From a virus, in the IMG/VR virus record IMGVR_UViG_3300007512_000031, positions 2,328 to 66,327 of that record: a stretch of DNA of 64,000 nt. One strand, given 5' to 3'. Below, in pieces: positions 1-64,000 of the stretch; positions within the stretch are counted from its first letter, which is position 1; each line of letters begins with the position of its first letter. The position numbers and the translations under genes are program-made. A model generated the notes under the pieces. It did no database searches. It was not told the origin of the DNA and worked only from the letters and a program-made list of their open reading frames with translations.

Positions 1-868
1 TTGCAACCCCACAATCATAAAGTTTATCCATAAACCTATCAAACGAATATGGGTGTTCTTTGTGTTCTACCAACAGTTTCACATATGCGCCGTTGAGATA
101 TTGATAATCAAAGTTGTCTATGTCAACTATACCATTTTTATCATTATATGATAATGAGTAAAACATCTTGTATGGATTCTCTACAAATTCCACTTCTCTT
201 GTGTCGGTGTCTAAAATATGGAAACCCTTAGTTTCATATAAGTCAGAAAAATTTATATCATATTGTGTTCCCATATAGTAGATGTTGTCTTTTTCTTGAC
301 GACAATGGAAGTGACCAGATAATACCTGCTCATATCTTGCAAATATATCAGGGTTCATTCCACCATCATATTTAACACCTCGCATAACATCATATCCTTG
401 CAGTTCAAGATGTCCTACAAGAATTGGTGCGGGTGCTGTTTTAATGAAGTCAATTGATTGGTCATAGTTTTCTTTACACACCCACGGAAGCAATGCAATA
501 TCCAAACCATCGAAGTTTACCACTTGGGGTTCTTCATATATGGTTAGGTCATTAGTAAACAACTCACGAACCGAATTGACTTCATTGGTGTTTCTAAAAT
601 AAACATCGTGATTTCCGAGAATACAATGCATCTCGATTCCTTCATCACGAAGTCTATCCATAAACCGTGTTCGTATTTGACTAAGAATATTGAAGTTGAC
701 AAACTTACGCCTGTCCATCAAGTCCCCTGCGTGTATTACTGTCTTTATATCGTTCTCTTTGAGATATGGAAAAAACACATCATCAAAGAACTTCATAAAG
801 TAGTCAAAAAATAATTGTGAATCACCTCTCGCCGAGAAGTGAGTATCATTTATCAGTGCTATCTTCAC
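1..868 (-). CDS. gp47: gp47-like recombination endonuclease subunit (Mre11/SbcD family), 3'-truncated by window edge
   Basis: Absent from the ORF track; translated by hand from GTG at 868 (alternative ATG at 877): MKIALINDTHFSARGDS...HAGDLMDRRK...ILGNHDVYF...GHLEL...SGHFH. These are metallophosphoesterase motifs, and the gene follows gp55 as in T4-like phages. Confidence 0.9.
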   Translation of the reverse strand, partial: MKIALINDTHFSARGDSQLFFDYFMKFFDDVFFPYLKENDIKTVIHAGDLMDRRKFVNFNILSQIRTRFMDRLRDEGIEMHCILGNHDVYFRNTNEVNSVRELFTNDLTIYEEPQVVNFDGLDIALLPWVCKENYDQSIDFIKTAPAPILVGHLELQGYDVMRGVKYDGGMNPDIFARYEQVLSGHFHCRQEKDNIYYMGTQYDINFSDLYETKGFHILDTDTREVEFVENPYKMFYSLSYNDKNGIVDIDNFDYQYLNGAYVKLLVEHKEHPYSFDRFMDKLYDCGVA

Positions 869-1472
869 TTGGTTCATCCTGTAATATTGAATCTAAATTT
901 CCACTTGCTTTCTTTTTTGCAGTTTTCTTTTTTCTTTTCTTCTTTGGCTCAAATTTCTTAATATCATTCTCGTTAAGTTTAAAATACTCCGCAACTGGAT
1001 TTGAAAAGTTTTCAAAATCGGAACTAATATTATGTTTAACATTTTCTGATATTATACCAGTTTCATCCATTAATTCAAAACATTTGTATTTAATGTATGA
1101 TTGTTTTTTCTCTTTTTGAATCCTTCGAAGAAATGCATAATATATTATTTGTGTAAAGTATGAAAACGGATTAGTAGATTTTTCTGGGTCAAAATTACTA
1201 CAATACATTAGGCAATTTTCTATACCATCACCTACCATTTCTTCTCGAAAGGGATAATTAATAAAATTAGGTCGATATGATAAATGCTCTGCAATCTTTA
1301 AAAAACATTCGCCAATATAATCTGTAACTGGTGGTTTAGGTTCACCAACATCTTCAGCATCAATAATCATCTTTTTCCATTTCTTCATTTCTTCAAAGAA
1401 AAGTTTATTATCAACATAATGATTAGATTTCTTTACTTTTTTGTGTTGGGGTGGGTCTTCTAACTCATCCAT
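846..1472 (-). CDS. gp55: Late-transcription sigma factor gp55
   Basis: HYVDNK, YIGECFLKIAEHLSYRPNFINY, DGIENCLMY, NFDPEKSTNPFSYFTQIIYYAFLRRIQKEKKQ are hallmark gp55 motifs. Confidence 0.95.
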   Translation of the reverse strand: MDELEDPPQHKKVKKSNHYVDNKLFFEEMKKWKKMIIDAEDVGEPKPPVTDYIGECFLKIAEHLSYRPNFINYPFREEMVGDGIENCLMYCSNFDPEKSTNPFSYFTQIIYYAFLRRIQKEKKQSYIKYKCFELMDETGIISENVKHNISSDFENFSNPVAEYFKLNENDIKKFEPKKKRKKKTAKKKASGNLDSILQDEPSEDSTDK

Positions 1473-1498
1473 AATGTATCCTTTATGTTTATATGCAT

Positions 1499-1527
1499 AT
1501 TTTATAAATATTTTAATATTTTGTCAA
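1499..1527 (-). promoter_or_regulatory. Sigma70-type promoter upstream of gp55
   Basis: TTGACA (1527-1522), 17-nt spacer, TAAAAT (1504-1499) on the minus strand, just upstream of the gp55 start. Confidence 0.65.
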
Positions 1528-1601
1528 GTTTTTTATTGACATTTTTAAAAATCGAGTGTAGACTCTACTTGTCCCAGGAAAAGAGGAAATATATGATCAT
1601 A

Positions 1602-2129
1602 TTAAGATCCAAACATATCTTTATCAGTATCTTGTCCTTCATAATAAGTAGTATTATCTTCTTCAAAATAGCATTCTTCATCATCTTCAGTATCATCTTC
1701 TGGCGATGGTGGAATAACTTCTTTGGATTTAATAATATCGTCTAATATTCTTTGAATATCTTCGGGTCCAATATTAAATTCATAAGTATTTTCTTTTAAA
1801 TCTTCATCGTTATAAAGAAAATCTGGTTCATCTTCTTTTTTCTTTTCTTCTTCATAACATTTAATCACTGATTCTTTAGGAGAAGATATTGAAATAATAT
1901 GATTTTTAATAATAATAGATTTTATTTCATCGGTCATGCTTAACCAATTTCTCATCAATAAAACTTCAGTTTGAAATAACACATTTTCATCAGTATCAGA
2001 TATTGTTACAATTTTCATTTGATAAGGTCTATAGATGGACAATGACTTTGAAGTATTTTCGATTACTTCTCCAATAATATCATCACCATTTACAAGTTTT
2101 AAGATTCGGTATGATGTTTTATTATTCAT
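1602..2129 (-). CDS. Conserved T4-like hypothetical protein (Sm-like beta fold N-terminus, acidic tail)
   Basis: ILKLVNGDDIIGEV N-terminus is typical of the gene between uvsW and gp55. TATAAATA lies at 2146-2153 upstream. Confidence 0.7.
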   Translation of the reverse strand: MNNKTSYRILKLVNGDDIIGEVIENTSKSLSIYRPYQMKIVTISDTDENVLFQTEVLLMRNWLSMTDEIKSIIIKNHIISISSPKESVIKCYEEEKKKEDEPDFLYNDEDLKENTYEFNIGPEDIQRILDDIIKSKEVIPPSPEDDTEDDEECYFEEDNTTYYEGQDTDKDMFGS

Positions 2130-4063
2130 TATGTTTCCCTGTCTATATTTATAATAATCGTTTTATAGTTGAACTGTTCGGACTGATATATTTTAATTCT
2201 TTCTTCAAAGTGTTTTAAAGTATGGTTTTTATATGATTTCCAGTGTAAATCATCTGCAATATCATATAATTTTGCCGTAGATTTGTGTTTAGATTTCCTG
2301 AGTTGTCTGCCAATGCTTTGTAAAACTCTGATTCTGCTTTTTGAAGGAGAAGCAAAAACGATATTATGTAGTTTTCTAATAGAAATTCCTGTACTAAAAG
2401 TGCCATAGGATGCTACTATAATGGCATCGTTTTCTTGTTCAGTAATTTTTCTGATTTCTTCTCTGACTTCTACATCTGTCCCTCCATGTACAAAAAATAC
2501 TTTTCTACCTTTGCAAGCAGTTTTCATCATTTTATGAAGTTCCTTGCCGTGTTTTTCAACAAACTGAAAAAGTACTAGAGTATTACCAGTTATTCTATTG
2601 CAAAGTTCTACAATAAACTTATTTCTTTTTTCGTTTATTACCAACCAGTCGATTTCATCTTGATATTTTAATCTTTTGACATTGGTTCTTATTTTCTCTG
2701 GATATTTGAGTAAAATGCAGTCTATTGTTAATTTAGACAGCAAATCATCGTCCATAAGAGATTTTGTGGTGGTAATTTGATTTGCCCTACCAAACAACCC
2801 CTCGATTACTAATTTGTGGGTAATGGACCCGTCCAGCGTCCCTGTAGTCCCTATACGGAAGGGACAATCGGTTAGTTTGCTCATAATAGTTGTCAATGAC
2901 TTAGATTTAAATAAATGACAGTTTGATACATTAAAACTATTGGCAACATAGTTATGATTATCTTTGATGTGTAAATTATACACATCACCTTTATATTCTA
3001 TTTCTTCTATTTCTGAAATTTTTATGCCTTTTTGAGCCATTTTGTGTATAATATCTCCTTCTTTAAGTTCATCGGTTCTAACCCAAATACCATTATCCAA
3101 TAAAACCTTATGGTTGCCCGTTATAATAATTTCCTCACTGTTGTCACCTATAATCTTGAACATCTTTTCATTTTTTGATATGTTCTTATGAACTTTTATA
3201 ACTGGTTTATTTTCAAATTCTTGAGTATTTTCGTTGAATGTTTTTACCATATCGCCGATTTGTATATCTTTTATCTTTTTGGTAGTATCATCAGACATGG
3301 TTATTTTGGTATTTGGATGTAAACATTCATCTCCAAATACAGCACCATAATTGTCAAAGTATTTGTTACCCATTCTATAAATACTTTGCCAAGTAGATAT
3401 TATTATTCTCTTATCAGATATTTTATCTCTACCAGCAAAAACACAATGGCAATTATCTTCTGCTTTCCATGTAGTATGTGATGAATATTCACGGAAATCT
3501 GACATCATTTGTTGTACAAGAGAAGTGGTTGGAACGATAATTAGAATTTTCTTATCTTTAGGTAATTTATCTAAGTAATATCGTATCAGAGCATATATGA
3601 TTAAACTTTTACCAGAGCCAGTTGGAGATAATAACAAACATCTATCGTTATTGATTGCATATTGAACTGCGTTTACTTGATGTTCGTGTGCTGTAATTTT
3701 CTCACCAGCCGCATAGGGATTTAAAAATTCGTCAATGAAACTTCTAACATCTTCTTTTTTGATATTACTGGATGTTTTAATTGGTTCTGGTTCATGAACT
3801 GTATATGAACGGTCTTTAGCAAATTTGATAACATAATCATATAATCCTTTATATATTTGTTGACTATACAAATTATACAGTTTAATCTGACCATCCCATA
3901 TTTTATTTCTATATGCAGGCATATATTGATGACCAGGCACTTTAAATGTAAAGAAGTCTGATAATTCTTTTGCAATTCCTCTTTCGCAAGCAACTTTTAT
4001 GTTGACGGAATCGATATCAGTAATAATAAGGTCACTCATTTCATCATTATTTATATGACTCAT
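2129..4063 (-). CDS. uvsW: UvsW SF2 DNA helicase containing a mini-intein
   Basis: WDGQIKLYN, Walker A SPTGSGKS, VPTTSLV, DE[intein]CH, GTTGT, ASYGTFSTGISI, QSIGRQLR. Confidence 0.95.
   Translation of the reverse strand: MSHINNDEMSDLIITDIDSVNIKVACERGIAKELSDFFTFKVPGHQYMPAYRNKIWDGQIKLYNLYSQQIYKGLYDYVIKFAKDRSYTVHEPEPIKTSSNIKKEDVRSFIDEFLNPYAAGEKITAHEHQVNAVQYAINNDRCLLLSPTGSGKSLIIYALIRYYLDKLPKDKKILIIVPTTSLVQQMMSDFREYSSHTTWKAEDNCHCVFAGRDKISDKRIIISTWQSIYRMGNKYFDNYGAVFGDECLHPNTKITMSDDTTKKIKDIQIGDMVKTFNENTQEFENKPVIKVHKNISKNEKMFKIIGDNSEEIIITGNHKVLLDNGIWVRTDELKEGDIIHKMAQKGIKISEIEEIEYKGDVYNLHIKDNHNYVANSFNVSNCHLFKSKSLTTIMSKLTDCPFRIGTTGTLDGSITHKLVIEGLFGRANQITTTKSLMDDDLLSKLTIDCILLKYPEKIRTNVKRLKYQDEIDWLVINEKRNKFIVELCNRITGNTLVLFQFVEKHGKELHKMMKTACKGRKVFFVHGGTDVEVREEIRKITEQENDAIIVASYGTFSTGISIRKLHNIVFASPSKSRIRVLQSIGRQLRKSKHKSTAKLYDIADDLHWKSYKNHTLKHFEERIKIYQSEQFNYKTIIINIDRET
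2921..3325 (-). mobile_element. Mini-intein (135 aa, no homing endonuclease) in the UvsW DExH motif
   Basis: Starts CLHPNTKITMSD (block A), has TGNH (block B) and VYNLHIKDNHNYVANSFNVSN (blocks F/G), and is followed by Cys+1. Removing it restores GDECHLFKSKSL. Confidence 0.92.
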
Positions 4064-4563
4064 GGTTCAAATATTTTTTGATTGACTCGAATAGAAATTT
4101 TACTTCCTATTTTCCCACTCCATAATTCACATCTAACTCCCGCTTCTTTTAAGAGTGAAATGCCTTGTTCTACGGTTTCTTTCCATCTGTCATTGACACG
4201 CTCAAACATTTCTTTGTGTCCCACCACACCTACTATGCCAGATTCTATAATTGCTCTTGCACAATCTATGCAAGAAAACCAAGGACAATACATTATCATA
4301 CCAGAAGTATTAATTCCTCTGGATACACATTTGTATATTACATTTCTTTCAGCATGTTCAACATATATGCTTTTGTTTGGATATTCCCATTTATCTTCGG
4401 TGTCTTTTATTTTTTCTGGTATACCGTTTACACCCCAAGCAATTACACCAACGGTAGGTTTTACTAATACTGCACCCAGTTGTGTAGATGGATCTTTACT
4501 GCATGACATAGCATATTGATATGCATGTCTAAGATAGACACGATTCATTGCATCATTGTCCAT
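4060..4563 (-). CDS. dCMP deaminase (cytidine/deoxycytidylate deaminase family)
   Basis: SKDPSTQLGAVLV, HAE zinc motif, CPWFSCIDCARAIIESGI. Confidence 0.88.
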   Translation of the reverse strand: MDNDAMNRVYLRHAYQYAMSCSKDPSTQLGAVLVKPTVGVIAWGVNGIPEKIKDTEDKWEYPNKSIYVEHAERNVIYKCVSRGINTSGMIMYCPWFSCIDCARAIIESGIVGVVGHKEMFERVNDRWKETVEQGISLLKEAGVRCELWSGKIGSKISIRVNQKIFEP

Positions 4564-4987
4564 TGATAAATTTCTTCCATTCTATGGCATTTCTGATGTT
4601 CCACTGCCGATTGTTGATGGATTTTAAAATAGCGTCAAGATAATTTAATTTTTCTTTTTGATATACTTTTCTGTTTGCAAGTTTTTGTAATTCTTCGTCA
4701 GAATCCATGTATAAATCTATATCTTGCTTTAGGATTTTTAATGGAAATGGCTCCCACCCATATTCTTTCAACTGTTCTTGGTCTAATTTTCCTGTATAAT
4801 ATTCCCACTTGGTTTTTTTGAGAATGTTATATTCACTGGTAAGTTTTTGCATGACCAGTTTTTCATCCAAATATATGTTTAAATATTTGTTATGAAGTTG
4901 AGGAATATTTATTGATGCAACATCCAATTCGGTGTCGTCAATAGGCATATCTTCTGCCACTAATTTTCTAATTTCACTAAGTTCCAT
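4553..4987 (-). CDS. uvsY: UvsY recombination mediator
   Basis: IPQLHNKYL, KWEYYTGK, RQWNIRNAIEWKKF; position upstream of uvsW. Confidence 0.92.
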   Translation of the reverse strand: MELSEIRKLVAEDMPIDDTELDVASINIPQLHNKYLNIYLDEKLVMQKLTSEYNILKKTKWEYYTGKLDQEQLKEYGWEPFPLKILKQDIDLYMDSDEELQKLANRKVYQKEKLNYLDAILKSINNRQWNIRNAIEWKKFINGQ

Positions 4988-4993
4988 AAAACA

Positions 4994-5021
4994 ATTATAT
5001 CACATATATTATGAAAGTCAA
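4994..5021 (-). promoter_or_regulatory. Sigma70-type promoter for the uvsY-deaminase-uvsW operon
   Basis: TTGACT (5021-5016), 16-nt spacer, TATAAT (4999-4994) with extended -10 TG. Confidence 0.65.
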
Positions 5022-5551
5022 GTTCTAGTTATGTTCAAAATTTTGTCAATCTGCCTTTGTATTACTTCTGTTCTGTTAGGCCAAAGAATATATTCTTTGT
5101 TTGGATTTTTAAGAAGATTATAAAGAAGTGGCAATATTAATTTTTCAATATCATCCATTTTTATTTTATATTCTTCTTCAAGTTGACCTTTTCGTTCTTC
5201 CACTTCATCTATAATGGCTCTTAAATCATCTCCCTGTGCAGAAAACATTTGTGCCAATTCATCAGTTTCTAAAGACATTATTTTGTCTATCTTCTCTTCA
5301 ATTCTAATTAAATCATCGTTTGGTAATGAGAAGTCTTCAGGTGTAGAGTTGTCTAAGGCAACTATCACGGAATTTATTTTAGTTTCAAGTTCATCAATTT
5401 TATCAACAAGTTCCGAAGAAACTTCATTAACAATTTCAGTTGTAGTTTGCGATTCTACAATTTCTGTGCCTGATTCTAATTCTTCGGCATCTACAGCAGT
5501 AAACCCAAAATCAAAATCTGAGTCTAGATATTCGTCTGGTATATCGGACAT
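5018..5551 (-). CDS. Conserved T4-like hypothetical protein with long coiled-coil centre
   Basis: N-terminal DFDFGFTAVD and C-terminal LILPLLYNLLKNPNKEYILWPNR match a small protein I recognise from near gp3/uvsY in marine T4-like phages. Confidence 0.7.
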   Translation of the reverse strand: MSDIPDEYLDSDFDFGFTAVDAEELESGTEIVESQTTTEIVNEVSSELVDKIDELETKINSVIVALDNSTPEDFSLPNDDLIRIEEKIDKIMSLETDELAQMFSAQGDDLRAIIDEVEERKGQLEEEYKIKMDDIEKLILPLLYNLLKNPNKEYILWPNRTEVIQRQIDKILNITRT

Positions 5552-5553
5552 TG

Positions 5554-6003
5554 TTAAAATCCTAATAATTTGTTTTGGTTTGGTTCAAAGAATGGTGACT
5601 GCAATCTGCTAGAAAAATCAAATCTTGGGTCAGTTCTTCTTGTGCCAAATCCGTAAAAGACATCAGTTTCTTCTGGCTCATCTTCTGGAACATCAAGATT
5701 TATATTCATTCCTATATCCATTGGTAGAGGTTGTCCAAGACCAGTATTCATGTCTAAATTAAAATCTGGTGCTTGTAATGGAACTTTTGCATCTGCTTGG
5801 TTTAAAACATCTTGCACAAGCCTACGCATTTCTTTATTTCTCATTGTATCCAACCAAGTAGGATTTTGGTTGTTTGCCATACGATTAATTTTTTCTTCTG
5901 CTGCTCTAAGCATTTGTTCTAACTCTTCATAATTATCTTGCTCTGATAAATAAATCGATTCGTTTGCTTCTTTTAATACTTGATTAATTGTTTTTGGTAT
6001 CAT
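5554..6003 (-). CDS. Hypothetical protein, candidate internal head protein
   Basis: Coupled to gp3 by an ATGA overlap. Leader MIPKTINQVLKEANESIYLSEQ has L-x-E sites. Confidence 0.6.
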   Translation of the reverse strand: MIPKTINQVLKEANESIYLSEQDNYEELEQMLRAAEEKINRMANNQNPTWLDTMRNKEMRRLVQDVLNQADAKVPLQAPDFNLDMNTGLGQPLPMDIGMNINLDVPEDEPEETDVFYGFGTRRTDPRFDFSSRLQSPFFEPNQNKLLGF

Positions 6004-6536
6004 ACTTTTTCTACCTCATATGAATCAAATTGCAATGTCATTGATGCTGATTGTGATTCGGTTTCAGATGGTGTTGTGGAGAATTGTAAACCTGTTAAAT
6101 TTGTAGGAAAACAATTCTTAAATTTTACTCGAACATTTTCTCTCATATTGCTATTTAGTATTGTTAGTGTTGCATCAGAATAGTGATCTTCTGGATTTAG
6201 AAAATTCACATTATTTTCTATGTTTATAATACTTTTGAGCCAATCAAAACATTCTCTCCAGTTTGCTAAATTTTCATCAACAATGAAAGAAATGGTCAAA
6301 TCTTCGAAATTGAGTTTAGTTGCAGGATGTTTTACATCAATAAATCTTGTTGGTTGTCGAATTTCACCCGCATTAACGCCAGGGAGATTTACTTCTTGAC
6401 AGAAATATTGAACATTAGGAAGTCTAAGGATATTGAAATAGAATCCTGTGTTTAAAACATAATTCGTATTAGACGGTTGCCTTGTAGTGATGTCTGTGGA
6501 AAGTGTGGGACTTAATCCAGGAAGTTCATCTGTCAT
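6000..6536 (-). CDS. gp3: Tail tube terminator / tail completion protein gp3
   Basis: LPNVQYFCQEVNLPG, FIVDENLANW, YSDATLTILNS, FKNCFPTNL; late promoter upstream. Confidence 0.9.
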   Translation of the reverse strand: MTDELPGLSPTLSTDITTRQPSNTNYVLNTGFYFNILRLPNVQYFCQEVNLPGVNAGEIRQPTRFIDVKHPATKLNFEDLTISFIVDENLANWRECFDWLKSIINIENNVNFLNPEDHYSDATLTILNSNMRENVRVKFKNCFPTNLTGLQFSTTPSETESQSASMTLQFDSYEVEKV

Positions 6537-6552
6537 ATTTATTCTCCACTAG

Positions 6553-6560
6553 TATTTATA
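6553..6560 (-). promoter_or_regulatory. T4-type late promoter TATAAATA (gp3)
   Basis: Exact TATAAATA on the minus strand upstream of the GGAGA RBS and gp3 start. Confidence 0.8.
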
Positions 6561-6581
6561 AAAAAACTCCCCGCGGGGAGT
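6560..6581 (-). terminator. Rho-independent terminator
   Basis: ACTCCC-cgcg-GGGAGT hairpin followed by a U-tract on the minus strand. Confidence 0.7.
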
Positions 6582-6691
6582 ATTATTGTCGTTATAATTC
6601 CATTTCCTAATTACTTATAAGACAGTAAGACCTAGACCATGTATCTTGAATGGGGTCTCTATTTTTGATTCATTTACAATCGTTGAATTGA

Positions 6692-7102
6692 TTAGGTTGC
6701 TATTCCGCCATATGTACCATCACTTGATGATGCGAATTGTCCCCTTGGGGCTTTTATTCGATGAGCATTCCCTACTCCGCCAGGACCACCATCGCCACCA
6801 TAAGCGGCCCATGCACCATTTATAAACACATAATCATGCCAGTGGTAATAACCGTTTGAATCCCAGTATCCGCCATCTGGATAACCTGCGCGTTCAAAGA
6901 AATCGCCCGCGGCCCCTCCCGGAGGCGGAGGCGATGGTTGCTCATTCAGTTGTTGTCGGCGTTCATTCAATGCTCTATAGTAACCGGCACTGTATGCTTG
7001 TTGTAGTTGTTCATTTAAATTCATTTGTTGCGACTCCTCGTCTAGAATTTCAGGTGGACCATATTGTTGGGCCCAATTTGTGAATATTTCTTTGTCAAAC
7101 AT
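6692..7102 (-). CDS. Hypothetical protein, candidate leader-bearing internal head protein (Gly/Tyr/Trp-rich cargo)
   Basis: Has its own TATAAATA promoter (7136-7143) and AGGAG RBS. Leader contains FTNWAQQYGPPE and LQQAYSAGYYRALNE, both shared with other ORFs in this window. Confidence 0.7.
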   Translation of the reverse strand: MFDKEIFTNWAQQYGPPEILDEESQQMNLNEQLQQAYSAGYYRALNERRQQLNEQPSPPPPGGAAGDFFERAGYPDGGYWDSNGYYHWHDYVFINGAWAAYGGDGGPGGVGNAHRIKAPRGQFASSSDGTYGGIAT

Positions 7103-7158
7103 AATTAACTCCTTTAAGGATTTGTTCTTTGTTTATATTTATAAAATTACACATTTCC

Positions 7159-7190
7159 AAAAAAACAGGAGAGGAATAAATCCTCTCCTG
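7159..7190 (-). terminator. Rho-independent terminator after gp23
   Basis: 10-bp stem CAGGAGAGGA/TCCTCTCCTG with a 5-nt loop and a U7 tract on the minus strand. Confidence 0.9.
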
Positions 7191-7231
7191 CTTCAATCAT
7201 TATTATGATTAGTACCGTATAATCAGTTAGA

Positions 7232-8662
7232 TTATGGGTAAGCAGTTCCTGCGGCGACTGCACCACCATGAAGTCCGTCTACTCTAAAGATTCTAAAGTA
7301 TTGGTTCTGGCGAATAGCAGCAGTTGCAGTTGGTTCAAGGTCAGCAACAGTGTTGTTGGGGTCACAGAATGGGTTCATTACCATTCCATAACGAGTTTTG
7401 AACCCGATTCGTGGTTGGAAGTCATTTTCACCAACAGCACGAACCATTTGTAGTGGAACATATGGGCAGTAGAATAAACCTGCATCATATGGTGAACTAC
7501 CTCGATATCCAACACAACAATAGTTTGTACTGGTTGAATATGGGTCAATGTATACTTTCAACTTACCGTTGAGTGTACCAACAAAGGTGTTACCAGTGTC
7601 ATCAACATCAAGGTCAGTTGCTTTTGCAGGAGAGATTTGTAAGAAACCACTCATTGCAAGTGCAGAAGCAACATCTGATGTACAGATGACGAAGTTACCT
7701 TTACCTCTACGAGTATCTTTAGCAATCTTGTTGCATTCTCGTTCGAGTTGGAACATCAAACCACGGAATCGTTCAGCACTCCATCGTCCATCACTGTCTC
7801 GGTCAAGGTCATAGATACCACCAAGTCCAGAACCAGTGAAACCACCAGAAAGACCGGTGTTACCTGCTACTGAGTAGTAAAGGTCACTTTGCTGAGCACC
7901 AAGTTTAGCAATTCGGTAGATTGTGCGGATAACTTCTCGGTTAATTTCAGCAAGAATTTCTGTACTGAGAATATTTGCGAGTTCAGTTTCAGCATCCAAA
8001 CCGTGAACTGCTTTAAGGTCTTGAGCGAGTTCTGTGGTATATTCTGCTTTCAATGCACGGGTTTGAGCAACAACGGATGTTCGTTCGATACTGAATGCCA
8101 TTTCTTGGAATTGAGTACCTGAAGCAGCACCGAGAGTTTCGGCAGTACTTGTTGCCATAGCACCAGAAACACCAGCACCGTTCCAACCAGAACCAGAAGC
8201 ACCTTGAGCACCAGTACCTAATGGGTCACCGAGGTTACTCGAATTGTCTGGGTTAATGTTGGTTGAACCAGCAGCAGCCTCTGTTGCGGCTTCATAGAAT
8301 AATGCTTCGTTGCCAGTATTACCATGATATCGGGCTCGCATCGCAAAGATAAGTCCAGTAGGACCTGTCATTGGTTGCACACCACAAACATCATATGCCA
8401 TTAAGTTTGGCATTGCGCGTCGTACTAGTGAGATAAGTACAGGGTCAAAACCCTTTACAGCACCCTCACTACCAACTACAGGTGACATACCACCACCTAC
8501 GATATTTTGTGCTTGTTCTTGTAAAGCCTTTTCTTGATTCTCTAAAAGAATGGCTGTAACATTCTTTCGATAAGAATCTCTGATTGTGGGAAGTGAAGGA
8601 TGCTCAATAATTGGCTTCCACTTCTCACTTAGAAATTGGCTTGCTGTTTCGATGTTTTGCAT
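7232..8662 (-). CDS. gp23: Major capsid protein gp23
   Basis: FDPVLISLVRRAMPNLMAYDVCGVQPMTGPTGLIFAMR, RALKAEYTTELAQDLKAVHGLDAETELANILS, FQPRIGFKTRYG. Confidence 0.98.
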   Translation of the reverse strand: MQNIETASQFLSEKWKPIIEHPSLPTIRDSYRKNVTAILLENQEKALQEQAQNIVGGGMSPVVGSEGAVKGFDPVLISLVRRAMPNLMAYDVCGVQPMTGPTGLIFAMRARYHGNTGNEALFYEAATEAAAGSTNINPDNSSNLGDPLGTGAQGASGSGWNGAGVSGAMATSTAETLGAASGTQFQEMAFSIERTSVVAQTRALKAEYTTELAQDLKAVHGLDAETELANILSTEILAEINREVIRTIYRIAKLGAQQSDLYYSVAGNTGLSGGFTGSGLGGIYDLDRDSDGRWSAERFRGLMFQLERECNKIAKDTRRGKGNFVICTSDVASALAMSGFLQISPAKATDLDVDDTGNTFVGTLNGKLKVYIDPYSTSTNYCCVGYRGSSPYDAGLFYCPYVPLQMVRAVGENDFQPRIGFKTRYGMVMNPFCDPNNTVADLEPTATAAIRQNQYFRIFRVDGLHGGAVAAGTAYP

Positions 8663-8735
8663 CTTTTGCTCTCCTTGATTCCTTTGTTAGACCTCTATAG
8701 GTTTCCTTTTATATAGTAAATTGAATATTTTGGGG

Positions 8736-9857
8736 TTACGATTGTGTGTTATTTTCGTCTGCTTCTGCTAGACGACCTACTGCGTTGAAATATGTACTCA
8801 TTCGGTCAGTTAATCCTTCTGTTTCATCATATGAAGGAACATCTACAGTTTCATTAAGAAGTACTTGCGGTTGTGGTGAACGGTTAAAATAACTTTCTTT
8901 GATTATTGAAAGTTTATTAGCAAATTCTTCTTCACTGTTGTACTCTACACCTCTAGCAAGTGATTTAAACTTTTCTACTTCTGTATCAGCCAAATCATGA
9001 CAGAGTGATTCAAAAATACTTTCGCAATTTGATTGTGTGTTTGCTTTCGAAAGATTTACATTTTCATGTAGTGTTTCGTTTAGTTTACTGGTAAGTTGTT
9101 CGCATTTATCTGCAAGTTCATCTACTAAATCGATTTTACTTCCAGGGACTTCAATATAATGACTTTCAAATAATCCTTTAAGACCATCCATAAATGATTC
9201 TGAAATTTCGTTTTGAATTCCACGATCAACAGCAAGTTCATTTTCACTCATCCATTCTGAAACAACATAGTTTAGATAGTCGTCCAATTGGTTTGTTAAT
9301 TTACCTTTGATACCTAAAACTTCTTCTACAACTACATCTCTTGATTGTCGGATAAGTTCTGCTTGAATTTCTTCAACTCTTGCGTTTACTGCTGCTTCAA
9401 AGATTGATGCTGTTTTTCTCTTGAATGAATCCGTTAAATCCTCACCACTGAAAAGTGCTTCAAGATGTTCTACTGTACGACCTTTCTTTTTGTCGTCAAG
9501 TGTTTTCTTTGCATCGCCGGTTTTAACGGGTTTATTTAAAACGACACCCTTACCTTCGGCATCTTTTGAACCCTTACCTTCGGCATCTTCTTCATCATCG
9601 TCTTCAGTAATATTAGATGATGCACCAACGATTAATTCGGCTTTTACCATTTCTCTTTGGATTGCTTCATCTAATTCTGATTCGTTTTCAACAGTTGAAA
9701 TTCTATCTAAAGCATCATTTGTATATTCTGATGTTAGACCCATTTCATTAAGAGCAGATGTGAACCAATTAACCTTCTCATCAACACGATTCTTGGTTTC
9801 TGTGGTATCACTTCGCTCTAAAATTTGTCTTGCAGTATTTATTGTGCTATTTGACAT
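8736..9857 (-). CDS. gp22: Prohead core scaffold protein gp22
   Basis: FKRKTASIFEAAV, LDDYLNYVVSEWMSENELAV, ESFMDGLKGLFESHYIEVP, IKESYF; lies between gp21 and gp23. Confidence 0.92.
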   Translation of the reverse strand: MSNSTINTARQILERSDTTETKNRVDEKVNWFTSALNEMGLTSEYTNDALDRISTVENESELDEAIQREMVKAELIVGASSNITEDDDEEDAEGKGSKDAEGKGVVLNKPVKTGDAKKTLDDKKKGRTVEHLEALFSGEDLTDSFKRKTASIFEAAVNARVEEIQAELIRQSRDVVVEEVLGIKGKLTNQLDDYLNYVVSEWMSENELAVDRGIQNEISESFMDGLKGLFESHYIEVPGSKIDLVDELADKCEQLTSKLNETLHENVNLSKANTQSNCESIFESLCHDLADTEVEKFKSLARGVEYNSEEEFANKLSIIKESYFNRSPQPQVLLNETVDVPSYDETEGLTDRMSTYFNAVGRLAEADENNTQS

Positions 9858-9925
9858 TGATTAATACTCCTTCGGTTTTCTTTAGTACATTTTTTATGTA
9901 TTATCGTATCAGTATGTATATTTTT

Positions 9926-10570
9926 TCATAATTTGGACAAGAAATCAGCAAAACAGTATGCAGCAACTTCATCCAAAGTTCTTGAGTTGGCTTTTGTGAT
10001 ATGTTTTTTATATGTATTGATATTTTTTTCAACAACCAATCCATTATTCCATACCCATTCTTTACCTTCCATTATACCATCAACAAATGCTTCAGGTGCG
10101 GAAGGATCCGCAACAATATCTACTGCGGCGAGCATAAAATCATCACCAACATATTTTGAGCCATTCTTTTCTTCTAAACTTCCCATTCCTCTTGAAGAAA
10201 CACCAAGTTTTGCACCCTCACTGATAAGATTTTTGGCAATTTTACCCATTGGTGTATCCATTATTTTGGCTTTACCCACAACATTATTACCTTCTAGGTG
10301 TAAATCTTTAATAATATGAGAAACTCGTTCTAGATTTACTGTTGGACCATCTGGATGACCTAATTCACCCATTGCTCTATTTTCTTTTACAAAGTTTTTA
10401 TTATATTTGTTGACTTCATTTTCGAGAATCTTTTTAGGATAAATTCTACCATTTCTGTTTTTTTGCTCTGCTTGCATAAAAACACCATTAATGAAGTAGT
10501 TGGAAGGTCCACCTTCTATATCTTCTTTAATAAGTTCAACATCATGATTTGTTTCAGTAATTAATTTCAT
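9926..10570 (-). CDS. gp21: Prohead protease gp21
   Basis: Likely start MKLITE at 10570 (GGAGAG RBS). NRNGRIYP, GELGHPDGPTVNLERVSH, GVSSRGMGSL, DIVADPSAPEAFV. Confidence 0.96.
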   Translation of the reverse strand: MKLITETNHDVELIKEDIEGGPSNYFINGVFMQAEQKNRNGRIYPKKILENEVNKYNKNFVKENRAMGELGHPDGPTVNLERVSHIIKDLHLEGNNVVGKAKIMDTPMGKIAKNLISEGAKLGVSSRGMGSLEEKNGSKYVGDDFMLAAVDIVADPSAPEAFVDGIMEGKEWVWNNGLVVEKNINTYKKHITKANSRTLDEVAAYCFADFLSKL

Positions 10571-10571
10571 T

Positions 10572-10910
10572 TTACTCTCCTTGCGCTCCACCTTCTTGAC
10601 CAGGCATTCCAGGCAATCCTGGTCCACCTTGAGGTGGTTGAGTCGATGTTTGTAAGACTTTTCTTGCCATATAAATTATTTCAGGAGTAAATTTCTCCCA
10701 AAGTCTATCCAGTATAACAGAATCTGCCCATCCTTCCATTTGCATTTGTTGAATAAATTGATCCACTTTTGGATTTTTTCTAAATTCATCAAACAACATA
10801 TCCTCAAGTTTAGGTGGAGGACCAGCAGGTGGTCCACCCATGCCTGGCATCGGAGGCATCCCCGGAGGTGGCGCTTGTTCTGTTATGAAATTTATATGTC
10901 CGTAATTCAT
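10572..10910 (-). CDS. Pro/Gly/Met-rich hypothetical protein, candidate internal head protein
   Basis: In the head operon with no spacing. Leader MNYGHINFITEQ, then PPPGMPPMPGMGGPP, a helical core and a PG-rich tail. Confidence 0.65.
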   Translation of the reverse strand: MNYGHINFITEQAPPPGMPPMPGMGGPPAGPPPKLEDMLFDEFRKNPKVDQFIQQMQMEGWADSVILDRLWEKFTPEIIYMARKVLQTSTQPPQGGPGLPGMPGQEGGAQGE

Positions 10911-10911
10911 T

Positions 10912-11205
10912 TTAATTACTATAAAACCATTCGTTAAATTCTGTCATATTTTTAAAGGTATAAACATGACCATGTGATGTATTTACTATAACAGTACCAC
11001 TTGGATAGTGTCTATACCAAAAATCAAGTCCACCGGGGGTTGTACCATTATCTGCTTTACCTGCTGATGCATACTGAGATTTTCCACCCCCACCGATTCC
11101 TCTTTTTGCAGCAACTACTCCTGGCCTAATTCCCACTTGTTCATTCATTGCTCTGCAATATCCAGCCTTATATGCTTCTTGTAATCGTTGTTGGTAATTT
11201 TTCAT
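10912..11205 (-). CDS. Hypothetical protein, candidate internal head protein
   Basis: Probable start MKNYQQRLQEAYKAGYCRAMNEQ at 11205, an ATGA overlap with the upstream stop. Carries the shared AYxAGY leader motif. Confidence 0.7.
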   Translation of the reverse strand: MKNYQQRLQEAYKAGYCRAMNEQVGIRPGVVAAKRGIGGGGKSQYASAGKADNGTTPGGLDFWYRHYPSGTVIVNTSHGHVYTFKNMTEFNEWFYSN

Positions 11206-11504
11206 TGTCCTGGCTGCCAATATTCATTTACTGCTTTACTAATTTTCTTTCTACGGTTCTTCAAGTATTCATCTGATTCATCAGAATCACCATCGTTGTC
11301 GATGTCAGAATCGCCTTTATCTACTGGGTCAAGTGTATCACCCGAATCATCTTCTGAATCATTGTCTTTGTCTGAGACTTTGGCGTACTTCTTTTTTTCT
11401 TCTAGTGCTTCGCCAATCTTTTGCAAAAGTACTGATTCGATGTCATTTTTTGCTTCATGGAGATTGCCACTTACTATGTCTGTGAATATTTTTCTTGTAC
11501 TCAT
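11202..11504 (-). CDS. Prohead core protein (gp67-like) with acidic DxDxDG motif
   Basis: N-terminal helix KIGEALEEKKK like gp67; LDPVDKGDSDIDNDGDSDESDEYLKNRRKKISKA module; position between portal and gp21. Confidence 0.6.
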   Translation of the reverse strand: MSTRKIFTDIVSGNLHEAKNDIESVLLQKIGEALEEKKKYAKVSDKDNDSEDDSGDTLDPVDKGDSDIDNDGDSDESDEYLKNRRKKISKAVNEYWQPGQ

Positions 11505-12673
11505 TTATGCATCCTTTTCTTTGCAAAATCATTAATTTCAACGAATGATTTTACATTTTCTTGAATTAGTTCTCTAAGTCTAATTTGATTATCCTCGTTT
11601 AATTCATCATGTAGAGTTATAATATTTTCTGAAATATCTGGAGTAACATGAATTATTTCTCCATTAATATCTATGTCTACAGGTATTTTGGTGGCATGTG
11701 ATTCTTGTAATTTCGAAATCATAGATTCATTTATTTTTTTACCACGACTTTTCTTCAAATACTTCTGTAATGCACTTTTATCTACTGGTTTATTGCCTAA
11801 CATATGCACTTCTACTTTAACCGTATCAAACAATGATGTTGTTGCTACTCCACTATTTGCCATATCATATGCAAATTGATTTGCCATTCTGCTGCTAGGA
11901 AATTCAAATACCGATGCAGTTGTACCTATTTTTTTCTGTTTTGTTTGTTCGTCTAATAGTTTAGTAGATTCTGCTAGTTCATATCCTCTCATAAGATATT
12001 TCTTTTCATCTTTTTTATCAATTACTACGACTTTACCTTTTTTGTCCACCACCATTGTTTCTTTTTTTGGGTCTTTTAGTTGTCTTGGTGGGACTAGGTT
12101 TTTTAAAATCTTTTCATTTTTCTTACGAAACTTTGTTCTTTCAGCAGCACTACTAAAATCAAATACAACTTCTTTCTTTTTCCTGTCTACTCTACCACCA
12201 AGATTAGTAAGTTTAGTAACAAATTTATGGTCTTTATCTGCGTATGGAAAAACTATTGAAAATTTATCAGATTTTGGAAGAGGGGATGTTCTTTCATTTA
12301 ATTGATTTGCTTCTGCCACAAAGGTTGTATATTTTGTGTTGAGATGTTGTTTATATGTTTTCTCAACATATGTTTTAATTTTTTGTAGTTCTTGTTTAGA
12401 ACCATTAAAACCAATATCAAACCCCTTGCCCATTGAACCAGAACCAGTGTATTGCTTCTTAAATTTCTTTTTCAAATCACCATCGATGGATTTTTTATCG
12501 CCATTTTTAAAATCAAATACAAGAATCCAATCAGATGCTTCAAGTATGTTTACTAAAGAATTTGATTTCCTTGCATCAATAAAATTAATGGTTTTTTCTG
12601 CCAAAGATTGATTAATAAAGGTTTTAAAACCATCAACATCTTTGCTTATAAGAGATTTGATAAAATTACTCAT
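11501..12673 (-). CDS. Prohead core-associated multi-module protein (gp67-like N-terminus)
   Basis: Directly after the portal gene. Modules are separated by L/I/V-x-E sites (ILEA, VAEA, LNER, LAES, LDEQ, INES, LQES). Confidence 0.6.
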   Translation of the reverse strand: MSNFIKSLISKDVDGFKTFINQSLAEKTINFIDARKSNSLVNILEASDWILVFDFKNGDKKSIDGDLKKKFKKQYTGSGSMGKGFDIGFNGSKQELQKIKTYVEKTYKQHLNTKYTTFVAEANQLNERTSPLPKSDKFSIVFPYADKDHKFVTKLTNLGGRVDRKKKEVVFDFSSAAERTKFRKKNEKILKNLVPPRQLKDPKKETMVVDKKGKVVVIDKKDEKKYLMRGYELAESTKLLDEQTKQKKIGTTASVFEFPSSRMANQFAYDMANSGVATTSLFDTVKVEVHMLGNKPVDKSALQKYLKKSRGKKINESMISKLQESHATKIPVDIDINGEIIHVTPDISENIITLHDELNEDNQIRLRELIQENVKSFVEINDFAKKRMHK

Positions 12674-14187
12674 TAGAATTCCTCGTCTTCTTCTCCATGT
12701 AACCCTTTGGATTTTTCATCAGACATTTGCTTGTCCATTTCAGAAATCTCATCTTCAGTTTGTTTTAATATATTTCTTCTAATCCATTCAATAGAGTAGT
12801 ACCTACCTATGTATTCATTTACCTCTCTCAACACTTCCATTCTTTCTTTAAGAATTTCTGATTCTTTTAGTTCGGTAAAATATGAATCTTTTGCATACTC
12901 AATGTATACTTTTTGGGAAATTTCTTTCCAATCATCAACAGTAATGATATTTTTCATTAAGAGTTGTGTTTTTAACAATTCCATGAATAAATCACTAAAT
13001 CGTTTTCGAAGTCGTTCAATAAACTTGAAGAATTTTAATTCGTCCCGTGTAATTTCGGCACTTCTTCCCATATTGAAACCATTTTCTGCATCAAGTCTTG
13101 ATGTTGGAACATGAAGCGAACGATACAGTTTCTTTTGGAAATATTCGACATCTTCCATTTCACCTAAGTTTTGACCACCATCAAGTGTTGAGATTTCTGT
13201 TCCTCTTCCACCCTCTCGTCTTGGAAGCCAATAATCTTCCAACATTGACATATGGCGTTTATCGTCTTTAATTTCACCTGTTGAAGCATCATATACTAGT
13301 TTGTTTCGATATCGATTCATGATATCTTTTAGATATTGTTCTGCTTTATTCTTTGGTAAGTTACCAACATCAATATAGAATATTCTTCGTTCAGGCGCTC
13401 TTGATATTCTATAAATCACTACAGCATCTTCAATCATTCGTAATTGATTGAGTGGTTTGATTGCTTTGTGTAAATGACCTATTACTCGTTTTCTTGTTCC
13501 ATCAAACAATCCCGAATTTACATAACAAATAGCATCTGGAGATACTTTAATCCCTTTTTGATCATATGTTCCATATGTGTATACTGAACCAGTTTTTTGC
13601 ATAGACTGGTCATACATGTAAAATTCTTTTACATCTTTAATAACCTCGATGCCGTCTTTATTTCGTTCTTTAATAACTTCACGAATTTTTCGAATCTTTG
13701 TTGGATCAATAGGTCTAACTTCTGTTATTCCTTTATTTCCGTTTTGACTATCGGATATAATATGAAAGTATAATCTTCCATCAATATACCATTTCTTAAA
13801 AATGTCATATGCTTTGTTATTAAAATCTAATAAAGAAAGAATATTATCAAATTCTTCATATATTTTATTTTTAACGGTATCTGATTGTTCATAATGGTCC
13901 ATTACTAATTTAACAGGAATACGATATTCATCGAATACAATAGCATCGTTGCAAACATCTTCAACTGCTTGTTCTACTTCAGGTTGTAATATCATAGTTC
14001 GGTAATGATTAATAAATCCTACTTCACTTTTGATATCTCCTTCTAAATCAAGATATGATCCGTAAAAACCCCCGGCTGTAACAACGGTTGCACCATCATC
14101 ATAGTCCGGGGATACGAAGGATTTTGCTTTAGTTGGTTCTTCGGTCTGTTTTGATTTCCCGAATTTAAATCCAAACAATTCTGGCAT
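12673..14187 (-). CDS. gp20: Portal vertex protein gp20
   Basis: WYIDGRLYFH, LHKAIKPLNQLRMIEDAVVIYRISRAPERRIFYIDVGNLPK, MLEDYWLPRREGGRGTEISTL. Confidence 0.98.
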   Translation of the reverse strand: MPELFGFKFGKSKQTEEPTKAKSFVSPDYDDGATVVTAGGFYGSYLDLEGDIKSEVGFINHYRTMILQPEVEQAVEDVCNDAIVFDEYRIPVKLVMDHYEQSDTVKNKIYEEFDNILSLLDFNNKAYDIFKKWYIDGRLYFHIISDSQNGNKGITEVRPIDPTKIRKIREVIKERNKDGIEVIKDVKEFYMYDQSMQKTGSVYTYGTYDQKGIKVSPDAICYVNSGLFDGTRKRVIGHLHKAIKPLNQLRMIEDAVVIYRISRAPERRIFYIDVGNLPKNKAEQYLKDIMNRYRNKLVYDASTGEIKDDKRHMSMLEDYWLPRREGGRGTEISTLDGGQNLGEMEDVEYFQKKLYRSLHVPTSRLDAENGFNMGRSAEITRDELKFFKFIERLRKRFSDLFMELLKTQLLMKNIITVDDWKEISQKVYIEYAKDSYFTELKESEILKERMEVLREVNEYIGRYYSIEWIRRNILKQTEDEISEMDKQMSDEKSKGLHGEEDEEF

Positions 14188-14215
14188 AATAAGTCCTCAT
14201 TTTATATAGTACCGT

Positions 14216-14806
14216 TTAACCGGCTTCTCCAACGCCACCCAAATCTACCGATTCTGTAAGGTCAACATCTGGAGCATCACTTGTCAAGAAGTAACTATAC
14301 GACATAGTTACGGAAAAGTCTGACAATGTATCACTGGCATCAGCATCTAATGCCATATCACCAATCACTGTGGGGAAGCAATGGAAAAATGAGTATGTTT
14401 TGATAGGATTATTTTGTCTATCAAGTTGGTCCACACTCCAAGTTGGGAATAATCCTGTTGCTAAAGAACTTCCTTGTGTTAAATCATGAGGTTGTTCTGC
14501 AATATTACCAATTGTTGAGTTTATTGCTTCCATCCATTTTTCAAATTTAGTTCTGAGATTAAATTCTCCATCACTAATTACAGTCATAGTCCAATCATCA
14601 AATGTTCTATTTCCTGGAAGTTTTAATTGTCTACCACGGAAAGGAACAAGAATTGTACTAAGGTTTGTTGCAGGTAAAGAGGCAGTTCTGATAAGGAATG
14701 AACCCGATGAGTCCGTCCCCGCTGGTCCGATAGGACCGTTTACCCTAAACAGATTAGGACGAACGCCACCAGCCTTGAGATTATTCTTAAAATCGTTAAT
14801 GTTCAT
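14216..14806 (-). CDS. gp19: Tail tube protein gp19
   Basis: GGVRPNLF, VPFRGRQLKLPGNRTFDDWTMTV, QLDR; TATAAATA at 14825-14832. Confidence 0.95.
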   Translation of the reverse strand: MNINDFKNNLKAGGVRPNLFRVNGPIGPAGTDSSGSFLIRTASLPATNLSTILVPFRGRQLKLPGNRTFDDWTMTVISDGEFNLRTKFEKWMEAINSTIGNIAEQPHDLTQGSSLATGLFPTWSVDQLDRQNNPIKTYSFFHCFPTVIGDMALDADASDTLSDFSVTMSYSYFLTSDAPDVDLTESVDLGGVGEAG

Positions 14807-14843
14807 GCTTTGTTTCCTCTTTTATATTTATACCAATTTATAG

Positions 14844-16826
14844 TCATCCTCCAGCAACTTCACTAAAATCTACACCAGATCGTGTAGCAACAAAGTTCAA
14901 CTGGATGAAGTTGATTGAACGAGTTGGTTTTACGAAAATATCAGCAACAAATTTATTTGCATCAATAACTGCTGAAGTATTATTAGTAGTATCACATACA
15001 ACTTTAAAGTCTGTGATTCCTCTTCGTCCTTGAATATCTCGTAGGAATGGTTCAATCATATTCTTAAATTGGGCTCTTGTAAATGAATCATTTTGTTCGA
15101 AAAGTTGGAACTTCGAAGCAGTTGAGATTGCTTTTTCAAGAACAATAAAGAGTCGTCTAACATTAATTCTGTCGAATGCACTTCCTTTGCTTTGTAGTGT
15201 TTTATCACCAAACAAAATTGTACCTTCGCCGGGGAATGAAACTACTGGGTTAATGTTGTTCTTGTATAATTCATCTCGATGTGCTTCATCAGTAGGATTC
15301 AATGCAAGTTTAACTGCACCTCGAATCTGTCCACGATTGAAGCCTGCTGGTGAGAACCAAGGATCATTGACATTATCTGTTCTAGCACAGAGTCCTGCCA
15401 TATCACCGTTTAGTGGCACCCATCGAAGTTTATCGTTGTATCTGTCGTACTGATACTTCCAACCACTGTCTAAGAATGCATAAGAACTATTCTTATTAAG
15501 TTGATTGTCATGATAATCTACAACATTTGAAACTTGTGTTGCAGTAACTGTTTCTGATACAACATCTGCTTCTTCTGGCGAGACAAATGCAACACAATCT
15601 TTTCTTGCATCTGCAATATCGATTATTTCACCAGAAAGTGAAGAATCTGCGTCTCCAGCGATAAGTAGTGAAATGTCTACTGTATCTGGGTCAGCAAGTA
15701 AGTTGTATGCATTTAATTTATTTGTATTCGTAGAACTTGAAGAATAAGCACCACTTGCACCTGAGTAATATGCTCTCTTGGCAAAGTTAAATGTGATTGC
15801 AGTATCTCCAAAAGTTATACCTGCGGCAGAGTTTCCACCTACGGTGTCAATTATTTCTCCACCCACCCAAATATATCTAGAACCATTGTTGATTTTAGTA
15901 ACATAGTAGTTTGAGTTTCCATCACCGTCTTTGGCATCAATTGCTTTAGATACATTGTTGTATACTTCTAATACACCGTTTGTGACTCCACCAAATTTAC
16001 CATCTTCATCAATAACTACCACACTAAATTGGTCGCCAGTACCACCAACAAAATCTAGGTTTGTAGAAGTTGAAGTTCGTTCCACATATGATTTATATGC
16101 AAATTCCCAGTGTGCTGTTGAACCCACTGTAAGGGCACTAGTAAGAGCGGGACTAAAATCAATTGTTGAGCCGCTTGTTGCGCCACAAACCCCAGTAACT
16201 GTAAATGTTTTATTAATACCCCCAATTTTTAATACATCACCAACAATTGCACTTGTTGCTCCAGGGGCACTGTTTCCTGCTGTTCCAGCCGCAAAGTGAA
16301 GTGCTGTGGCGCCAACTGCCGCGGCAGTCCCAGTAGTTATATCAGGTCCACGAGTTCCCTGACTAGTTCCTGTTGCACCAAAGTCTACAACAGCAACTTT
16401 TAGGCTGTTTCCCATACTTCCTGCATATTTTGCAACAAAGTTTGCATCTCCTGCTGCTGTATATAATCCTGTGTTATCTGCTTGACCTGCTTCGTAAATA
16501 TCAGAGTTTTTGATTAGCAATCCACCAGAACTACCACTAAAACCGAAGAACGAGTTTACTGCTGTACTATTTGTACATCGAACCACGGTAAGTGAACCAC
16601 CATATCCGAGGAAATTGGCAGCAGATAACCACCCCTTAAAGTTGTCGTTATCGGGTTTACCAAAAAGGTCTGCTAAATCATTTTCACCCGCTACTAGTAC
16701 TCTTTGTTCAATTGGACCCCAATTGAACTGACCTGCATATCCCGCTCGTGTTGTTGAAACGGCGGGTACAATATTTGTAAAGTCCTTTTCTGTGACTGTG
16801 ACGCCTGGACTGACTCTAAATGCCAT
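14844..16826 (-). CDS. gp18: Tail sheath protein gp18
   Basis: SPGVTVTEKD, FNWGP, WFSPAGFNRGQI, GDKTL, AFDRINVRRLF, KPTRSINFIQLNFVA. Confidence 0.97.
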   Translation of the reverse strand: MAFRVSPGVTVTEKDFTNIVPAVSTTRAGYAGQFNWGPIEQRVLVAGENDLADLFGKPDNDNFKGWLSAANFLGYGGSLTVVRCTNSTAVNSFFGFSGSSGGLLIKNSDIYEAGQADNTGLYTAAGDANFVAKYAGSMGNSLKVAVVDFGATGTSQGTRGPDITTGTAAAVGATALHFAAGTAGNSAPGATSAIVGDVLKIGGINKTFTVTGVCGATSGSTIDFSPALTSALTVGSTAHWEFAYKSYVERTSTSTNLDFVGGTGDQFSVVVIDEDGKFGGVTNGVLEVYNNVSKAIDAKDGDGNSNYYVTKINNGSRYIWVGGEIIDTVGGNSAAGITFGDTAITFNFAKRAYYSGASGAYSSSSTNTNKLNAYNLLADPDTVDISLLIAGDADSSLSGEIIDIADARKDCVAFVSPEEADVVSETVTATQVSNVVDYHDNQLNKNSSYAFLDSGWKYQYDRYNDKLRWVPLNGDMAGLCARTDNVNDPWFSPAGFNRGQIRGAVKLALNPTDEAHRDELYKNNINPVVSFPGEGTILFGDKTLQSKGSAFDRINVRRLFIVLEKAISTASKFQLFEQNDSFTRAQFKNMIEPFLRDIQGRRGITDFKVVCDTTNNTSAVIDANKFVADIFVKPTRSINFIQLNFVATRSGVDFSEVAGG

Positions 16827-16908
16827 ATTAATTCTCCTTGAGACTGTTATATATCGTTTTACACTATATGTGTTTTCTGAAAATATGTATCATTTTTTGG
16901 TATTTCAT

Positions 16909-18576
16909 TTATATAGAAAAGAATGAACCTAAATTATCATCATCAGCATTTTGCCATATTGTACCATCAGCATCCACTTCATAGTCATCTTCAACACCAC
17001 TATTTATAAACCCAAAAGGTGTCATTTCAGATTCTAATTGTTCTAATTTTTCTTTATACATGGATTTTCTAACATCCATATTAAGCATATCTTTAAAATA
17101 TTGTTGTGTAGTACACCAAGCAAATAATACTAATGACATAACTAAGTCATCTGTGTGTCCGGCATCAGCCTCAAACGAATTTCTTTTGGAAATAAAAGAA
17201 ATAAGTTCATCTATGATATTAAAATCTTCAATAAGTAATTTATCTTCTTCAATTAAGTTTTTTAAGTTAGAACAACCCACTCGTTTTGTTGCTTGGGTAG
17301 TTCTCATACCTAACTGAGAACCACCTTTACCAAAACCACCATCTAGTGTTTGACCTTTTCTTCCACGAATGGTGGTCATAAGAATATGTTCATATTCAAA
17401 TTCACTATGCATTATATCTGCTACTTGACCTCCAATATCGTTAATTTCAATCATACAATATGCATCATTATATTGTTTGCATAATGAATGTACAACGGTA
17501 GGATATGTCATAGGAGAAAGTTCATTATTTCTAAAGGTTGCAACCACTTTAAATGGTTTATCATCGTGTGTGATGTCTACTAACACAAATGCATGATAAT
17601 CTAGCCCAGTTCCTCTTGCAACATCTACTCCCATAAAGTAAATATGGTCTTTTTCTGGTTTCTCGTAAATACAAAGTCCTTCGTCATTTTTGTGGATAGG
17701 AGTTTTATATGCCAAAGATTTTAATTTAGCAGAAGATATAAGGGTATTAATAGAACCGATGAAATCACAACCAAATTCGGTTCTAAATTGTTCTTCGCTA
17801 GTGTTTGCAATGGTTTCTTCTTTCCATTTAGCATCTCTGCCAGGCACATCCGACCAATGAACCTCAATCGGAATATAACTATTTCTCCCTTCAGTAGCAT
17901 CTACCCACATTCGGTAATACATGTTCAACCCTTTTGGGGTGGAAACAATAAGTACTTTTGTGGTCTTACCTGATGAAATTGTAGGATATACTGAACTGAA
18001 GAATTCTTCCGCAACCCCTTGCGGAACATAGGCAAATTCATCCATGAAAATCATATTGAATGAACCACCCCGAACAGCACTAGATGATGTTGCAGAAGCA
18101 AGAATTTTAGAACCATTTTCTAATTCAATTGAACCTTTGTTCCATTCAATGATTCCCTGCTGTATCCATTTTGGCAGATGTTCATATGCTAGTTTTAATC
18201 TTCCTAATAAATCTCTTGCTGTTGCCAATTTATTTGCAAGAATAGCAACATTGACACTTTCGTTGAATAGAACATAATGCAAAAGATATGCAATTACGGT
18301 GGTTGATTTACCACTTTGACGAGGTAATTTTGCAATCACAAACCTATTGTTGTGAATCTTTTCTACCATATTCGATTGAAAATCATACATCGAAAATGGC
18401 ATTAATCCTTCATCCACATTTACAATTTGAACATAAGTTTCAATAAAATATACAGGATCATTAGCACATTTCAAATATTCTTCAACTTGTTCTTTAGTAA
18501 AGTTGACAGGAACATCTGAAGATTTTAGATTCTTGTTTCCAAGATATGAATTATCGTCAATCGTCTTTCTGGGCAT
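16909..18576 (-). CDS. gp17: Terminase large subunit gp17
   Basis: YLGNKNLK, Walker A PRQSGKST, Walker B IFMDEFA, VSTPKG, RNase H-like DVARG and DDLVM. Confidence 0.98.
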   Translation of the reverse strand: MPRKTIDDNSYLGNKNLKSSDVPVNFTKEQVEEYLKCANDPVYFIETYVQIVNVDEGLMPFSMYDFQSNMVEKIHNNRFVIAKLPRQSGKSTTVIAYLLHYVLFNESVNVAILANKLATARDLLGRLKLAYEHLPKWIQQGIIEWNKGSIELENGSKILASATSSSAVRGGSFNMIFMDEFAYVPQGVAEEFFSSVYPTISSGKTTKVLIVSTPKGLNMYYRMWVDATEGRNSYIPIEVHWSDVPGRDAKWKEETIANTSEEQFRTEFGCDFIGSINTLISSAKLKSLAYKTPIHKNDEGLCIYEKPEKDHIYFMGVDVARGTGLDYHAFVLVDITHDDKPFKVVATFRNNELSPMTYPTVVHSLCKQYNDAYCMIEINDIGGQVADIMHSEFEYEHILMTTIRGRKGQTLDGGFGKGGSQLGMRTTQATKRVGCSNLKNLIEEDKLLIEDFNIIDELISFISKRNSFEADAGHTDDLVMSLVLFAWCTTQQYFKDMLNMDVRKSMYKEKLEQLESEMTPFGFINSGVEDDYEVDADGTIWQNADDDNLGSFFSI

Positions 18577-19066
18577 CGTCTTCTTCAGCCAAATTTTCTA
18601 TCTGTTTTGCATTATTTTTTACTAATTGTTGTAATTCTTTAGTCGAACCAACAAAAATAGATTGATTTGTTGTATTATGTTGATGAAGATTAACTTCTTC
18701 TTTTTTGATTTCTTTCATTTGTTTATGAAGTCCAATCAAATCTTTATTTGCTTCAGAAACTGTTTTGATAAGTTGTGAAACTACTTCATATGCTCTTGGA
18801 GTTTCACCTTCATCAGCAATAGTAAGAATCCCATCAATAGCAACAGTACCTTTATCAATGATTTCTTTAAGACTATCTCTGACATCTGTATAGTCTTTCT
18901 CTAAATGTATTTGTTTAATATTTTTCTTTTCAGAATCAGGAACTATAACAATTTCTGTTTCTTCTATTTCACATTCGAGAATTTCTGATTCAACATCAAT
19001 AGTTGTATCGTCTAATATATTAAGTGCTTCACCAATTCTTTCATCTACTTTCTTTTTCTTTGCCAT
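18557..19066 (-). CDS. gp16: Terminase small subunit gp16
   Basis: DYTDVR, PRAYEVVSQLIK, IFVGSTKELQQL; immediately upstream of gp17. Confidence 0.92.
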   Translation of the reverse strand: MAKKKKVDERIGEALNILDDTTIDVESEILECEIEETEIVIVPDSEKKNIKQIHLEKDYTDVRDSLKEIIDKGTVAIDGILTIADEGETPRAYEVVSQLIKTVSEANKDLIGLHKQMKEIKKEEVNLHQHNTTNQSIFVGSTKELQQLVKNNAKQIENLAEEDDAQKDD

Positions 19067-19075
19067 TATATTAAA

Positions 19076-19546
19076 TTACTCCATAACATTATCATATAAA
19101 GATTGCAATGTTTCTAAAATCCATGCATTATAATTAACATCTGGATGTATGTTTCCATCATCAATTATATCTTTAAGTTTTTTCTTTGCTTTGTTAAGAT
19201 ATTTTATAGGGAGATAATAACCCACACCTTCACCCGGCACAGCAATTATATCACCTCCTTCTTTTCCCCAATTTACTAAAATATTTAAAATATGATTCCA
19301 ATCGTCTAAATCTGCACTTACAAATCCTTTAGCAAAAAATGGTATGCTATCTTTTATAATATTAATAATAGTATCTTTTGTGACGGACAATACATTATCC
19401 ATTTCATTTGGCGGAATATCCTTTACATTATATGGAATTTCTGAACCATCAGACATAATCTTAATAAGTCTACCATCGGGACCCACAGTAGATTGCATAT
19501 GTGTAATAGGAGGCAAAGATTCTAATAATTGTTTATATGATTTCAT
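19076..19546 (-). CDS. Hypothetical protein with a leader resembling the T4 capsid-targeting sequence
   Basis: N-terminus MKSYKQLLES resembles the T4 internal-protein CTS MKTYQEFIAE; inserted between gp15 and gp16. Confidence 0.7.
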   Translation of the reverse strand: MKSYKQLLESLPPITHMQSTVGPDGRLIKIMSDGSEIPYNVKDIPPNEMDNVLSVTKDTIINIIKDSIPFFAKGFVSADLDDWNHILNILVNWGKEGGDIIAVPGEGVGYYLPIKYLNKAKKKLKDIIDDGNIHPDVNYNAWILETLQSLYDNVME

Positions 19547-19558
19547 TTAATTTATTCC

Positions 19559-20389
19559 TTATGGGTTTGTATTATATGTATTCCCTGCATGGTCCATCGA
19601 AGCACCAAATACCCATTTAATATTATCTGAACTATAATCATCTATTGATGAAGATGCACCAGAAGGTCCAGTAACATATGTTTGTATGGTAGACAATGCA
19701 CCAGTTGCACCCGACAATCCACCACTTCCTGTAAATGCTTCAACATCCCAGAATGTGTTGTTGACAGTTTTTATTATCTTAGATGTCTTAACTGGACCAT
19801 AAACATAAGATTTTGCAATAAATTCAAAATCAAAATTAATATTTCTTCTAGTATCAAAATCTCCCTCATAATCTTCTGTAATTGAAGATGATTGTAATAT
19901 AATTGGAACATCAATGCTTTGGTGTAAACTGTTCATGTTTATTGTGACATTAAATTCTGGTGTGAAATATGGTAAAATTTGTTCTACAATTTGAAGACCA
20001 TCATCCATGTGTCGAACAAACGCAGATAACCTAAAAGAAAAATTATAAGGAACTTCTGCATAATCAAATGAAGTGCTGGATACTCCAGTAGAATCACTTA
20101 AAAATCGTTTACTCAGAGTATTTCGTTTTCTTTGTGCATCATAATCCATAGAAGTCAATTCAAAACCAAGACGAGGAAGTGTCATTTCAACTTTTACACC
20201 ATCAGATATAGAACTTCCTTCATATATTCTACGAATAAACTTTTCTTTTGGTCCATATGCAATAGGAATTTTAACTTTTTCCTTTGTAGAACCATCTGCA
20301 TTTTTTCTGGTGACATATATGTCATTAAAAAGAGAACCAAATGCAATTACTACATTTCTTACTGAATTATGATAAAATGTTGTAAACAT
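19559..20389 (-). CDS. gp15: Tail sheath stabilizer gp15
   Basis: FYHNSVRNVVIAFGSLFNDI, IPIAYGPKEKF, LPRLGFE, DDGLQIVEQILPYFTP, DYEGDFDTRR. Confidence 0.95.
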   Translation of the reverse strand: MFTTFYHNSVRNVVIAFGSLFNDIYVTRKNADGSTKEKVKIPIAYGPKEKFIRRIYEGSSISDGVKVEMTLPRLGFELTSMDYDAQRKRNTLSKRFLSDSTGVSSTSFDYAEVPYNFSFRLSAFVRHMDDGLQIVEQILPYFTPEFNVTINMNSLHQSIDVPIILQSSSITEDYEGDFDTRRNINFDFEFIAKSYVYGPVKTSKIIKTVNNTFWDVEAFTGSGGLSGATGALSTIQTYVTGPSGASSSIDDYSSDNIKWVFGASMDHAGNTYNTNP

Positions 20390-20400
20390 GAGTGTTCCTT

Positions 20401-21336
20401 TTATAATCCTTCACTGAAAGGATCAGTTTCTGTAAAATCAAAGATAGAATCTGCTTGTAATTCTAAATCATCCGAATCGTCATAATCATCAGCAATAACA
20501 ACCGTTCTTATTGCTGGGTCTAGTGTGTTTCCTGCATAATAGAATGTATCAGAACTTGCACCACTAATACCTTCAGTAGAACTTACACCAACAGACAATC
20601 CTGTAGCACCAGAAGGTCCTGCAACCGTAAGAAGTTTATATCCAGCACCAGAAGGTCCTGCTGTTCCTGCTGTAACCCAATTCAATACAGTAGCATACCA
20701 AGATGCACTCACACCGTTAGGTCCAAACCCAGCAGTTCCTTGATAAACATATTCACCAACACTATAGTCAGAAGTAAATCCACCAGTAACATAAATGTTG
20801 AATGCAACATCTTCAGCAATTTCTACAATCTTATCAATATCAGTGAATCCAGTAGTGAAATCTTCTTCACTATATTCGAACAATTCACAAGAAAGTTTAT
20901 AACTATACAATCTACCCAATTGATAAAATGGATTTTCGTGTTCTACAAATTTGATTTCAAAAAGACCTTTTGAAAGAGGAAGATAAATTAAATCTCCTTC
21001 TCTTGGTCGATTTATTGCTGATTCATGTGAAAGGTTTTTTGAAAATATCTTTTTAGAAACTATAAATTCTACAGTATCTTTTATTTGAATACCAAACTTA
21101 GAAGCAAAATCACCCTCACCTTCAAATCCATCTACACTAGAAATATACATTTCCATACCAATACCTTGTTCAAAATTAGAAATGGTATCTTCGCCAAACA
21201 AGAAATCACGATTTACTAATGTTCTTGGAATGTAGATAACATCATGACCATATATTTGAATTGTTTCGATTGTCAAATCTTCAACAAGGTCTTGTTCTGA
21301 TTTTACTTGATGTCTAAAAAACTTATTAGTTGCCAT
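20401..21336 (-). CDS. gp14: Neck protein gp14
   Basis: EQDLVEDL, YIPRTLV, SKFGIQI, RPREGDLIYLP, FEIKFVEHENPFYQLG, DFTETDPFSE. Confidence 0.95.
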   Translation of the reverse strand: MATNKFFRHQVKSEQDLVEDLTIETIQIYGHDVIYIPRTLVNRDFLFGEDTISNFEQGIGMEMYISSVDGFEGEGDFASKFGIQIKDTVEFIVSKKIFSKNLSHESAINRPREGDLIYLPLSKGLFEIKFVEHENPFYQLGRLYSYKLSCELFEYSEEDFTTGFTDIDKIVEIAEDVAFNIYVTGGFTSDYSVGEYVYQGTAGFGPNGVSASWYATVLNWVTAGTAGPSGAGYKLLTVAGPSGATGLSVGVSSTEGISGASSDTFYYAGNTLDPAIRTVVIADDYDDSDDLELQADSIFDFTETDPFSEGL

Positions 21337-21339
21337 TTA

Positions 21340-22083
21340 TCATCCTACCATAAAATCTGGTGGAAGTTCGTACATCAATTGTACATTTTCTTCTATCTTA
21401 TCAATTTCGGTTTGTGCTTGTTCTAATAATTCTCTGCCGTTGAAAGTAACCCCACCAGGCAATTGAATCCCTTCAAATTTTGAAAGGTTGGATGCCCATT
21501 GTTTTTTAAATAATGCAGTTACATAATTTTTAAGTAATCTGTCTTTATAAATTTCGGGATAAGTTTCTGGGTTTAATACAAGATAACCTTCTGCAACAAT
21601 ATAATCACCAACATTAAATTCTTCACTCCAGTCAGTATCAATTTTCAATTGATTTGTTACTCGACTAAATCTAATTGCTTTTTCAGGAGAAAGAATATCT
21701 TGAATAAGAGAAAGATGTCTTTTTGTGATATCATATTGTATCATTGATTGGTTTGGATTTCTTAATCCATAAAAATCATTAAGTGCCATTTGATATCGTA
21801 CATCGAACAAGTTCACTGTACCTTCACTTAATTGAAAGATTTTTGTAATTGAAATGATGTCATCTGAAATTGTAATATATTCATTGTCAATATCAGTTTG
21901 GGTCATTTCATGTTTTAGATATGTTCTCTCAACACCGTCAAAATGATATTCTGCGAAGAACTGTAGTGCATCGTCAATTCGATCTTCAAGTTGCGAGTCA
22001 TCGACATTGATTTCAATGACTGGCGCACCTAATCTTCTAAGTGCGAATTCTTTGAGTGTTGCTCTTGATGTTGGCTGTGCCAT
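21340..22083 (-). CDS. gp13: Neck protein gp13
   Basis: LRRLGAPVIEINVDD, YHFDG, QWASNLSKFEGIQLPGGVTFNG, YELPPDFMVG. Confidence 0.96.
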   Translation of the reverse strand: MAQPTSRATLKEFALRRLGAPVIEINVDDSQLEDRIDDALQFFAEYHFDGVERTYLKHEMTQTDIDNEYITISDDIISITKIFQLSEGTVNLFDVRYQMALNDFYGLRNPNQSMIQYDITKRHLSLIQDILSPEKAIRFSRVTNQLKIDTDWSEEFNVGDYIVAEGYLVLNPETYPEIYKDRLLKNYVTALFKKQWASNLSKFEGIQLPGGVTFNGRELLEQAQTEIDKIEENVQLMYELPPDFMVG

Positions 22084-22194
22084 AGTTCAAATTCCTCTGG
22101 TCTATTTTTGCGTTTCTTTTTATATGTATAACTACGACAGCACTGCCTTGGTTTGGTTTTGCCTTTTGGTCGGGTATATTTCTTTTTAGATATT

Positions 22195-22470
22195 TTACTT
22201 TTCTCCTGTTTTTGAATCCAATTCTAGTTGATCCTTCAAATAAAACAATTCTCTGAGAGAATCAATGTACATATCTCCTTTTTTCCAAGGAAATTGCCCA
22301 CCTATTTGATTTTTTCCTGTTGAAAGATAATGCTTTCTTCCTTGGATATAATGTCTAGAAATACACCCATTTGGTAAAGAATATTCTGGGTCGAATGTTG
22401 TTAAAATATTTATATCGAAAGCATAGTCATCTATTTGGATTTTGTTATCAATATGTCTGAATATGCTCAT
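22195..22470 (-). CDS. Hypothetical protein (about 91 aa)
   Basis: Probable start MSIFRH at 22470, an ATGA overlap with the upstream stop, rather than the 22641 start in the ORF track. Confidence 0.6.
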   Translation of the reverse strand: MSIFRHIDNKIQIDDYAFDINILTTFDPEYSLPNGCISRHYIQGRKHYLSTGKNQIGGQFPWKKGDMYIDSLRELFYLKDQLELDSKTGEK

Positions 22471-23855
22471 GTTCGTTTTGCATTTGGTCTGAAAGACATT
22501 CCAGATTCTATTAAATATGGATTCTGAGTACTTTGTGGAGTTGTGTCGTGTGCCCCAACAGCAATATTCCATGTGTCGTCTAATGTATAGTGTTGTAACA
22601 CATTGAGTCTGTTGCTTGTTCCGTTTCTTTTTACAACCCATAAACCTTCTTTGACTGCGTTATAAGCGGCGGTAATAGTTTCATTCGGTCCACCTCTTTG
22701 ATCATTTCTATTTACCATCAACCACAGAGAATCCTTTCCGTGTATAGTTTGTCCGTAAATATCACAACATCCAGAATCTGCACCCATAAAGTTTCCTTGT
22801 TTGAGAGTATATCCCATTTGGTTCATAAAATTTGAAAGTGGTAATTCATTATTATAATGCATTATGGTTCGATTATTAATTCCACCATTCAAAGGAGAAT
22901 CTACACGAAATGTACTATGAACATAATAAGTTGAAGGGTCTGGATATCCACCACTTCCATGATTTACTACATCACTACCACCGGCAGATGTTGACCAATA
23001 CAGAATTGCTCTACCATAATATAAATTTCCTTGAGAATCTAATGCACACCAACCTTCACCTTGATCAACTTGATTAGAGCCGTTTCCCAAAAGAGCAATT
23101 TGTTTCCATGCAGAAGTAGTACTAGACTCACCACCACCTTCGTCTGCTCCTGCTGCCCATGAATCTGTGTCTTCATAATAGTTATTGTTGATGCTTTCAT
23201 CATCTGTATCTAAACGAAGAATATAATTTTTATGTTGTTGCCCTGTGTCTCCGTCAAGTCCCCATGGTCCACCATACGGAAAGCAGCCAGTGAGACAAAT
23301 AATACTACTTGCTTTTCTGTTTGTATCATAATCACTTGATTCTGGAGAAGCATAAGAAAATCCACTTAAAACTCCAGGCCAATTATTAGTATTTCCTCCA
23401 CCTACATCTGGGTCGGTTTGACCTTGCTTTATGATTTTTCTGTTCCATATTTTTGTTGTAACATCAGTACCTGATGCATTTAATTTGTTTGCCCACATAA
23501 CTTGTTTTCTGTATGTTGCATATGTGTCGTTTACTGGGCTCCAACCAGCAGTAATTAAAAATACATCTCTTGAAATAAAAGTTAAACCACCATAACTTTC
23601 AACTGGATGTGCATCTGATGGATGAGAATATGTACCTACTAAATCTTTTACTAATTCTAGACCAATAGTTCCATTGTGATTGTTACTTCCATCTCGATTG
23701 AATATTATCTTATAAAGTTTACAAGATTTTGCTGCATCGGCAATTCCGTTATCTCCATTAAAAACAGATCCTACAAAATAATAAAGTTCTGGATCACCAT
23801 ATTCGTCCAAAACCCAACCATATGGGTCTTGCATGTTTGTACCAAGTCCAATCAT
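22467..23855 (-). CDS. Hypothetical beta-rich protein, possible fibre tip or receptor-binding module
   Basis: 462 aa, Gly/Asn/Trp/Tyr-rich, directly downstream of the fibre genes; no family recognised. Confidence 0.55.
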   Translation of the reverse strand: MIGLGTNMQDPYGWVLDEYGDPELYYFVGSVFNGDNGIADAAKSCKLYKIIFNRDGSNNHNGTIGLELVKDLVGTYSHPSDAHPVESYGGLTFISRDVFLITAGWSPVNDTYATYRKQVMWANKLNASGTDVTTKIWNRKIIKQGQTDPDVGGGNTNNWPGVLSGFSYASPESSDYDTNRKASSIICLTGCFPYGGPWGLDGDTGQQHKNYILRLDTDDESINNNYYEDTDSWAAGADEGGGESSTTSAWKQIALLGNGSNQVDQGEGWCALDSQGNLYYGRAILYWSTSAGGSDVVNHGSGGYPDPSTYYVHSTFRVDSPLNGGINNRTIMHYNNELPLSNFMNQMGYTLKQGNFMGADSGCCDIYGQTIHGKDSLWLMVNRNDQRGGPNETITAAYNAVKEGLWVVKRNGTSNRLNVLQHYTLDDTWNIAVGAHDTTPQSTQNPYLIESGMSFRPNAKRT

Positions 23856-23856
23856 T

Positions 23857-25830
23857 TTATGAGAAATCCTCTGCCCAAGTACATAAGAATTTTGTGGAAG
23901 ACATGCATACCATAGAAACTACAACAGTACTATTTGCTCTTATTAAGTTTGGTGAAATTCCGTTAGCAAATTTATAATTTTCATTCCATGTTAATCCTCT
24001 TGTACTCGAACCAGAATTTTCTAGTACCAGAACATACATTGCACCAGATTTTGCATTTGCAGCAATAGGTGTTGCAATTGTAACATCACCACTATTTTGC
24101 TTCCAATAAGAAACATTTCCGTTACTAAAGTCTGGAGTAAATGTAGCAGAAGTCTGTTGGGTAGGTAGTGTAGAATATATTTGTCCTGTGGCAGATATAT
24201 CCGCTCCACAATCAATATTGCCGGTGACACCCACCGTACTTGAAAAATCTGCTGCTTGAAGCATATCAACTCTGTTATCATAAACACGCACACTATTGAC
24301 AGAGTTTGACCCAAGAATCAACGGATGATCCGTTATTGTTCTAACATATGTATTTGTGTCACCAGACCAAATGTCTAATTTGGCAGAATTAGTTGTATCT
24401 TCTAATCTAATTTTTGGTGAGTTTGTCTTTTTAATGTGTATGTCAGTATTTGCATTATTTGTACCTATACCCAATCTAATATTAGATGTGCTGATTCTGA
24501 AAGAATTTTCAAAATTGTCTACATCACTTGAATTAGAAGGATATGAGTCAAACAACCGCAAGTTTCTATAATTGTCAACACCAGCAGTTGTACCATATAC
24601 AACAATGTCACCGGGAGTGGGTGTCGGTGTTGTATGGTCTGTGATACCATCATCGTTTGTACTAACTTCTCCAATAAGTGCTGCATTAGCCATTGAAGAT
24701 ATTCTTGTAAGATAATGTGTTGACAGATACGGTTGCCGCAAGTTTGCGTTTCCATTTCCTGCTGATTTATACACCCATGTACCAGAACCGCTGTCTAGAA
24801 TTTGTACAGTATCTGCATCTTCTTGTCCACCCTGTTGTCCAGCAGTGTACCCGTCAAATGTACCATATGCATCACCAGCACCAAGAGTAGTTCTTGCTCG
24901 TAAATCTGGAGTCTTTGCTGCCGTAACTGTTCTACTATTTACAGTATATGCGGTACTCCCAACTGTCAGGTCGGAAGTATCATAATCCAAACCGTGCGGA
25001 TATCCTGTATTATCTGTTGCAGTTTCCCCACCACCAGTATTTCCAAGCAAAATATCTGGGTCAAGAATAATAGAACCAGTTGTTCCCGTTTCCGTATATG
25101 AAATAATACTAGATTTTACTTGAGTTTGAGTGCTACTCACTGTTTGTGATGCAGTATTTCCTGCATCAAATGAACTACCAGTATCACCGCCATGTGTGAT
25201 AATTAGTTCGACAAAATATCCAAATTTTGTTCCGACTGCTGTATAATACTCTGGAAATCCTACAGTATCTACAGTTCCACCATCACAAAGTTTCCAACCA
25301 TCTGGAATGTTGTATGTTTCACCACCATACGGAATGATTTCACCAACGGGATGAACGGTAGAAAGACTTACAGTATTTTCACCACCAACTACTGTACCAA
25401 CAAAGTTAGTTACAAGACCAATATCATCATTCGCACCACTTACCAAAGTAACAACAGGTTTTACAACATTACCACCATTTGTAGGTGCATATGAAGTAAG
25501 ACCACCCGAATTGGATGTATCCAAGAACCAAACATCAGCACCAGTTATACCACCACCATTATTAGTAATAAAACCAGAGGTATCAATTTCACCCTGATAA
25601 ACAATTACAAAATCATTTAGTCCTACACTTTCAACTACACCAACAACTTCAGCACTAGTAACACCATTTGCTTGTGCTAATTTGAATTCACCAGTGTTTC
25701 CTGCTGCATTTTGTTCATATCTTAAAACGCTACCCGCGGAAAATCCATGACCTATTTGTGTTTTGGTTGCACGGGTAGATTTACCGTCAGAACCAATCCC
25801 ACTACTTAAATTAAATGCTGAACCTGCCAT
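23857..25830 (-). CDS. Tail fibre protein with phage tail-collar domain
   Basis: HPVGEIIPYGG..PDGWKLCDG...TPDLRARTTLGAG...QPYL collar motif, RLGIGT fibre repeat, and a C-terminal beta-sandwich. Confidence 0.8.
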   Translation of the reverse strand: MAGSAFNLSSGIGSDGKSTRATKTQIGHGFSAGSVLRYEQNAAGNTGEFKLAQANGVTSAEVVGVVESVGLNDFVIVYQGEIDTSGFITNNGGGITGADVWFLDTSNSGGLTSYAPTNGGNVVKPVVTLVSGANDDIGLVTNFVGTVVGGENTVSLSTVHPVGEIIPYGGETYNIPDGWKLCDGGTVDTVGFPEYYTAVGTKFGYFVELIITHGGDTGSSFDAGNTASQTVSSTQTQVKSSIISYTETGTTGSIILDPDILLGNTGGGETATDNTGYPHGLDYDTSDLTVGSTAYTVNSRTVTAAKTPDLRARTTLGAGDAYGTFDGYTAGQQGGQEDADTVQILDSGSGTWVYKSAGNGNANLRQPYLSTHYLTRISSMANAALIGEVSTNDDGITDHTTPTPTPGDIVVYGTTAGVDNYRNLRLFDSYPSNSSDVDNFENSFRISTSNIRLGIGTNNANTDIHIKKTNSPKIRLEDTTNSAKLDIWSGDTNTYVRTITDHPLILGSNSVNSVRVYDNRVDMLQAADFSSTVGVTGNIDCGADISATGQIYSTLPTQQTSATFTPDFSNGNVSYWKQNSGDVTIATPIAANAKSGAMYVLVLENSGSSTRGLTWNENYKFANGISPNLIRANSTVVVSMVCMSSTKFLCTWAEDFS

Positions 25831-25842
25831 TTATACCTCCAA

Positions 25843-26172
25843 TTATCCTCCACCATCGTGGATTACACCATGTATGAAAGAGGGCACAATATTTGTTCCC
25901 GCCGCGTCTTCTATTTCAAGAGTTAGTCCACTTGCTCCTCTGGCGGAAATACTAACATTTGCAAAAGATGAATGTTCTGCTGTAAAAATAGCCGAGTATG
26001 CGGTATTTCCTAAACCATGTGCAACATGATAAGTCCCACTTCCTCCGTATGATGCAGTTACACCACCCAATAAATTATCTGTAGTTATAGCGGCTCCAGT
26101 TCCATTAAACATAAAACAATGTCTTGGACCTACACCAACATATGCTCTTGCACTTTGATTACTACTACCCAT
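25843..26172 (-). CDS. Small fibre-associated protein
   Basis: GTYHVAHGLGNTAYSA resembles the C-terminal domain (GSYEITHSFGTANYSV) of the upstream fibre gene. Confidence 0.6.
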   Translation of the reverse strand: MGSSNQSARAYVGVGPRHCFMFNGTGAAITTDNLLGGVTASYGGSGTYHVAHGLGNTAYSAIFTAEHSSFANVSISARGASGLTLEIEDAAGTNIVPSFIHGVIHDGGG

Positions 26173-27600
26173 TTATAATACATCCTTTGCTAATAAAACA
26201 TCTAATGCACAATCTGTACTTGATCCAGATGAGTTAAGCGTGAAAAGTTTACAACTGTTTTCGCCTGTTACTCCAACCATTGCAAATCCAACAGTAGAAC
26301 CAACCACACTGCCAACAACAGAATAATTTGCTGTTCCAAAACTATGGGTAATCTCATACGATCCTGTATTGCTTCTGGCACAAGTAATGCCAGATGAACT
26401 ATGAAGATTAGTACCATCCGCACCTATACTAATTCGTCTCATAGTTGGTGCATTAGAATCTGTTTCTGCTGCAATCTTAGCACCAACATATTGAAGTACA
26501 TATCCTGCTGTGTCCCCCATACCAATAAGCATAGGTTTTCTAATTTTACCTGCAACCACAGATTCTACAGATGATATTCTACCACTAGTGCTACCAGTTG
26601 ATAGGAAATATACCGTACCAACTCCTAGTGTAGCACCCGCAGTTCCTAATGCAGTTCCAAAATCACCGTGAATTTCTCCTTGCATTGTAACAACTACTTG
26701 ATTTGCATTTGGAACTTCTGATACAATACCAAACACTTCTGCTTCTTCTTTTGAATTTGCATTTGCAAGGGTAAATCCGTTACCACCAGTACCAAGTCGT
26801 ACAGATTGACCGAAGGTTAATCCGTGTGCAACTTGTGTCGTAAGTTTTTTGTTCACACCATCGTAAATTCGTACCATACCATCTTCGTCAAGATGGACGC
26901 CGTGTGTTATCCCAACGCCACCAGTAGACATATGCGAGAGTTTCATTGAATCGGTTATATATGCACCCTGACCAGAACTTGGACCACTCGCAGTCGTCAA
27001 CATAAATCCTGCGCCATCTGGTTTTTGTGTGCTTGTTCCACTATGGAATCGAATAGTATTATCATTTGCTAAAAATCCAACACCACCAGTGAGTGCAATA
27101 TAGTTGTTACTAAACCAAGCACCCGATGAACCTATTGCTGTTGGATATGTAACACCCGAACCAAAAGTGAAACCTTTCCATAACCATTCGACTGTTGCAC
27201 CAGCACCACCACTGTCTAATAATCTGGTGATAAGAATACCACCACCACCACTTTGACCGATATTATGGTCTGCTGTTCCTGAATCATCTTCACCGACAGC
27301 ACCAAGTACAAGATTATAGTCATCAACTGTCAATTCAACAGAATTGATTTTTGTAATAGTTCCATTAAATCGGACATCGCCTTGGAAAGTAATGCCATGA
27401 GGAATTTCATTTGATACTGCAATATCAATTTGACCATTACTGTTTGCATTCGCACTAATACCGTCAGAAGCAGTAATAGAATAAACTTTCATCAAATTGA
27501 GTTTTCTAATAATAGAGTCATTGGTAACATTCAACCACTCGTAAAAGGTGTCACCTAAAACTAGGTCAGGAATTTGATATGTATTAGTGGTAACTGGCAT
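26173..27600 (-). CDS. Tail fibre / baseplate-attached fibre protein
   Basis: N-terminal DTFYEWLNVTN baseplate-attachment-like motif; central domain paralogous to the N-terminus of 23857-25830. Confidence 0.7.
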   Translation of the reverse strand: MPVTTNTYQIPDLVLGDTFYEWLNVTNDSIIRKLNLMKVYSITASDGISANANSNGQIDIAVSNEIPHGITFQGDVRFNGTITKINSVELTVDDYNLVLGAVGEDDSGTADHNIGQSGGGGILITRLLDSGGAGATVEWLWKGFTFGSGVTYPTAIGSSGAWFSNNYIALTGGVGFLANDNTIRFHSGTSTQKPDGAGFMLTTASGPSSGQGAYITDSMKLSHMSTGGVGITHGVHLDEDGMVRIYDGVNKKLTTQVAHGLTFGQSVRLGTGGNGFTLANANSKEEAEVFGIVSEVPNANQVVVTMQGEIHGDFGTALGTAGATLGVGTVYFLSTGSTSGRISSVESVVAGKIRKPMLIGMGDTAGYVLQYVGAKIAAETDSNAPTMRRISIGADGTNLHSSSGITCARSNTGSYEITHSFGTANYSVVGSVVGSTVGFAMVGVTGENSCKLFTLNSSGSSTDCALDVLLAKDVL

Positions 27601-27821
27601 TATTTAATTCTCTTTACAATGGTTTCTAACATAGTTTTAATTTCATCCAATTCTTCTCTAATAGTATTTATCTCTTTTTCGTGAGTTTCAATTCGTTTAG
27701 TTTTTTCTTTTCTTTTCTTCCATGCTTCTAATGCTTCTAAATTTGTATTTAGTACTGCTTTAGAATGTGAATCTCTCACCAAATCTTCATTGTTATTTAT
27801 AGAAATAAATTCAGACATCAT
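27600..27821 (-). CDS. Conserved small T4-like hypothetical protein
   Basis: LVRDSHSKAVLNTN plus a coiled coil, typical of the gene following the VrlC-like gene. Confidence 0.7.
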   Translation of the reverse strand: MMSEFISINNNEDLVRDSHSKAVLNTNLEALEAWKKRKEKTKRIETHEKEINTIREELDEIKTMLETIVKRIK

Positions 27822-30800
27822 TAACCTGCCAATGCTATTGCTCTAAAATCTCTAATAGATGGAACTTTTGTTGAAGAACTACTATACATACAAACTTTTA
27901 TGGCAAAAGTTTTAATAGGTTTATCAAAATTACTTGACAATGAGAAAGTTACATCAGAAAAATCATAATCATTGGACGCATCTGATATTGTTGAATCTGC
28001 TGTCATTTTTGTATATCCAACTTCTTCAAATGGTGTATCATCTTCATCACCTAATGGTTTAATGAATACTTGAATTGATGCTTCGGATGGTTTATTTACC
28101 GACATCAATACTTTAAAGTTTGTAGATTCAAATCCGTCAGCAAGTGTAACTCGTCTTGTAATATATCTACCCGATGCCCCTGGCGTTAAATCTGGATTTA
28201 TTGTGCCAGTTCCATAAAGTGTTGAGTCGGAAGAATGAGCATTTGCATCTAGTTCACCATTCGTAGATGTGTCTGTACTATTATTTACTTGATTATTTAC
28301 AGTAATCAAATCTAATCGTTTAATATCAATTACAGGAGATACAAAAGAATCAGTTGTAGTTAATTGTGCATCCAGTCCAAAGTGAGAATTTCCTGTCATA
28401 AGTTGAGGATTTTCCATATAAATGTTTTCATTTGCAATGGTATTAATATTTGATACTTGGTTTGAATCACTACCTAAATCAAAATCATAAGAAAGAGCAG
28501 TGTTTCGAGGTACTAATTCACCAGAATTAATTTTGAAAACATCAACGGTTTGTGAAGAAAACTCACTAGACGGAATTTCAAAAGAAATATCTCCAGCAGT
28601 GGTGGTAAATTCACAAACATTAATCTTAAATTTGAGACTCTTGTTTATATTAGGAACAGAAATGCCAGTATTTTGTGGTGTGAATAATGTTCCCGAATAT
28701 GGTTGTTCTGAAATTAATACACCAGAATCTAATTGAGTTTCTCCAAGTTGTGCAGAGAATAGTTTATAGTTATCACTAGTTGTTTTTAAAGCAAGTGAAT
28801 ATTCACCGGCTGCAATATAAACAGGACTACTAAATGTAAATCTTGTAAATTGGTCTTCGGTTGGATAATCACTTCTTACTTCACTTTCGTCTGGAATAAG
28901 TGTAACGGTTGAGAATGGAAGTGATTGAGCAAGGTGAGGATAACCACCGATAGTAGGTCGAATTTCCATTGTAATCGGAATATCAGTATCGATACTTTGG
29001 AAATATAAATCAACACTATGCATAAACACTCCACCCGGATAATCGTTTCTGTTTACTGTGAACGATTGTGCAAGAGGATCAATCCATAAATTGTTTCCAC
29101 TAGTATTGATATATTGTTCTCTATCGAATGCATCCTTAACAATTGCATCATCGTTTACAACTTGTCGTTTGCTAACAATAGGTCGAGTAGATGCAATATC
29201 ACCTTCTCTTTGTTGCACCGTACCAAGTCCGTAGTAGATGACATCTGCGGCAGTTGTTGTGGTTGATAATGTATTATTTGAATCATCGGTTAGACGGAAT
29301 AGTTTTTCTCCAGTTCGGAATGAAGTCGCAGGAATTGAGAAGAACATATCAGAAATCTTTCCTTCACTGTCTGTCCATAATGCTCCACCCGATACACCAC
29401 CTGTTGGTCCGCAATATTGTCCTACTCCTGTTCCGTCAAAGTATGGATATACTTGTGTGTTTGGTTTTAATCCGTAAGCATTTAATGTTATTGTTTTCGC
29501 CCTCATATAAGGAACAACACTAACATCTACTAATTTATTGTTTATTAATTTTTCTAACCGTTCTGGTAGTTTTCTAACACGAATTCCTACTCTACCTTCA
29601 TTATTTTTAAGAGTTTCAGTAGAACGGACGGCAGCAGAATCAGCAAGTTTAATTCGGTTTTCAATATTACTTCCAGTTAAACCTGTACTAAACTCATTAA
29701 GATAATCTCTACCTCTATTTCCATAAATATCACTTACGGTAATAGTTCTGCCAGACCAGATAGATTCCCAATCATTCCATTGAGTACCATATCCATATCC
29801 CTGACTTTCGTTTAGTACTTTCCATCTGTCATTTTCACCTTGAGTATTAATTTTAACAAGTGGCGCTCCAGTTTGGTTATACCACCCATCAAAAGGATCA
29901 TCAATGGTGATATGCCCCATCCACGATGGAACATTAAATGGGTTTACTTGTACAGTTCCACTTGCAAGTGGCTGCCAAACAAATTGACTATAAACATTAT
30001 ATGTTAATGTTGCCACACCATCCGAAGAAATAACTACGCTGCTTGTTGAACCAGAAACTTCAGACAGGTCTGAAGATGTACTAGTAAATTGTGGTCGTAA
30101 GTGACCATTTTCTGAATCAATCGAACACCTGTAATCTGCGTTTAAAACATCCCCTACTGCGTGTCCTCTGAATGGGTCTACTAGAATACCATTCTTGAAA
30201 ATATCATCACCGTTTGCATCTGTAATTGAACGGGCTTCTGTTTGTTGTTCAAGTAAAGATAAACTTGTATAATATTCAAGATTTTCTACTCGTTTTTCAA
30301 TCGCACCAATATCACGCATTGTATATCGTTTATTTTCAATATATTTGCTAGTAATATCATTGATATTAAATGTATATGCAGGTACAGTTAAAACATACAG
30401 TGTCATTGCATCATCTCTATCGGGAGGACTTTGTGGATTCAAAGCAGGGATACCACGAATGACATCAAACTCTCTTTCTTTGGTTAATACAATTTTATCA
30501 ATTCGTGAGAGATAATGATCGTAAGATGATCTAAAGTCTTGTCCGTTTCTTGGAGATAAACCCAATGGGTTAATATTATCTCCAGTTTCTTTTGTTGCCC
30601 TAAAGTCAATACAATTTCTTAACGAGAATGATTTACCAGTTTTAGGACTTGTATAAATTGGAATGTCATTATAGTTGAAATCTGAAGTATCATGTGTATA
30701 TGAATTAACAATAAATGGTCCAATACCAGACCCGTGGTCAAATCTACTGTAAGTGATTGTCATATCAACATCACCAGTTAATACACCACCACCAGTTCCC

Positions 30801-33112
30801 AATGAAGGATTGAGATACAACCTACCAAAGTCATAATAGTTATCTCGTTGACCATTATCCAATAAGAATATTTCTTTACATTCACTTCCTGTAAGACCAA
30901 ATGCATTCTTTACAGTATCATTATTACTTTGTACTGAAATAACATCATAAATGTCATGATGATTTAATGTAAGATAATAAGAACCTGTAGTACCAGAAAG
31001 ACCAGAACTCGATGCGTTATGAACATGAGCAGTAGTGCATCCTGTTGATCCTGTTGCAATACCTTCAACAAAAGTTTTCTTTCTAAATAATGGACCACCT
31101 GCCACGGCTAGAGTTGCATTTAATGTATAGTCTCCAACAGCAAGTTGCTTATTTGCATCGGTAGCGTGTCCAATTTTTAATGTTTTAGCAGAATCAGCAC
31201 CTAACATAATTTGAATGTTAGTCGTGTCAACTCTTTCTCCTGTTACACCATTTGTTCCTGTTGCACCACCAGCAACCAATAAATAATAAGTTCGTTTATC
31301 ATCATCTAATAATGCAGTATCTTGGTCACTTTCATATGCACCAACAAACGAAAGTGAATCACTTCCAGATGAAATTTCTACAACGGTAGATGCAGATGAT
31401 TGTGTGAATGTAAATCCTTTATTTACTCTATATGTTAGATTGCTTATGTTTTTAATTGCATTACCAACTGGCGCAGGGAAAATTGCAGTATTAAAGTTGG
31501 GATCATTTAAAACAACACCACCAGTAATACCACCGGGACTTCCTGTTCCACCAGAAGCAGGAACAAAACCAGCAGTTAGACTTCCCGAACCTAATGTTGT
31601 ACCACCACCAAACGAATTGATGTGTCCGAATGCAGTAATACCACCCAAGTTAATATCAAATAAATACATATTATATGATTGTGCATCAGAAGTCATTGAA
31701 CCAGTATAATCATTATTTGGAACAATTGCTCTTACTCTTGCCGTACCTGTACCACCACTACCATTTAAAAGAATTTTAGGGTGGTTGTTTACAATCGGGA
31801 AACCACCAGTGAATGCACCAGCAGTAGCAGCGCCTTCTTCACTCGGAATACCACTTCGAACCTTTACATATTGTCCAAATTTTACATTATTCATTGGATG
31901 GGATGAAACTGAGTCAGCAGAACGCCCTTTGTCTACAAGAACATATTGTGTTCCCATAGTTTCAAACTCATATCCAAACACATATGCTTTACCTGATTGT
32001 AAACCGCAGGCTGCTTTACCAGATGTTCCACCACCAGATTCATCGAATGGTCCACCCAAAGATGAAAGTGATTCTCTTAAATCTATTTCAAATGGTTTTA
32101 CTGTATATGAACCAGATTCATCATAAGTTCGTCTTGCTAAAGTTTTTTCAATTTCAGAATAATCTGTATAGTTCTTTTGAATAGTAGTTTTACCACCAAT
32201 AAACCGAACAACCTCAAAGAAGTTTTTATCTGCAAATGCAGTAGAACCAGCAGTTGCACTATTGACGAAATTCTTGAACGATAAATTTAAATCTATTTTG
32301 AATCTGTCTGCACCCGGAGCATTGTAATTATACGAACCCGATGCAGGATCTCTTAAAGTATAATCTTCATTATAATTAATAATTTGTTTATCAGCAGAAA
32401 ATCCTACACGGCTTGTAGGATCAAGAAAATCTCTGATTGTGGACGAAGCACCCGTAGTTCCATAAGGAGAGGTAGATTGAGTATCGGTTTTTACAAAATA
32501 TCCATCATAAAAATAAATACCATTCGCAACAGTTGTTAATTTTGCTGTACCCGATACACCACGAACATATAAGGCATCAGTTGAAGGTGTTGAAGGACCT
32601 GTCGATGCAATTCTTGCTTGATATGTGTTACTACCACAAATACCTTGTACTACATCTCCTGGTGAAAACTGTTCCCCTGCCACTCCACCAGAACCACCAT
32701 TTAAATATTGTACGAATAAAAGATAATAATCATCATCTGTAGTAATATCTGCACTTAAACCGTGTAAAACTTTTGCTTTTCTAGTATCGTTACTTGAACC
32801 TATTGTTAAATTTGTACCAATAAAATTAGCAACATCGATATTTCCTGTCGCTCCCGATGTTGGATCGGGTTTTTCAAATCGAATAAAAGTTATATCTTGA
32901 TTGGTAATTTCACCACCAAGAATTCTAGAACCATCATTAAATATATGGTCGCCAAAAGTCTTTATTTGATTTTGGAGTACAGTTTGAAGTTGTGTAAGTT
33001 CTCTTGCTTGGACAGCGTATCCTGGCCTAAACAACATACGAAGAAACTTCTTATTAACATCAAAGTCATCGTAGTAGGGATCTGTATTAAATAATGTAGG
33101 GTCATATACCAT
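27821..33112 (-). CDS. Large virion structural protein (DUF4815/VrlC-like)
   Basis: PYYDDFD..K.FLRMLFRPGYAVQARELTQLQ, APGADRFKI, LARRTYDESGSY, RYTMRDIG..EKRVENLEYYTSLSLLE, DPLAQSF, DFRAIAL. Confidence 0.9.
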   Translation of the reverse strand: MVYDPTLFNTDPYYDDFDVNKKFLRMLFRPGYAVQARELTQLQTVLQNQIKTFGDHIFNDGSRILGGEITNQDITFIRFEKPDPTSGATGNIDVANFIGTNLTIGSSNDTRKAKVLHGLSADITTDDDYYLLFVQYLNGGSGGVAGEQFSPGDVVQGICGSNTYQARIASTGPSTPSTDALYVRGVSGTAKLTTVANGIYFYDGYFVKTDTQSTSPYGTTGASSTIRDFLDPTSRVGFSADKQIINYNEDYTLRDPASGSYNYNAPGADRFKIDLNLSFKNFVNSATAGSTAFADKNFFEVVRFIGGKTTIQKNYTDYSEIEKTLARRTYDESGSYTVKPFEIDLRESLSSLGGPFDESGGGTSGKAACGLQSGKAYVFGYEFETMGTQYVLVDKGRSADSVSSHPMNNVKFGQYVKVRSGIPSEEGAATAGAFTGGFPIVNNHPKILLNGSGGTGTARVRAIVPNNDYTGSMTSDAQSYNMYLFDINLGGITAFGHINSFGGGTTLGSGSLTAGFVPASGGTGSPGGITGGVVLNDPNFNTAIFPAPVGNAIKNISNLTYRVNKGFTFTQSSASTVVEISSGSDSLSFVGAYESDQDTALLDDDKRTYYLLVAGGATGTNGVTGERVDTTNIQIMLGADSAKTLKIGHATDANKQLAVGDYTLNATLAVAGGPLFRKKTFVEGIATGSTGCTTAHVHNASSSGLSGTTGSYYLTLNHHDIYDVISVQSNNDTVKNAFGLTGSECKEIFLLDNGQRDNYYDFGRLYLNPSLGTGGGVLTGDVDMTITYSRFDHGSGIGPFIVNSYTHDTSDFNYNDIPIYTSPKTGKSFSLRNCIDFRATKETGDNINPLGLSPRNGQDFRSSYDHYLSRIDKIVLTKEREFDVIRGIPALNPQSPPDRDDAMTLYVLTVPAYTFNINDITSKYIENKRYTMRDIGAIEKRVENLEYYTSLSLLEQQTEARSITDANGDDIFKNGILVDPFRGHAVGDVLNADYRCSIDSENGHLRPQFTSTSSDLSEVSGSTSSVVISSDGVATLTYNVYSQFVWQPLASGTVQVNPFNVPSWMGHITIDDPFDGWYNQTGAPLVKINTQGENDRWKVLNESQGYGYGTQWNDWESIWSGRTITVSDIYGNRGRDYLNEFSTGLTGSNIENRIKLADSAAVRSTETLKNNEGRVGIRVRKLPERLEKLINNKLVDVSVVPYMRAKTITLNAYGLKPNTQVYPYFDGTGVGQYCGPTGGVSGGALWTDSEGKISDMFFSIPATSFRTGEKLFRLTDDSNNTLSTTTTAADVIYYGLGTVQQREGDIASTRPIVSKRQVVNDDAIVKDAFDREQYINTSGNNLWIDPLAQSFTVNRNDYPGGVFMHSVDLYFQSIDTDIPITMEIRPTIGGYPHLAQSLPFSTVTLIPDESEVRSDYPTEDQFTRFTFSSPVYIAAGEYSLALKTTSDNYKLFSAQLGETQLDSGVLISEQPYSGTLFTPQNTGISVPNINKSLKFKINVCEFTTTAGDISFEIPSSEFSSQTVDVFKINSGELVPRNTALSYDFDLGSDSNQVSNINTIANENIYMENPQLMTGNSHFGLDAQLTTTDSFVSPVIDIKRLDLITVNNQVNNSTDTSTNGELDANAHSSDSTLYGTGTINPDLTPGASGRYITRRVTLADGFESTNFKVLMSVNKPSEASIQVFIKPLGDEDDTPFEEVGYTKMTADSTISDASNDYDFSDVTFSLSSNFDKPIKTFAIKVCMYSSSSTKVPSIRDFRAIALAG

Positions 33113-33138
33113 CTATTGTAAACTCCTAAAATTACACA

Positions 33139-35520
33139 TTAACTGCATTCGTCAAATCCAAGCATAATTTTAACTTCTTCGTCCTGTTCATAGTTTTTAG
33201 TAATACTCTTTATATTCTGTATATATAAGACTTGCCCCGACCCTATGTTTAAATCGGGGGCATCTATAGAATCTATTGCATGATTAGCAATAGAACCGCC
33301 AGTCGATGAATGAAAACCGCCAGTTACAAACCCACCACGAACTTCGTTTAAAAATAATTCTCCCGAAGCACCAGCAGTTTTAGACCATTTTACAATCTTA
33401 CCAGTTTTTACGATACCAGTGACTGAATCTTTTTGATAGAAAAGAACATCGGGGGTGTACGAAGAATCAGTTAATGAACTAGTTGAATCAGTAATCACAA
33501 ATTTATTCGTCAATCTATATGATTTTTCTAATGTTTCTTCGTCTTGAACATCTGTTAATTTGTTTGCTCTTGCAAGATTTTGGAATCCGCCTTGTGTGGT
33601 GAATTCAAATGTTACTCCTTGAGTGGAACTAAAGTGTTTGAGAAGTTCTCCCATTCGTCTTTCAACCGTATTGAACGAACCTTGCCAAGCAGTTCCTGTA
33701 GTGAATCCAGCAGAGTCACCCACCCAAAATTCTTCTACTGTAGTACCAGTCGATGTAAAGGTGTTGTCTGTGACTTTGACAATAAGTTCATAAGGTCCAC
33801 TTGTCGGTGCGCTCCAATCTTGTACTATTCCCTTTGCTGTGGCGCCACTTGCACCTGCAAGACCATTATGTTGTCTTACTTCTCTACCAACTACATAATC
33901 GTTCGGCGCGCCACCACTTGCTGCCGTATCACTAAAAACAAGTCTAACATCAGTAGAGGCAGGATTATCTAATTCAAAATTTCCTTGAACATTTGAAAGT
34001 TCTAGTGTTCCTTGACTTCCTTCCCAAGTCCAATCTTGAATCTTTGCAGATGCTTGTGATCTTTCACCGACAATACTGTCTCCTGTTGCTCCTGTTGTTG
34101 TCAAAAATGTTTGGTCATTAAACCCTACAGTAGAAAAATATGGAACGACCACACTCATTTGTTTTCTTCTAACAATTTCAGTACCCGCAGTCCAACCATC
34201 ATATGTTCCGCCTTTAATTGTCGGATTTTTTACTAATGTTATTTGACGGAAATCTTGAGCAACAACAAAATTAGAATCGTCACCCTTTACAGTGGTTCTA
34301 ATCATGATTTTATCACTATTAAAATCATCTAAAGCATTCTTTGCATGACCACCTGCGAGAGAAATTATTGGTGAAAGTGTTGGTCCTGCTAAAGTTTTTC
34401 CATCAATTAAACTTACACCTAAAGTTCCACCACTTACACCCAATGGTAAAATTCTGGGAACAGCAACTGTATAATCTTTGCCAACATTTAACAAACTTAC
34501 ACTAGAAATATTTTTGTTTGAATCTACTGTAGCAATTGCTTCTGCACTCGCTCCATCACCATCAAACACAATATTTGGCATAATTTTATATCTTGAACCT
34601 TCTTCACTTCCTTGTGTAGTTTTGACTTCTTCTAATAAAGGTACATCAAAATATACGAGTCTACTTCCACCATCATAATCTGTTATAATTCTTCTTTGTC
34701 CAACACCAACATTAGCAGAAATATAAATTGCATATCCATTATAATAATCGTCATCATCATTCTCACCAGCAGAAAGATACATTGCAGTTGAACCAGCAGG
34801 AGAATCTTGTGCAAGTACAGGTTCATCTTGAGGGTCAGTGGATCTTTCCCATTGTGCATTTGTAAGGGTAGAAGAAACATCAGTAAAATCAATATGTTCT
34901 ATAGCACCATTTACAGAGTCTTGCTGTGCGTCCCATTGATTTTTGGTAGCATCTATGGTATCATCAACAACATATTGAACGGGAATATAATCTGTTGTAA
35001 TAAATTCTCTTGCATCTTCTGGAACTTTGTATACAAACTTCCATTTATATCCATCTTGAAGCGTTACTGTTTGGGATACGGTGTGTGTTGGCTCGTATAA
35101 TGATTGTGCGCTGTTATTGTTACTAATACATTTATATACATTTCCGTTAATTGTATAAATAAAATACTGCTTTGGAGTGCTTGCAAATAAATTATCTGTA
35201 TGATTATATGCATCATATATAGTACCATATGTCCAATTATATCTGCGAATCATATGATATATGTTTCTAGAAGATATTCGTTTTGCACCTATAGCATCTC
35301 TCCATGCTTGAAATCCTCTTTCTACATTATCAATATTTGAAGCAGGAAAAGAATCACCAGTAGTACCATATGGTCCAGATTCTGGTGGAGAAGTTATACC
35401 CCACGAATCAACTTTTCCTAATAACAAGAAGTATTGATCATCAGCATCATTACTAAAGTTATTGTACAAATCTTTAGCAAATGTTGTTTGTAGTTCTTTT
35501 CTTAATGCATCAGATGCCAT
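33139..35520 (-). CDS. gp8: Baseplate wedge subunit gp8 (expanded)
   Basis: RRYNWTYGTIYD, VYKCISNN, DGYKWKFVY, DFRQITLVKNP, SGQVLYIQN...QDEEVKIML. Confidence 0.88.
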   Translation of the reverse strand: MASDALRKELQTTFAKDLYNNFSNDADDQYFLLLGKVDSWGITSPPESGPYGTTGDSFPASNIDNVERGFQAWRDAIGAKRISSRNIYHMIRRYNWTYGTIYDAYNHTDNLFASTPKQYFIYTINGNVYKCISNNNSAQSLYEPTHTVSQTVTLQDGYKWKFVYKVPEDAREFITTDYIPVQYVVDDTIDATKNQWDAQQDSVNGAIEHIDFTDVSSTLTNAQWERSTDPQDEPVLAQDSPAGSTAMYLSAGENDDDDYYNGYAIYISANVGVGQRRIITDYDGGSRLVYFDVPLLEEVKTTQGSEEGSRYKIMPNIVFDGDGASAEAIATVDSNKNISSVSLLNVGKDYTVAVPRILPLGVSGGTLGVSLIDGKTLAGPTLSPIISLAGGHAKNALDDFNSDKIMIRTTVKGDDSNFVVAQDFRQITLVKNPTIKGGTYDGWTAGTEIVRRKQMSVVVPYFSTVGFNDQTFLTTTGATGDSIVGERSQASAKIQDWTWEGSQGTLELSNVQGNFELDNPASTDVRLVFSDTAASGGAPNDYVVGREVRQHNGLAGASGATAKGIVQDWSAPTSGPYELIVKVTDNTFTSTGTTVEEFWVGDSAGFTTGTAWQGSFNTVERRMGELLKHFSSTQGVTFEFTTQGGFQNLARANKLTDVQDEETLEKSYRLTNKFVITDSTSSLTDSSYTPDVLFYQKDSVTGIVKTGKIVKWSKTAGASGELFLNEVRGGFVTGGFHSSTGGSIANHAIDSIDAPDLNIGSGQVLYIQNIKSITKNYEQDEEVKIMLGFDECS

Positions 35521-35532
35521 TTTTATCTCCTA

Positions 35533-37767
35533 CTATGCCCCACTATATCCACCACATACTCCAGTTTCGGTATCTCCGCTATGGAATTGCCATGATGCAG
35601 GCAAATTAACGATTGTTTCAAGTCCAAGCATTTTAATTGGTTGATTAATAGTACTTCCTGCATTTGCCTCTCCTACACTTCCAACGCCACCTGTTACGAA
35701 GGTATATGATATAGAATTTAATCCCGTATGGTTATCTATCTCAATAACATCACCCGTACCAAAATTATTCTCACTAGTCAAGTAAACTTTTAAAACATTA
35801 CCAGTTCCACCAGATGTGCCAGGAATCCAATCTTTTACAATTCCTTGGGCAGACACCCCATTACCAATTGTTTGTTGAACCACATTACCAATAGTATAAT
35901 CATATCCTGCCGTATATCCTTCTTCACTTTCAGTAAAAGTATTTACAAAAATTTCTCTTGGAAAATTATCTGGAAATCTTGACTGAAAAGATGAATTAAT
36001 ACCCCAATATGTATATCCAAATAATGTAGAACCAGCATCAAGTGGACTACCTAATGGGTCGTGTGTCGTACCTTGAGTATATAATACAGTACCATTTCCT
36101 TTTCCTGTGGTTTGTACAATTCCAGTTGCTCCACCTGTTGCTTCGATTTCTTCTCCTACTTCAAATCCCAATACTCCACCAGTGCCATTACTGTAAACAA
36201 ATACCACTCCACCCGTAGCAGTTCCTCTAGACCATTCAAATATAATTCCAGTGGCGCCAGAAGAAGAACCAGTAATACCTTCACCGTTTCTAAATGAACC
36301 CAAAGTAAATCCACCATCACCTGTACCAACAATAGAAATTCTTCCACCTGTTATACCAAGACAATGATTTGTTGCAGTAGAGCCAGGATTAAATCCTGTA
36401 GGATATAAATCCACGGTTGAACCAGTTGCGGTGGATCCCCGAAGGTCATCAATAGAGTTTAATGTATATGGGGTATAGTGTCCTATAACTGGTGTTTCTG
36501 ATCCGTCAAGTTTTGTAAAGTATGGAGATGCGATAGTTGCACTATTAAACAAAGAAATATTACCAAACATTTTAGTTCCTGCTGGGTGAACCAATTTCTT
36601 TGCTTGCTTTAAGTAAGTTTCTAATGCAACTTCTGATTTTAAAACATAAGAATGTTCTTGATAAAAATCATTATCTCTTATAAATTTATTAGAACTGAGT
36701 TTTCCATCATTATTAGAATAATATCCGGGATATACACATAATGCTTCTAGTTTTGCAGTTCCTTCAGCATTACCATCTCCAGAAGAACTTCTAAAATTAA
36801 CTGGTAATGTTTCTGTTGTACTCTTATAATTTACACCAAAATTATTAATGGATACTTGCACGATATTACCATTGGCTCCAACTTGAGATACTTTTCCTGA
36901 AGCACCCACCCCAGACAAATATTCAGCACTTCCATCATCTATAATAACATTATCGCCAGACCTATAACCAGAACCACCAACATTAATATCAATTACAGAA
37001 GGAACAGAAAATATAACTTCTCGTATTTCAGAACCATCGTCTATAGTTCCTCGGATTTCAGAACCCTGAGTAAATATTCCATTAATACTTTTTAAAAATA
37101 ATTCCGTAACATTGTATTGATTAACATTGTATTGAATCACAGATTCTACTGTGGCTGAAGCCGTTATATCACCAACTCCAAATTTATCATATTGATATAT
37201 TTTTTCTCCTAATAATTGGAAATTTGACGACCCATTGTTAGATGTTACTTTTATAGATTTGTCTTCTATCCATTTACCATCAGATACTCTGAGAAGGTCT
37301 TCTCCGGGATAATAAAAATCTGCATCGCTGTCGTGCAAGACTCGAAGTATTAATTTGATTGCTTTTTCAGTTCCTTTAGAACTATAAAAATCAGAAATGT
37401 TTTTAAGAAATGTTTTTTCGTTTAAAGATTCTCCAGAAGAATTGATGGCGAAAATTTTTGGAAAATCTGCAATGTATGTTTTTTGAAAATATGTAACAAA
37501 TGAATCTAATGTTCTATCGACATCAAGAGTATCCATAAATGTCAAAGAAATTCCTGCTGGATTTTCTGTTTGTTCCATCCATTCATAATATGCTTCCATA
37601 AAATCAATAAATCCTTGGTGATTGTTTTTAACATATCCGGGTACAAGTTCTGAAACAAGATTTGAAATCTTATTTTCACTACTTGCAGTTTTTCCTGTAA
37701 TAAGTGTTGGTACATTGGGTACTTCACCTTCTCCAGGACTTCCACCACCACCAAGTACACCAGACAT
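35533..37767 (-). CDS. Baseplate wedge protein (gp7-like)
   Basis: FMEAYYEWME, FYSSKGTEKA, SDGKW, DNDFYQEHSYVLKS, KKLVHPAGTKMFG; lies between gp6 and gp8. Confidence 0.8.
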   Translation of the reverse strand: MSGVLGGGGSPGEGEVPNVPTLITGKTASSENKISNLVSELVPGYVKNNHQGFIDFMEAYYEWMEQTENPAGISLTFMDTLDVDRTLDSFVTYFQKTYIADFPKIFAINSSGESLNEKTFLKNISDFYSSKGTEKAIKLILRVLHDSDADFYYPGEDLLRVSDGKWIEDKSIKVTSNNGSSNFQLLGEKIYQYDKFGVGDITASATVESVIQYNVNQYNVTELFLKSINGIFTQGSEIRGTIDDGSEIREVIFSVPSVIDINVGGSGYRSGDNVIIDDGSAEYLSGVGASGKVSQVGANGNIVQVSINNFGVNYKSTTETLPVNFRSSSGDGNAEGTAKLEALCVYPGYYSNNDGKLSSNKFIRDNDFYQEHSYVLKSEVALETYLKQAKKLVHPAGTKMFGNISLFNSATIASPYFTKLDGSETPVIGHYTPYTLNSIDDLRGSTATGSTVDLYPTGFNPGSTATNHCLGITGGRISIVGTGDGGFTLGSFRNGEGITGSSSGATGIIFEWSRGTATGGVVFVYSNGTGGVLGFEVGEEIEATGGATGIVQTTGKGNGTVLYTQGTTHDPLGSPLDAGSTLFGYTYWGINSSFQSRFPDNFPREIFVNTFTESEEGYTAGYDYTIGNVVQQTIGNGVSAQGIVKDWIPGTSGGTGNVLKVYLTSENNFGTGDVIEIDNHTGLNSISYTFVTGGVGSVGEANAGSTINQPIKMLGLETIVNLPASWQFHSGDTETGVCGGYSGA

Positions 37768-37770
37768 TTA

Positions 37771-39633
37771 TTACGAACCTCCACTTATTGAAATCGAAGC
37801 AGGAGCATCTGATGCAGAATATGGATTATATGGTGCAACAGTAACATCTACCGAATCTGTATCTGATGTATCAATTTTTAAAATAACATTTCTTTCAGAT
37901 AAAATATCTTTGTTAGCAGGCACCGCATTAATTTTTAAAAGACTACCAGTGGATGATACAGGAAGAAAATCTTTAATCGAAACAATTCCTGTAGTATAAT
38001 CAACTGTTCCAGCATCTTCTACTAAATAAATATTTTCTCCATCAATTACTTCAAATATTCTCATGTTTCCTGAACCATCATCATCAAAATATGCAGAAAC
38101 GGTAGTTCCATCTGATTTAGTATACGAAAATGCACTACTGATGATGACGGGAATATGTCCATCGTGAGGATGAAAAATAGGATTTTCAAATTTGACAGTG
38201 TAAGATCTTACCTTATTTAAAGTTAATTCAATTCTTTTTTGTAAAGTAATTGCAGTTTCGTTTCCTAAAATAGATTCATCAGCATCATCTAAAAATTTGA
38301 CAAATTTAGAAAATCTTAAATTCCTACTAAACTTTTCTAGATTTAATAAAGTATATGCAATAATTTTGGCATTAACTAATGTTTTTATATCGCTCATAGT
38401 TTTTGTAGTAGAATCAGCATCATAGGAAACATTACTTTTAATAAGAACATAAAGATAATTTGGATCTACAATATCGGGTATAATGCTTACAACATTTTGG
38501 TCTTTTATTAGGTTTTGTAAACTTAATTTATCGTTATTACTTAGTGCTTCCCCTGCTGTGGGATTTATTGAAACAAATACTTTTCCGTATTCTGGTGGAT
38601 CATTATCTTCACCGCCCCAAACAAATACATCACTTGCTTTTGAGTAATTTTGTGTGATAAAAGATGTATAATCGTTTGCTGTTACTGTTCTATTTTGAGA
38701 TTGAAAAGACCTAGGTGCATTAAATCTAATTGAATCTAATGATTCTTTGTCAGAACCACCAGAAGTTTCTGAAACAACTTCAATGTCAACAAGGTCTGTA
38801 ATTGCACTGGATGAAAATGCTCTATTTCCAGCAGTTTCAGTGCTTCCAATATTATTTGCATTCGCACCTGAACAAACTATGTAATCCAATATAACGACAT
38901 TTCCAGAGTCAGGTTTCTTTCCTATGATATTGTCACCAAAGTATACTTCAAATTGTCCATCTTCAGTTTCTTGGACCCAATATGATTTTGTCGTAGATGT
39001 CAAGGATGTGATATCTGTAACTCTTGACCATGTATCACTATATCCTGTAGAATCTGTAGTAGAAGTTTGAACATATACTGATAAGGTACTAGTATCTACA
39101 TTTTTATCTGGAATGATAAATCGTTGAGTGTCATCACTGTTGTCTACAATGTAACTGTAATTTCTATAAGTACCTTCTTTGATTATTACATTTCTGGCTA
39201 TTTTCTGTGTGGAATTCAAAACTTCGAAAGTTTCTACATCAGGATTATAAAATGTGTATGTTGTCCCGTCTTTTACTCCAACAAATTTAGATCGTTTTGT
39301 TAAAAATGTTGTTGAAGTATCATTATTAGTAATGGTAATATCTACCGTAGCACTTGCACTCGTTTTAGAAGTTGGAGAATATCCCAGTGATTTGGCATGA
39401 GAAATCACGGAGGATCTTTTAATTGCACTGTCTAAAAATAATTCATTGGCAATCATGTTGTTGTAAAATCCAAGATAGTGAGTTGTGTATGCCAATAAAT
39501 CTAACATCACAGAAATTCCAGACCCTTCAAAATTAAAGTCTGAAAATTCACTTCGTCCACTTAGATAATCTTTAAGATTGTTTCTTATAGTTAAGAAATC
39601 TAATTGATTTATTTCAAGTTTATTATTTGCCAT
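37771..39633 (-). CDS. gp6: Baseplate wedge subunit gp6
   Basis: LDFLTIRNNL, DFNFEGSG, LLAYTTHY, ELFLDSA, QNRTVTANDY, WGGEDNDPPEYGKVF. Confidence 0.95.
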   Translation of the reverse strand: MANNKLEINQLDFLTIRNNLKDYLSGRSEFSDFNFEGSGISVMLDLLAYTTHYLGFYNNMIANELFLDSAIKRSSVISHAKSLGYSPTSKTSASATVDITITNNDTSTTFLTKRSKFVGVKDGTTYTFYNPDVETFEVLNSTQKIARNVIIKEGTYRNYSYIVDNSDDTQRFIIPDKNVDTSTLSVYVQTSTTDSTGYSDTWSRVTDITSLTSTTKSYWVQETEDGQFEVYFGDNIIGKKPDSGNVVILDYIVCSGANANNIGSTETAGNRAFSSSAITDLVDIEVVSETSGGSDKESLDSIRFNAPRSFQSQNRTVTANDYTSFITQNYSKASDVFVWGGEDNDPPEYGKVFVSINPTAGEALSNNDKLSLQNLIKDQNVVSIIPDIVDPNYLYVLIKSNVSYDADSTTKTMSDIKTLVNAKIIAYTLLNLEKFSRNLRFSKFVKFLDDADESILGNETAITLQKRIELTLNKVRSYTVKFENPIFHPHDGHIPVIISSAFSYTKSDGTTVSAYFDDDGSGNMRIFEVIDGENIYLVEDAGTVDYTTGIVSIKDFLPVSSTGSLLKINAVPANKDILSERNVILKIDTSDTDSVDVTVAPYNPYSASDAPASISISGGS

Positions 39634-40031
39634 TATCGTAACCTCTCAAGTTGGACGGAAATATTTTGTGGTTCTGGAAAATTCTCGACACGATATGCAA
39701 TCGTTACATTATATGTATTTTGGTCTGGAGATGCCACTATCCGAATATCCAACAATTTAATTCTTGGTTCGTGTGTTCTTAAAACATTTTCTATTGATTT
39801 TCTTAGTTCAATTTTTGTTAGGGGTGTCGCAGGCTCAAAAAGAAGATTCCTAATTTTTGAATGTATATCTGGTTGAAATGGCTTTTCGTATTTCTTCGTA
39901 TAAATCAAATTTCTAACAGACCTCTTGATAGCGTCAAGACCTATTTTTTGAACAACATCTCCTGTGGTGGGATGTGCAATAAAGTTTAAGTCCAAGTCTT
40001 TATATCGATTTAAATTTGATTCTGATGCCAT
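39633..40031 (-). CDS. gp25: Baseplate wedge subunit gp25
   Basis: YKDLDLNFIAHP, AIKRSVRNL, EKPFQP, LLFEP, HEPRIKL; TATAAATA at 40045-40052. Confidence 0.93.
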   Translation of the reverse strand: MASESNLNRYKDLDLNFIAHPTTGDVVQKIGLDAIKRSVRNLIYTKKYEKPFQPDIHSKIRNLLFEPATPLTKIELRKSIENVLRTHEPRIKLLDIRIVASPDQNTYNVTIAYRVENFPEPQNISVQLERLR

Positions 40032-40052
40032 AGTATTCCTATTGTATTTATA

Positions 40053-40694
40053 TCATTTATTTGTTTTTTGACTCTGTAATTCTACTTCTAGTAAACTTCT
40101 ACTTCTATGCATCCAATCTTCTACAATTTCTGATTCAATTGTATCGACTTTCTCCCAACTACACCACTGAATCATCACATAACCAGAAACCATACCGCCA
40201 GTTTTAATTGGCAGAATAGAAAATGCTATTACATTGCTGCTTTCCAAAAAATGTTTTGCATATGATTCATCTAACTCTGAAACCAATCTAATTTTTGAAT
40301 TGTCTTCTTTAACAGCACTTAAAACTGGCAAAAACATACTCAAAATCAAATCTTGTTTTTTATTTCCTTCTGTAACTATGCTCCGTTGAACAGATTCGTG
40401 TGTCAAAGAAGATTTCTTCATAGAAATACCATCCAAAAAATGACCACTATTATGAAATTGTACCAATTGGGCTCTAGCACAATCCACCATTATTCTTAAT
40501 TCGGTTAAGGTATCTTGTATTTTGGTATGGACATCCCAATATACTGAAGGAATTTCATCCAATGGAGATAAAATATTTCTTTTCTTTTTTACTTTCTTTC
40601 TCCATCTGGTAAGAAAGTAGGTAATGATGCCAGCAAAAACTGCTCCCAGAGATACACCAACTTTTAACCAATTGTTCCAATGTTCTATGTCCAA
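40053..40694 (-). CDS. Single-pass membrane protein with possible GAF-like soluble domain
   Basis: One TM segment (VGVSLGAVFAGIITYFL), then a basic RWRKKVKKKR stretch and an alpha/beta domain with QFHNSGHF. Confidence 0.6.
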   Translation of the reverse strand: MDIEHWNNWLKVGVSLGAVFAGIITYFLTRWRKKVKKKRNILSPLDEIPSVYWDVHTKIQDTLTELRIMVDCARAQLVQFHNSGHFLDGISMKKSSLTHESVQRSIVTEGNKKQDLILSMFLPVLSAVKEDNSKIRLVSELDESYAKHFLESSNVIAFSILPIKTGGMVSGYVMIQWCSWEKVDTIESEIVEDWMHRSRSLLEVELQSQKTNK

Positions 40695-40714
40695 AATACG
40701 CTCCTTGTGTTCTA

Positions 40715-41479
40715 TTATGTATTATCTGTAGGCAGGGCATTTAATTTTTGTTGCAAATTAGAATTAGTAACTACACCTTTAATCAAATGCCCTCCGAAAC
40801 AAGGATCATTTTGACTTCCTAATACCATATTCCCTAAACTAAATTTCTTAACATAACTTAATGCACTACTGTATGCCGAATTATCACTATTTATAAGTGT
40901 TCCTAGACCAGAAGATGCACCGGCTATTTCGGTTGTAAAGTTGCTCAAGGTATCTTCAAATCCCACAGGATAATTTCCAGAAGTGACTCCTAAATTATCT
41001 TGTATAAATGATGTTATGCTATTTTCTATTGTATCTGTTGCAGATTTTATTGCAGCATCAGCGGGTCCGAGTATACTTCCAAACACTTGACTAAAATTAT
41101 CTACCACACCACCAATCATAGTTTCTTGTGCAGAATTAAATGCTGATGCTATTCCATATAATCCTAAAAGTCCCGGTTCATCGTTTGGACCTAAACTGTC
41201 CAAATTTTTTCCAGATAATCTATTAGAATGTGTTTGATATACTCCAACTTGACTTGATAAAGAATTCAACGCACCAGATAATCCATCAAATATAATCGGG
41301 AAAGAAGCAGACGCAATTAAATTTGTAGTATTAGAAATGGCGGTGTCAACTGCACTAATAGCACTGGCAACAGGATTTTGAAATGCATTTCCGTCCATTA
41401 CAGTTTGCACTACATCTTTTTCGCCGGGTGTTAGAGTAGCAGACGAAATATTACAACCGCTTGTTGGAAAATATCCCAT
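40715..41479 (-). CDS. Hypothetical helical protein downstream of PAAR
   Basis: Probable start MGYFPT at 41479 with a GGAGA RBS; Ser/Ala/Gly-rich and helical. Confidence 0.6.
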   Translation of the reverse strand: MGYFPTSGCNISSATLTPGEKDVVQTVMDGNAFQNPVASAISAVDTAISNTTNLIASASFPIIFDGLSGALNSLSSQVGVYQTHSNRLSGKNLDSLGPNDEPGLLGLYGIASAFNSAQETMIGGVVDNFSQVFGSILGPADAAIKSATDTIENSITSFIQDNLGVTSGNYPVGFEDTLSNFTTEIAGASSGLGTLINSDNSAYSSALSYVKKFSLGNMVLGSQNDPCFGGHLIKGVVTNSNLQQKLNALPTDNT

Positions 41480-41481
41480 AA

Positions 41482-41745
41482 TTAATCTCCTGCGTAAACA
41501 TTTCCAGAACCATTTGCAAGATGACCACATGTTGCAGAATCACCTTGCCGTACCACACCTCTACCGTTTGCTCTTACAGAATAAGAACTTCTAATCATTT
41601 GAGGACCAGAATGTTCATCTTTACCGTGACCAGCAACAGGAGAATATAACAACGCAACAGGCAACCCATTCACATTAACATTACCAGCACCAGACAATAT
41701 TGTGCCACCTGCTGTATCTAAATATGCTCTTGAAATTCCTGCCAT
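41482..41745 (-). CDS. PAAR-family spike tip protein (gp5.4-like)
   Basis: NVNVNGLPVA, HGKDEH, SVRANGRGVVRQGDSATCGH, GSGNVYAG; follows gp5. Confidence 0.9.
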   Translation of the reverse strand: MAGISRAYLDTAGGTILSGAGNVNVNGLPVALLYSPVAGHGKDEHSGPQMIRSSYSVRANGRGVVRQGDSATCGHLANGSGNVYAGD

Positions 41746-41753
41746 TTTATTTC

Positions 41754-42752
41754 CTAGTTTAAATCTATAGAACTTCCTGCTAATCTCATAGGACCACCAG
41801 ATTGAATATTCATATGTCCATCAGTTTTAATGTCTAAGTTTCCATCTGATGTAATAACAACATTTCCATCATTAGTAGTGGTCACGGAAACATTACCATC
41901 TACCGTTTGTGTGACACTACCACCAATTACTTCATTTACATCACCGTCTATTTGTATATCTGCATTTCCTTTAACATATAATGTAAGATTGCTATCGTTT
42001 TCATCTCCAATCAAAACATTTGCATTACCAGAAATGTGTACGAATTTCTTTCCGTATATAATTTCATAGTCATCATCAACTACTTTTGTTACTCTACTTC
42101 CATCAGGATAAATTTCTTCAAAAGTTCCTCTTTTATGATAAGTATGAATTCTTTCTGCGTTAGGTGTATCATCAAATTCTTGAATGTGTCCACTCTCTGA
42201 TTCATACACATGATTGTATGGATATGTTGCATCAAATTGTGTTGGTGGTTCTACCCATCCATGTTCATTCTTTTCGTTTGCGGTTGGGCGACCTCCCGTT
42301 CCAGCAGACAAAATTTTTGATTCGACTATTGTTCCAGTTGTAATCCCTCTAGCCAATCTATTTGTATCAGGTTCACCTAAGTAGTTTTCTTTTGGATATG
42401 TTCCAGATGGGTCATTAAACCCCTTAGATGGTTGTGATGCAAACTGTGGTATCCCTCCAATAGTTCCAAAGAATACTGGCTCTTGTGCATTTGCACCATC
42501 TCTAAAAAATCCAACAACCCAAGTTCCCTCGACAGGTCCGAGCGGAGTTTGACCAATACCATTCATTGCACCAGAAGTAATTGGTTGTATTGGATATGCC
42601 CAAGGTAAATCTTCTGTTGGTATTCCTAATTTGTTAGCAGTATGCCATCCCAATACACGGATTCTACATCTACCAAGTTCCAATGGGTCGTTTCTATCTT
42701 CTACAACACCTTGAAACCAAACAAGTCCATCTTTTCCCATGTATTCTTGCAT
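41754..42752 (-). CDS. gp5: Baseplate hub spike gp5 (OB fold plus beta-helix, no lysozyme domain)
   Basis: WFQGVVEDRNDPLELGRCRIR, LPWA, WVVGFFRDG, YPYNHVYESESGHIQEFDDTP, C-terminal VxGN repeats. Confidence 0.93.
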   Translation of the reverse strand: MQEYMGKDGLVWFQGVVEDRNDPLELGRCRIRVLGWHTANKLGIPTEDLPWAYPIQPITSGAMNGIGQTPLGPVEGTWVVGFFRDGANAQEPVFFGTIGGIPQFASQPSKGFNDPSGTYPKENYLGEPDTNRLARGITTGTIVESKILSAGTGGRPTANEKNEHGWVEPPTQFDATYPYNHVYESESGHIQEFDDTPNAERIHTYHKRGTFEEIYPDGSRVTKVVDDDYEIIYGKKFVHISGNANVLIGDENDSNLTLYVKGNADIQIDGDVNEVIGGSVTQTVDGNVSVTTTNDGNVVITSDGNLDIKTDGHMNIQSGGPMRLAGSSIDLN

Positions 42753-44146
42753 TACGGTGCTGGCTCCGATTCATAATGAATATAATCTGGCATTCTTTCA
42801 ATGAATGAATCTTTAGATAATTCTAATCTCATTTCATGTCCACCCAAAGTAATAGAATGTTTGATTCTCGTTATCAAATATGTTGCAGTAATGTTTGGGT
42901 CTAATGCAGAATAGATATCATTCTCTTGTTGCTTTCTGTCTGTTACATTGACTCTGACTTTATCTCCTACCCTTCTATTTGAATCTCCTAAAACATTAAA
43001 TTCAATTTTAGAAGACTTTAACTGATTGATTAATGAATCATGAGATAACATCCATTGTTCTTGTCTGGTGTTATCGGGATATTCTAAAAATAGGTCATCA
43101 GAATTTTCTATGTTTTGAATAGTTCCGTGAATCCCTGAATGTTTTGGAGAAAAATATTGTTTAGAATCTGCATGTCTAGCATAATAATCTGAAAGAACAG
43201 GAAGTATAGGATAATCATTGAGAGATTTTTCAGAATCAAATCCTTGTGTATAATTGTAATTTGTTTGTTGCCATTCTTTTGTCACAATATCATGTGTAAT
43301 CATACTAGACGAAAATGTACCCTTCGGTATTTCTTTAGAACGATCGAATCCTTTAACTAATATTGGACCGTTGATATTTCTATGAGTGGTATCATAATCA
43401 TCTTCAGTATCAATTTCTTCTCTGGATTCTATCTTCTCGTAAATTTCCCTCACTGGTCCTCTCATCAATGATGTTAATGAGACAAATTTAAATCCATCTA
43501 AGTCTTCATAGAAAACATAGTTTGCCCTATCGGGATATTTTTCTGAAATTGATCTTTTAGATAACCAATTAATTGCTGCGTTTGGTCGCCAATTTGGAAT
43601 AACAAACTTATGAGAACCAAAGGTGGGTTCTACTTTTATTCTTGGTGCTTCCCCACCAAAATCATTTCCTTCATCTAATTTTGCAAGATAAGAATAAAAT
43701 ATATCCTTAACCATTTCAGAAATTCTTCCCTTATAAGATTTACTAACTTTTTTTGTAATATTCATCAAGAAAAATGGCGAGATAAAGTGTAAATCGTATA
43801 TCTGGGTTTTATTGTTTTTTGTTGGAATTCTTTCTGATATCTTATCAATTATAAACAGTTTTGATATAGGTTCAGTTCCCGGAGTTGAAAATGTAAAGAG
43901 TAACATTTCCTGACCAGTTAAAGGAAGAGACGCAGGCAAATTAGAAGCATCTATTATAGAAACTCTTCCAGTAATATTATTTGAAAATAAACTTTCATAA
44001 ATTTCTACCATAGCAAAATGGTCTACGATACTAACATCCATACCATTTAAAGAAACTATACGAACATCATCAATCCTGACATCCTTGTTTCGAAGAATAG
44101 AATCTAGATTTTGCGTTACTGTAGTTTGTTGTTCGTGAGGTGTCAT
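42752..44146 (-). CDS. Baseplate hub protein (gp27-like)
   Basis: IYESLFSNNITG...LPLTGQE, VSKSY, IPNWRPNAAINWL, FYEDLDGFKFVSL, YLITRIKH; lies between gp53 and gp5. Confidence 0.7.
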   Translation of the reverse strand: MTPHEQQTTVTQNLDSILRNKDVRIDDVRIVSLNGMDVSIVDHFAMVEIYESLFSNNITGRVSIIDASNLPASLPLTGQEMLLFTFSTPGTEPISKLFIIDKISERIPTKNNKTQIYDLHFISPFFLMNITKKVSKSYKGRISEMVKDIFYSYLAKLDEGNDFGGEAPRIKVEPTFGSHKFVIPNWRPNAAINWLSKRSISEKYPDRANYVFYEDLDGFKFVSLTSLMRGPVREIYEKIESREEIDTEDDYDTTHRNINGPILVKGFDRSKEIPKGTFSSSMITHDIVTKEWQQTNYNYTQGFDSEKSLNDYPILPVLSDYYARHADSKQYFSPKHSGIHGTIQNIENSDDLFLEYPDNTRQEQWMLSHDSLINQLKSSKIEFNVLGDSNRRVGDKVRVNVTDRKQQENDIYSALDPNITATYLITRIKHSITLGGHEMRLELSKDSFIERMPDYIHYESEPAP

Positions 44147-45045
44147 TGCTTAATTAGATGTTTAAATTCAGAAACCACTTGAGGCAGATGCTTTGGGTCC
44201 AATAATGATATACTTCTATTCCCTTCATTTAATTCATCTTCATATTGATAATTTGTCTTGACATAAGAAGATGAATCATTAAAAATATACGAATATAATA
44301 ATGTTTGTCCATAAGTAACTCCACCAGAACCCAAAGACAGTTGAGTAGTTCCGTCATACTTTGATAGAGGATCTAACCATACAACAGAACTACCCGTACC
44401 TCCACCAATATCATCATATCCAGCAGTAACAGAACCGCTAGTTTCAAAGTGATGAAGTGCTTGTTTAGAATCTGTGACAATTCGTTTTACTGTAGCACTT
44501 CCAACATAATCATTCCATCCTGTTCCACCACTTGAATTAAATGCTTTGATTTCATCACCTTTAGTAAAACTATGAGTTTTATCAATATCGGTTACAACAA
44601 TTTTATGTAAGGTTGAATCATATTCTGATACAAGTCCTCTGAAACCTGTAGAACCTGCCGCTCCACCAGATAAAGAAGTTTGTATAACTGTATCGTTGGA
44701 ACTAAATGAACCAGAAATACCATCTACAAAGAGTGACACCCCATTATATTTTGATTCTAATTTCTTTTCAAATTTTCTAGTACTTAGAGGCCATTCAAAT
44801 AAAGGATTTATCATATTGTTAAACGATAAAACAATCCAGTGATATTCGGGTGAACCATATAAATTATCTGCAACCATTTCTGGTGTTTCATAATCTTTAA
44901 TATCATATTGTACGAAGAATTGAGAACCAGTCATTCCTTGAGAACTAAATGATACTCGTCTCAAAATATCTACCGCAAGTTTAGCGCCAGAAGTTGATCC
45001 TGTTGCAGAATCTAATAATATCTTTGGAAAAAACTTGAAGTACAT
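44143..45045 (-). CDS. gp53: Baseplate wedge subunit gp53
   Basis: YFKFFP, ETPEMVADNLYGSPEYHWIVL, EWPL, HHFE, NYQYEDELNEGNRSISLL. Confidence 0.9.
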   Translation of the reverse strand: MYFKFFPKILLDSATGSTSGAKLAVDILRRVSFSSQGMTGSQFFVQYDIKDYETPEMVADNLYGSPEYHWIVLSFNNMINPLFEWPLSTRKFEKKLESKYNGVSLFVDGISGSFSSNDTVIQTSLSGGAAGSTGFRGLVSEYDSTLHKIVVTDIDKTHSFTKGDEIKAFNSSGGTGWNDYVGSATVKRIVTDSKQALHHFETSGSVTAGYDDIGGGTGSSVVWLDPLSKYDGTTQLSLGSGGVTYGQTLLYSYIFNDSSSYVKTNYQYEDELNEGNRSISLLDPKHLPQVVSEFKHLIKQ

Positions 45046-45046
45046 A

Positions 45047-46288
45047 TTAATAACCTTGTTCTATTAATTCGGAATCCAATAGTGCCATTTCTTCAAATGT
45101 CAATGACATAATCATGTTTGTTGGCGCGCCATTTGCAAAAGTAGAAAATGAACCACTCGATGCATAGTCAACATTAATTTCTCGTAATGCACACCTACCA
45201 ATTTTATTGAGCCAATCATTTTGTACCGGCTCACCGTTTATCATTGTGTAGTATTCAATTTCAAATTCAGCAGGGAAAGTATAAAAAGTACCTTTACCAA
45301 CTGTTCTATTTAATTTTGGATATGCGTGTTTCTTGAATGTTTGAATTATTTGATATGCTCTAACACTTTCCATTTCATTTCTTGGAGAAAAGTTAAAATT
45401 CAATTCAAATTTTCTAGAAATTGGTTCTCTAAACATCAATTGTTTTCTTGGGTTTGGGACCATTCTCAATTCTGCCAACAGTGCTGCTTCGGTATTTAAT
45501 CCACCACCAACAACCGTGCCAACTGTATCTAAAGCACCAGTTAATTTTGTTATACCCAGTTTAGCAATTTGACCTTGTAAATCATTAAATACATTCTGAG
45601 CAAAACTCAAATCTTGTTGTTCATATTCTAAAACTGATAATGATTGAATTTTTTGTGGCATATACAGAGCAACAGTATCTTTTGTTCTAGCGCGTGCTTT
45701 ACCAAACCTTATTAGTCTTCCTTGTGTATTTTCAAGAACTTCATTTGCTGTCATTTCTTGAGTTTTTTCAGTCCATTTCTGAAAAGATATCAATGCATCT
45801 TTTTCTTCGGTAGAAAGTGATGCTTCACCAGCAAGTTCTCCTATTTCCCATCCACCCCATGCTGCCAATCCAGCACCTATGAGAGATGCAATCCCTTTTA
45901 ATGCCATCACTCTCCCGCCACCACCACCTTTTCCTACTGTTGTTATCCACTGTAAGAATCTAGGAACAGTTCGAGTAGTTAATACAGAACTACCAGCAAT
46001 GATTGCACCATTTGTTGCATATTGATTAGTTTGTTCGGAAGCATCTTCTACCAATCCTTCTTGTTCAGTTTCTAAATTTGCCATCAAATCGCCATAAATA
46101 TGAAATACCACAAAATGATTTATATCATTAGTACCTAAATTTAGAGGAAATTCTAATTTTTGTTCTGGTTTACCTTCCAGACCGCCTGTTTCCGCAGGCT
46201 GAATATCTAATTTTCCAAAGACAGAATCCTGAACACTTACTGTGTCAGAAAATAGTGGTGCCAACGAATCTCTTGCAGTATTAGTCAT
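45047..46288 (-). CDS. gp48: Baseplate tail tube cap gp48
   Basis: VALYMP, NPRKQLMF..RKFELNFNFSPRN, FPAEFEIEY, CALREINVDY, LTFEE. Confidence 0.82.
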   Translation of the reverse strand: MTNTARDSLAPLFSDTVSVQDSVFGKLDIQPAETGGLEGKPEQKLEFPLNLGTNDINHFVVFHIYGDLMANLETEQEGLVEDASEQTNQYATNGAIIAGSSVLTTRTVPRFLQWITTVGKGGGGGRVMALKGIASLIGAGLAAWGGWEIGELAGEASLSTEEKDALISFQKWTEKTQEMTANEVLENTQGRLIRFGKARARTKDTVALYMPQKIQSLSVLEYEQQDLSFAQNVFNDLQGQIAKLGITKLTGALDTVGTVVGGGLNTEAALLAELRMVPNPRKQLMFREPISRKFELNFNFSPRNEMESVRAYQIIQTFKKHAYPKLNRTVGKGTFYTFPAEFEIEYYTMINGEPVQNDWLNKIGRCALREINVDYASSGSFSTFANGAPTNMIMSLTFEEMALLDSELIEQGY

Positions 46289-46322
46289 TAATATCTCCTA
46301 TAGATAGAATATATAACTATAT

Positions 46323-46757
46323 ATGGCATACAAAGGACGATACAAACCGAAACAACCGAAAAAATATATCGGTAATCCTACTAAGATTATATATCGCAGT
46401 TTACTTGAAAAAAGATTCATGCTTTACTGTGATAAAACTGATGCAATCTTAGAATGGGGTTCTGAGGAAGTTGTAGTTCCATATAAATCTCCTGTTGATA
46501 ATCGTATGCATCGATATTTTGTAGATTTTATTGTAAAACTTAAAAATAAAGATGGAATAACAGAAGTACTTCTAATAGAGGTAAAACCAAAAAAACAATG
46601 CTCACCACCAAAAAAGCCACAAAAAAAGACAAGAAAGTATTTCACTGAGATGAAAACTTATGGGGTGAATACTGCTAAATGGAAGGCAGCAACCGAATAC
46701 GCAGAAAATAAAGGTTGGAAATTTATTATCATAACAGATGAAACATTGTCCCCATAA
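46323..46757 (+). CDS. gp4: Head completion nuclease gp4
   Basis: YKGRYKPKQPKKYIG, YRSLLEKRFM, WGSEE, HRYFVDF, IEVKP, NTAKWKAA. Confidence 0.95.
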   Translation: MAYKGRYKPKQPKKYIGNPTKIIYRSLLEKRFMLYCDKTDAILEWGSEEVVVPYKSPVDNRMHRYFVDFIVKLKNKDGITEVLLIEVKPKKQCSPPKKPQKKTRKYFTEMKTYGVNTAKWKAATEYAENKGWKFIIITDETLSP

Positions 46758-46774
46758 TCAACATACATATTCAT

Positions 46775-47506
46775 ATGCCAGACGAACAACCAGATAAACA
46801 ATCAGGACAAGATATTGCAGGTTCATTATATAGGGGTGGAAGAATTTCCAACCCAGATGTTATCCTTTCCCGAAAAAATGTATTTGATGCACTGGATGAA
46901 TTGTTTAAAGAAAGTGGAATTAAAAGAGGAACAAGAGATGCAATCAAATGGTATCGAGAATTAGTTAGAGAATTATTTGATTTGTCTGATGTAAGTCCTG
47001 AAGAAACTTTCCTGAGAGATGAATCAAGATTAATACAAAAATCTGGTATGAGAAGAAGAACAGGAAGAATGTTTCTGTTTAATTATATACCAAAAACAAG
47101 ATCAACACTAAAGTACTATGATTCTGTTCCATTAGTTTACATTTTAAAATTTACAAAAGATGGATTTCTTGGACTAAATTTGCATTATTTAGACATCAGA
47201 TTGAGGACAGTATTGTTTAATAATTTACAAATATTATTGAGTGGTCCAATTGAAAGTGACTTCACTAGACTAAGAATCAATACCGAAATATTAAAAGGTT
47301 CAAGAAAATTTAGATATTATAGACCTTGTATCCGTAACTATAAAACTAAATATATTGGTTCTCGAATTTTGCAAATACCACCGAAAGATTGGGGAGTTGC
47401 GATTCACCTTCCAATAGAACGATTTAAAAAGAAAAATAAATATCAAGTATGGACAGAAAGTAGACGAAAATTGGTTCAGGAAATAGAAGGAAGCAAAGAA
47501 GCATAA
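46775..47506 (+). CDS. gp2: DNA end protector protein gp2
   Basis: GRMFLFNYIPK, YYDSVPLV, GFLGLNLHYL, PCIRNY, LPIERF. Confidence 0.88.
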   Translation: MPDEQPDKQSGQDIAGSLYRGGRISNPDVILSRKNVFDALDELFKESGIKRGTRDAIKWYRELVRELFDLSDVSPEETFLRDESRLIQKSGMRRRTGRMFLFNYIPKTRSTLKYYDSVPLVYILKFTKDGFLGLNLHYLDIRLRTVLFNNLQILLSGPIESDFTRLRINTEILKGSRKFRYYRPCIRNYKTKYIGSRILQIPPKDWGVAIHLPIERFKKKNKYQVWTESRRKLVQEIEGSKEA

Positions 47507-48252
47507 TGGCAAATGTTCCAACAACAATCAATAGTTTGATTGCTAACATAGCACATTGGGGTAGTTCTTATCCTCACAAATATGAAATAGCATTTTCTAA
47601 TTTAGATGCACTGTCTAATTTACGATTGTGTGTTTCATGTGAAACCTGTACGATGCCTGGAAGGAACATTTCAACCCAAGATATTAAAATGCACGGTCCT
47701 ATTAATGAAATGCCGTATGAAGTTTCATATTCTGGTGATTTAGATGTCACCTTTAAACTTTCAAAAGATTTTAAAGAACGAGTGGTGTTCGAGCAATGGC
47801 AAAACGAATTTATTGTAAGTCCTGATACTCATAATTTTGGATATTTGGATAATTATAAATCCGAAATTGAAATTACACAACTTGATGAAGAAGATAATCC
47901 AATTCACCGAATCATATTAGAAGATGCGTGGCCAAAAACAATTGCTGCTATAGAATATGGTGATGAAAGAGGAAACGAAATAAACAAACAAAGAGTTGGA
48001 TTTTCTTTTCGCAAATGGCGTTCAGAAAAACCAGATGCTCCAGGATTTCTTGCAGGAATCCTAGGAAACTTAGATTTGGTTGGAAGATTAGAAAGATTAA
48101 TTATGCCTTTTGGTGGTCAAGATTCACCAATTCCAATGATACCAACTGCAATAGGAGGGCATGTTGTACGACTGCCTTGGGGACTAGACCCACAACACAT
48201 GACAGGACAACTTCAAGATATTTTAGGAGATGCCTTGGGAGACATCATATAA
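47506..48252 (+). CDS. Tail-tube-fold baseplate protein (gp54/gp19-like tube initiator)
   Basis: CETCTMPGRNI, PYE, FEQWQ, YLDNY, ITQLD, DAWPKTI, FSFRKW; position after gp2. Confidence 0.75.
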   Translation: MANVPTTINSLIANIAHWGSSYPHKYEIAFSNLDALSNLRLCVSCETCTMPGRNISTQDIKMHGPINEMPYEVSYSGDLDVTFKLSKDFKERVVFEQWQNEFIVSPDTHNFGYLDNYKSEIEITQLDEEDNPIHRIILEDAWPKTIAAIEYGDERGNEINKQRVGFSFRKWRSEKPDAPGFLAGILGNLDLVGRLERLIMPFGGQDSPIPMIPTAIGGHVVRLPWGLDPQHMTGQLQDILGDALGDII

Positions 48253-48268
48253 CATGGAGAATAATATT

Positions 48269-48970
48269 ATGACATTACCTAAACTTACACTACCAAAATA
48301 CAATTTAAATATACCATCAACAGAAAAAAATATATCATTTAGACCATTTTTGGTACGAGAAGAAAAAGCATTATTGATGGCATTTGAAAGTGAAGATATA
48401 AAAAATATTATAACTGCAATGAAAGATATCATACAAGAATGTACATTTGGTAATGTAGACGCAAACGAATTACCTTTAGCAGATATGTGTTTTATCTTTT
48501 TAAACATCCGTGCAAAATCTGTCGGTGAAATTGCAGAACCATCTTTAACCTGTGAATCGTGTAATGAAACCAATTCAGTATCAGTAGATTTGACCGAAGT
48601 AAAAATTACAAAAGATGAAAACCACTCTAATAAAATTGAACTTGATGCAGGTAAGGGAATTATAATGAAATATCCCACCTTATCAATGCAAAATGTATAC
48701 AACACTCAAATATATTCACCAGACAATATTAATTTCACTGCTGAATGTATTGATATGATTTATGATGGTGATAAAGTTTATAAATCTAGTGAATATACGA
48801 CAGAAGAATTGATAGAATTTATTGACGGATTAACCCATTCTCAGTTTGATAAAATTCTAGAATTTTTTGAAACCATGCCAAAACTTTCACATGATGTTGA
48901 ATTTGAATGTATAAAATGTAATCATAAAAATAAATTTACACTGGAGGGTATTCGAGATTTTTTTCTTTAA
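48269..48970 (+). CDS. gp26: gp26 baseplate hub assembly protein
   Basis: Probable start MTLPKL at 48269 (GGAGA RBS). FRPFLVREEKALL, IRAKSVGE, CxxC motifs, MKYP, FFETMPKL, LEGIRDFF. Confidence 0.9.
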   Translation: MTLPKLTLPKYNLNIPSTEKNISFRPFLVREEKALLMAFESEDIKNIITAMKDIIQECTFGNVDANELPLADMCFIFLNIRAKSVGEIAEPSLTCESCNETNSVSVDLTEVKITKDENHSNKIELDAGKGIIMKYPTLSMQNVYNTQIYSPDNINFTAECIDMIYDGDKVYKSSEYTTEELIEFIDGLTHSQFDKILEFFETMPKLSHDVEFECIKCNHKNKFTLEGIRDFFL

Positions 48971-49152
48971 GCCTCTGTCATGAGGCACTGACTTCATACT
49001 ACAAATTAAATTTTCAGATGATGCAACACCACAATTATTCATTAGAAGATTTAGAAAATATGATACCGTGGGAAAGAGAAATATATGTTACACTTTTAAC
49101 TCAATACATTAAAGAGGAAAATGATAAAATTCAACAAAATACAAGAATGTAA
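48958..49152 (+). CDS. gp51: gp51-like ORF in the -1 frame of gp26 (first ATG only at 49018)
   Basis: Absent from the ORF track. Hand translation: FFSLSLCHEALTSYYKLNFQMMQHHNYSLEDLENMIPWEREIYVTLLTQYIKEEN..RM*. MQHH.YSL..LENMIPWEREIY is the gp51 signature. Confidence 0.85.
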   Translation, partial: FFSLSLCHEALTSYYKLNFQMMQHHNYSLEDLENMIPWEREIYVTLLTQYIKEENDKIQQNTRM

Positions 49153-49155
49153 ACC

Positions 49156-51441
49156 ATGGCAGACATAAACACCACAATTAAAAAACTACAGGATAAGGTT
49201 GAAGAAGCCAAAAAAGGTGTTCGCGCTACCATGACCGTTGAAGAATTGAGTCGTGAATCTATAAGAGATATTGTTCGAGAAGTTGGAGAAACAAATGCAT
49301 ATTTGAATAGTGTATTTGATAAACAAGATACAGATTTAGGAGTCACTACCAGAGAACTTAGAAACGAATTAAACAAACTTGTAGAAGAAAGTACAGATGC
49401 AAGTAGAGACAGATTAAGTGAAATAGAACAAAGAGCAAAAGACATTGCTACTGTTGCGGGTGAAGAAGGCACAGATGAAAGTGAATTAATAAAACAAATG
49501 GCTCAAAATGTCCGAGGTGCTGCTAGAAAAGCAAGAAGTGTATCTGCTACTAGTGGTAGTACTGCTGTATTGGGAGAGAGTTTATTTACAGGATTATTTG
49601 GAGATAAATTTGGTAGATGGTTATTAGATACTCCCGCGGCAGGAAAAAATCAAAAGAAAAGAAGGCTTGCAGAACTTAGATTGCAAGTTGCACAAAGTAG
49701 ATTATCAGAGATGGTAGGTGGTGGTGTTGCTTCGTCTACAGAATATGCAGCAGAGGAAGCAGAAGAAAAAAGAGAAGCAGAAATTCGAGAAACCGATGTG
49801 AAACGAAAAGAAGATGAGGTAATTGGTCTGTTACATCAAATTCTTTTGTTGTTAGGGAAAAACGGAGTTGCATTAGATTATGGTGGTACTGTTCCTGATG
49901 GTGCAGGTGCTGCGGGCGGTGATGCGGGCAGTGGTGGAATAGGTGTAGGTGATGTTGTCACCACGATAGGCGCTGCCGGTGGTGCTGCAACAATTGCAAA
50001 TCCTACTTCAAGAAATTTTATTTGGAGAAATATTAGAAGAGTATTGGGACTGGGTGCTAATAGCACAAAAAACATGGCGTCTAGAACAATACCAAGGGCA
50101 ATAAGCACAGGCTTATTTTGGGGCAGTCAAGGTTGGGGTAGAACAGTAACAGCAAAGGTTACAGAAAAATCAACAATGGCAATGCTATCAAATGGAATGC
50201 GATTAGTTGTTGATAAATTTGGAAAAATTACCATCAGAAATTCTGCTGGAAGAATGGTAAAGAATCAAGCAATGCTATTAGAGCAATTAGGATTACCTTC
50301 TGCTTTAAGAGCAGGTTCAACTGCTGATGATGCATTAAAAATTGCAATAAAAAGTGGACGAATGGCAAGACCAGGATTTTGGAGGAATTTCTTAAATCCG
50401 AGACTAACCGCAAGAGGTCTAGGAAGAACAGCACGAACAAATGCCCTGTTTATGCTTCCATTTGCTACCTATGATGTTCTTAGCGGAATGACAGAATCAT
50501 ATAAAACTGGAGGACATCAAACATTAGGTGAAATGTCGATGGACGCAACTGCTGCTTATGGTGGTGCTACTAAAATGCTAAGAGGTATAACCTGGTTAAA
50601 TGAACTATTAGGACAAGATTTAGGAACTAATGAAGAAATTGCTCAAGGGTTAGAAGCAGCATTTCATGGTGTTGATATGAGTAAGCAATGGGATATGATG
50701 AATGTTATATTACCTGCTAGGCGTAAAAGACAAAAAAAATTATTAAAAATGATGGCGGGTGGATTTGACCCAAAATCTACACACGGGAAAAGAATCTTTT
50801 ATTCTGGTCAACTTATGAATTTGCTTTATGATTTGAAACAAAATCCAAATATGACAGAATATCAAATGAGATATGTTGATGACCCACCGGGTTATGTACC
50901 GAAACCAAGGTCAGTTACATCTGTAATGGATTCATTAATAGACCAACTCGCATATGCAATTGCAGAAGATGAAGCCAAATTGGACGGAAAACCACTCGAC
51001 CAACAAAGAGTTATTCAAATCAGACGAATGTTAAAAGAAGGAAGATTTGCACCACTAGATGCTACAAATGGTGTAAGTCTTTTGCCTACTAGAATTATTG
51101 ACAAAGATAAACGAGTTCATTTTAGAGCAGAGATAATTAATAATTTAATGGAAAGTGGTGGCTTTGGTCTTCATAGAAACTATTTAAACAAAAGAATATT
51201 TGGACCTAGCGTGTCAAGAAACACGGTAGATACAATTAATCAATTAAACAGCAATGCAAGTCTTAGATTAACATCAAGTAATGTAAGTAACGCAGATAGA
51301 GCATTGGCAATGCTTATCAATCAAGACAATAGGCAAACTAATAACACGACAATGATTGCTGACCCGTTATTAGATGATGCACATTCAACAATAAATCGAG
51401 AAAGAATCAATGTCAACGAAGAAAACTTTAGTTTAAGTTGA
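49156..51441 (+). CDS. Tape-measure-like / gp29-position protein
   Basis: 761 aa, helical, with an N-terminal coiled coil, a Gly/Ala-rich centre and a DNRQTNNTT tail; follows gp26/gp51. Confidence 0.65.
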   Translation: MADINTTIKKLQDKVEEAKKGVRATMTVEELSRESIRDIVREVGETNAYLNSVFDKQDTDLGVTTRELRNELNKLVEESTDASRDRLSEIEQRAKDIATVAGEEGTDESELIKQMAQNVRGAARKARSVSATSGSTAVLGESLFTGLFGDKFGRWLLDTPAAGKNQKKRRLAELRLQVAQSRLSEMVGGGVASSTEYAAEEAEEKREAEIRETDVKRKEDEVIGLLHQILLLLGKNGVALDYGGTVPDGAGAAGGDAGSGGIGVGDVVTTIGAAGGAATIANPTSRNFIWRNIRRVLGLGANSTKNMASRTIPRAISTGLFWGSQGWGRTVTAKVTEKSTMAMLSNGMRLVVDKFGKITIRNSAGRMVKNQAMLLEQLGLPSALRAGSTADDALKIAIKSGRMARPGFWRNFLNPRLTARGLGRTARTNALFMLPFATYDVLSGMTESYKTGGHQTLGEMSMDATAAYGGATKMLRGITWLNELLGQDLGTNEEIAQGLEAAFHGVDMSKQWDMMNVILPARRKRQKKLLKMMAGGFDPKSTHGKRIFYSGQLMNLLYDLKQNPNMTEYQMRYVDDPPGYVPKPRSVTSVMDSLIDQLAYAIAEDEAKLDGKPLDQQRVIQIRRMLKEGRFAPLDATNGVSLLPTRIIDKDKRVHFRAEIINNLMESGGFGLHRNYLNKRIFGPSVSRNTVDTINQLNSNASLRLTSSNVSNADRALAMLINQDNRQTNNTTMIADPLLDDAHSTINRERINVNEENFSLS

Positions 51442-51447
51442 TTTAAT

Positions 51448-51479
51448 AAAAAAGACCCCTACCAACGATAGGGGTCTTT
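51448..51479. terminator. Terminator between convergent genes (probably bidirectional)
   Basis: AAAGACCCCTA/TAGGGGTCTTT 11-bp stem with a 7-nt loop and an A-tract on the left. Confidence 0.85.
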
Positions 51480-51507
51480 AGGGGGTGGCGAAATTTAGGA
51501 TACCCGA

Positions 51508-52407
51508 CTATCCATCATTTGCCAAATTCTCAAAGTATGACAATGCATCACCATCTTCAACATCTTCACCACTGATGTCATTGCTTTCCTTTGAGTTTTC
51601 AGGAGGAGAGTCAAAAGGAGTTTTAAAATCTTCTTCTGTTGTGTCCTCTGCTGTTTTGGTGTATTGTCCATCTGAACCCAAAACACTATTCAATCTAACT
51701 TTTAATTCATCATATGATTTAAAATTAGATTCATCTGAAAATTCTTTAAGAGCATATTGACTCTTCCAAAGTTCTTCCAACTTTGCATCATCTCCATCAA
51801 GAACGGCAGAAGATGTTTCAAATTCACTCTTATCATAATTAATGAATCCTGCAACCTTACGAACTTTTAGTCTAAAGTTTGCACCTTGCCACAAATCAAA
51901 CGGATTGATTGCTTCTTCATCTTCAAATTCTGGCTTCATTGTTTCCATAATCTTGTCGAAGATTTTCTTTCCAAACTTATACAAGAAAACTTTACCTTCG
52001 TTTTCAGGATTTTTTGGGTCACTCACAACAAGAATATTTGCAACATAACTCAATCGCCTTTTACGATTTCGTGCAATATCTTTGTCTGATTCAATACCAC
52101 TATTCCACAATGCGCTGTTTGCTTCGCATACTGGACATTTTTTACCCAAAGTTGTTGGACAATTATCAATCAACCAACCGCCTGGTCCTTTAAACCCATG
52201 ATTAAAAACACGAACCCAAGGAAGGTCCTCATTTTGTGATGCTGGAAGAAACCTAATCACAGCATATCCGTTTGATGCTTTGTCTAGTTCTGGCTTCCAG
52301 AATCTGTCGTCTTTATATGACTCACTCTTTTTCGACAACTTATCGAGTTCGGTCGTAAGTTTGTCAAAATTACCTCTTGAATCTTTTTTCAAATCTTGAA
52401 ATGACAT
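51508..52407 (-). CDS. gp32: Single-stranded DNA-binding protein gp32
   Basis: DDRFWKP, NGYAVIRFLP, NCPTTLGKKCPVCE, GKVFLYKFGKKIFDKI, NPFDLWQGANF, NYDKSEF, acidic tail ending LSYFENLA. Confidence 0.97.
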   Translation of the reverse strand: MSFQDLKKDSRGNFDKLTTELDKLSKKSESYKDDRFWKPELDKASNGYAVIRFLPASQNEDLPWVRVFNHGFKGPGGWLIDNCPTTLGKKCPVCEANSALWNSGIESDKDIARNRKRRLSYVANILVVSDPKNPENEGKVFLYKFGKKIFDKIMETMKPEFEDEEAINPFDLWQGANFRLKVRKVAGFINYDKSEFETSSAVLDGDDAKLEELWKSQYALKEFSDESNFKSYDELKVRLNSVLGSDGQYTKTAEDTTEEDFKTPFDSPPENSKESNDISGEDVEDGDALSYFENLANDG

Positions 52408-52461
52408 ATATTTGTCTCCTTATTCGTTGTGTACGGTATGTACGGTGTATTCGATATGTTT

Positions 52462-52489
52462 ATTATACTACAGAAATTACTTCAGTCAA
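52462..52489 (-). promoter_or_regulatory. Sigma70-type promoter for gp32
   Basis: TTGACT (52489-52484), 16-nt spacer, TATAAT (52467-52462). Confidence 0.65.
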
Positions 52490-52494
52490 GTAAA

Positions 52495-52710
52495 TTATAC
52501 TGGTAATTCTGAATTTTTTGGTAAAAGGTTATAATCCATACCTTCAACCTGAATTTTTTCTATAATAGGTAAAGAAAGCAATTTGGCAGATGATTGTGGG
52601 TCTAGTTGTGTTTTGTCTGAAACAGTTAAAACAGCCTCTATATAAGAACCACATATTTTTGCCTCTTCTTCAACCATATGGCAGAATTCAGACGAATCTA
52701 TACTAATCAT
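52495..52710 (-). CDS. gp33: Late promoter transcription coactivator gp33
   Basis: 71 aa; F...VE...SYIEAV...AKLLS..IIEKIQVE...NLLP....LPV pattern; upstream of gp32. Confidence 0.8.
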   Translation of the reverse strand: MISIDSSEFCHMVEEEAKICGSYIEAVLTVSDKTQLDPQSSAKLLSLPIIEKIQVEGMDYNLLPKNSELPV

Positions 52711-52737
52711 GATACAATCTCCTATTCATATATATGA

Positions 52738-52765
52738 ATGATACTATAAATAATTTCAATGTCAA
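52738..52765 (-). promoter_or_regulatory. Sigma70-type promoter for gp33
   Basis: TTGACA (52765-52760), 16-nt spacer, TATCAT (52743-52738). Confidence 0.5.
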
Positions 52766-52778
52766 TTCATTATACATA
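52745..52778 (+). promoter_or_regulatory. Late promoter candidates for the 52814 operon
   Basis: TATAAATA at 52745-52752 and TATACATA at 52771-52778 upstream of an AGGAGA RBS. Confidence 0.6.
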
Positions 52779-52813
52779 TATTCAGTAAAATATTTTACTA
52801 TTAGGAGAAATAT

Positions 52814-53821
52814 ATGAGTAAAGGTACAATCCAATTAGGTGCTGGATCCAGCGATGGCGCGTTTATATTAACAGAACAATTTACGGGTACAGCAACAGGG
52901 GTTAGTGGTGCAACTACTGGACCAATTGATGTACAAGTTTTTAAAATTGCTTGGGGATCAACTGGAGAATTTTATTGGGCAGATGAAGAAACATCTGGCT
53001 CAGGTACAGCGGGTGCTGGTGCTGCACCCCTTCCAATTCAATTAAGAGACAGTTCTGGTAATGCATTCAGTTCCACCGCAATCACTGGTTCTTCAAACAG
53101 AATGCTTGATGTAAATATTAGGAGCCAATCTGGAACAGGTTCTGTTTTATACATTGCAAATAAAGATGCAGGAGCAGTAACTGGCTCATATATTGCCGTG
53201 GCAGGCAGCACAGATGGTGCATATATTCCAGTTGCAGGTTCAACTGCTGGTGGTGCTATTCCTCATATTGGCGCAACCACTGACAATTATCTCACATCAC
53301 CCACAGGTGGTACACAAGGATGGGAAGGAACAATCTCATCAAAATTAAGAACTATGACATCTGCCGTTCATTTATTGAAGCACGGCGGAACGGCAAATGA
53401 TGGAAATTATTATGCAAGTGGTGTTTCCGCAGACATTCGTTCATCTGCAACACTTACAATGCAGGCAACTGGTGGAATGACTGCCGCAATCAGTGCTGTA
53501 GCATCAGGAGTTACAATTGGAATTGGTAGTGTTTCTGTTGATAATCCTGTAGTAATTGCATCGCGAACTGCTGGTGCAACATTTGAGCAAGTAAATGGTA
53601 CATCTACCACATTACAATCGGGTGTGAGAATTAAAAATGTTGCTGGTTCTGGAACTATTACAGTAACATATGATTCTGCCGCGGGCACTACCACAGGAAT
53701 GACTGGTGGATTTGAATTGGACGACAGAGAAGAATTGTTTGTCGAAGCAGATAATTTAAATACCGTATACATAAAAAGTGGTACAACTGCTGGTATTACA
53801 TTCTCATATTACGCAACATGA
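52814..53821 (+). CDS. Putative virion structural/decoration protein (Gly/Thr/Ser/Ala-rich)
   Basis: Late promoter, many GxTG/GxTA motifs, and a C-terminal SGVRIK...GFELDDREELFVEADNLNTVY beta domain. Confidence 0.65.
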   Translation: MSKGTIQLGAGSSDGAFILTEQFTGTATGVSGATTGPIDVQVFKIAWGSTGEFYWADEETSGSGTAGAGAAPLPIQLRDSSGNAFSSTAITGSSNRMLDVNIRSQSGTGSVLYIANKDAGAVTGSYIAVAGSTDGAYIPVAGSTAGGAIPHIGATTDNYLTSPTGGTQGWEGTISSKLRTMTSAVHLLKHGGTANDGNYYASGVSADIRSSATLTMQATGGMTAAISAVASGVTIGIGSVSVDNPVVIASRTAGATFEQVNGTSTTLQSGVRIKNVAGSGTITVTYDSAAGTTTGMTGGFELDDREELFVEADNLNTVYIKSGTTAGITFSYYAT

Positions 53822-54726
53822 GTGCTTTTGAAAAAGTTTGTAAACAAAAATCTTCTGCAAAGGCAGGTCTTAAAGGTCTTTCTCAGAAAGTAGCATCCCA
53901 GCGTGGACATAAAATCAAAAGACGATTAATGTTTCGTGGTGGAATAGATGCAAACAACTTTGATCCTAAGGATATTAGTGGATTAACTTTGTGGTTGAAA
54001 GCAGATTCATTATCTCAAACAGACGGTTCTGATGTTACAGAATGGACAGACCAATCAGGAAATGGAAATGATGTTAGTGTCCCATCAGATGCATCAAACC
54101 GACCACACTATACCACAAGTGTTATTGGAGGGAAACCTGCAATTTCATTTACAGGTTCGAATGACGAATATTTAGATTGCACAGGGCTAAGTAATTTCTT
54201 TAAAGATAATGATTATACTGTAATTGCCATGATTCAACCAGAATCTGTATCATCTGATCAACTAATTTTTGGAAGATATAAAACAACAGATTGGTCCAGT
54301 TCATCAAACAACAATTTAAACCTATTTGCAATGGGAATTAATAGTTCTTCTAAACCTATAATTATCGGTAAATCTCCATCCAACGATAAATCAGCCAGCA
54401 CCAGTTCAGTTTCAACTAGTACACCGTACATTTTTATTGCAAGATATAAGGATTCTTCTACAACTCAATGGAATTTTATAAATGGCACTAAAAAGGATAA
54501 AGAAACTGATTGGGCGAAAGGAACTTCTGCTCTTGCTGGTCAGCCTGTCATAGGTTTGCAGTATTCTACTGGTAGAGGTGGAACTAGTTATTACAATCAA
54601 TACACTGGATACCTTGCGGAATTAATAGTATATAATTCAACGATTTCTGAAAAGAATTTAAAAGCAGTACAGAATTATCTTGTGGATAGATACAGTTTAG
54701 GTAAAATGACTATACCACGGATTTAA
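53818..54726 (+). CDS. LamG/concanavalin-A-like domain protein
   Basis: PKDISGLTLWLKADSL...VTEWTDQSGNGND...PAISFTG...GYLAELIVYN...VQNYLVDRY is the typical pattern of this lectin-like domain. Confidence 0.8.
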   Translation: MSAFEKVCKQKSSAKAGLKGLSQKVASQRGHKIKRRLMFRGGIDANNFDPKDISGLTLWLKADSLSQTDGSDVTEWTDQSGNGNDVSVPSDASNRPHYTTSVIGGKPAISFTGSNDEYLDCTGLSNFFKDNDYTVIAMIQPESVSSDQLIFGRYKTTDWSSSSNNNLNLFAMGINSSSKPIIIGKSPSNDKSASTSSVSTSTPYIFIARYKDSSTTQWNFINGTKKDKETDWAKGTSALAGQPVIGLQYSTGRGGTSYYNQYTGYLAELIVYNSTISEKNLKAVQNYLVDRYSLGKMTIPRI

Positions 54727-55387
54727 AATTAAATTCTTTTTGATAACTGCGAATTGCTTTCAATAACTGCTTAACATAATTGATTGGGTTTGCTTCAAAC
54801 ACTTGACTTTCACCTTCTTCTGTCGCAATCATAATTACTATATTGTCAATCGGTGTTCCAGTCATCTCTTGCCACATAATGGCATATGCTGTTGCTTGCA
54901 TAAAGTAATTTTCAATATCTTCTTCTCGTTTGATTTTTGTCGAACCTTTGAAATCGATGATTGAAAGTTTACCTTTATATTCCCCAACACAATCTACACG
55001 ACCAGCCAATTCTAAAGTAGAAGACCACAGTGGAACTTCTTGTGCGTGTACATTATCGATATTATCTAGTTCTGGTTGCAGTTGCAAAAACAAATCAAGA
55101 ATTGGCAAATCTACTCTACCCTTATCTTTTTTCAGATTGAATTCGTTGTTAATATAATCCTCGATAAGAGAGTGGAGTTTGTTTCCACGATTCAACACTC
55201 TCCTAGATTCTGTGGGATTCTTCGCTCTCCATTCGGCAAAGAATTTTGATTTTTCCCAACCAGTAACAGTAGTCACCGAAGGATATGCACCTTCTGGTGT
55301 TTCATAAAATCTACTGCCATTTTGGTTTGTTGTTTTTAGATTGGTAAATTCTTCAATTACCACATGATTAAAGTTTTTCACATTCAT
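54710..55387 (-). CDS. PD-(D/E)xK exonuclease (Cas4/RecB-like, conserved in T4-like phages)
   Basis: YPSVTTV, RGNKLH, LAGRVDCVGEY, IIDFKGS, YFMQATAYA. Confidence 0.9.
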   Translation of the reverse strand: MNVKNFNHVVIEEFTNLKTTNQNGSRFYETPEGAYPSVTTVTGWEKSKFFAEWRAKNPTESRRVLNRGNKLHSLIEDYINNEFNLKKDKGRVDLPILDLFLQLQPELDNIDNVHAQEVPLWSSTLELAGRVDCVGEYKGKLSIIDFKGSTKIKREEDIENYFMQATAYAIMWQEMTGTPIDNIVIMIATEEGESQVFEANPINYVKQLLKAIRSYQKEFNFKSVV

Positions 55388-55401
55388 ATTATTCTCACAT
55401 T

Positions 55402-55429
55402 ATTATATCACAAATTAATTAAAATTCAA
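55402..55429 (-). promoter_or_regulatory. Sigma70-type promoter for the exonuclease
   Basis: TTGAAT, 16-nt spacer, TATAAT with extended -10 TG. Confidence 0.55.
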
Positions 55430-55434
55430 CACAA

Positions 55435-56463
55435 TTATTTCCAATATTTCAGCCAATCGTTTCTTTTGTTTTCCCAGTGTTTTGGTGTTCCTATTCCAAG
55501 CATTTTATCTATACTTGCTCTGGCGCCAGATGCAACTGGCGATGCAGGCATAGCAGTAACATAATTAGTTTCTTGAAGTGATTCCATAAACTGGCCAGTT
55601 GTAAATTTGTCTCGTTCTCTGTCCAAAATGTCTTTCAGTTGCACCTTGATAGCATCTGTATATTTGGTAACAAAATTTTGCGAATCTCTTGTTTGACCTG
55701 GCTGTAAAGGTGGCTGTTGCTCTTTTGCTTCTGGTGGAGCGGAAGGTTGATCCACCAACGATGCAGGGATTTCTTGTCCTTGCGGTGATCCCATTTCTGC
55801 TGTTTGTGGTCCCATTGTGAACGGCATTTTTGGACCAGTGGTCAATTGTTCTTCTGGTTTGGTTGACCGCATATGATGTCTAGGACTTTCGGAAGGAATT
55901 CCCATCCTTGCACCAAAATCGTCTGATGGTTTCATCTCTTGTTGTTCTGGTGCAGGTGGTTGTTGTCCCATCGGAGGCATTCCACCCATAGATGGCATTC
56001 CTGTTGGTGGAACTGGTGGAAGTCCTGGAAGTTCATCGAATGATGGTCTTCCTTCTTTTTCTTGTCCCATCATATCCATTGGAGGCATTCCACCCATATC
56101 CATTGGAGGCATTCCACCCATATCCATCGGAGGCATTCCACCCATATCCATCGGAGGCATTCCACCCATATCCATAGGTGGTTGTTTTGTTGCAGATTGT
56201 GCAAGAGTATCTAATCCAATATCCATACTCATAGCACCCGGCGCTCCAGTTTCTAAAGGTTTAACTTCACCCATTCCAAAAGGTTCTTGTACACCTGGAC
56301 CGGGTGATGGAACTTGAGGAACTTGTTGATTCATTGCACTAGCAACTCTTTGAGCCATCTGTGTAAACTTTTCTTCGTCTTCTCTGCGTTTATTAAATTG
56401 TTCCGTCATATCGACAGATGCAGTTTCAACTAAATTTTTCCAATTGTTTTTATCGATTCTCAT
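55435..56463 (-). CDS. Pro/Met/Gly/Gln-rich disordered protein, candidate internal head protein
   Basis: Probable start MRIDKNNWKNLVET at 56463 (GAGGA RBS, CATAAATA upstream); contains PPMDMGGM repeats. Confidence 0.7.
   Translation of the reverse strand: MRIDKNNWKNLVETASVDMTEQFNKRREDEEKFTQMAQRVASAMNQQVPQVPSPGPGVQEPFGMGEVKPLETGAPGAMSMDIGLDTLAQSATKQPPMDMGGMPPMDMGGMPPMDMGGMPPMDMGGMPPMDMMGQEKEGRPSFDELPGLPPVPPTGMPSMGGMPPMGQQPPAPEQQEMKPSDDFGARMGIPSESPRHHMRSTKPEEQLTTGPKMPFTMGPQTAEMGSPQGQEIPASLVDQPSAPPEAKEQQPPLQPGQTRDSQNFVTKYTDAIKVQLKDILDRERDKFTTGQFMESLQETNYVTAMPASPVASGARASIDKMLGIGTPKHWENKRNDWLKYWK
56071..56181 (-). repeat. 24-bp coding tandem repeat, about 4.6 copies (PPMDMGGM)
   Basis: Plus-strand unit CATATCCATYGGAGGCATTCCACC at 56071, 56095, 56119 and 56143, with a partial copy at 56167. 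Confidence 0.95.
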
Positions 56464-56479
56464 TGTTATCCTCTTATAT

Positions 56480-56929
56480 TTATGCTGGAACTGGTCCACC
56501 ATCTGGGTCTGGTGGAGTATTACCACCCCATCCATAGCCACCTTGTCCCCATTGAGCAAGAATGCTATTTAATCCGTTTTGATTCCATCGCCCACCGATA
56601 ACACCATTTACAGTATTCCAAGCATGTTGAACATATGGTGGATATCCCATTGCAGTCCAGTTAATCGTTTGTGGGTTTTGGAAATCTCCTTGCATATTTT
56701 GAAGCATTTCTATAAACCACATAAACCAATTTAGAATTCCTTGACCAATTGGTGCGTCTTCTGGAATGGGATTAGGCATATCAACAGGTGGGACCGATCC
56801 GCCAGGGGCAGTTTCTATTGGATATTTTGGTTTTGCGTTTCCATCTGGTACTTGCGGCCAATCTTCACTAATCATTTCTGGTGCTGAATATTGTTTTGCC
56901 CAATCGTAAAATGTTTCTTGCAATCCCAT
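56480..56929 (-). CDS. Hypothetical Pro/Gly/Trp-rich protein, candidate internal head protein
   Basis: Leader ETFYDWAKQYSAPEMISE is similar to EIFTNWAQQYGPPEILDE of 6692-7102. Confidence 0.7.
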   Translation of the reverse strand: MGLQETFYDWAKQYSAPEMISEDWPQVPDGNAKPKYPIETAPGGSVPPVDMPNPIPEDAPIGQGILNWFMWFIEMLQNMQGDFQNPQTINWTAMGYPPYVQHAWNTVNGVIGGRWNQNGLNSILAQWGQGGYGWGGNTPPDPDGGPVPA

Positions 56930-56933
56930 TTAA

Positions 56934-57362
56934 TTATCTCCTGTTTGTCCAGTCACCATAAGATGGCGCTGGAATAAATGTTTTTGGTTCTATTTGATGT
57001 TTTTCTAAACTTTGTTGAAGTTTACCTACAATTTGGCTATCTTTAAAACTTTTCAATGTATTAATGTAACCTTTTACTCTTTTTCTTTCTTCTGTATTCA
57101 TATTATTTAAAATTTGTTTCAACTGTGCTTCATCATAAGTATGATATAATTCTGGTAGAGAGTCCATAACATTTTTAAAATCATATGCATATGAATCTCG
57201 CCCCAATATGTTTACCGAACCCGTATCAGAAACAACTACATCAGAAGCACCAACACCTAATCCTGCAATACTTGTTGCGGAAAGGTTTGCGAATTTACCG
57301 TCTTCACCCTTTTCAGTAAGAAGTTCTCTTTGCTCTGATAAAAATGTATTGTACTGTTTCAT
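56934..57362 (-). CDS. Hypothetical protein with CTS-like leader
   Basis: N-terminus MKQYNTFLSEQRELLTE. Confidence 0.7.
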   Translation of the reverse strand: MKQYNTFLSEQRELLTEKGEDGKFANLSATSIAGLGVGASDVVVSDTGSVNILGRDSYAYDFKNVMDSLPELYHTYDEAQLKQILNNMNTEERKRVKGYINTLKSFKDSQIVGKLQQSLEKHQIEPKTFIPAPSYGDWTNRR

Positions 57363-57366
57363 ATAT

Positions 57367-57627
57367 TTAACTTAAAATTAGAATATCTGTTGCGGTAGTT
57401 GCAGCAGAACCATCAGTTGCACCGTGTATCGTATTTGTTGCGATGGAATATACCGAACCCGCAACAACATTCTTTAGAAGAACTTTTTGCCCACCATATG
57501 TTGTAAGTCCAATATCTCCTGATGCTCCTGCATAGATTGCTCTACCGTATGCTGTCTTGTCGCCTGCAAATGTTGCACCTGCGGCAATTCCTAAATCTTC
57601 TGCATTTTGATAACCTCTAAATGGCAT
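57367..57627 (-). CDS. Head-spike base-like small protein (RcGTA Rcc01079-like)
   Basis: RAIYAGASGDIGL...G..VLLKNVVAGSVYSI......TTATDILIL matches my recollection of that family's pattern; TATACATA upstream. Confidence 0.65.
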   Translation of the reverse strand: MPFRGYQNAEDLGIAAGATFAGDKTAYGRAIYAGASGDIGLTTYGGQKVLLKNVVAGSVYSIATNTIHGATDGSAATTATDILILS

Positions 57628-57660
57628 AGTATAATCTCCTGTTTACTACTCTATGTATAA

Positions 57661-59220
57661 TCAATACAGTTTACCGAATGGTCCATACTCATCACCGAAT
57701 TTTTCTGCCATAAACAGCAAATCAGAGAAAAACTTATCTCTTTTATCTTTAGTGAGTTTTTTGAGTATGACATATAAAAAATTGATTTGCATTAATTTTT
57801 GTTGTGCAAAGTTTGAATTCGCCACATATTGTAACTCTATGTTGTCTATAAATTCCTCTTTAGAACTAACACCTGTCGTCACTTTCTTGGAAATTCCCTC
57901 CCACATATCAGCATATAATTTCTTTTCTTTCTTAAATTCTGCTAAATCCCCAGGAAAAGCATTATGATCATTTGTGAACCCCTGCTTCTTATCGGATTTT
58001 GCACCAATGTTTAAATCTTTCATTAGTTCTCTTACCTTTTGAACTGGTGATTTACCCATTCTTGCTGCTGCTCTTTGTTTATCTGTCGGTTCAAATTTTA
58101 AACTCGACCTTTTATTTACCCCCTGAACACCTTTGATGGTAAATTCGTATGCATCTTTACCACCTTCTTTTAACCACAGTTTAGTTTCTTGAGTTGCCAT
58201 AGGTGGTTTGTTTCCAGATTTCATATTCAACCTACAAAGAATATTTGGTCCAACTTCATATTTAAAATCTCTTTTTAGTGTAAAATCTTTAAATTTTGGG
58301 TCTTCTACATTATATACTTTCCACCATGCACCTTGTTTTGGTTTGGTAATCTTTTTCAACGAAATACCAATAACTCTACCAGTGATAAACATTTTCTTTA
58401 GTACTTCATTAAGTACACCAATGTTCCCCGCACTGTTTTTTATTGTATTTGTAATATCTTCTTGCACTTTCTTTTGGTCTTTTACCAACCAAATATCAGC
58501 AGGATTCCAAGTATCTTTTTGCGATATACTATAATGCTTTTTGACAATATCTGTAATATAATCCATAAAACCCTTGGGAGAACCACGGTCATAGTGTTTG
58601 AATTCTGTCCAACCACCTCGTCGCGCTTCTTCTAACATTCGTCTACCCTGTGACATAAAAGATTCTTGCCAATCTGTATTATCTTCTATAATTGGATGAA
58701 CTTTTTTAAGTGCCGCATAAAATTGTTTATCTGCAACAACACAATCTGGAGTATCACCAGCCCATTTGCTATATGTTTTATTATCTTCTATTGCCCTTTT
58801 AATAAACAGCATCGATGCTTCTTCTTCAAACACCGTTTTTTCTGTAGAAGAATATGTTTTTGATGACGGACTATTTTCTCCACCGCCACTGTGTTTTTTA
58901 CCCGTTGCAATAAAACGAATCTTTTCTTCTTTTCCTTTTATCACAACAGACACTTCCAATTCTTTCTTACCTTGAATAAACACTGCTGTTTTTCTTTTCT
59001 TCAATATACCCCTGTCAATCACTTTGTCCCATACTGGATTTTTTGTACCATTGTATATCTTAATTTTATGGATTGCTCTAGGACTTGTCCTTTTTGCATA
59101 GAAAAACTCACCATTCTTCACTTTGTTGAAGAATGTTGCTTTGAGATTGTTGAACAAATCTCTTCCTAAATTAGAAGCATATTGAATTTCTTTTTTCGTT
59201 GAAATATCAAAAGTTGTCAT
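57661..59220 (-). CDS. Hypothetical protein, putative restriction-endonuclease-fold nuclease
   Basis: Basic 519-aa protein with KDTWNPADIWLV...VIGISLKK, resembling a PD-x(n)-SxK variant of the PD-(D/E)xK active site. Confidence 0.55.
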   Translation of the reverse strand: MTTFDISTKKEIQYASNLGRDLFNNLKATFFNKVKNGEFFYAKRTSPRAIHKIKIYNGTKNPVWDKVIDRGILKKRKTAVFIQGKKELEVSVVIKGKEEKIRFIATGKKHSGGGENSPSSKTYSSTEKTVFEEEASMLFIKRAIEDNKTYSKWAGDTPDCVVADKQFYAALKKVHPIIEDNTDWQESFMSQGRRMLEEARRGGWTEFKHYDRGSPKGFMDYITDIVKKHYSISQKDTWNPADIWLVKDQKKVQEDITNTIKNSAGNIGVLNEVLKKMFITGRVIGISLKKITKPKQGAWWKVYNVEDPKFKDFTLKRDFKYEVGPNILCRLNMKSGNKPPMATQETKLWLKEGGKDAYEFTIKGVQGVNKRSSLKFEPTDKQRAAARMGKSPVQKVRELMKDLNIGAKSDKKQGFTNDHNAFPGDLAEFKKEKKLYADMWEGISKKVTTGVSSKEEFIDNIELQYVANSNFAQQKLMQINFLYVILKKLTKDKRDKFFSDLLFMAEKFGDEYGPFGKLY

Positions 59221-59312
59221 GTGTTAGACTCTCCTTGTATATTTAGGAAAATGAAAAAAATAAGATGTATACATAAAAGTGTATTATATAAAAATAACAT
59301 GGAGTTTATTAT

Positions 59313-59822
59313 ATGACAACATACAAAAACAAACTTAGAACTGTGTTAAAAGAGTCTGTGGCTGATGTTCTTTTATTAGAACAACCATACAGAGATGGTT
59401 ATGTATTTCAACCTACCCCTACCCCACCTCCTACTATAACAGCAAGAGACCTAGAGATTGCTAAATATTCTGAAGACCCTGAACTAGACCCAGACGAACC
59501 TGAACTAGACGAACCAGATACTCCTGTAACCATACCGACTAATGGAGAAGGGCATGGATATAGTGATTGGGATGAGAATAGTAATAATAACTTAAACGAC
59601 CATGTAAATAACCTTGATACTCACAAACCAGGCGGACTTCCGTTTAATCTTGATATTGAAATTATTCCTTCCTGGATTGGCGGCCTCTTTGGGGAAAAAC
59701 AGACAAATGAATTGAATAGACTTATTACTCTAGGAAGAACTGAAGGTGATGCAAAATTCAATTTATTGTTATACAATTATAATCAACTACCACAAAAAGG
59801 TGGAGGTTCAGGAGGACCATAA
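59313..59822 (+). CDS. Hypothetical acidic/Pro-rich protein with CTS-like leader
   Basis: TATACATA at 59268-59275 and GGAG RBS; leader MTTYKNKLRTVLKESVADVLLLEQ. Confidence 0.7.
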   Translation: MTTYKNKLRTVLKESVADVLLLEQPYRDGYVFQPTPTPPPTITARDLEIAKYSEDPELDPDEPELDEPDTPVTIPTNGEGHGYSDWDENSNNNLNDHVNNLDTHKPGGLPFNLDIEIIPSWIGGLFGEKQTNELNRLITLGRTEGDAKFNLLLYNYNQLPQKGGGSGGP

Positions 59823-60397
59823 TGTCATTAAATAGAAAACAATATAATTTATCGGAACTTGTTCTTAAAAAACAATGGCATTGGAGTTGGGACTGTACAA
59901 ATCCCAATTACACATTATTCAACATCAAGACTCTTGATGACCATATAATACACATCTATGTTCAAAAACCAAGTGGACCTAAGAATGATTCTACAAATCC
60001 TGCCGGTGGAGTTGTTATTGTTCATAACGATACCGATACCACAACTATCGGAGAGCCTGTTAATATTTCTACAGACAAACACAATCAACTTGATGACCAA
60101 GTAATTAAAGTTGGTGGTCTTGATGTTCATATCACAAATGGTGATGTTGCAGTATTTAACGATGGTGTCCTAGTTGCAGCGCCAGACGATAAAGTAATAA
60201 CCATGCCATCTGGTGGAGAAGGTGAAATTTCTCTTGCTCCACTTCTTACAATACTCGGTACTCTTGCTGGTGGTGGTGGTGGTGGTGGTGGTGATATTGT
60301 TGGTGGTGGAGTTATTCCCGGCGGTGGTGGAGTTATTCCCGGCGGCGGCGGTGGTGGCGGCGGCGGCTTCTTACAGGCACCAGCAGATACACCATAA
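59822..60397 (+). CDS. Hypothetical protein with poly-Gly tail
   Basis: TAATG coupling to the upstream gene; beta-rich core, then GGG repeats. Confidence 0.65.
   Translation: MSLNRKQYNLSELVLKKQWHWSWDCTNPNYTLFNIKTLDDHIIHIYVQKPSGPKNDSTNPAGGVVIVHNDTDTTTIGEPVNISTDKHNQLDDQVIKVGGLDVHITNGDVAVFNDGVLVAAPDDKVITMPSGGEGEISLAPLLTILGTLAGGGGGGGGDIVGGGVIPGGGGVIPGGGGGGGGGFLQAPADTP
60269..60367 (+). repeat. (GGT)8 microsatellite plus 21-bp duplication encoding poly-Gly
   Basis: GGT x8 at 60269-60292; GGTGGTGGAGTTATTCCCGGC at 60302 and 60323; GGC/GGT run follows. Confidence 0.85.
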
Positions 60398-60423
60398 CAA
60401 ATATCAAAATAAAATCATTCAAT

Positions 60424-60455
60424 AAAAAAACCCCACTTTCAACGGTGGGGTTTTT
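60424..60455. terminator. Bidirectional Rho-independent terminator
   Basis: A7-CCCCAC...GTGGGG-T5 between convergent genes. Confidence 0.88.
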
Positions 60456-60478
60456 GTTTAGTTTAATATAAATTATTA

Positions 60479-61105
60479 TTATCGTCTGTTACGCCAATCA
60501 ATACCGTATGGATGTCCACTTTGAGTTGTCAGGTTTGGTCCACTGTGAGTTGTCGGGTTTAGTCCACCCCATGTGTCTGGTGAACCACCAAATTGGTCCC
60601 AATAGTTTGCATAAAAATTAGGATTTGGGCCTGGTGGACCTATAATGTCACTGGGGACTCCACCTTTTCCGCCACTTGGAAACCCCGGAGTTGTTGGCTC
60701 AAACTTGCCTGGTTTAAATTTTGGAGCAGGTGGCTTAGGAATACCATTTCCCCACGGACCAGAATTTTTACCAATGGTAGTTAAATTTCCTGGATACTTT
60801 GGTCTGTTTCCATATCCACTGTCGTCAACTATTACTGGTGAATGTGTTTGTAATGTACCCTTTGGAAGTCTTGGATACTTTGGTCTGTTTCCATAAGGTA
60901 TGTTGCTTGGGTCGCCATGATTCGGCGGAAATATATGTGGAGAGTGTGTTTGTAATGTACCCTTCATTCCTCGATATGCTTCTTCAAGGGAAACTGAATT
61001 CTGCCACGGTCGGACGGGTTCTGTATAATCTGCAACACCTTCTGTTTTTGCTTTTTCAGCAAGAGCAGAAAGATGATTTTTAAAATCGTTTAAGTAAAAT
61101 GTCAT
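60479..61105 (-). CDS. Pro/Gly-rich protein with internal repeats, candidate internal head protein
   Basis: TATACATA at 61141-61148 and GGAG RBS; leader ends SLEEAYRG; KGTLQTHSP x2 and YGNRPKYP x2. Confidence 0.7.
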   Translation of the reverse strand: MTFYLNDFKNHLSALAEKAKTEGVADYTEPVRPWQNSVSLEEAYRGMKGTLQTHSPHIFPPNHGDPSNIPYGNRPKYPRLPKGTLQTHSPVIVDDSGYGNRPKYPGNLTTIGKNSGPWGNGIPKPPAPKFKPGKFEPTTPGFPSGGKGGVPSDIIGPPGPNPNFYANYWDQFGGSPDTWGGLNPTTHSGPNLTTQSGHPYGIDWRNRR

Positions 61106-61252
61106 AGTTGTCTCCTATAGGATAATATTTGTATACACTTTATGTATAACAGCAATTATTTTCATAGAATCTCTAAGATGAATCGTCCGACATATAATCC
61201 GATAATAAAGCCAGAAACAATAACAACACCAGTTGCAATGTTTCCATAGACA

Positions 61253-62071
61253 CTACCGTTCATCCTTAATAGTTGCATGAGTCTCTTTATTCTCATTTTC
61301 TAATATCTCCATTTCTATCCAAACCAAATACTTTATGATAATAGTTGCAGAACATTCTGATATTACCATTTTATCATTAAACGCTTTTATCGCAACATAA
61401 TTACTAATAATTCCTACGACATATTCTTTGTTATCAAATTTAGCAAACACTCCACCACCAGAATCACCAGGCCAGACCGATGCAGGCCTCGGAATAAACT
61501 TCATATAATTTGGTTCTTCTATTACTGTACCAAAATACCTAAATACATTGGGTTTACTATATTTTTTGAACCCAAACGAATAACCGACAGTGGTGATGTT
61601 TTGATATCTTCTCATCCAATCCACGCATCCAATCGATGCTGGCTTATATTTTGAATCACACTCAAGAAATATCAATCCAATGTCATCCTGAATCCGCCCA
61701 AATGTTTTGTTGTAACGGGGGTGCAACACAATATCTTTGACTTTAATTTCTTCATCGTTTCCTATAGAAACAGAAAAGATATCTCCGTCATCGACACAAT
61801 GACCAGCCGTTAGAACTACATTTGGGCGGATAAGTATTCCACTTCCAATTAAATAACCATCTTCTAAGTAAAGACTGCATATAGACGGATATGGGTCATG
61901 TTCTTGTGTTGTTGGAACAAACCATTCATTCAAAAAACTAAATGTTGGGTTAGGTTTTTCTTCTACAACTATATCAGTAGATGTTTCTGGGGGCAGAGAT
62001 GTCTTCTGAGAGGTTTTACACCCACTAAATAATAATATAGTGACTGAGAGATACCTAAATAAGTTTTTCAT
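61253..62071 (-). CDS. Trypsin-like serine protease with lipoprotein signal
   Basis: Lipobox LFSG-C18; catalytic motifs LTAGHC, DDIGL, GDSGGG. Confidence 0.88.
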   Translation of the reverse strand: MKNLFRYLSVTILLFSGCKTSQKTSLPPETSTDIVVEEKPNPTFSFLNEWFVPTTQEHDPYPSICSLYLEDGYLIGSGILIRPNVVLTAGHCVDDGDIFSVSIGNDEEIKVKDIVLHPRYNKTFGRIQDDIGLIFLECDSKYKPASIGCVDWMRRYQNITTVGYSFGFKKYSKPNVFRYFGTVIEEPNYMKFIPRPASVWPGDSGGGVFAKFDNKEYVVGIISNYVAIKAFNDKMVISECSATIIIKYLVWIEMEILENENKETHATIKDER

Positions 62072-62124
62072 GCCCCTTCTATACTATTTAGGCTGAAATG
62101 TGAATCGTATTTGGCATTTTTATT

Positions 62125-62158
62125 AAAAAAGAGTAGATTTTTATGTCTACTCTTTTTT
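62125..62158. terminator. Rho-independent terminator (symmetric A/T tracts)
   Basis: AAAAAAGAGTAGA/TCTACTCTTTTTT inverted repeat with an 8-nt loop. Confidence 0.85.
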
Positions 62159-62176
62159 GTTTGTTGTATTAATTAT

Positions 62177-62884
62177 TTAAAACATCAATGGGTTTGCTTG
62201 ATTCCAGTCGTGCCATCGTTTCCATCTCTTATAGTCTTGCCGCCATTTTCGTAATGCATCTTCGAGAGCATCTCTATCTTGTGGTGTAAGTGTTATATTA
62301 CCAGGAATCATGTCATCCACACTCATAGGTGGCGGATCCATGAATCCACCCGGAACTCTTGGTGGTGGAGGAGTTCCTTTTAAGGGATTAGGCCAACCTA
62401 TTGGTAGAGCAGTTCCTCCATAGGAACCACCCTGACCTACTGCTTCACCTAATTTTGACATCCATTTAGTAGGATTTGTGTTCGGTTCTTGTTTTTGAAT
62501 CGGAAGTTGCTGGTGGTCTGATTCACCACCACCACCGGGTGGAGTGTCATGGACGCCACCATTATACCAATATTCCCACTGACCTGTGTCCCAATTGAAC
62601 CTCTTGTAATACCAACCATATTGATCCCATATCAAATGCCAACCTTTACCCTGTGGAACATCACCACCACTCTGTCTTATAGGTTTACCCCACTTGTGGG
62701 TAGGTTGACCATGTTCATCGTATGTCACACCCGTATCAATATCTGAATATCCTTGCTCTTGTAATGCCTGGTAATATCCTGCACGATATGCTTCGTCAAG
62801 TTGCGTCTGTGTCGGTGCAGTATTTGCCTGTTGCAATCTACTTTGTGTGCTTTCTGAAAGTTGGTCCCATTTTGGTTGAATCAT
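62177..62884 (-). CDS. Hypothetical Trp/Tyr/Pro/Gly-rich protein, candidate internal head protein
   Basis: TATACATA at 62909-62916 and GGAGA RBS; leader contains LDEAYRAGYYQALQEQ. Confidence 0.72.
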   Translation of the reverse strand: MIQPKWDQLSESTQSRLQQANTAPTQTQLDEAYRAGYYQALQEQGYSDIDTGVTYDEHGQPTHKWGKPIRQSGGDVPQGKGWHLIWDQYGWYYKRFNWDTGQWEYWYNGGVHDTPPGGGGESDHQQLPIQKQEPNTNPTKWMSKLGEAVGQGGSYGGTALPIGWPNPLKGTPPPPRVPGGFMDPPPMSVDDMIPGNITLTPQDRDALEDALRKWRQDYKRWKRWHDWNQANPLMF

Positions 62885-62957
62885 TTGAATCTCCTGTGTT
62901 CTTTCTTTTATGTATATATTTTACCCCTTTGGATAGAACAAAGGTATGTATAATATT

Positions 62958-63476
62958 TTAAATTTCGTTAAAGTTTATATTCTTCTTTCGTAATAATCCA
63001 TAGTCATTTGTGATTCCTCTAAATGCGTATGGATTATCAAATTCTAGTGTTGTATCCTCTGCTTCTGGAGTTTCTGGTTTCGATGACCAATTGTGTGTGG
63101 TGATATATGGTCGAAGTTTAAAAGATGTATTCAAACCACTCGGAGTTTCATCCGAACCAGTTTCTGTTTCTGGAAATCTCCAATTCGTTTGTACATCTAT
63201 TGGTTCTACTTCTCCATCAGGAATTTCTGGAAGACCATGAAGCCATTTGTAGTACCATCCCCAATCTTCTCTTTCATCAGCATATTCGTCTGGGTCATGG
63301 CCAATGTCACCATCGCCAACAAAACCTGGACCAGCATTTTGCCAAGGATTTTCAAATGAACCATCGTCATTGCCCAAACCACTAACCAATCCTTGTGGTG
63401 TAGAAATACCTTGAATGTAATCCGGCTTCCTTCTCGGCATCCACTGTTCTTTGATGTAACTATTGAAACTTAACAT
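62958..63476 (-). CDS. Hypothetical acidic protein with CTS-like leader
   Basis: N-terminus MLSFNSYIKEQ. Confidence 0.7.
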   Translation of the reverse strand: MLSFNSYIKEQWMPRRKPDYIQGISTPQGLVSGLGNDDGSFENPWQNAGPGFVGDGDIGHDPDEYADEREDWGWYYKWLHGLPEIPDGEVEPIDVQTNWRFPETETGSDETPSGLNTSFKLRPYITTHNWSSKPETPEAEDTTLEFDNPYAFRGITNDYGLLRKKNINFNEI

Positions 63477-63580
63477 TAGAATTTTGCACCATGTCTAGCC
63501 GCAATTGCATAAGCGGTGTGTGGTATACCACTTTGTTCGTTTATTATTTCTCCCCGTAAGTATTGTTTAAAATGTGACAT
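63476..63580 (-). CDS. 34-aa micro-ORF with CTS-like leader
   Basis: Below the ORF-track cutoff. Hand translation MSHFKQYLRGEIINEQSGIPHTAYAIAARHGAKF*; GAGAG upstream and TAATG coupling to the next gene. Confidence 0.6.
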   Translation of the reverse strand: MSHFKQYLRGEIINEQSGIPHTAYAIAARHGAKF

Positions 63581-63593
63581 ATTCTCTCTCTCT

Positions 63594-63896
63594 TTAGTGT
63601 GGTTTCAAATGACCACTTGGTTTCATGCTTGCAGATGCTTCTATATTTCTTTTCGCTACACGATTCACAACAGGCGAATTGGCAATTTCATTCATTCTTC
63701 TATTAAAACCAGGACACATTTTGTCTGGTGTTAATTTTGCATCAGCACCTGTAATTGGAACACTGATACCTTTTCTTACTTTCTTCGCATTACATTCTGG
63801 ACAAGGATTATTCAAAGGTTCATCTCTTTTGTCTACACTTGAAAGTAATTCAAAATTATGTTCACACGATTCACAATGGTATTCATATAATGGCAT
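63594..63896 (-). CDS. FmdB-family zinc-ribbon protein
   Basis: MPLYEYHCESCEHNFE...PCPECNAKKVRK (two CxxC motifs). Confidence 0.85.
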   Translation of the reverse strand: MPLYEYHCESCEHNFELLSSVDKRDEPLNNPCPECNAKKVRKGISVPITGADAKLTPDKMCPGFNRRMNEIANSPVVNRVAKRNIEASASMKPSGHLKPH

Positions 63897-64000
63897 TATC
63901 TAATTGTCCTCTTTCTTTTATTTAGGAGTTTTGCAACTTTCCTTGCAACTTCTCCAACTTGGTCCACTTTCTTTCCTGATTCTTTTACTTGGATTGCTCG
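63896..64000 (-). CDS. 3' end of an unidentified ORF truncated by the window edge
   Basis: Open frame RAIQVKESGKKVDQVGEVARKVAKLLNKRKRTIR* ending in a TAATG overlap with the FmdB-like gene. Confidence 0.5.
   Translation of the reverse strand, partial: RAIQVKESGKKVDQVGEVARKVAKLLNKRKRTIR

Follow-up and report, generated by a model that had tools for sequence, protein, structure and literature searches.

Candidate head-packaged proteins behind T4-type leaders in an uncultured Kyanoviridae-type myovirus

A capsid targeting sequence (CTS) on IPI, IPII and IPIII, which T4 carries as internal proteins, was reportedly described by Mullaney and Black in 1996, and Repoila is said to have reported a T-even 'Ip' hotspot in 1994. 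In the T4 genome (NC_000866), ipII and ipIII begin MKTYQEFIAE/A and ipI begins MKTFKEF...ITE/A (slashes mark cleavage sites here and below). Passages of PMC9026906 assign targeting to CTS residues 4 and 7 and processing to residues 8 and 10, describe the T-even internal proteins as basic, and state that the ejection or inner-body proteins of phiKZ and SPN3US are cut after Glu by a diverged gp21 homologue. An excerpt of PMC12373910 gives at least 10 internal proteins for the Ip hotspot across T2/T4/T6-type phages, three of which inhibit GmrSD-type restriction.

The window, that is, the whole 64,000-nucleotide stretch analysed here, is contained in a 66-kb piece of genome from a marine, T4-like myovirus (Kyanoviridae-type) that is uncultured and whose gp23 is ~55% identical to cyanophage and pelagiphage gp23. 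As with T4 IPI-III, genes clustered at a variable locus encode unrelated bodies behind a common N-terminal tag of ~10-19 residues (an aromatic residue at position 4, a hydrophobic or aromatic one at 7, L/I at 8 and Glu at the cut), and a gp21-family protease is encoded in the same genome. T4 belongs to another family, its leaders are followed by Ala whereas those of the window are usually followed by Gln, and the window has a second, longer leader family unlike that of IPI-III. The main array spans 8 kb with a zinc-ribbon gene at its head, and single slots adjoin the protease, capsid and terminase genes. The array includes the following genes:

55435..56463, minus strand: 342-aa Met/Pro/Gly-rich orphan; weak leader MRIDKNNWKNLVE/T..DMTE/Q
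56480..56929, minus strand: 149-aa acidic Pro/Gly/Trp-rich orphan; weak leader ...MISE/D
56934..57362, minus strand: 142-aa orphan; leader MKQYNTFLSE/Q; Atlas pLDDT 0.40
57661..59220, minus strand: 519-aa conserved cyanophage hypothetical protein, no leader; phrog_1462
59313..59822, plus strand: 169-aa acidic orphan; moderate leader MTTYKNKLRTVLKE/S...LLLE/Q
59822..60397, plus strand: 191-aa orphan with Gly runs and tandem GGT-type repeats; weak leader MSLNRKQYNLSE/L
60479..61105, minus strand: 208-aa basic Pro/Gly-rich orphan, no family match; weak leader MTFYLNDFKNHLSALAE/K
61253..62071, minus strand: serine protease of trypsin-like type (Pfam Trypsin, E 5.6e-13), carrying a lipoprotein-type signal peptide; not a leader-bearing cargo
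62177..62884, minus strand: 235-aa orphan; long leader ...WDQLSE/S...LDE/AYRAGYYQALQE/Q, then a Gly/Trp/Tyr/Pro-rich body; Atlas pLDDT 0.51
62958..63476, minus strand: 172-aa orphan, no family in Pfam or PHROG, acidic Trp/Tyr-rich body; leader MLSFNSYIKE/Q
63476..63580, minus strand: 34-aa ORF; leader MSHFKQYLRGEIINE/Q (F4, Y7, L8; late site as in T4 ipI)
63594..63896, minus strand: FmdB-type zinc-ribbon gene at the array head, no leader; phrog_385, synteny marker

ORF 57367, like 57661 and 61253, lacks a leader. The gene at 55435 most likely begins at 56463 (MRIDKNNW...); a 24-nt repeat (PPMDMGGM) occurs in it 4.4 times, and it shows low-complexity similarity to 10572. The mature part of the 34-aa ORF would be 19 aa, and its stop codon and the next gene's start overlap.

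A strict pattern, M-x-x-[YFW]-x-x-x-[LIVM]-x-E, was fixed from the T4 ipII/ipIII leader; in 50 kb of T4 it matches ipII and ipIII only, among 458 Met frames. In the window it matched 4 of 800 ATG frames, namely the gene starts of 62958, 56934 and 10912 and one internal Met (ORF 16909-18576). The three gene-start matches compare with ~0.09 expected in 69 starts (probability of at least three, ~1e-4). An external profile, trained on 18 leaders from other phages only and scored on the 800 window frames, gave ranks 1-5 to starts 63476 (gene 62958-63476), 11205, 19546, 63580 (ORF 63476-63580) and 57362, and rank 10 to start 59313. The window leaders keep T4's positions 4, 7, 8 and 10 while their codons vary, which indicates that selection acts on the peptide.

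The ORFs and N-termini cited in a preliminary description of this DNA are present in the sequence, but its figure of about 15 leader genes was too high. The sequence comparison partly confirmed leaders that are real but uneven in strength. Five are strong (62958, 56934, 10912, 19076 and 63476), with a T4-register CTS in which residue 4 is aromatic, residue 8 is L/I and residue 10 is E. Four are medium (59313, 10572, 62177 and 6692), with longer leaders whose final [LIM]-x-E-Q repeats the site of the phage's own major capsid protein. Five are weak (55435, 56480, 59822, 60479 and 5554) and fit only a loose rule, considered below. The genes outside the array, with the head genes that they adjoin, are as follows:

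5554..6003, minus strand: 149-aa acidic orphan; weak leader ...VLKE/A..YLSE/Q
6692..7102, minus strand: 136 aa, encoded downstream of the capsid gene; three L-N-E sites in its long leader, Pro/Gly-rich beyond it
7232..8662, minus strand: gp23, the major capsid protein; ALQE/Q at residues 47-50 (nt 8513-8524) is its predicted maturation site
8736..9857, minus strand: probable gp22-type scaffold, named by position and by the annotation of neighbours in relatives; many internal [LIVM]-x-E sites
9926..10570, minus strand: gp21-type prohead protease (phrog_207 head maturation protease, E 9e-82)
10572..10910, minus strand: 112 aa, Met/Pro/Gly-rich, encoded immediately before the protease gene (the T4 gp68 slot); leader MNYGHINFITE/Q
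10912..11205, minus strand: 97 aa, encoded upstream of the protease; its leader is MKNYQQRLQE/AYKAGYCRAMNE/Q
19076..19546, minus strand: 156-aa protein between ORFs 19559-20389 and 18557-19066; leader MKSYKQLLE/S

The gp21-type protease is the enzyme expected to cut the leaders. Thirty residues separate the ALQE/Q site from the conserved VRRAMP motif that follows it, and the site is kept in three relatives (L001-L003); the distance from the T4 gp23 site FLTE/A to VRRAMP is presumably similar. The claim that gp23 carries a site matching the leaders was thus borne out, with the same Q residue after the cut. Gene 10912 most likely begins at 11205 (MKNYQQ...), and its strict CTS is fused directly to a second leader module. 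This module (L-x-E/AY..G....[LM]-x-E/[QR]) is common to 62177, 6692, 10912 and the gene that, in L001-L003, lies downstream of the capsid gene; the bodies beyond the site differ. The N-terminus of 56480 resembles that of 6692 (BLASTP, residues 4-27, E 6e-4). Homologues of 10572 in L001 and L003 start MNLYEKYILVE/Q and MNLFEKYNLISE/Q, and the 5554 slot is occupied in L002 by a different tagged ORF. The neighbours of 19076 were taken by gene order to be the tail-sheath stabiliser (19559-20389) and the small terminase (18557-19066), and its four homologues (52-55% identity) begin MK[SNT]FKQ[HY]LNE/S, in exact T4 register.

Many of the genes had been credited with late-type promoters of their own. 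The motif TATAAATA was found at 7136-7143, listed with gene 6692..7102, but nowhere within the array. ATACATAWAA matched eight times against 1.19 expected (0 of 100 shuffles reached eight), upstream of 59313, 62177, 19076 and ORFs 8736-9857 and 21340-22083; ATACATAAAA lies at 62906-62915 (gene 62177..62884) and at 59269-59278, 35-44 nt upstream of 59313. Late timing is suggested by this promoter-like motif only, which we counted against the main reading.

Similar tagged arrays of 4-7 genes were found in two of nine related contigs (G002 and G004) and in the deposited phage C48C1. The G002 array has six strict matches and one variant; in every one of them ATAAATA-type late promoter letters precede the ATG by 5-8 nt. 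In G004, which also has a homologue of the trypsin-like 61253, four tagged genes directly follow the zinc-ribbon homologue (7872-8132). C48C1 gave four matches by DNA pattern with none in controls, and two variant leaders seen by eye bring the total to six. By the strict pattern, no tagged genes were found in the other seven contigs, all of them fragments, and this was counted against the main reading. None was found by that pattern in 80 capsid-gene flanks, also fragments and counted in the same way (two first-Met matches among 24 matches in 10,732 frames).

The published virion proteomes of two cultured relatives support packaging of tagged proteins. In S-CREM2 the strict pattern fits 8 of 4841 start codons, four of which are annotated gene starts (SAM hydrolase, kinase, cytidylyltransferase and ORF136), and the 52 ORFs, of 221, whose products were seen in virions include all four (p 0.0028, hypergeometric). 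ORF136 is unrelated to 19076 and lies just after the sheath-terminator gene, a slot comparable to that of 19076. One of two tagged S-SCSM1 genes was virion-detected, an NMNAT beginning MKSFLQFLKE/A; the other, ORF30 (106 aa), has no virion-protein flag in the published proteome and was counted against the main reading. The S-ShM2 cytidyltransferase begins MKKFSTFISE/A. Passages of PMC10665884 and PMC9602691 report virion-associated NMNAT/cytidylyltransferase, kinase and SAM hydrolase; these passages do not mention a targeting tag, and 'internal' and 'propeptide' occur 0 times in those of PMC10665884. The cyanomyovirus enzymes have this strict tag too and are found within clusters of unknowns that were detected in virions; they are recognisable enzymes of 286-755 aa, whereas the window cargoes are orphans without domains.

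We consider it likely that the products of the leader-bearing genes enter the head during its assembly and are trimmed afterwards. Judged from sequence, the products are most likely head-internal and cut by gp21, and the leaders, their T4 CTS register and the gp21-family protease lend partial support to the packaged-payload interpretation of the preliminary description; the decoy or anti-defence roles that it proposed for an injected payload are hypothetical. An improbable but serious alternative is that packaging is limited to the five or six canonical-tag genes, the loose- and long-leader Pro/Gly/aromatic-rich proteins being ordinary late proteins of another role in which [LIVM]-x-E is incidental. 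The preliminary description had relied on the loose rule (an aromatic residue and [LIVM]-x-E within ~23 residues), which 90 of 733 decoy frames (12%) and 10 of 55 other genes (18%) also fit; a loose-rule match proves nothing for any single gene. Nor did the rule predict virion presence in S-CREM2 (11/52 detected vs 15/129 undetected ORFs, p 0.11). We counted this, and the five of 14 leaders that fit nothing stricter, against the main reading. The loose rule is nevertheless enriched in the array (9/12 ORFs vs 14/57 elsewhere, p 0.0015), and the first 55 residues hold a 5-fold excess of [LIVM]-x-E-Q (13 in 3763 vs 12 in 17520 residues, Fisher p 1e-4), with 12 of the 13 N-terminal sites in the capsid protein and candidate genes. 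The sharing of the long leader by six genes with differing bodies, and its direct junction to a strict tag in 10912, also argue against such a restriction.

The cargo bodies agree with the earlier description in having almost no similarity to one another and in being Pro/Gly-rich or acidic: Pro+Gly makes up 20-33% in 11 of 14 mature parts (12.5% in the proteome), and pI is below 6 in 11 of 14. Most have no PHROG or Pfam family of any kind, so none to T4 internal proteins, and 56934 has no relative in the viral contigs searched. The bodies are probably disordered for the most part, as composition and the low-confidence Atlas models suggest, but the claim of disorder does not extend to 19076, modelled with moderate confidence as mainly helical with few short strands. 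T4 internal proteins, by contrast, are small, basic and folded, and the acidity of the window cargoes was counted against the main reading.

Acidity recalls T4 gp67, and it is unlikely, though arguable, that the products are prohead-targeted core or scaffold accessories like gp67 and gp68, lost before or during DNA packaging, with no injected payload. The slot of gp67 and gp68, between the portal and protease genes, is taken up here by the small genes 10572, 10912, 11202 and 11501, and L/I-x-E sites likewise occur in their products; 11202 has an acidic tail resembling that of gp67, and Met/Pro/Gly-rich 10572 is conserved in the closest relatives. However, BLASTP found no similarity of gp67 or gp68 to window proteins, including 10572 against gp68, and 10912 and 10572 have IP-type N-terminal tags, which gp67 and gp68 lack. 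With only 0-2 internal [LI]-x-E sites, the mature bodies would survive the protease, and the array products would persist at 8-35 kDa instead of being reduced to small peptides. Turnover of the array genes is also much more rapid than that of core genes: tblastn against ~1.7 Mb of related DNA gave no match for 14 of 24 window queries, including all leader-bearing genes but 10572. Finally, mature virions of S-CREM2 and S-SCSM1 contain tagged enzymes.

That the shared starts are chance, or a translation-start or recombination cassette moving genes through the locus with no protein signal, is very improbable: the locus is hypervariable and T4-type genomes shuffle genes via conserved promoter cassettes (passages of PMC4122927 and PMC2839356), but the key residues outlast codon differences, the tag persists in the diverged 19076 homologues and on unrelated enzymes in virions, and chance predicts 0.09 matches per genome.

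Under head loading, the short N-terminal tag would bind the prohead scaffolding core, the gp21-type protease would cut after the Glu of [L/I/M]-x-E, usually before Gln in this lineage, and the mature proteins would remain inside the capsid with the DNA. In the giant phages, too, numerous proteins inside the head lose N-terminal propeptides after a short Glu-ending motif; these phages belong to another group with another motif and are likened by description only. The T-even Ip hotspot is likewise a hypervariable tag-plus-cargo array at a fixed genomic position with mutually dissimilar cargoes; GmrSD-type inhibition is a feature of the T-even side, the window shows nothing that points to modified DNA, GmrSD-type targets or an anti-restriction role, and its array brings together in one genome five strong members, or as many as 14 when every possible one is counted. 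The set is much larger than T4's three genes, as had been claimed, but not clearly so beside the T-even phages jointly or the arrays of relatives. The system is a variant of known T4-type internal-protein packaging, and the slots of its leader genes are sites of fast turnover. Because the array products begin with a T4-type head-loading tag, the head probably takes them up along with the DNA, they may be injected too, and ejection in this phage may be followed by some function after entry.

The window occupies bases 2328–66327 of a single 66,327-base virus contig. Its gene content appears to be that of a T4-like myovirus, with genes for the head, neck, tail and baseplate; roles beyond the capsid, protease and tail-tube families were judged solely by gene order and size. 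Two head genes are central here (ORFs are named below by their lower coordinate):

7232–8662, minus strand: major capsid protein, about 55% identity to the capsid proteins of Synechococcus, Prochlorococcus and Pelagibacter myoviruses
9926–10570: gp21-type prohead protease (phrog_207, E 9e-82)

The myoviruses matched by the capsid protein are now placed in the Kyanoviridae. The gp21-family protease that belongs to a T4-type internal-protein system is encoded by this same phage (ORF 9926–10570). The array of candidate genes (55435–63580) had no nucleotide match by megablast among 50,697 phage records. All of the ORFs named in the preliminary description were present in the sequence, with two start codons moved so that the genes run from 55435 to 56463 and from 10912 to 11205.

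The leader of T4 ipII and ipIII is MKTYQEFIAE/A, and that of ipI is MKTFKEF...ITE/A (NC_000866; slashes mark predicted cuts throughout). According to a passage in a review of Black's work, residues 4 and 7 of this capsid targeting sequence direct targeting, and residues 8 and 10 direct processing (PMC9026906). We therefore searched with a strict pattern, M-x-x-[YFW]-x-x-x-[LIVM]-x-E, in which just the positions of established importance are specified. On T4 it picked out ipII and ipIII only, among 458 Met-initiated frames in 50 kb. In the genome of the window it matched 4 of 800 ATG frames, three of which were gene starts:

62958: MLSFNSYIKE/Q
56934: MKQYNTFLSE/Q
10912: MKNYQQRLQE/A

The fourth match was an internal Met of ORF 16909–18576, taken to be the large terminase by gene order. 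Strict matches were expected at 0.09 gene starts in 69, and the probability of three or more was about 1e-4. When the 800 frames were scored with a profile built from 18 leaders of other phages, the starts at 63476 (gene 62958–63476), 11205, 19546, 63580 (a 34-aa ORF, 63476–63580) and 57362 ranked 1 to 5, and the start at 59313 ranked 10. Because the training leaders had themselves been chosen with the pattern, only the free columns of the profile are independent; with these alone, 19546 ranked 1, 11205 ranked 5 and 63476 ranked 9, and 63580 and 57362 fell beyond the top 15. Overall, the window carries leaders in the T4 register (aromatic at 4, aromatic or hydrophobic at 7, L/I at 8, and Glu at 10 or a later L/I-x-E). 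The 63476 and 59313 leaders are ipI-like, and that of 19076 is one residue short of the register. Five genes (55435, 56480, 59822, 60479 and 5554) lack the register and fit only a loose rule, an aromatic residue plus [LIVM]-x-E within about 23 residues.

The preliminary description had proposed leaders of this looser kind for about 15 genes. That proposal held for the array as a region, where 9 of 12 ORFs fit the loose rule compared with 14 of 57 elsewhere (p 0.0015), but it gained no support for any single gene, since the rule was also satisfied in 90 of the 733 decoy frames and in 10 of the 55 remaining genes. In the cultured cyanophage S-CREM2, the loose rule did not separate virion-detected proteins (11 of 52) from undetected ones (15 of 129; p 0.11, our own gene calls), and it was therefore not used as single-gene evidence. 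Genes were instead graded by leader strength.

Grading of candidate genes by leader
Strong: 62958, 56934, 10912, 19076, 63476
Moderate: 59313, 10572, 62177, 6692
Weak: 55435, 56480, 59822, 60479, 5554
Without leader: 57367; 57661 (conserved cyanophage hypothetical); 61253 (trypsin-like lipoprotein)

The reading that only the canonical five or six proteins are packaged agrees with the loose-rule background; against the regional enrichment of leaders in the array, we consider it somewhat unlikely.

ORF 19076 stands apart from the other cargoes. Its four homologues (52–55% identity) all start with MK[SNT]FKQ[HY]LNE/S, in the exact T4 register. An AlphaFold2 model of the family (mean pLDDT 66.5, pTM 0.63) was helical for the most part; a few short strands lay close to the N-terminus, and the first 17 residues were disordered. 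Foldseek comparison of the model with the PDB gave no match (best E 0.39, TM at most 0.26), and thus no function could be read from the fold. A family profile search of 1.84 billion representatives returned only its own cluster.

The predicted cleavage motif was also concentrated at N-termini. Within the first 55 residues of the 69 genes, together 3763 residues, [LIVM]-x-E-Q was found at 13 sites; the other 17,520 residues had 12 (Fisher p 1e-4). Of the 13 N-terminal sites, 12 belonged to the capsid protein and the candidate genes. As noted in the preliminary description of gp23, the capsid protein contains ALQE/Q at residues 47–50, 30 residues ahead of the conserved VRRAMP motif, and the site is kept in the three closest relatives. 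The T4 capsid cleavage site presumably lies at a similar distance from the conserved motif. The form [LIM]-x-E/Q is common to the capsid protein and 9–11 leaders, and from this shared motif, the cut made in head maturation is predicted to fall after the Glu of L/I-x-E. A longer leader, L-x-E/AY..G....[LM]-x-E/[QR], is common to three window genes (62177, 6692 and 10912) and, in the three closest relatives, to the gene lying downstream of that for the capsid protein; beyond this module, the sequences diverge into Gly/Pro-rich stretches. In 10912, the longer module stands directly behind the strict tag.

Published virion proteomes allowed the tag to be compared with packaging. The S-CREM2 paper reports 52 of 221 ORFs detected in purified virions (PMC10665884). 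With the pattern relaxed to allow F at position 8 as well and to include GTG and TTG starts, 8 of 4841 candidate start codons in the S-CREM2 genome fit, of which four were annotated gene starts:

ORF6, SAM hydrolase: MKDFDSFLEE
ORF14, kinase: VKRFDAFLTE
ORF136: MQTFSMFFSE
ORF154, cytidylyltransferase: MKNFSSFLTE

All four were in the virion proteome (hypergeometric p 0.0028); the authors express uncertainty as to whether the SAM hydrolase, kinase and cytidylyltransferase are truly packaged (PMC10665884). ORF136 lies directly after the sheath-terminator gene, a slot comparable to that of 19076, although the two share no sequence similarity. S-CREM2 ORF12 (OR473000, 7704–10313, minus strand), a virion-detected 'Cas9-like nuclease', contains a tag-like stretch, ..LRFASFMAE/A, 16 residues inside its annotated start; its start may be misplaced, or its leader may be longer than usual. 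In S-SCSM1, a second cyanophage with a virion proteome, the virion-detected NMNAT starts with MKSFLQFLKE/A; one of the two tagged genes of this phage was detected according to the parts of its report consulted, the other, ORF30 (106 aa), not being flagged there as a virion protein. The cytidyltransferase of S-ShM2 starts with MKKFSTFISE/A.

We examined nine related IMG/VR contigs, whole or in part, and found tagged arrays in two. The first (G002) has six strict matches between 4.5 and 13.4 kb, with cargoes of 140–771 aa and no Pfam family, and a seventh, variant leader at 3468. Most of its tagged genes (3468–13392) have ATAAATA-type late-promoter letters 5–8 nt before the ATG. They also lack a visible Shine-Dalgarno sequence, and the late transcripts may, as this arrangement suggests, be leaderless or nearly so. 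In the second contig (G004), four tagged genes directly follow a homologue of the window zinc-ribbon gene 63594–63896, indicating that the position of the array is conserved and its content is not. The other seven contigs, all fragments of 17–63% estimated completeness, had no tagged genes. In 80 capsid-gene flanks (916 kb), there were 24 strict matches among 10,732 Met frames, only 2 of them at first Mets; 13 of the 24 were one recurrent internal motif in homologues of window ORF 846–1472, the main source of false matches in related contigs. This motif, M..W...[IV].E-A-E, is internal to 846–1472 (minus strand) and to its homologues in 13 related loci, where it mimics the tag pattern.

A complete deposited genome, C48C1, has a run of tagged genes at 61.8–71.8 kb, after an 'exonuclease' gene, with leaders that include MMLDFKNFITE/Q, MLSFKQFVSE/V, MITFKKYLEE/K and MKKFKQYIDE/G. 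All of these genes are annotated as hypothetical, and several of the products are small and visibly Lys/Arg-rich, as in T4. The 'exonuclease' gene next to the run (OQ984149.1, 59843–60520) encodes 225 aa; a 225-aa ORF at 54710–55387 adjoins the window's own array, the likeness being one of length and position. Relative to the direction of this gene, the array seems to lie on opposite sides in the two phages.

Transcription signals were compared with expected counts. The preliminary description had given many of the array genes late-type promoters of their own. In the form of the T4 late-promoter consensus TATAAATA this did not hold, as the consensus is absent from the array and its 14 matches compared with 8.4 expected were not significant overall (3 of 100 shuffles reached 14); a different motif, ATACATAWAA, was over-represented, with 8 occurrences compared with 1.19 expected (0 of 100 shuffles reached 8). 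It occurs at window positions 9892, 19572, 22120, 59269, 62906 and others, and lies 22–46 nt upstream of 59313, 62177, 19076 and ORFs 8736–9857 and 21340–22083, the last two of which are presumed to be a scaffold gene and a neck gene. In S-SCSM1, the gene of the virion-detected NMNAT has these letters ahead of it, and ATACATAWAA could be a variant late promoter used by phages of this group. A similar ATACATA stands ahead of the G004 zinc-ribbon gene. The shorter TAYATAWAA was not significant, and the array contained 32 sigma-70-like sites compared with 34 expected. Because ATACATAWAA is over-represented and lies upstream of tagged genes and of putative scaffold and neck genes, and sigma-70-like sites are not enriched, late expression of the array is plausible. 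Strong hairpins followed by T runs were seen at 60426–60455, between the convergent genes 59822 and 60479, and at 62124–62159, between 61253 and 62177; they are likely terminators, which would divide the array into three or more transcription units.

The bodies behind the leaders were unlike one another, with almost no similarity in all-versus-all BLASTP beyond the shared leaders and low-complexity stretches. Unlike the T4 internal proteins, the 14 predicted mature parts do not form a set of small basic DNA-associated bodies: 11 have a pI below 6, and only 60479, 63476 and 10912 are basic. Pro plus Gly made up 20–33% in 11 of the 14, compared with 12.5% for the proteome, and each contained only 0–2 internal [LI]-x-E motifs. 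In ORF 55435, a 24-nt tandem repeat (56071–56175; 4.4 copies, 98% identity) encodes PPMDMGGM, and its near-identical copies suggest recent expansion. Pfam and PHROGs left nearly all cargoes without a family. Two weak PHROG rows were set aside as below or near threshold: 56934 matched a spore-coat family (E 0.0016) and 57367 a tail-fibre family (E 0.0028). With the structure searches included, none of the cargoes was matched to a domain, family or fold. Protein Atlas models of 56934 (pLDDT 0.40) and 62177 (pLDDT 0.51) had no usable feature matches, and all structure rows had TM below 0.35. When 24 proteins were queried by tblastn (E cutoff 1e-3) against related DNA totalling about 1.7 Mb, 14 were unmatched, including 13 of the 14 leader-bearing genes (the exception was 10572). 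The close-relative search of viral contigs was empty for the 56934 and 19076 proteins. Inside the array, ORF 61253–62071 (minus strand) encodes a trypsin-like serine protease whose signal peptide is of the lipoprotein type (..LLFSGC) and which has a homologue in G004 at 32% identity; for a phage protease to be secreted or periplasmic is unusual in such a setting.

We consider it probable that the tagged proteins enter the prohead core, that the gp21 homologue then cuts them, and that the products stay behind in the head. Injection, and any role in the host, might be supposed by analogy with T4, in which Ip1–3 each block one GmrSD-type restriction enzyme, according to part of a published account (PMC12373910). 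That the tagged proteins are instead core accessories expelled from the head is unlikely, but this gains in likelihood for genes adjoining the protease. Two genes that lie between those for the portal and the protease occupy the slot of T4 gp67 and gp68, and their products resemble core proteins:

11202–11504, minus strand: 100-aa protein with an Asp/Ser-rich acidic tail, matched in 21 related loci
11501–12673, minus strand: 390-aa protein with 14 internal [LIVM]-x-E sites

The portion of one review available to us states that gp67 and gp68 are absent from cyanophage genomes. The window proteins compared had no sequence similarity to them: 11202 gave no BLASTP alignment with T4 gp67, and 10572 with T4 gp68 gave E 0.21, the gene position alone agreeing. 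Codons differ between leaders whose residues are kept, and that the shared starts reflect a nucleic-acid cassette or chance is very improbable.

Packaging of the tagged proteins as proposed would work like the T4 internal-protein and CTS system and the T-even 'Ip' hotspot. It differs from these in phage family, Gln after the cut, a second leader family, gene number, and acidic, probably disordered cargoes. In the searchable literature (subscription journals and supplements lie outside it) we found no paper that describes the tag in a marine T4-like phage, cyanophages included. The consulted parts of two reviews are silent on internal proteins of these phages, and a passage search of the S-CREM2 paper (PMC10665884) returned nothing on a targeting tag.

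Tentatively, the tag may be a portable address label of ancient origin, retained on both sides of the divide between T-even and ocean Kyanoviridae-type phages, and may mark hypervariable arrays of host-delivered proteins. The injected proteins of abundant marine phages, the puzzling enzymes of virion proteomes among them, might then be listed by means of a ten-residue pattern alone. Here the tag would be carried by a new cargo class, a dozen acidic, Pro/Gly/aromatic-rich, disordered proteins that, unlike folded inhibitors, might act collectively in the capsid or host, as a filler, a condensate or a decoy.

The hosts of marine T4-like phages include Synechococcus, Prochlorococcus and Pelagibacter. 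If the tag works as in T4, the proteins that such phages carry into their hosts could be predicted from sequence only. This would explain the recurrence of NMNAT-like enzymes, kinases and SAM hydrolase in cyanophage virion proteomes, whose status as contaminants is left open in the consulted parts of the S-CREM2 and S-SCSM1 papers. The acidic, disordered cargoes would then represent a type of head-internal protein that has no described counterpart in T4, and the hypervariable arrays would be a place to seek new counter-defence or host-takeover proteins. The main interest of the tag would lie in its general use for predicting which proteins abundant marine phages package.
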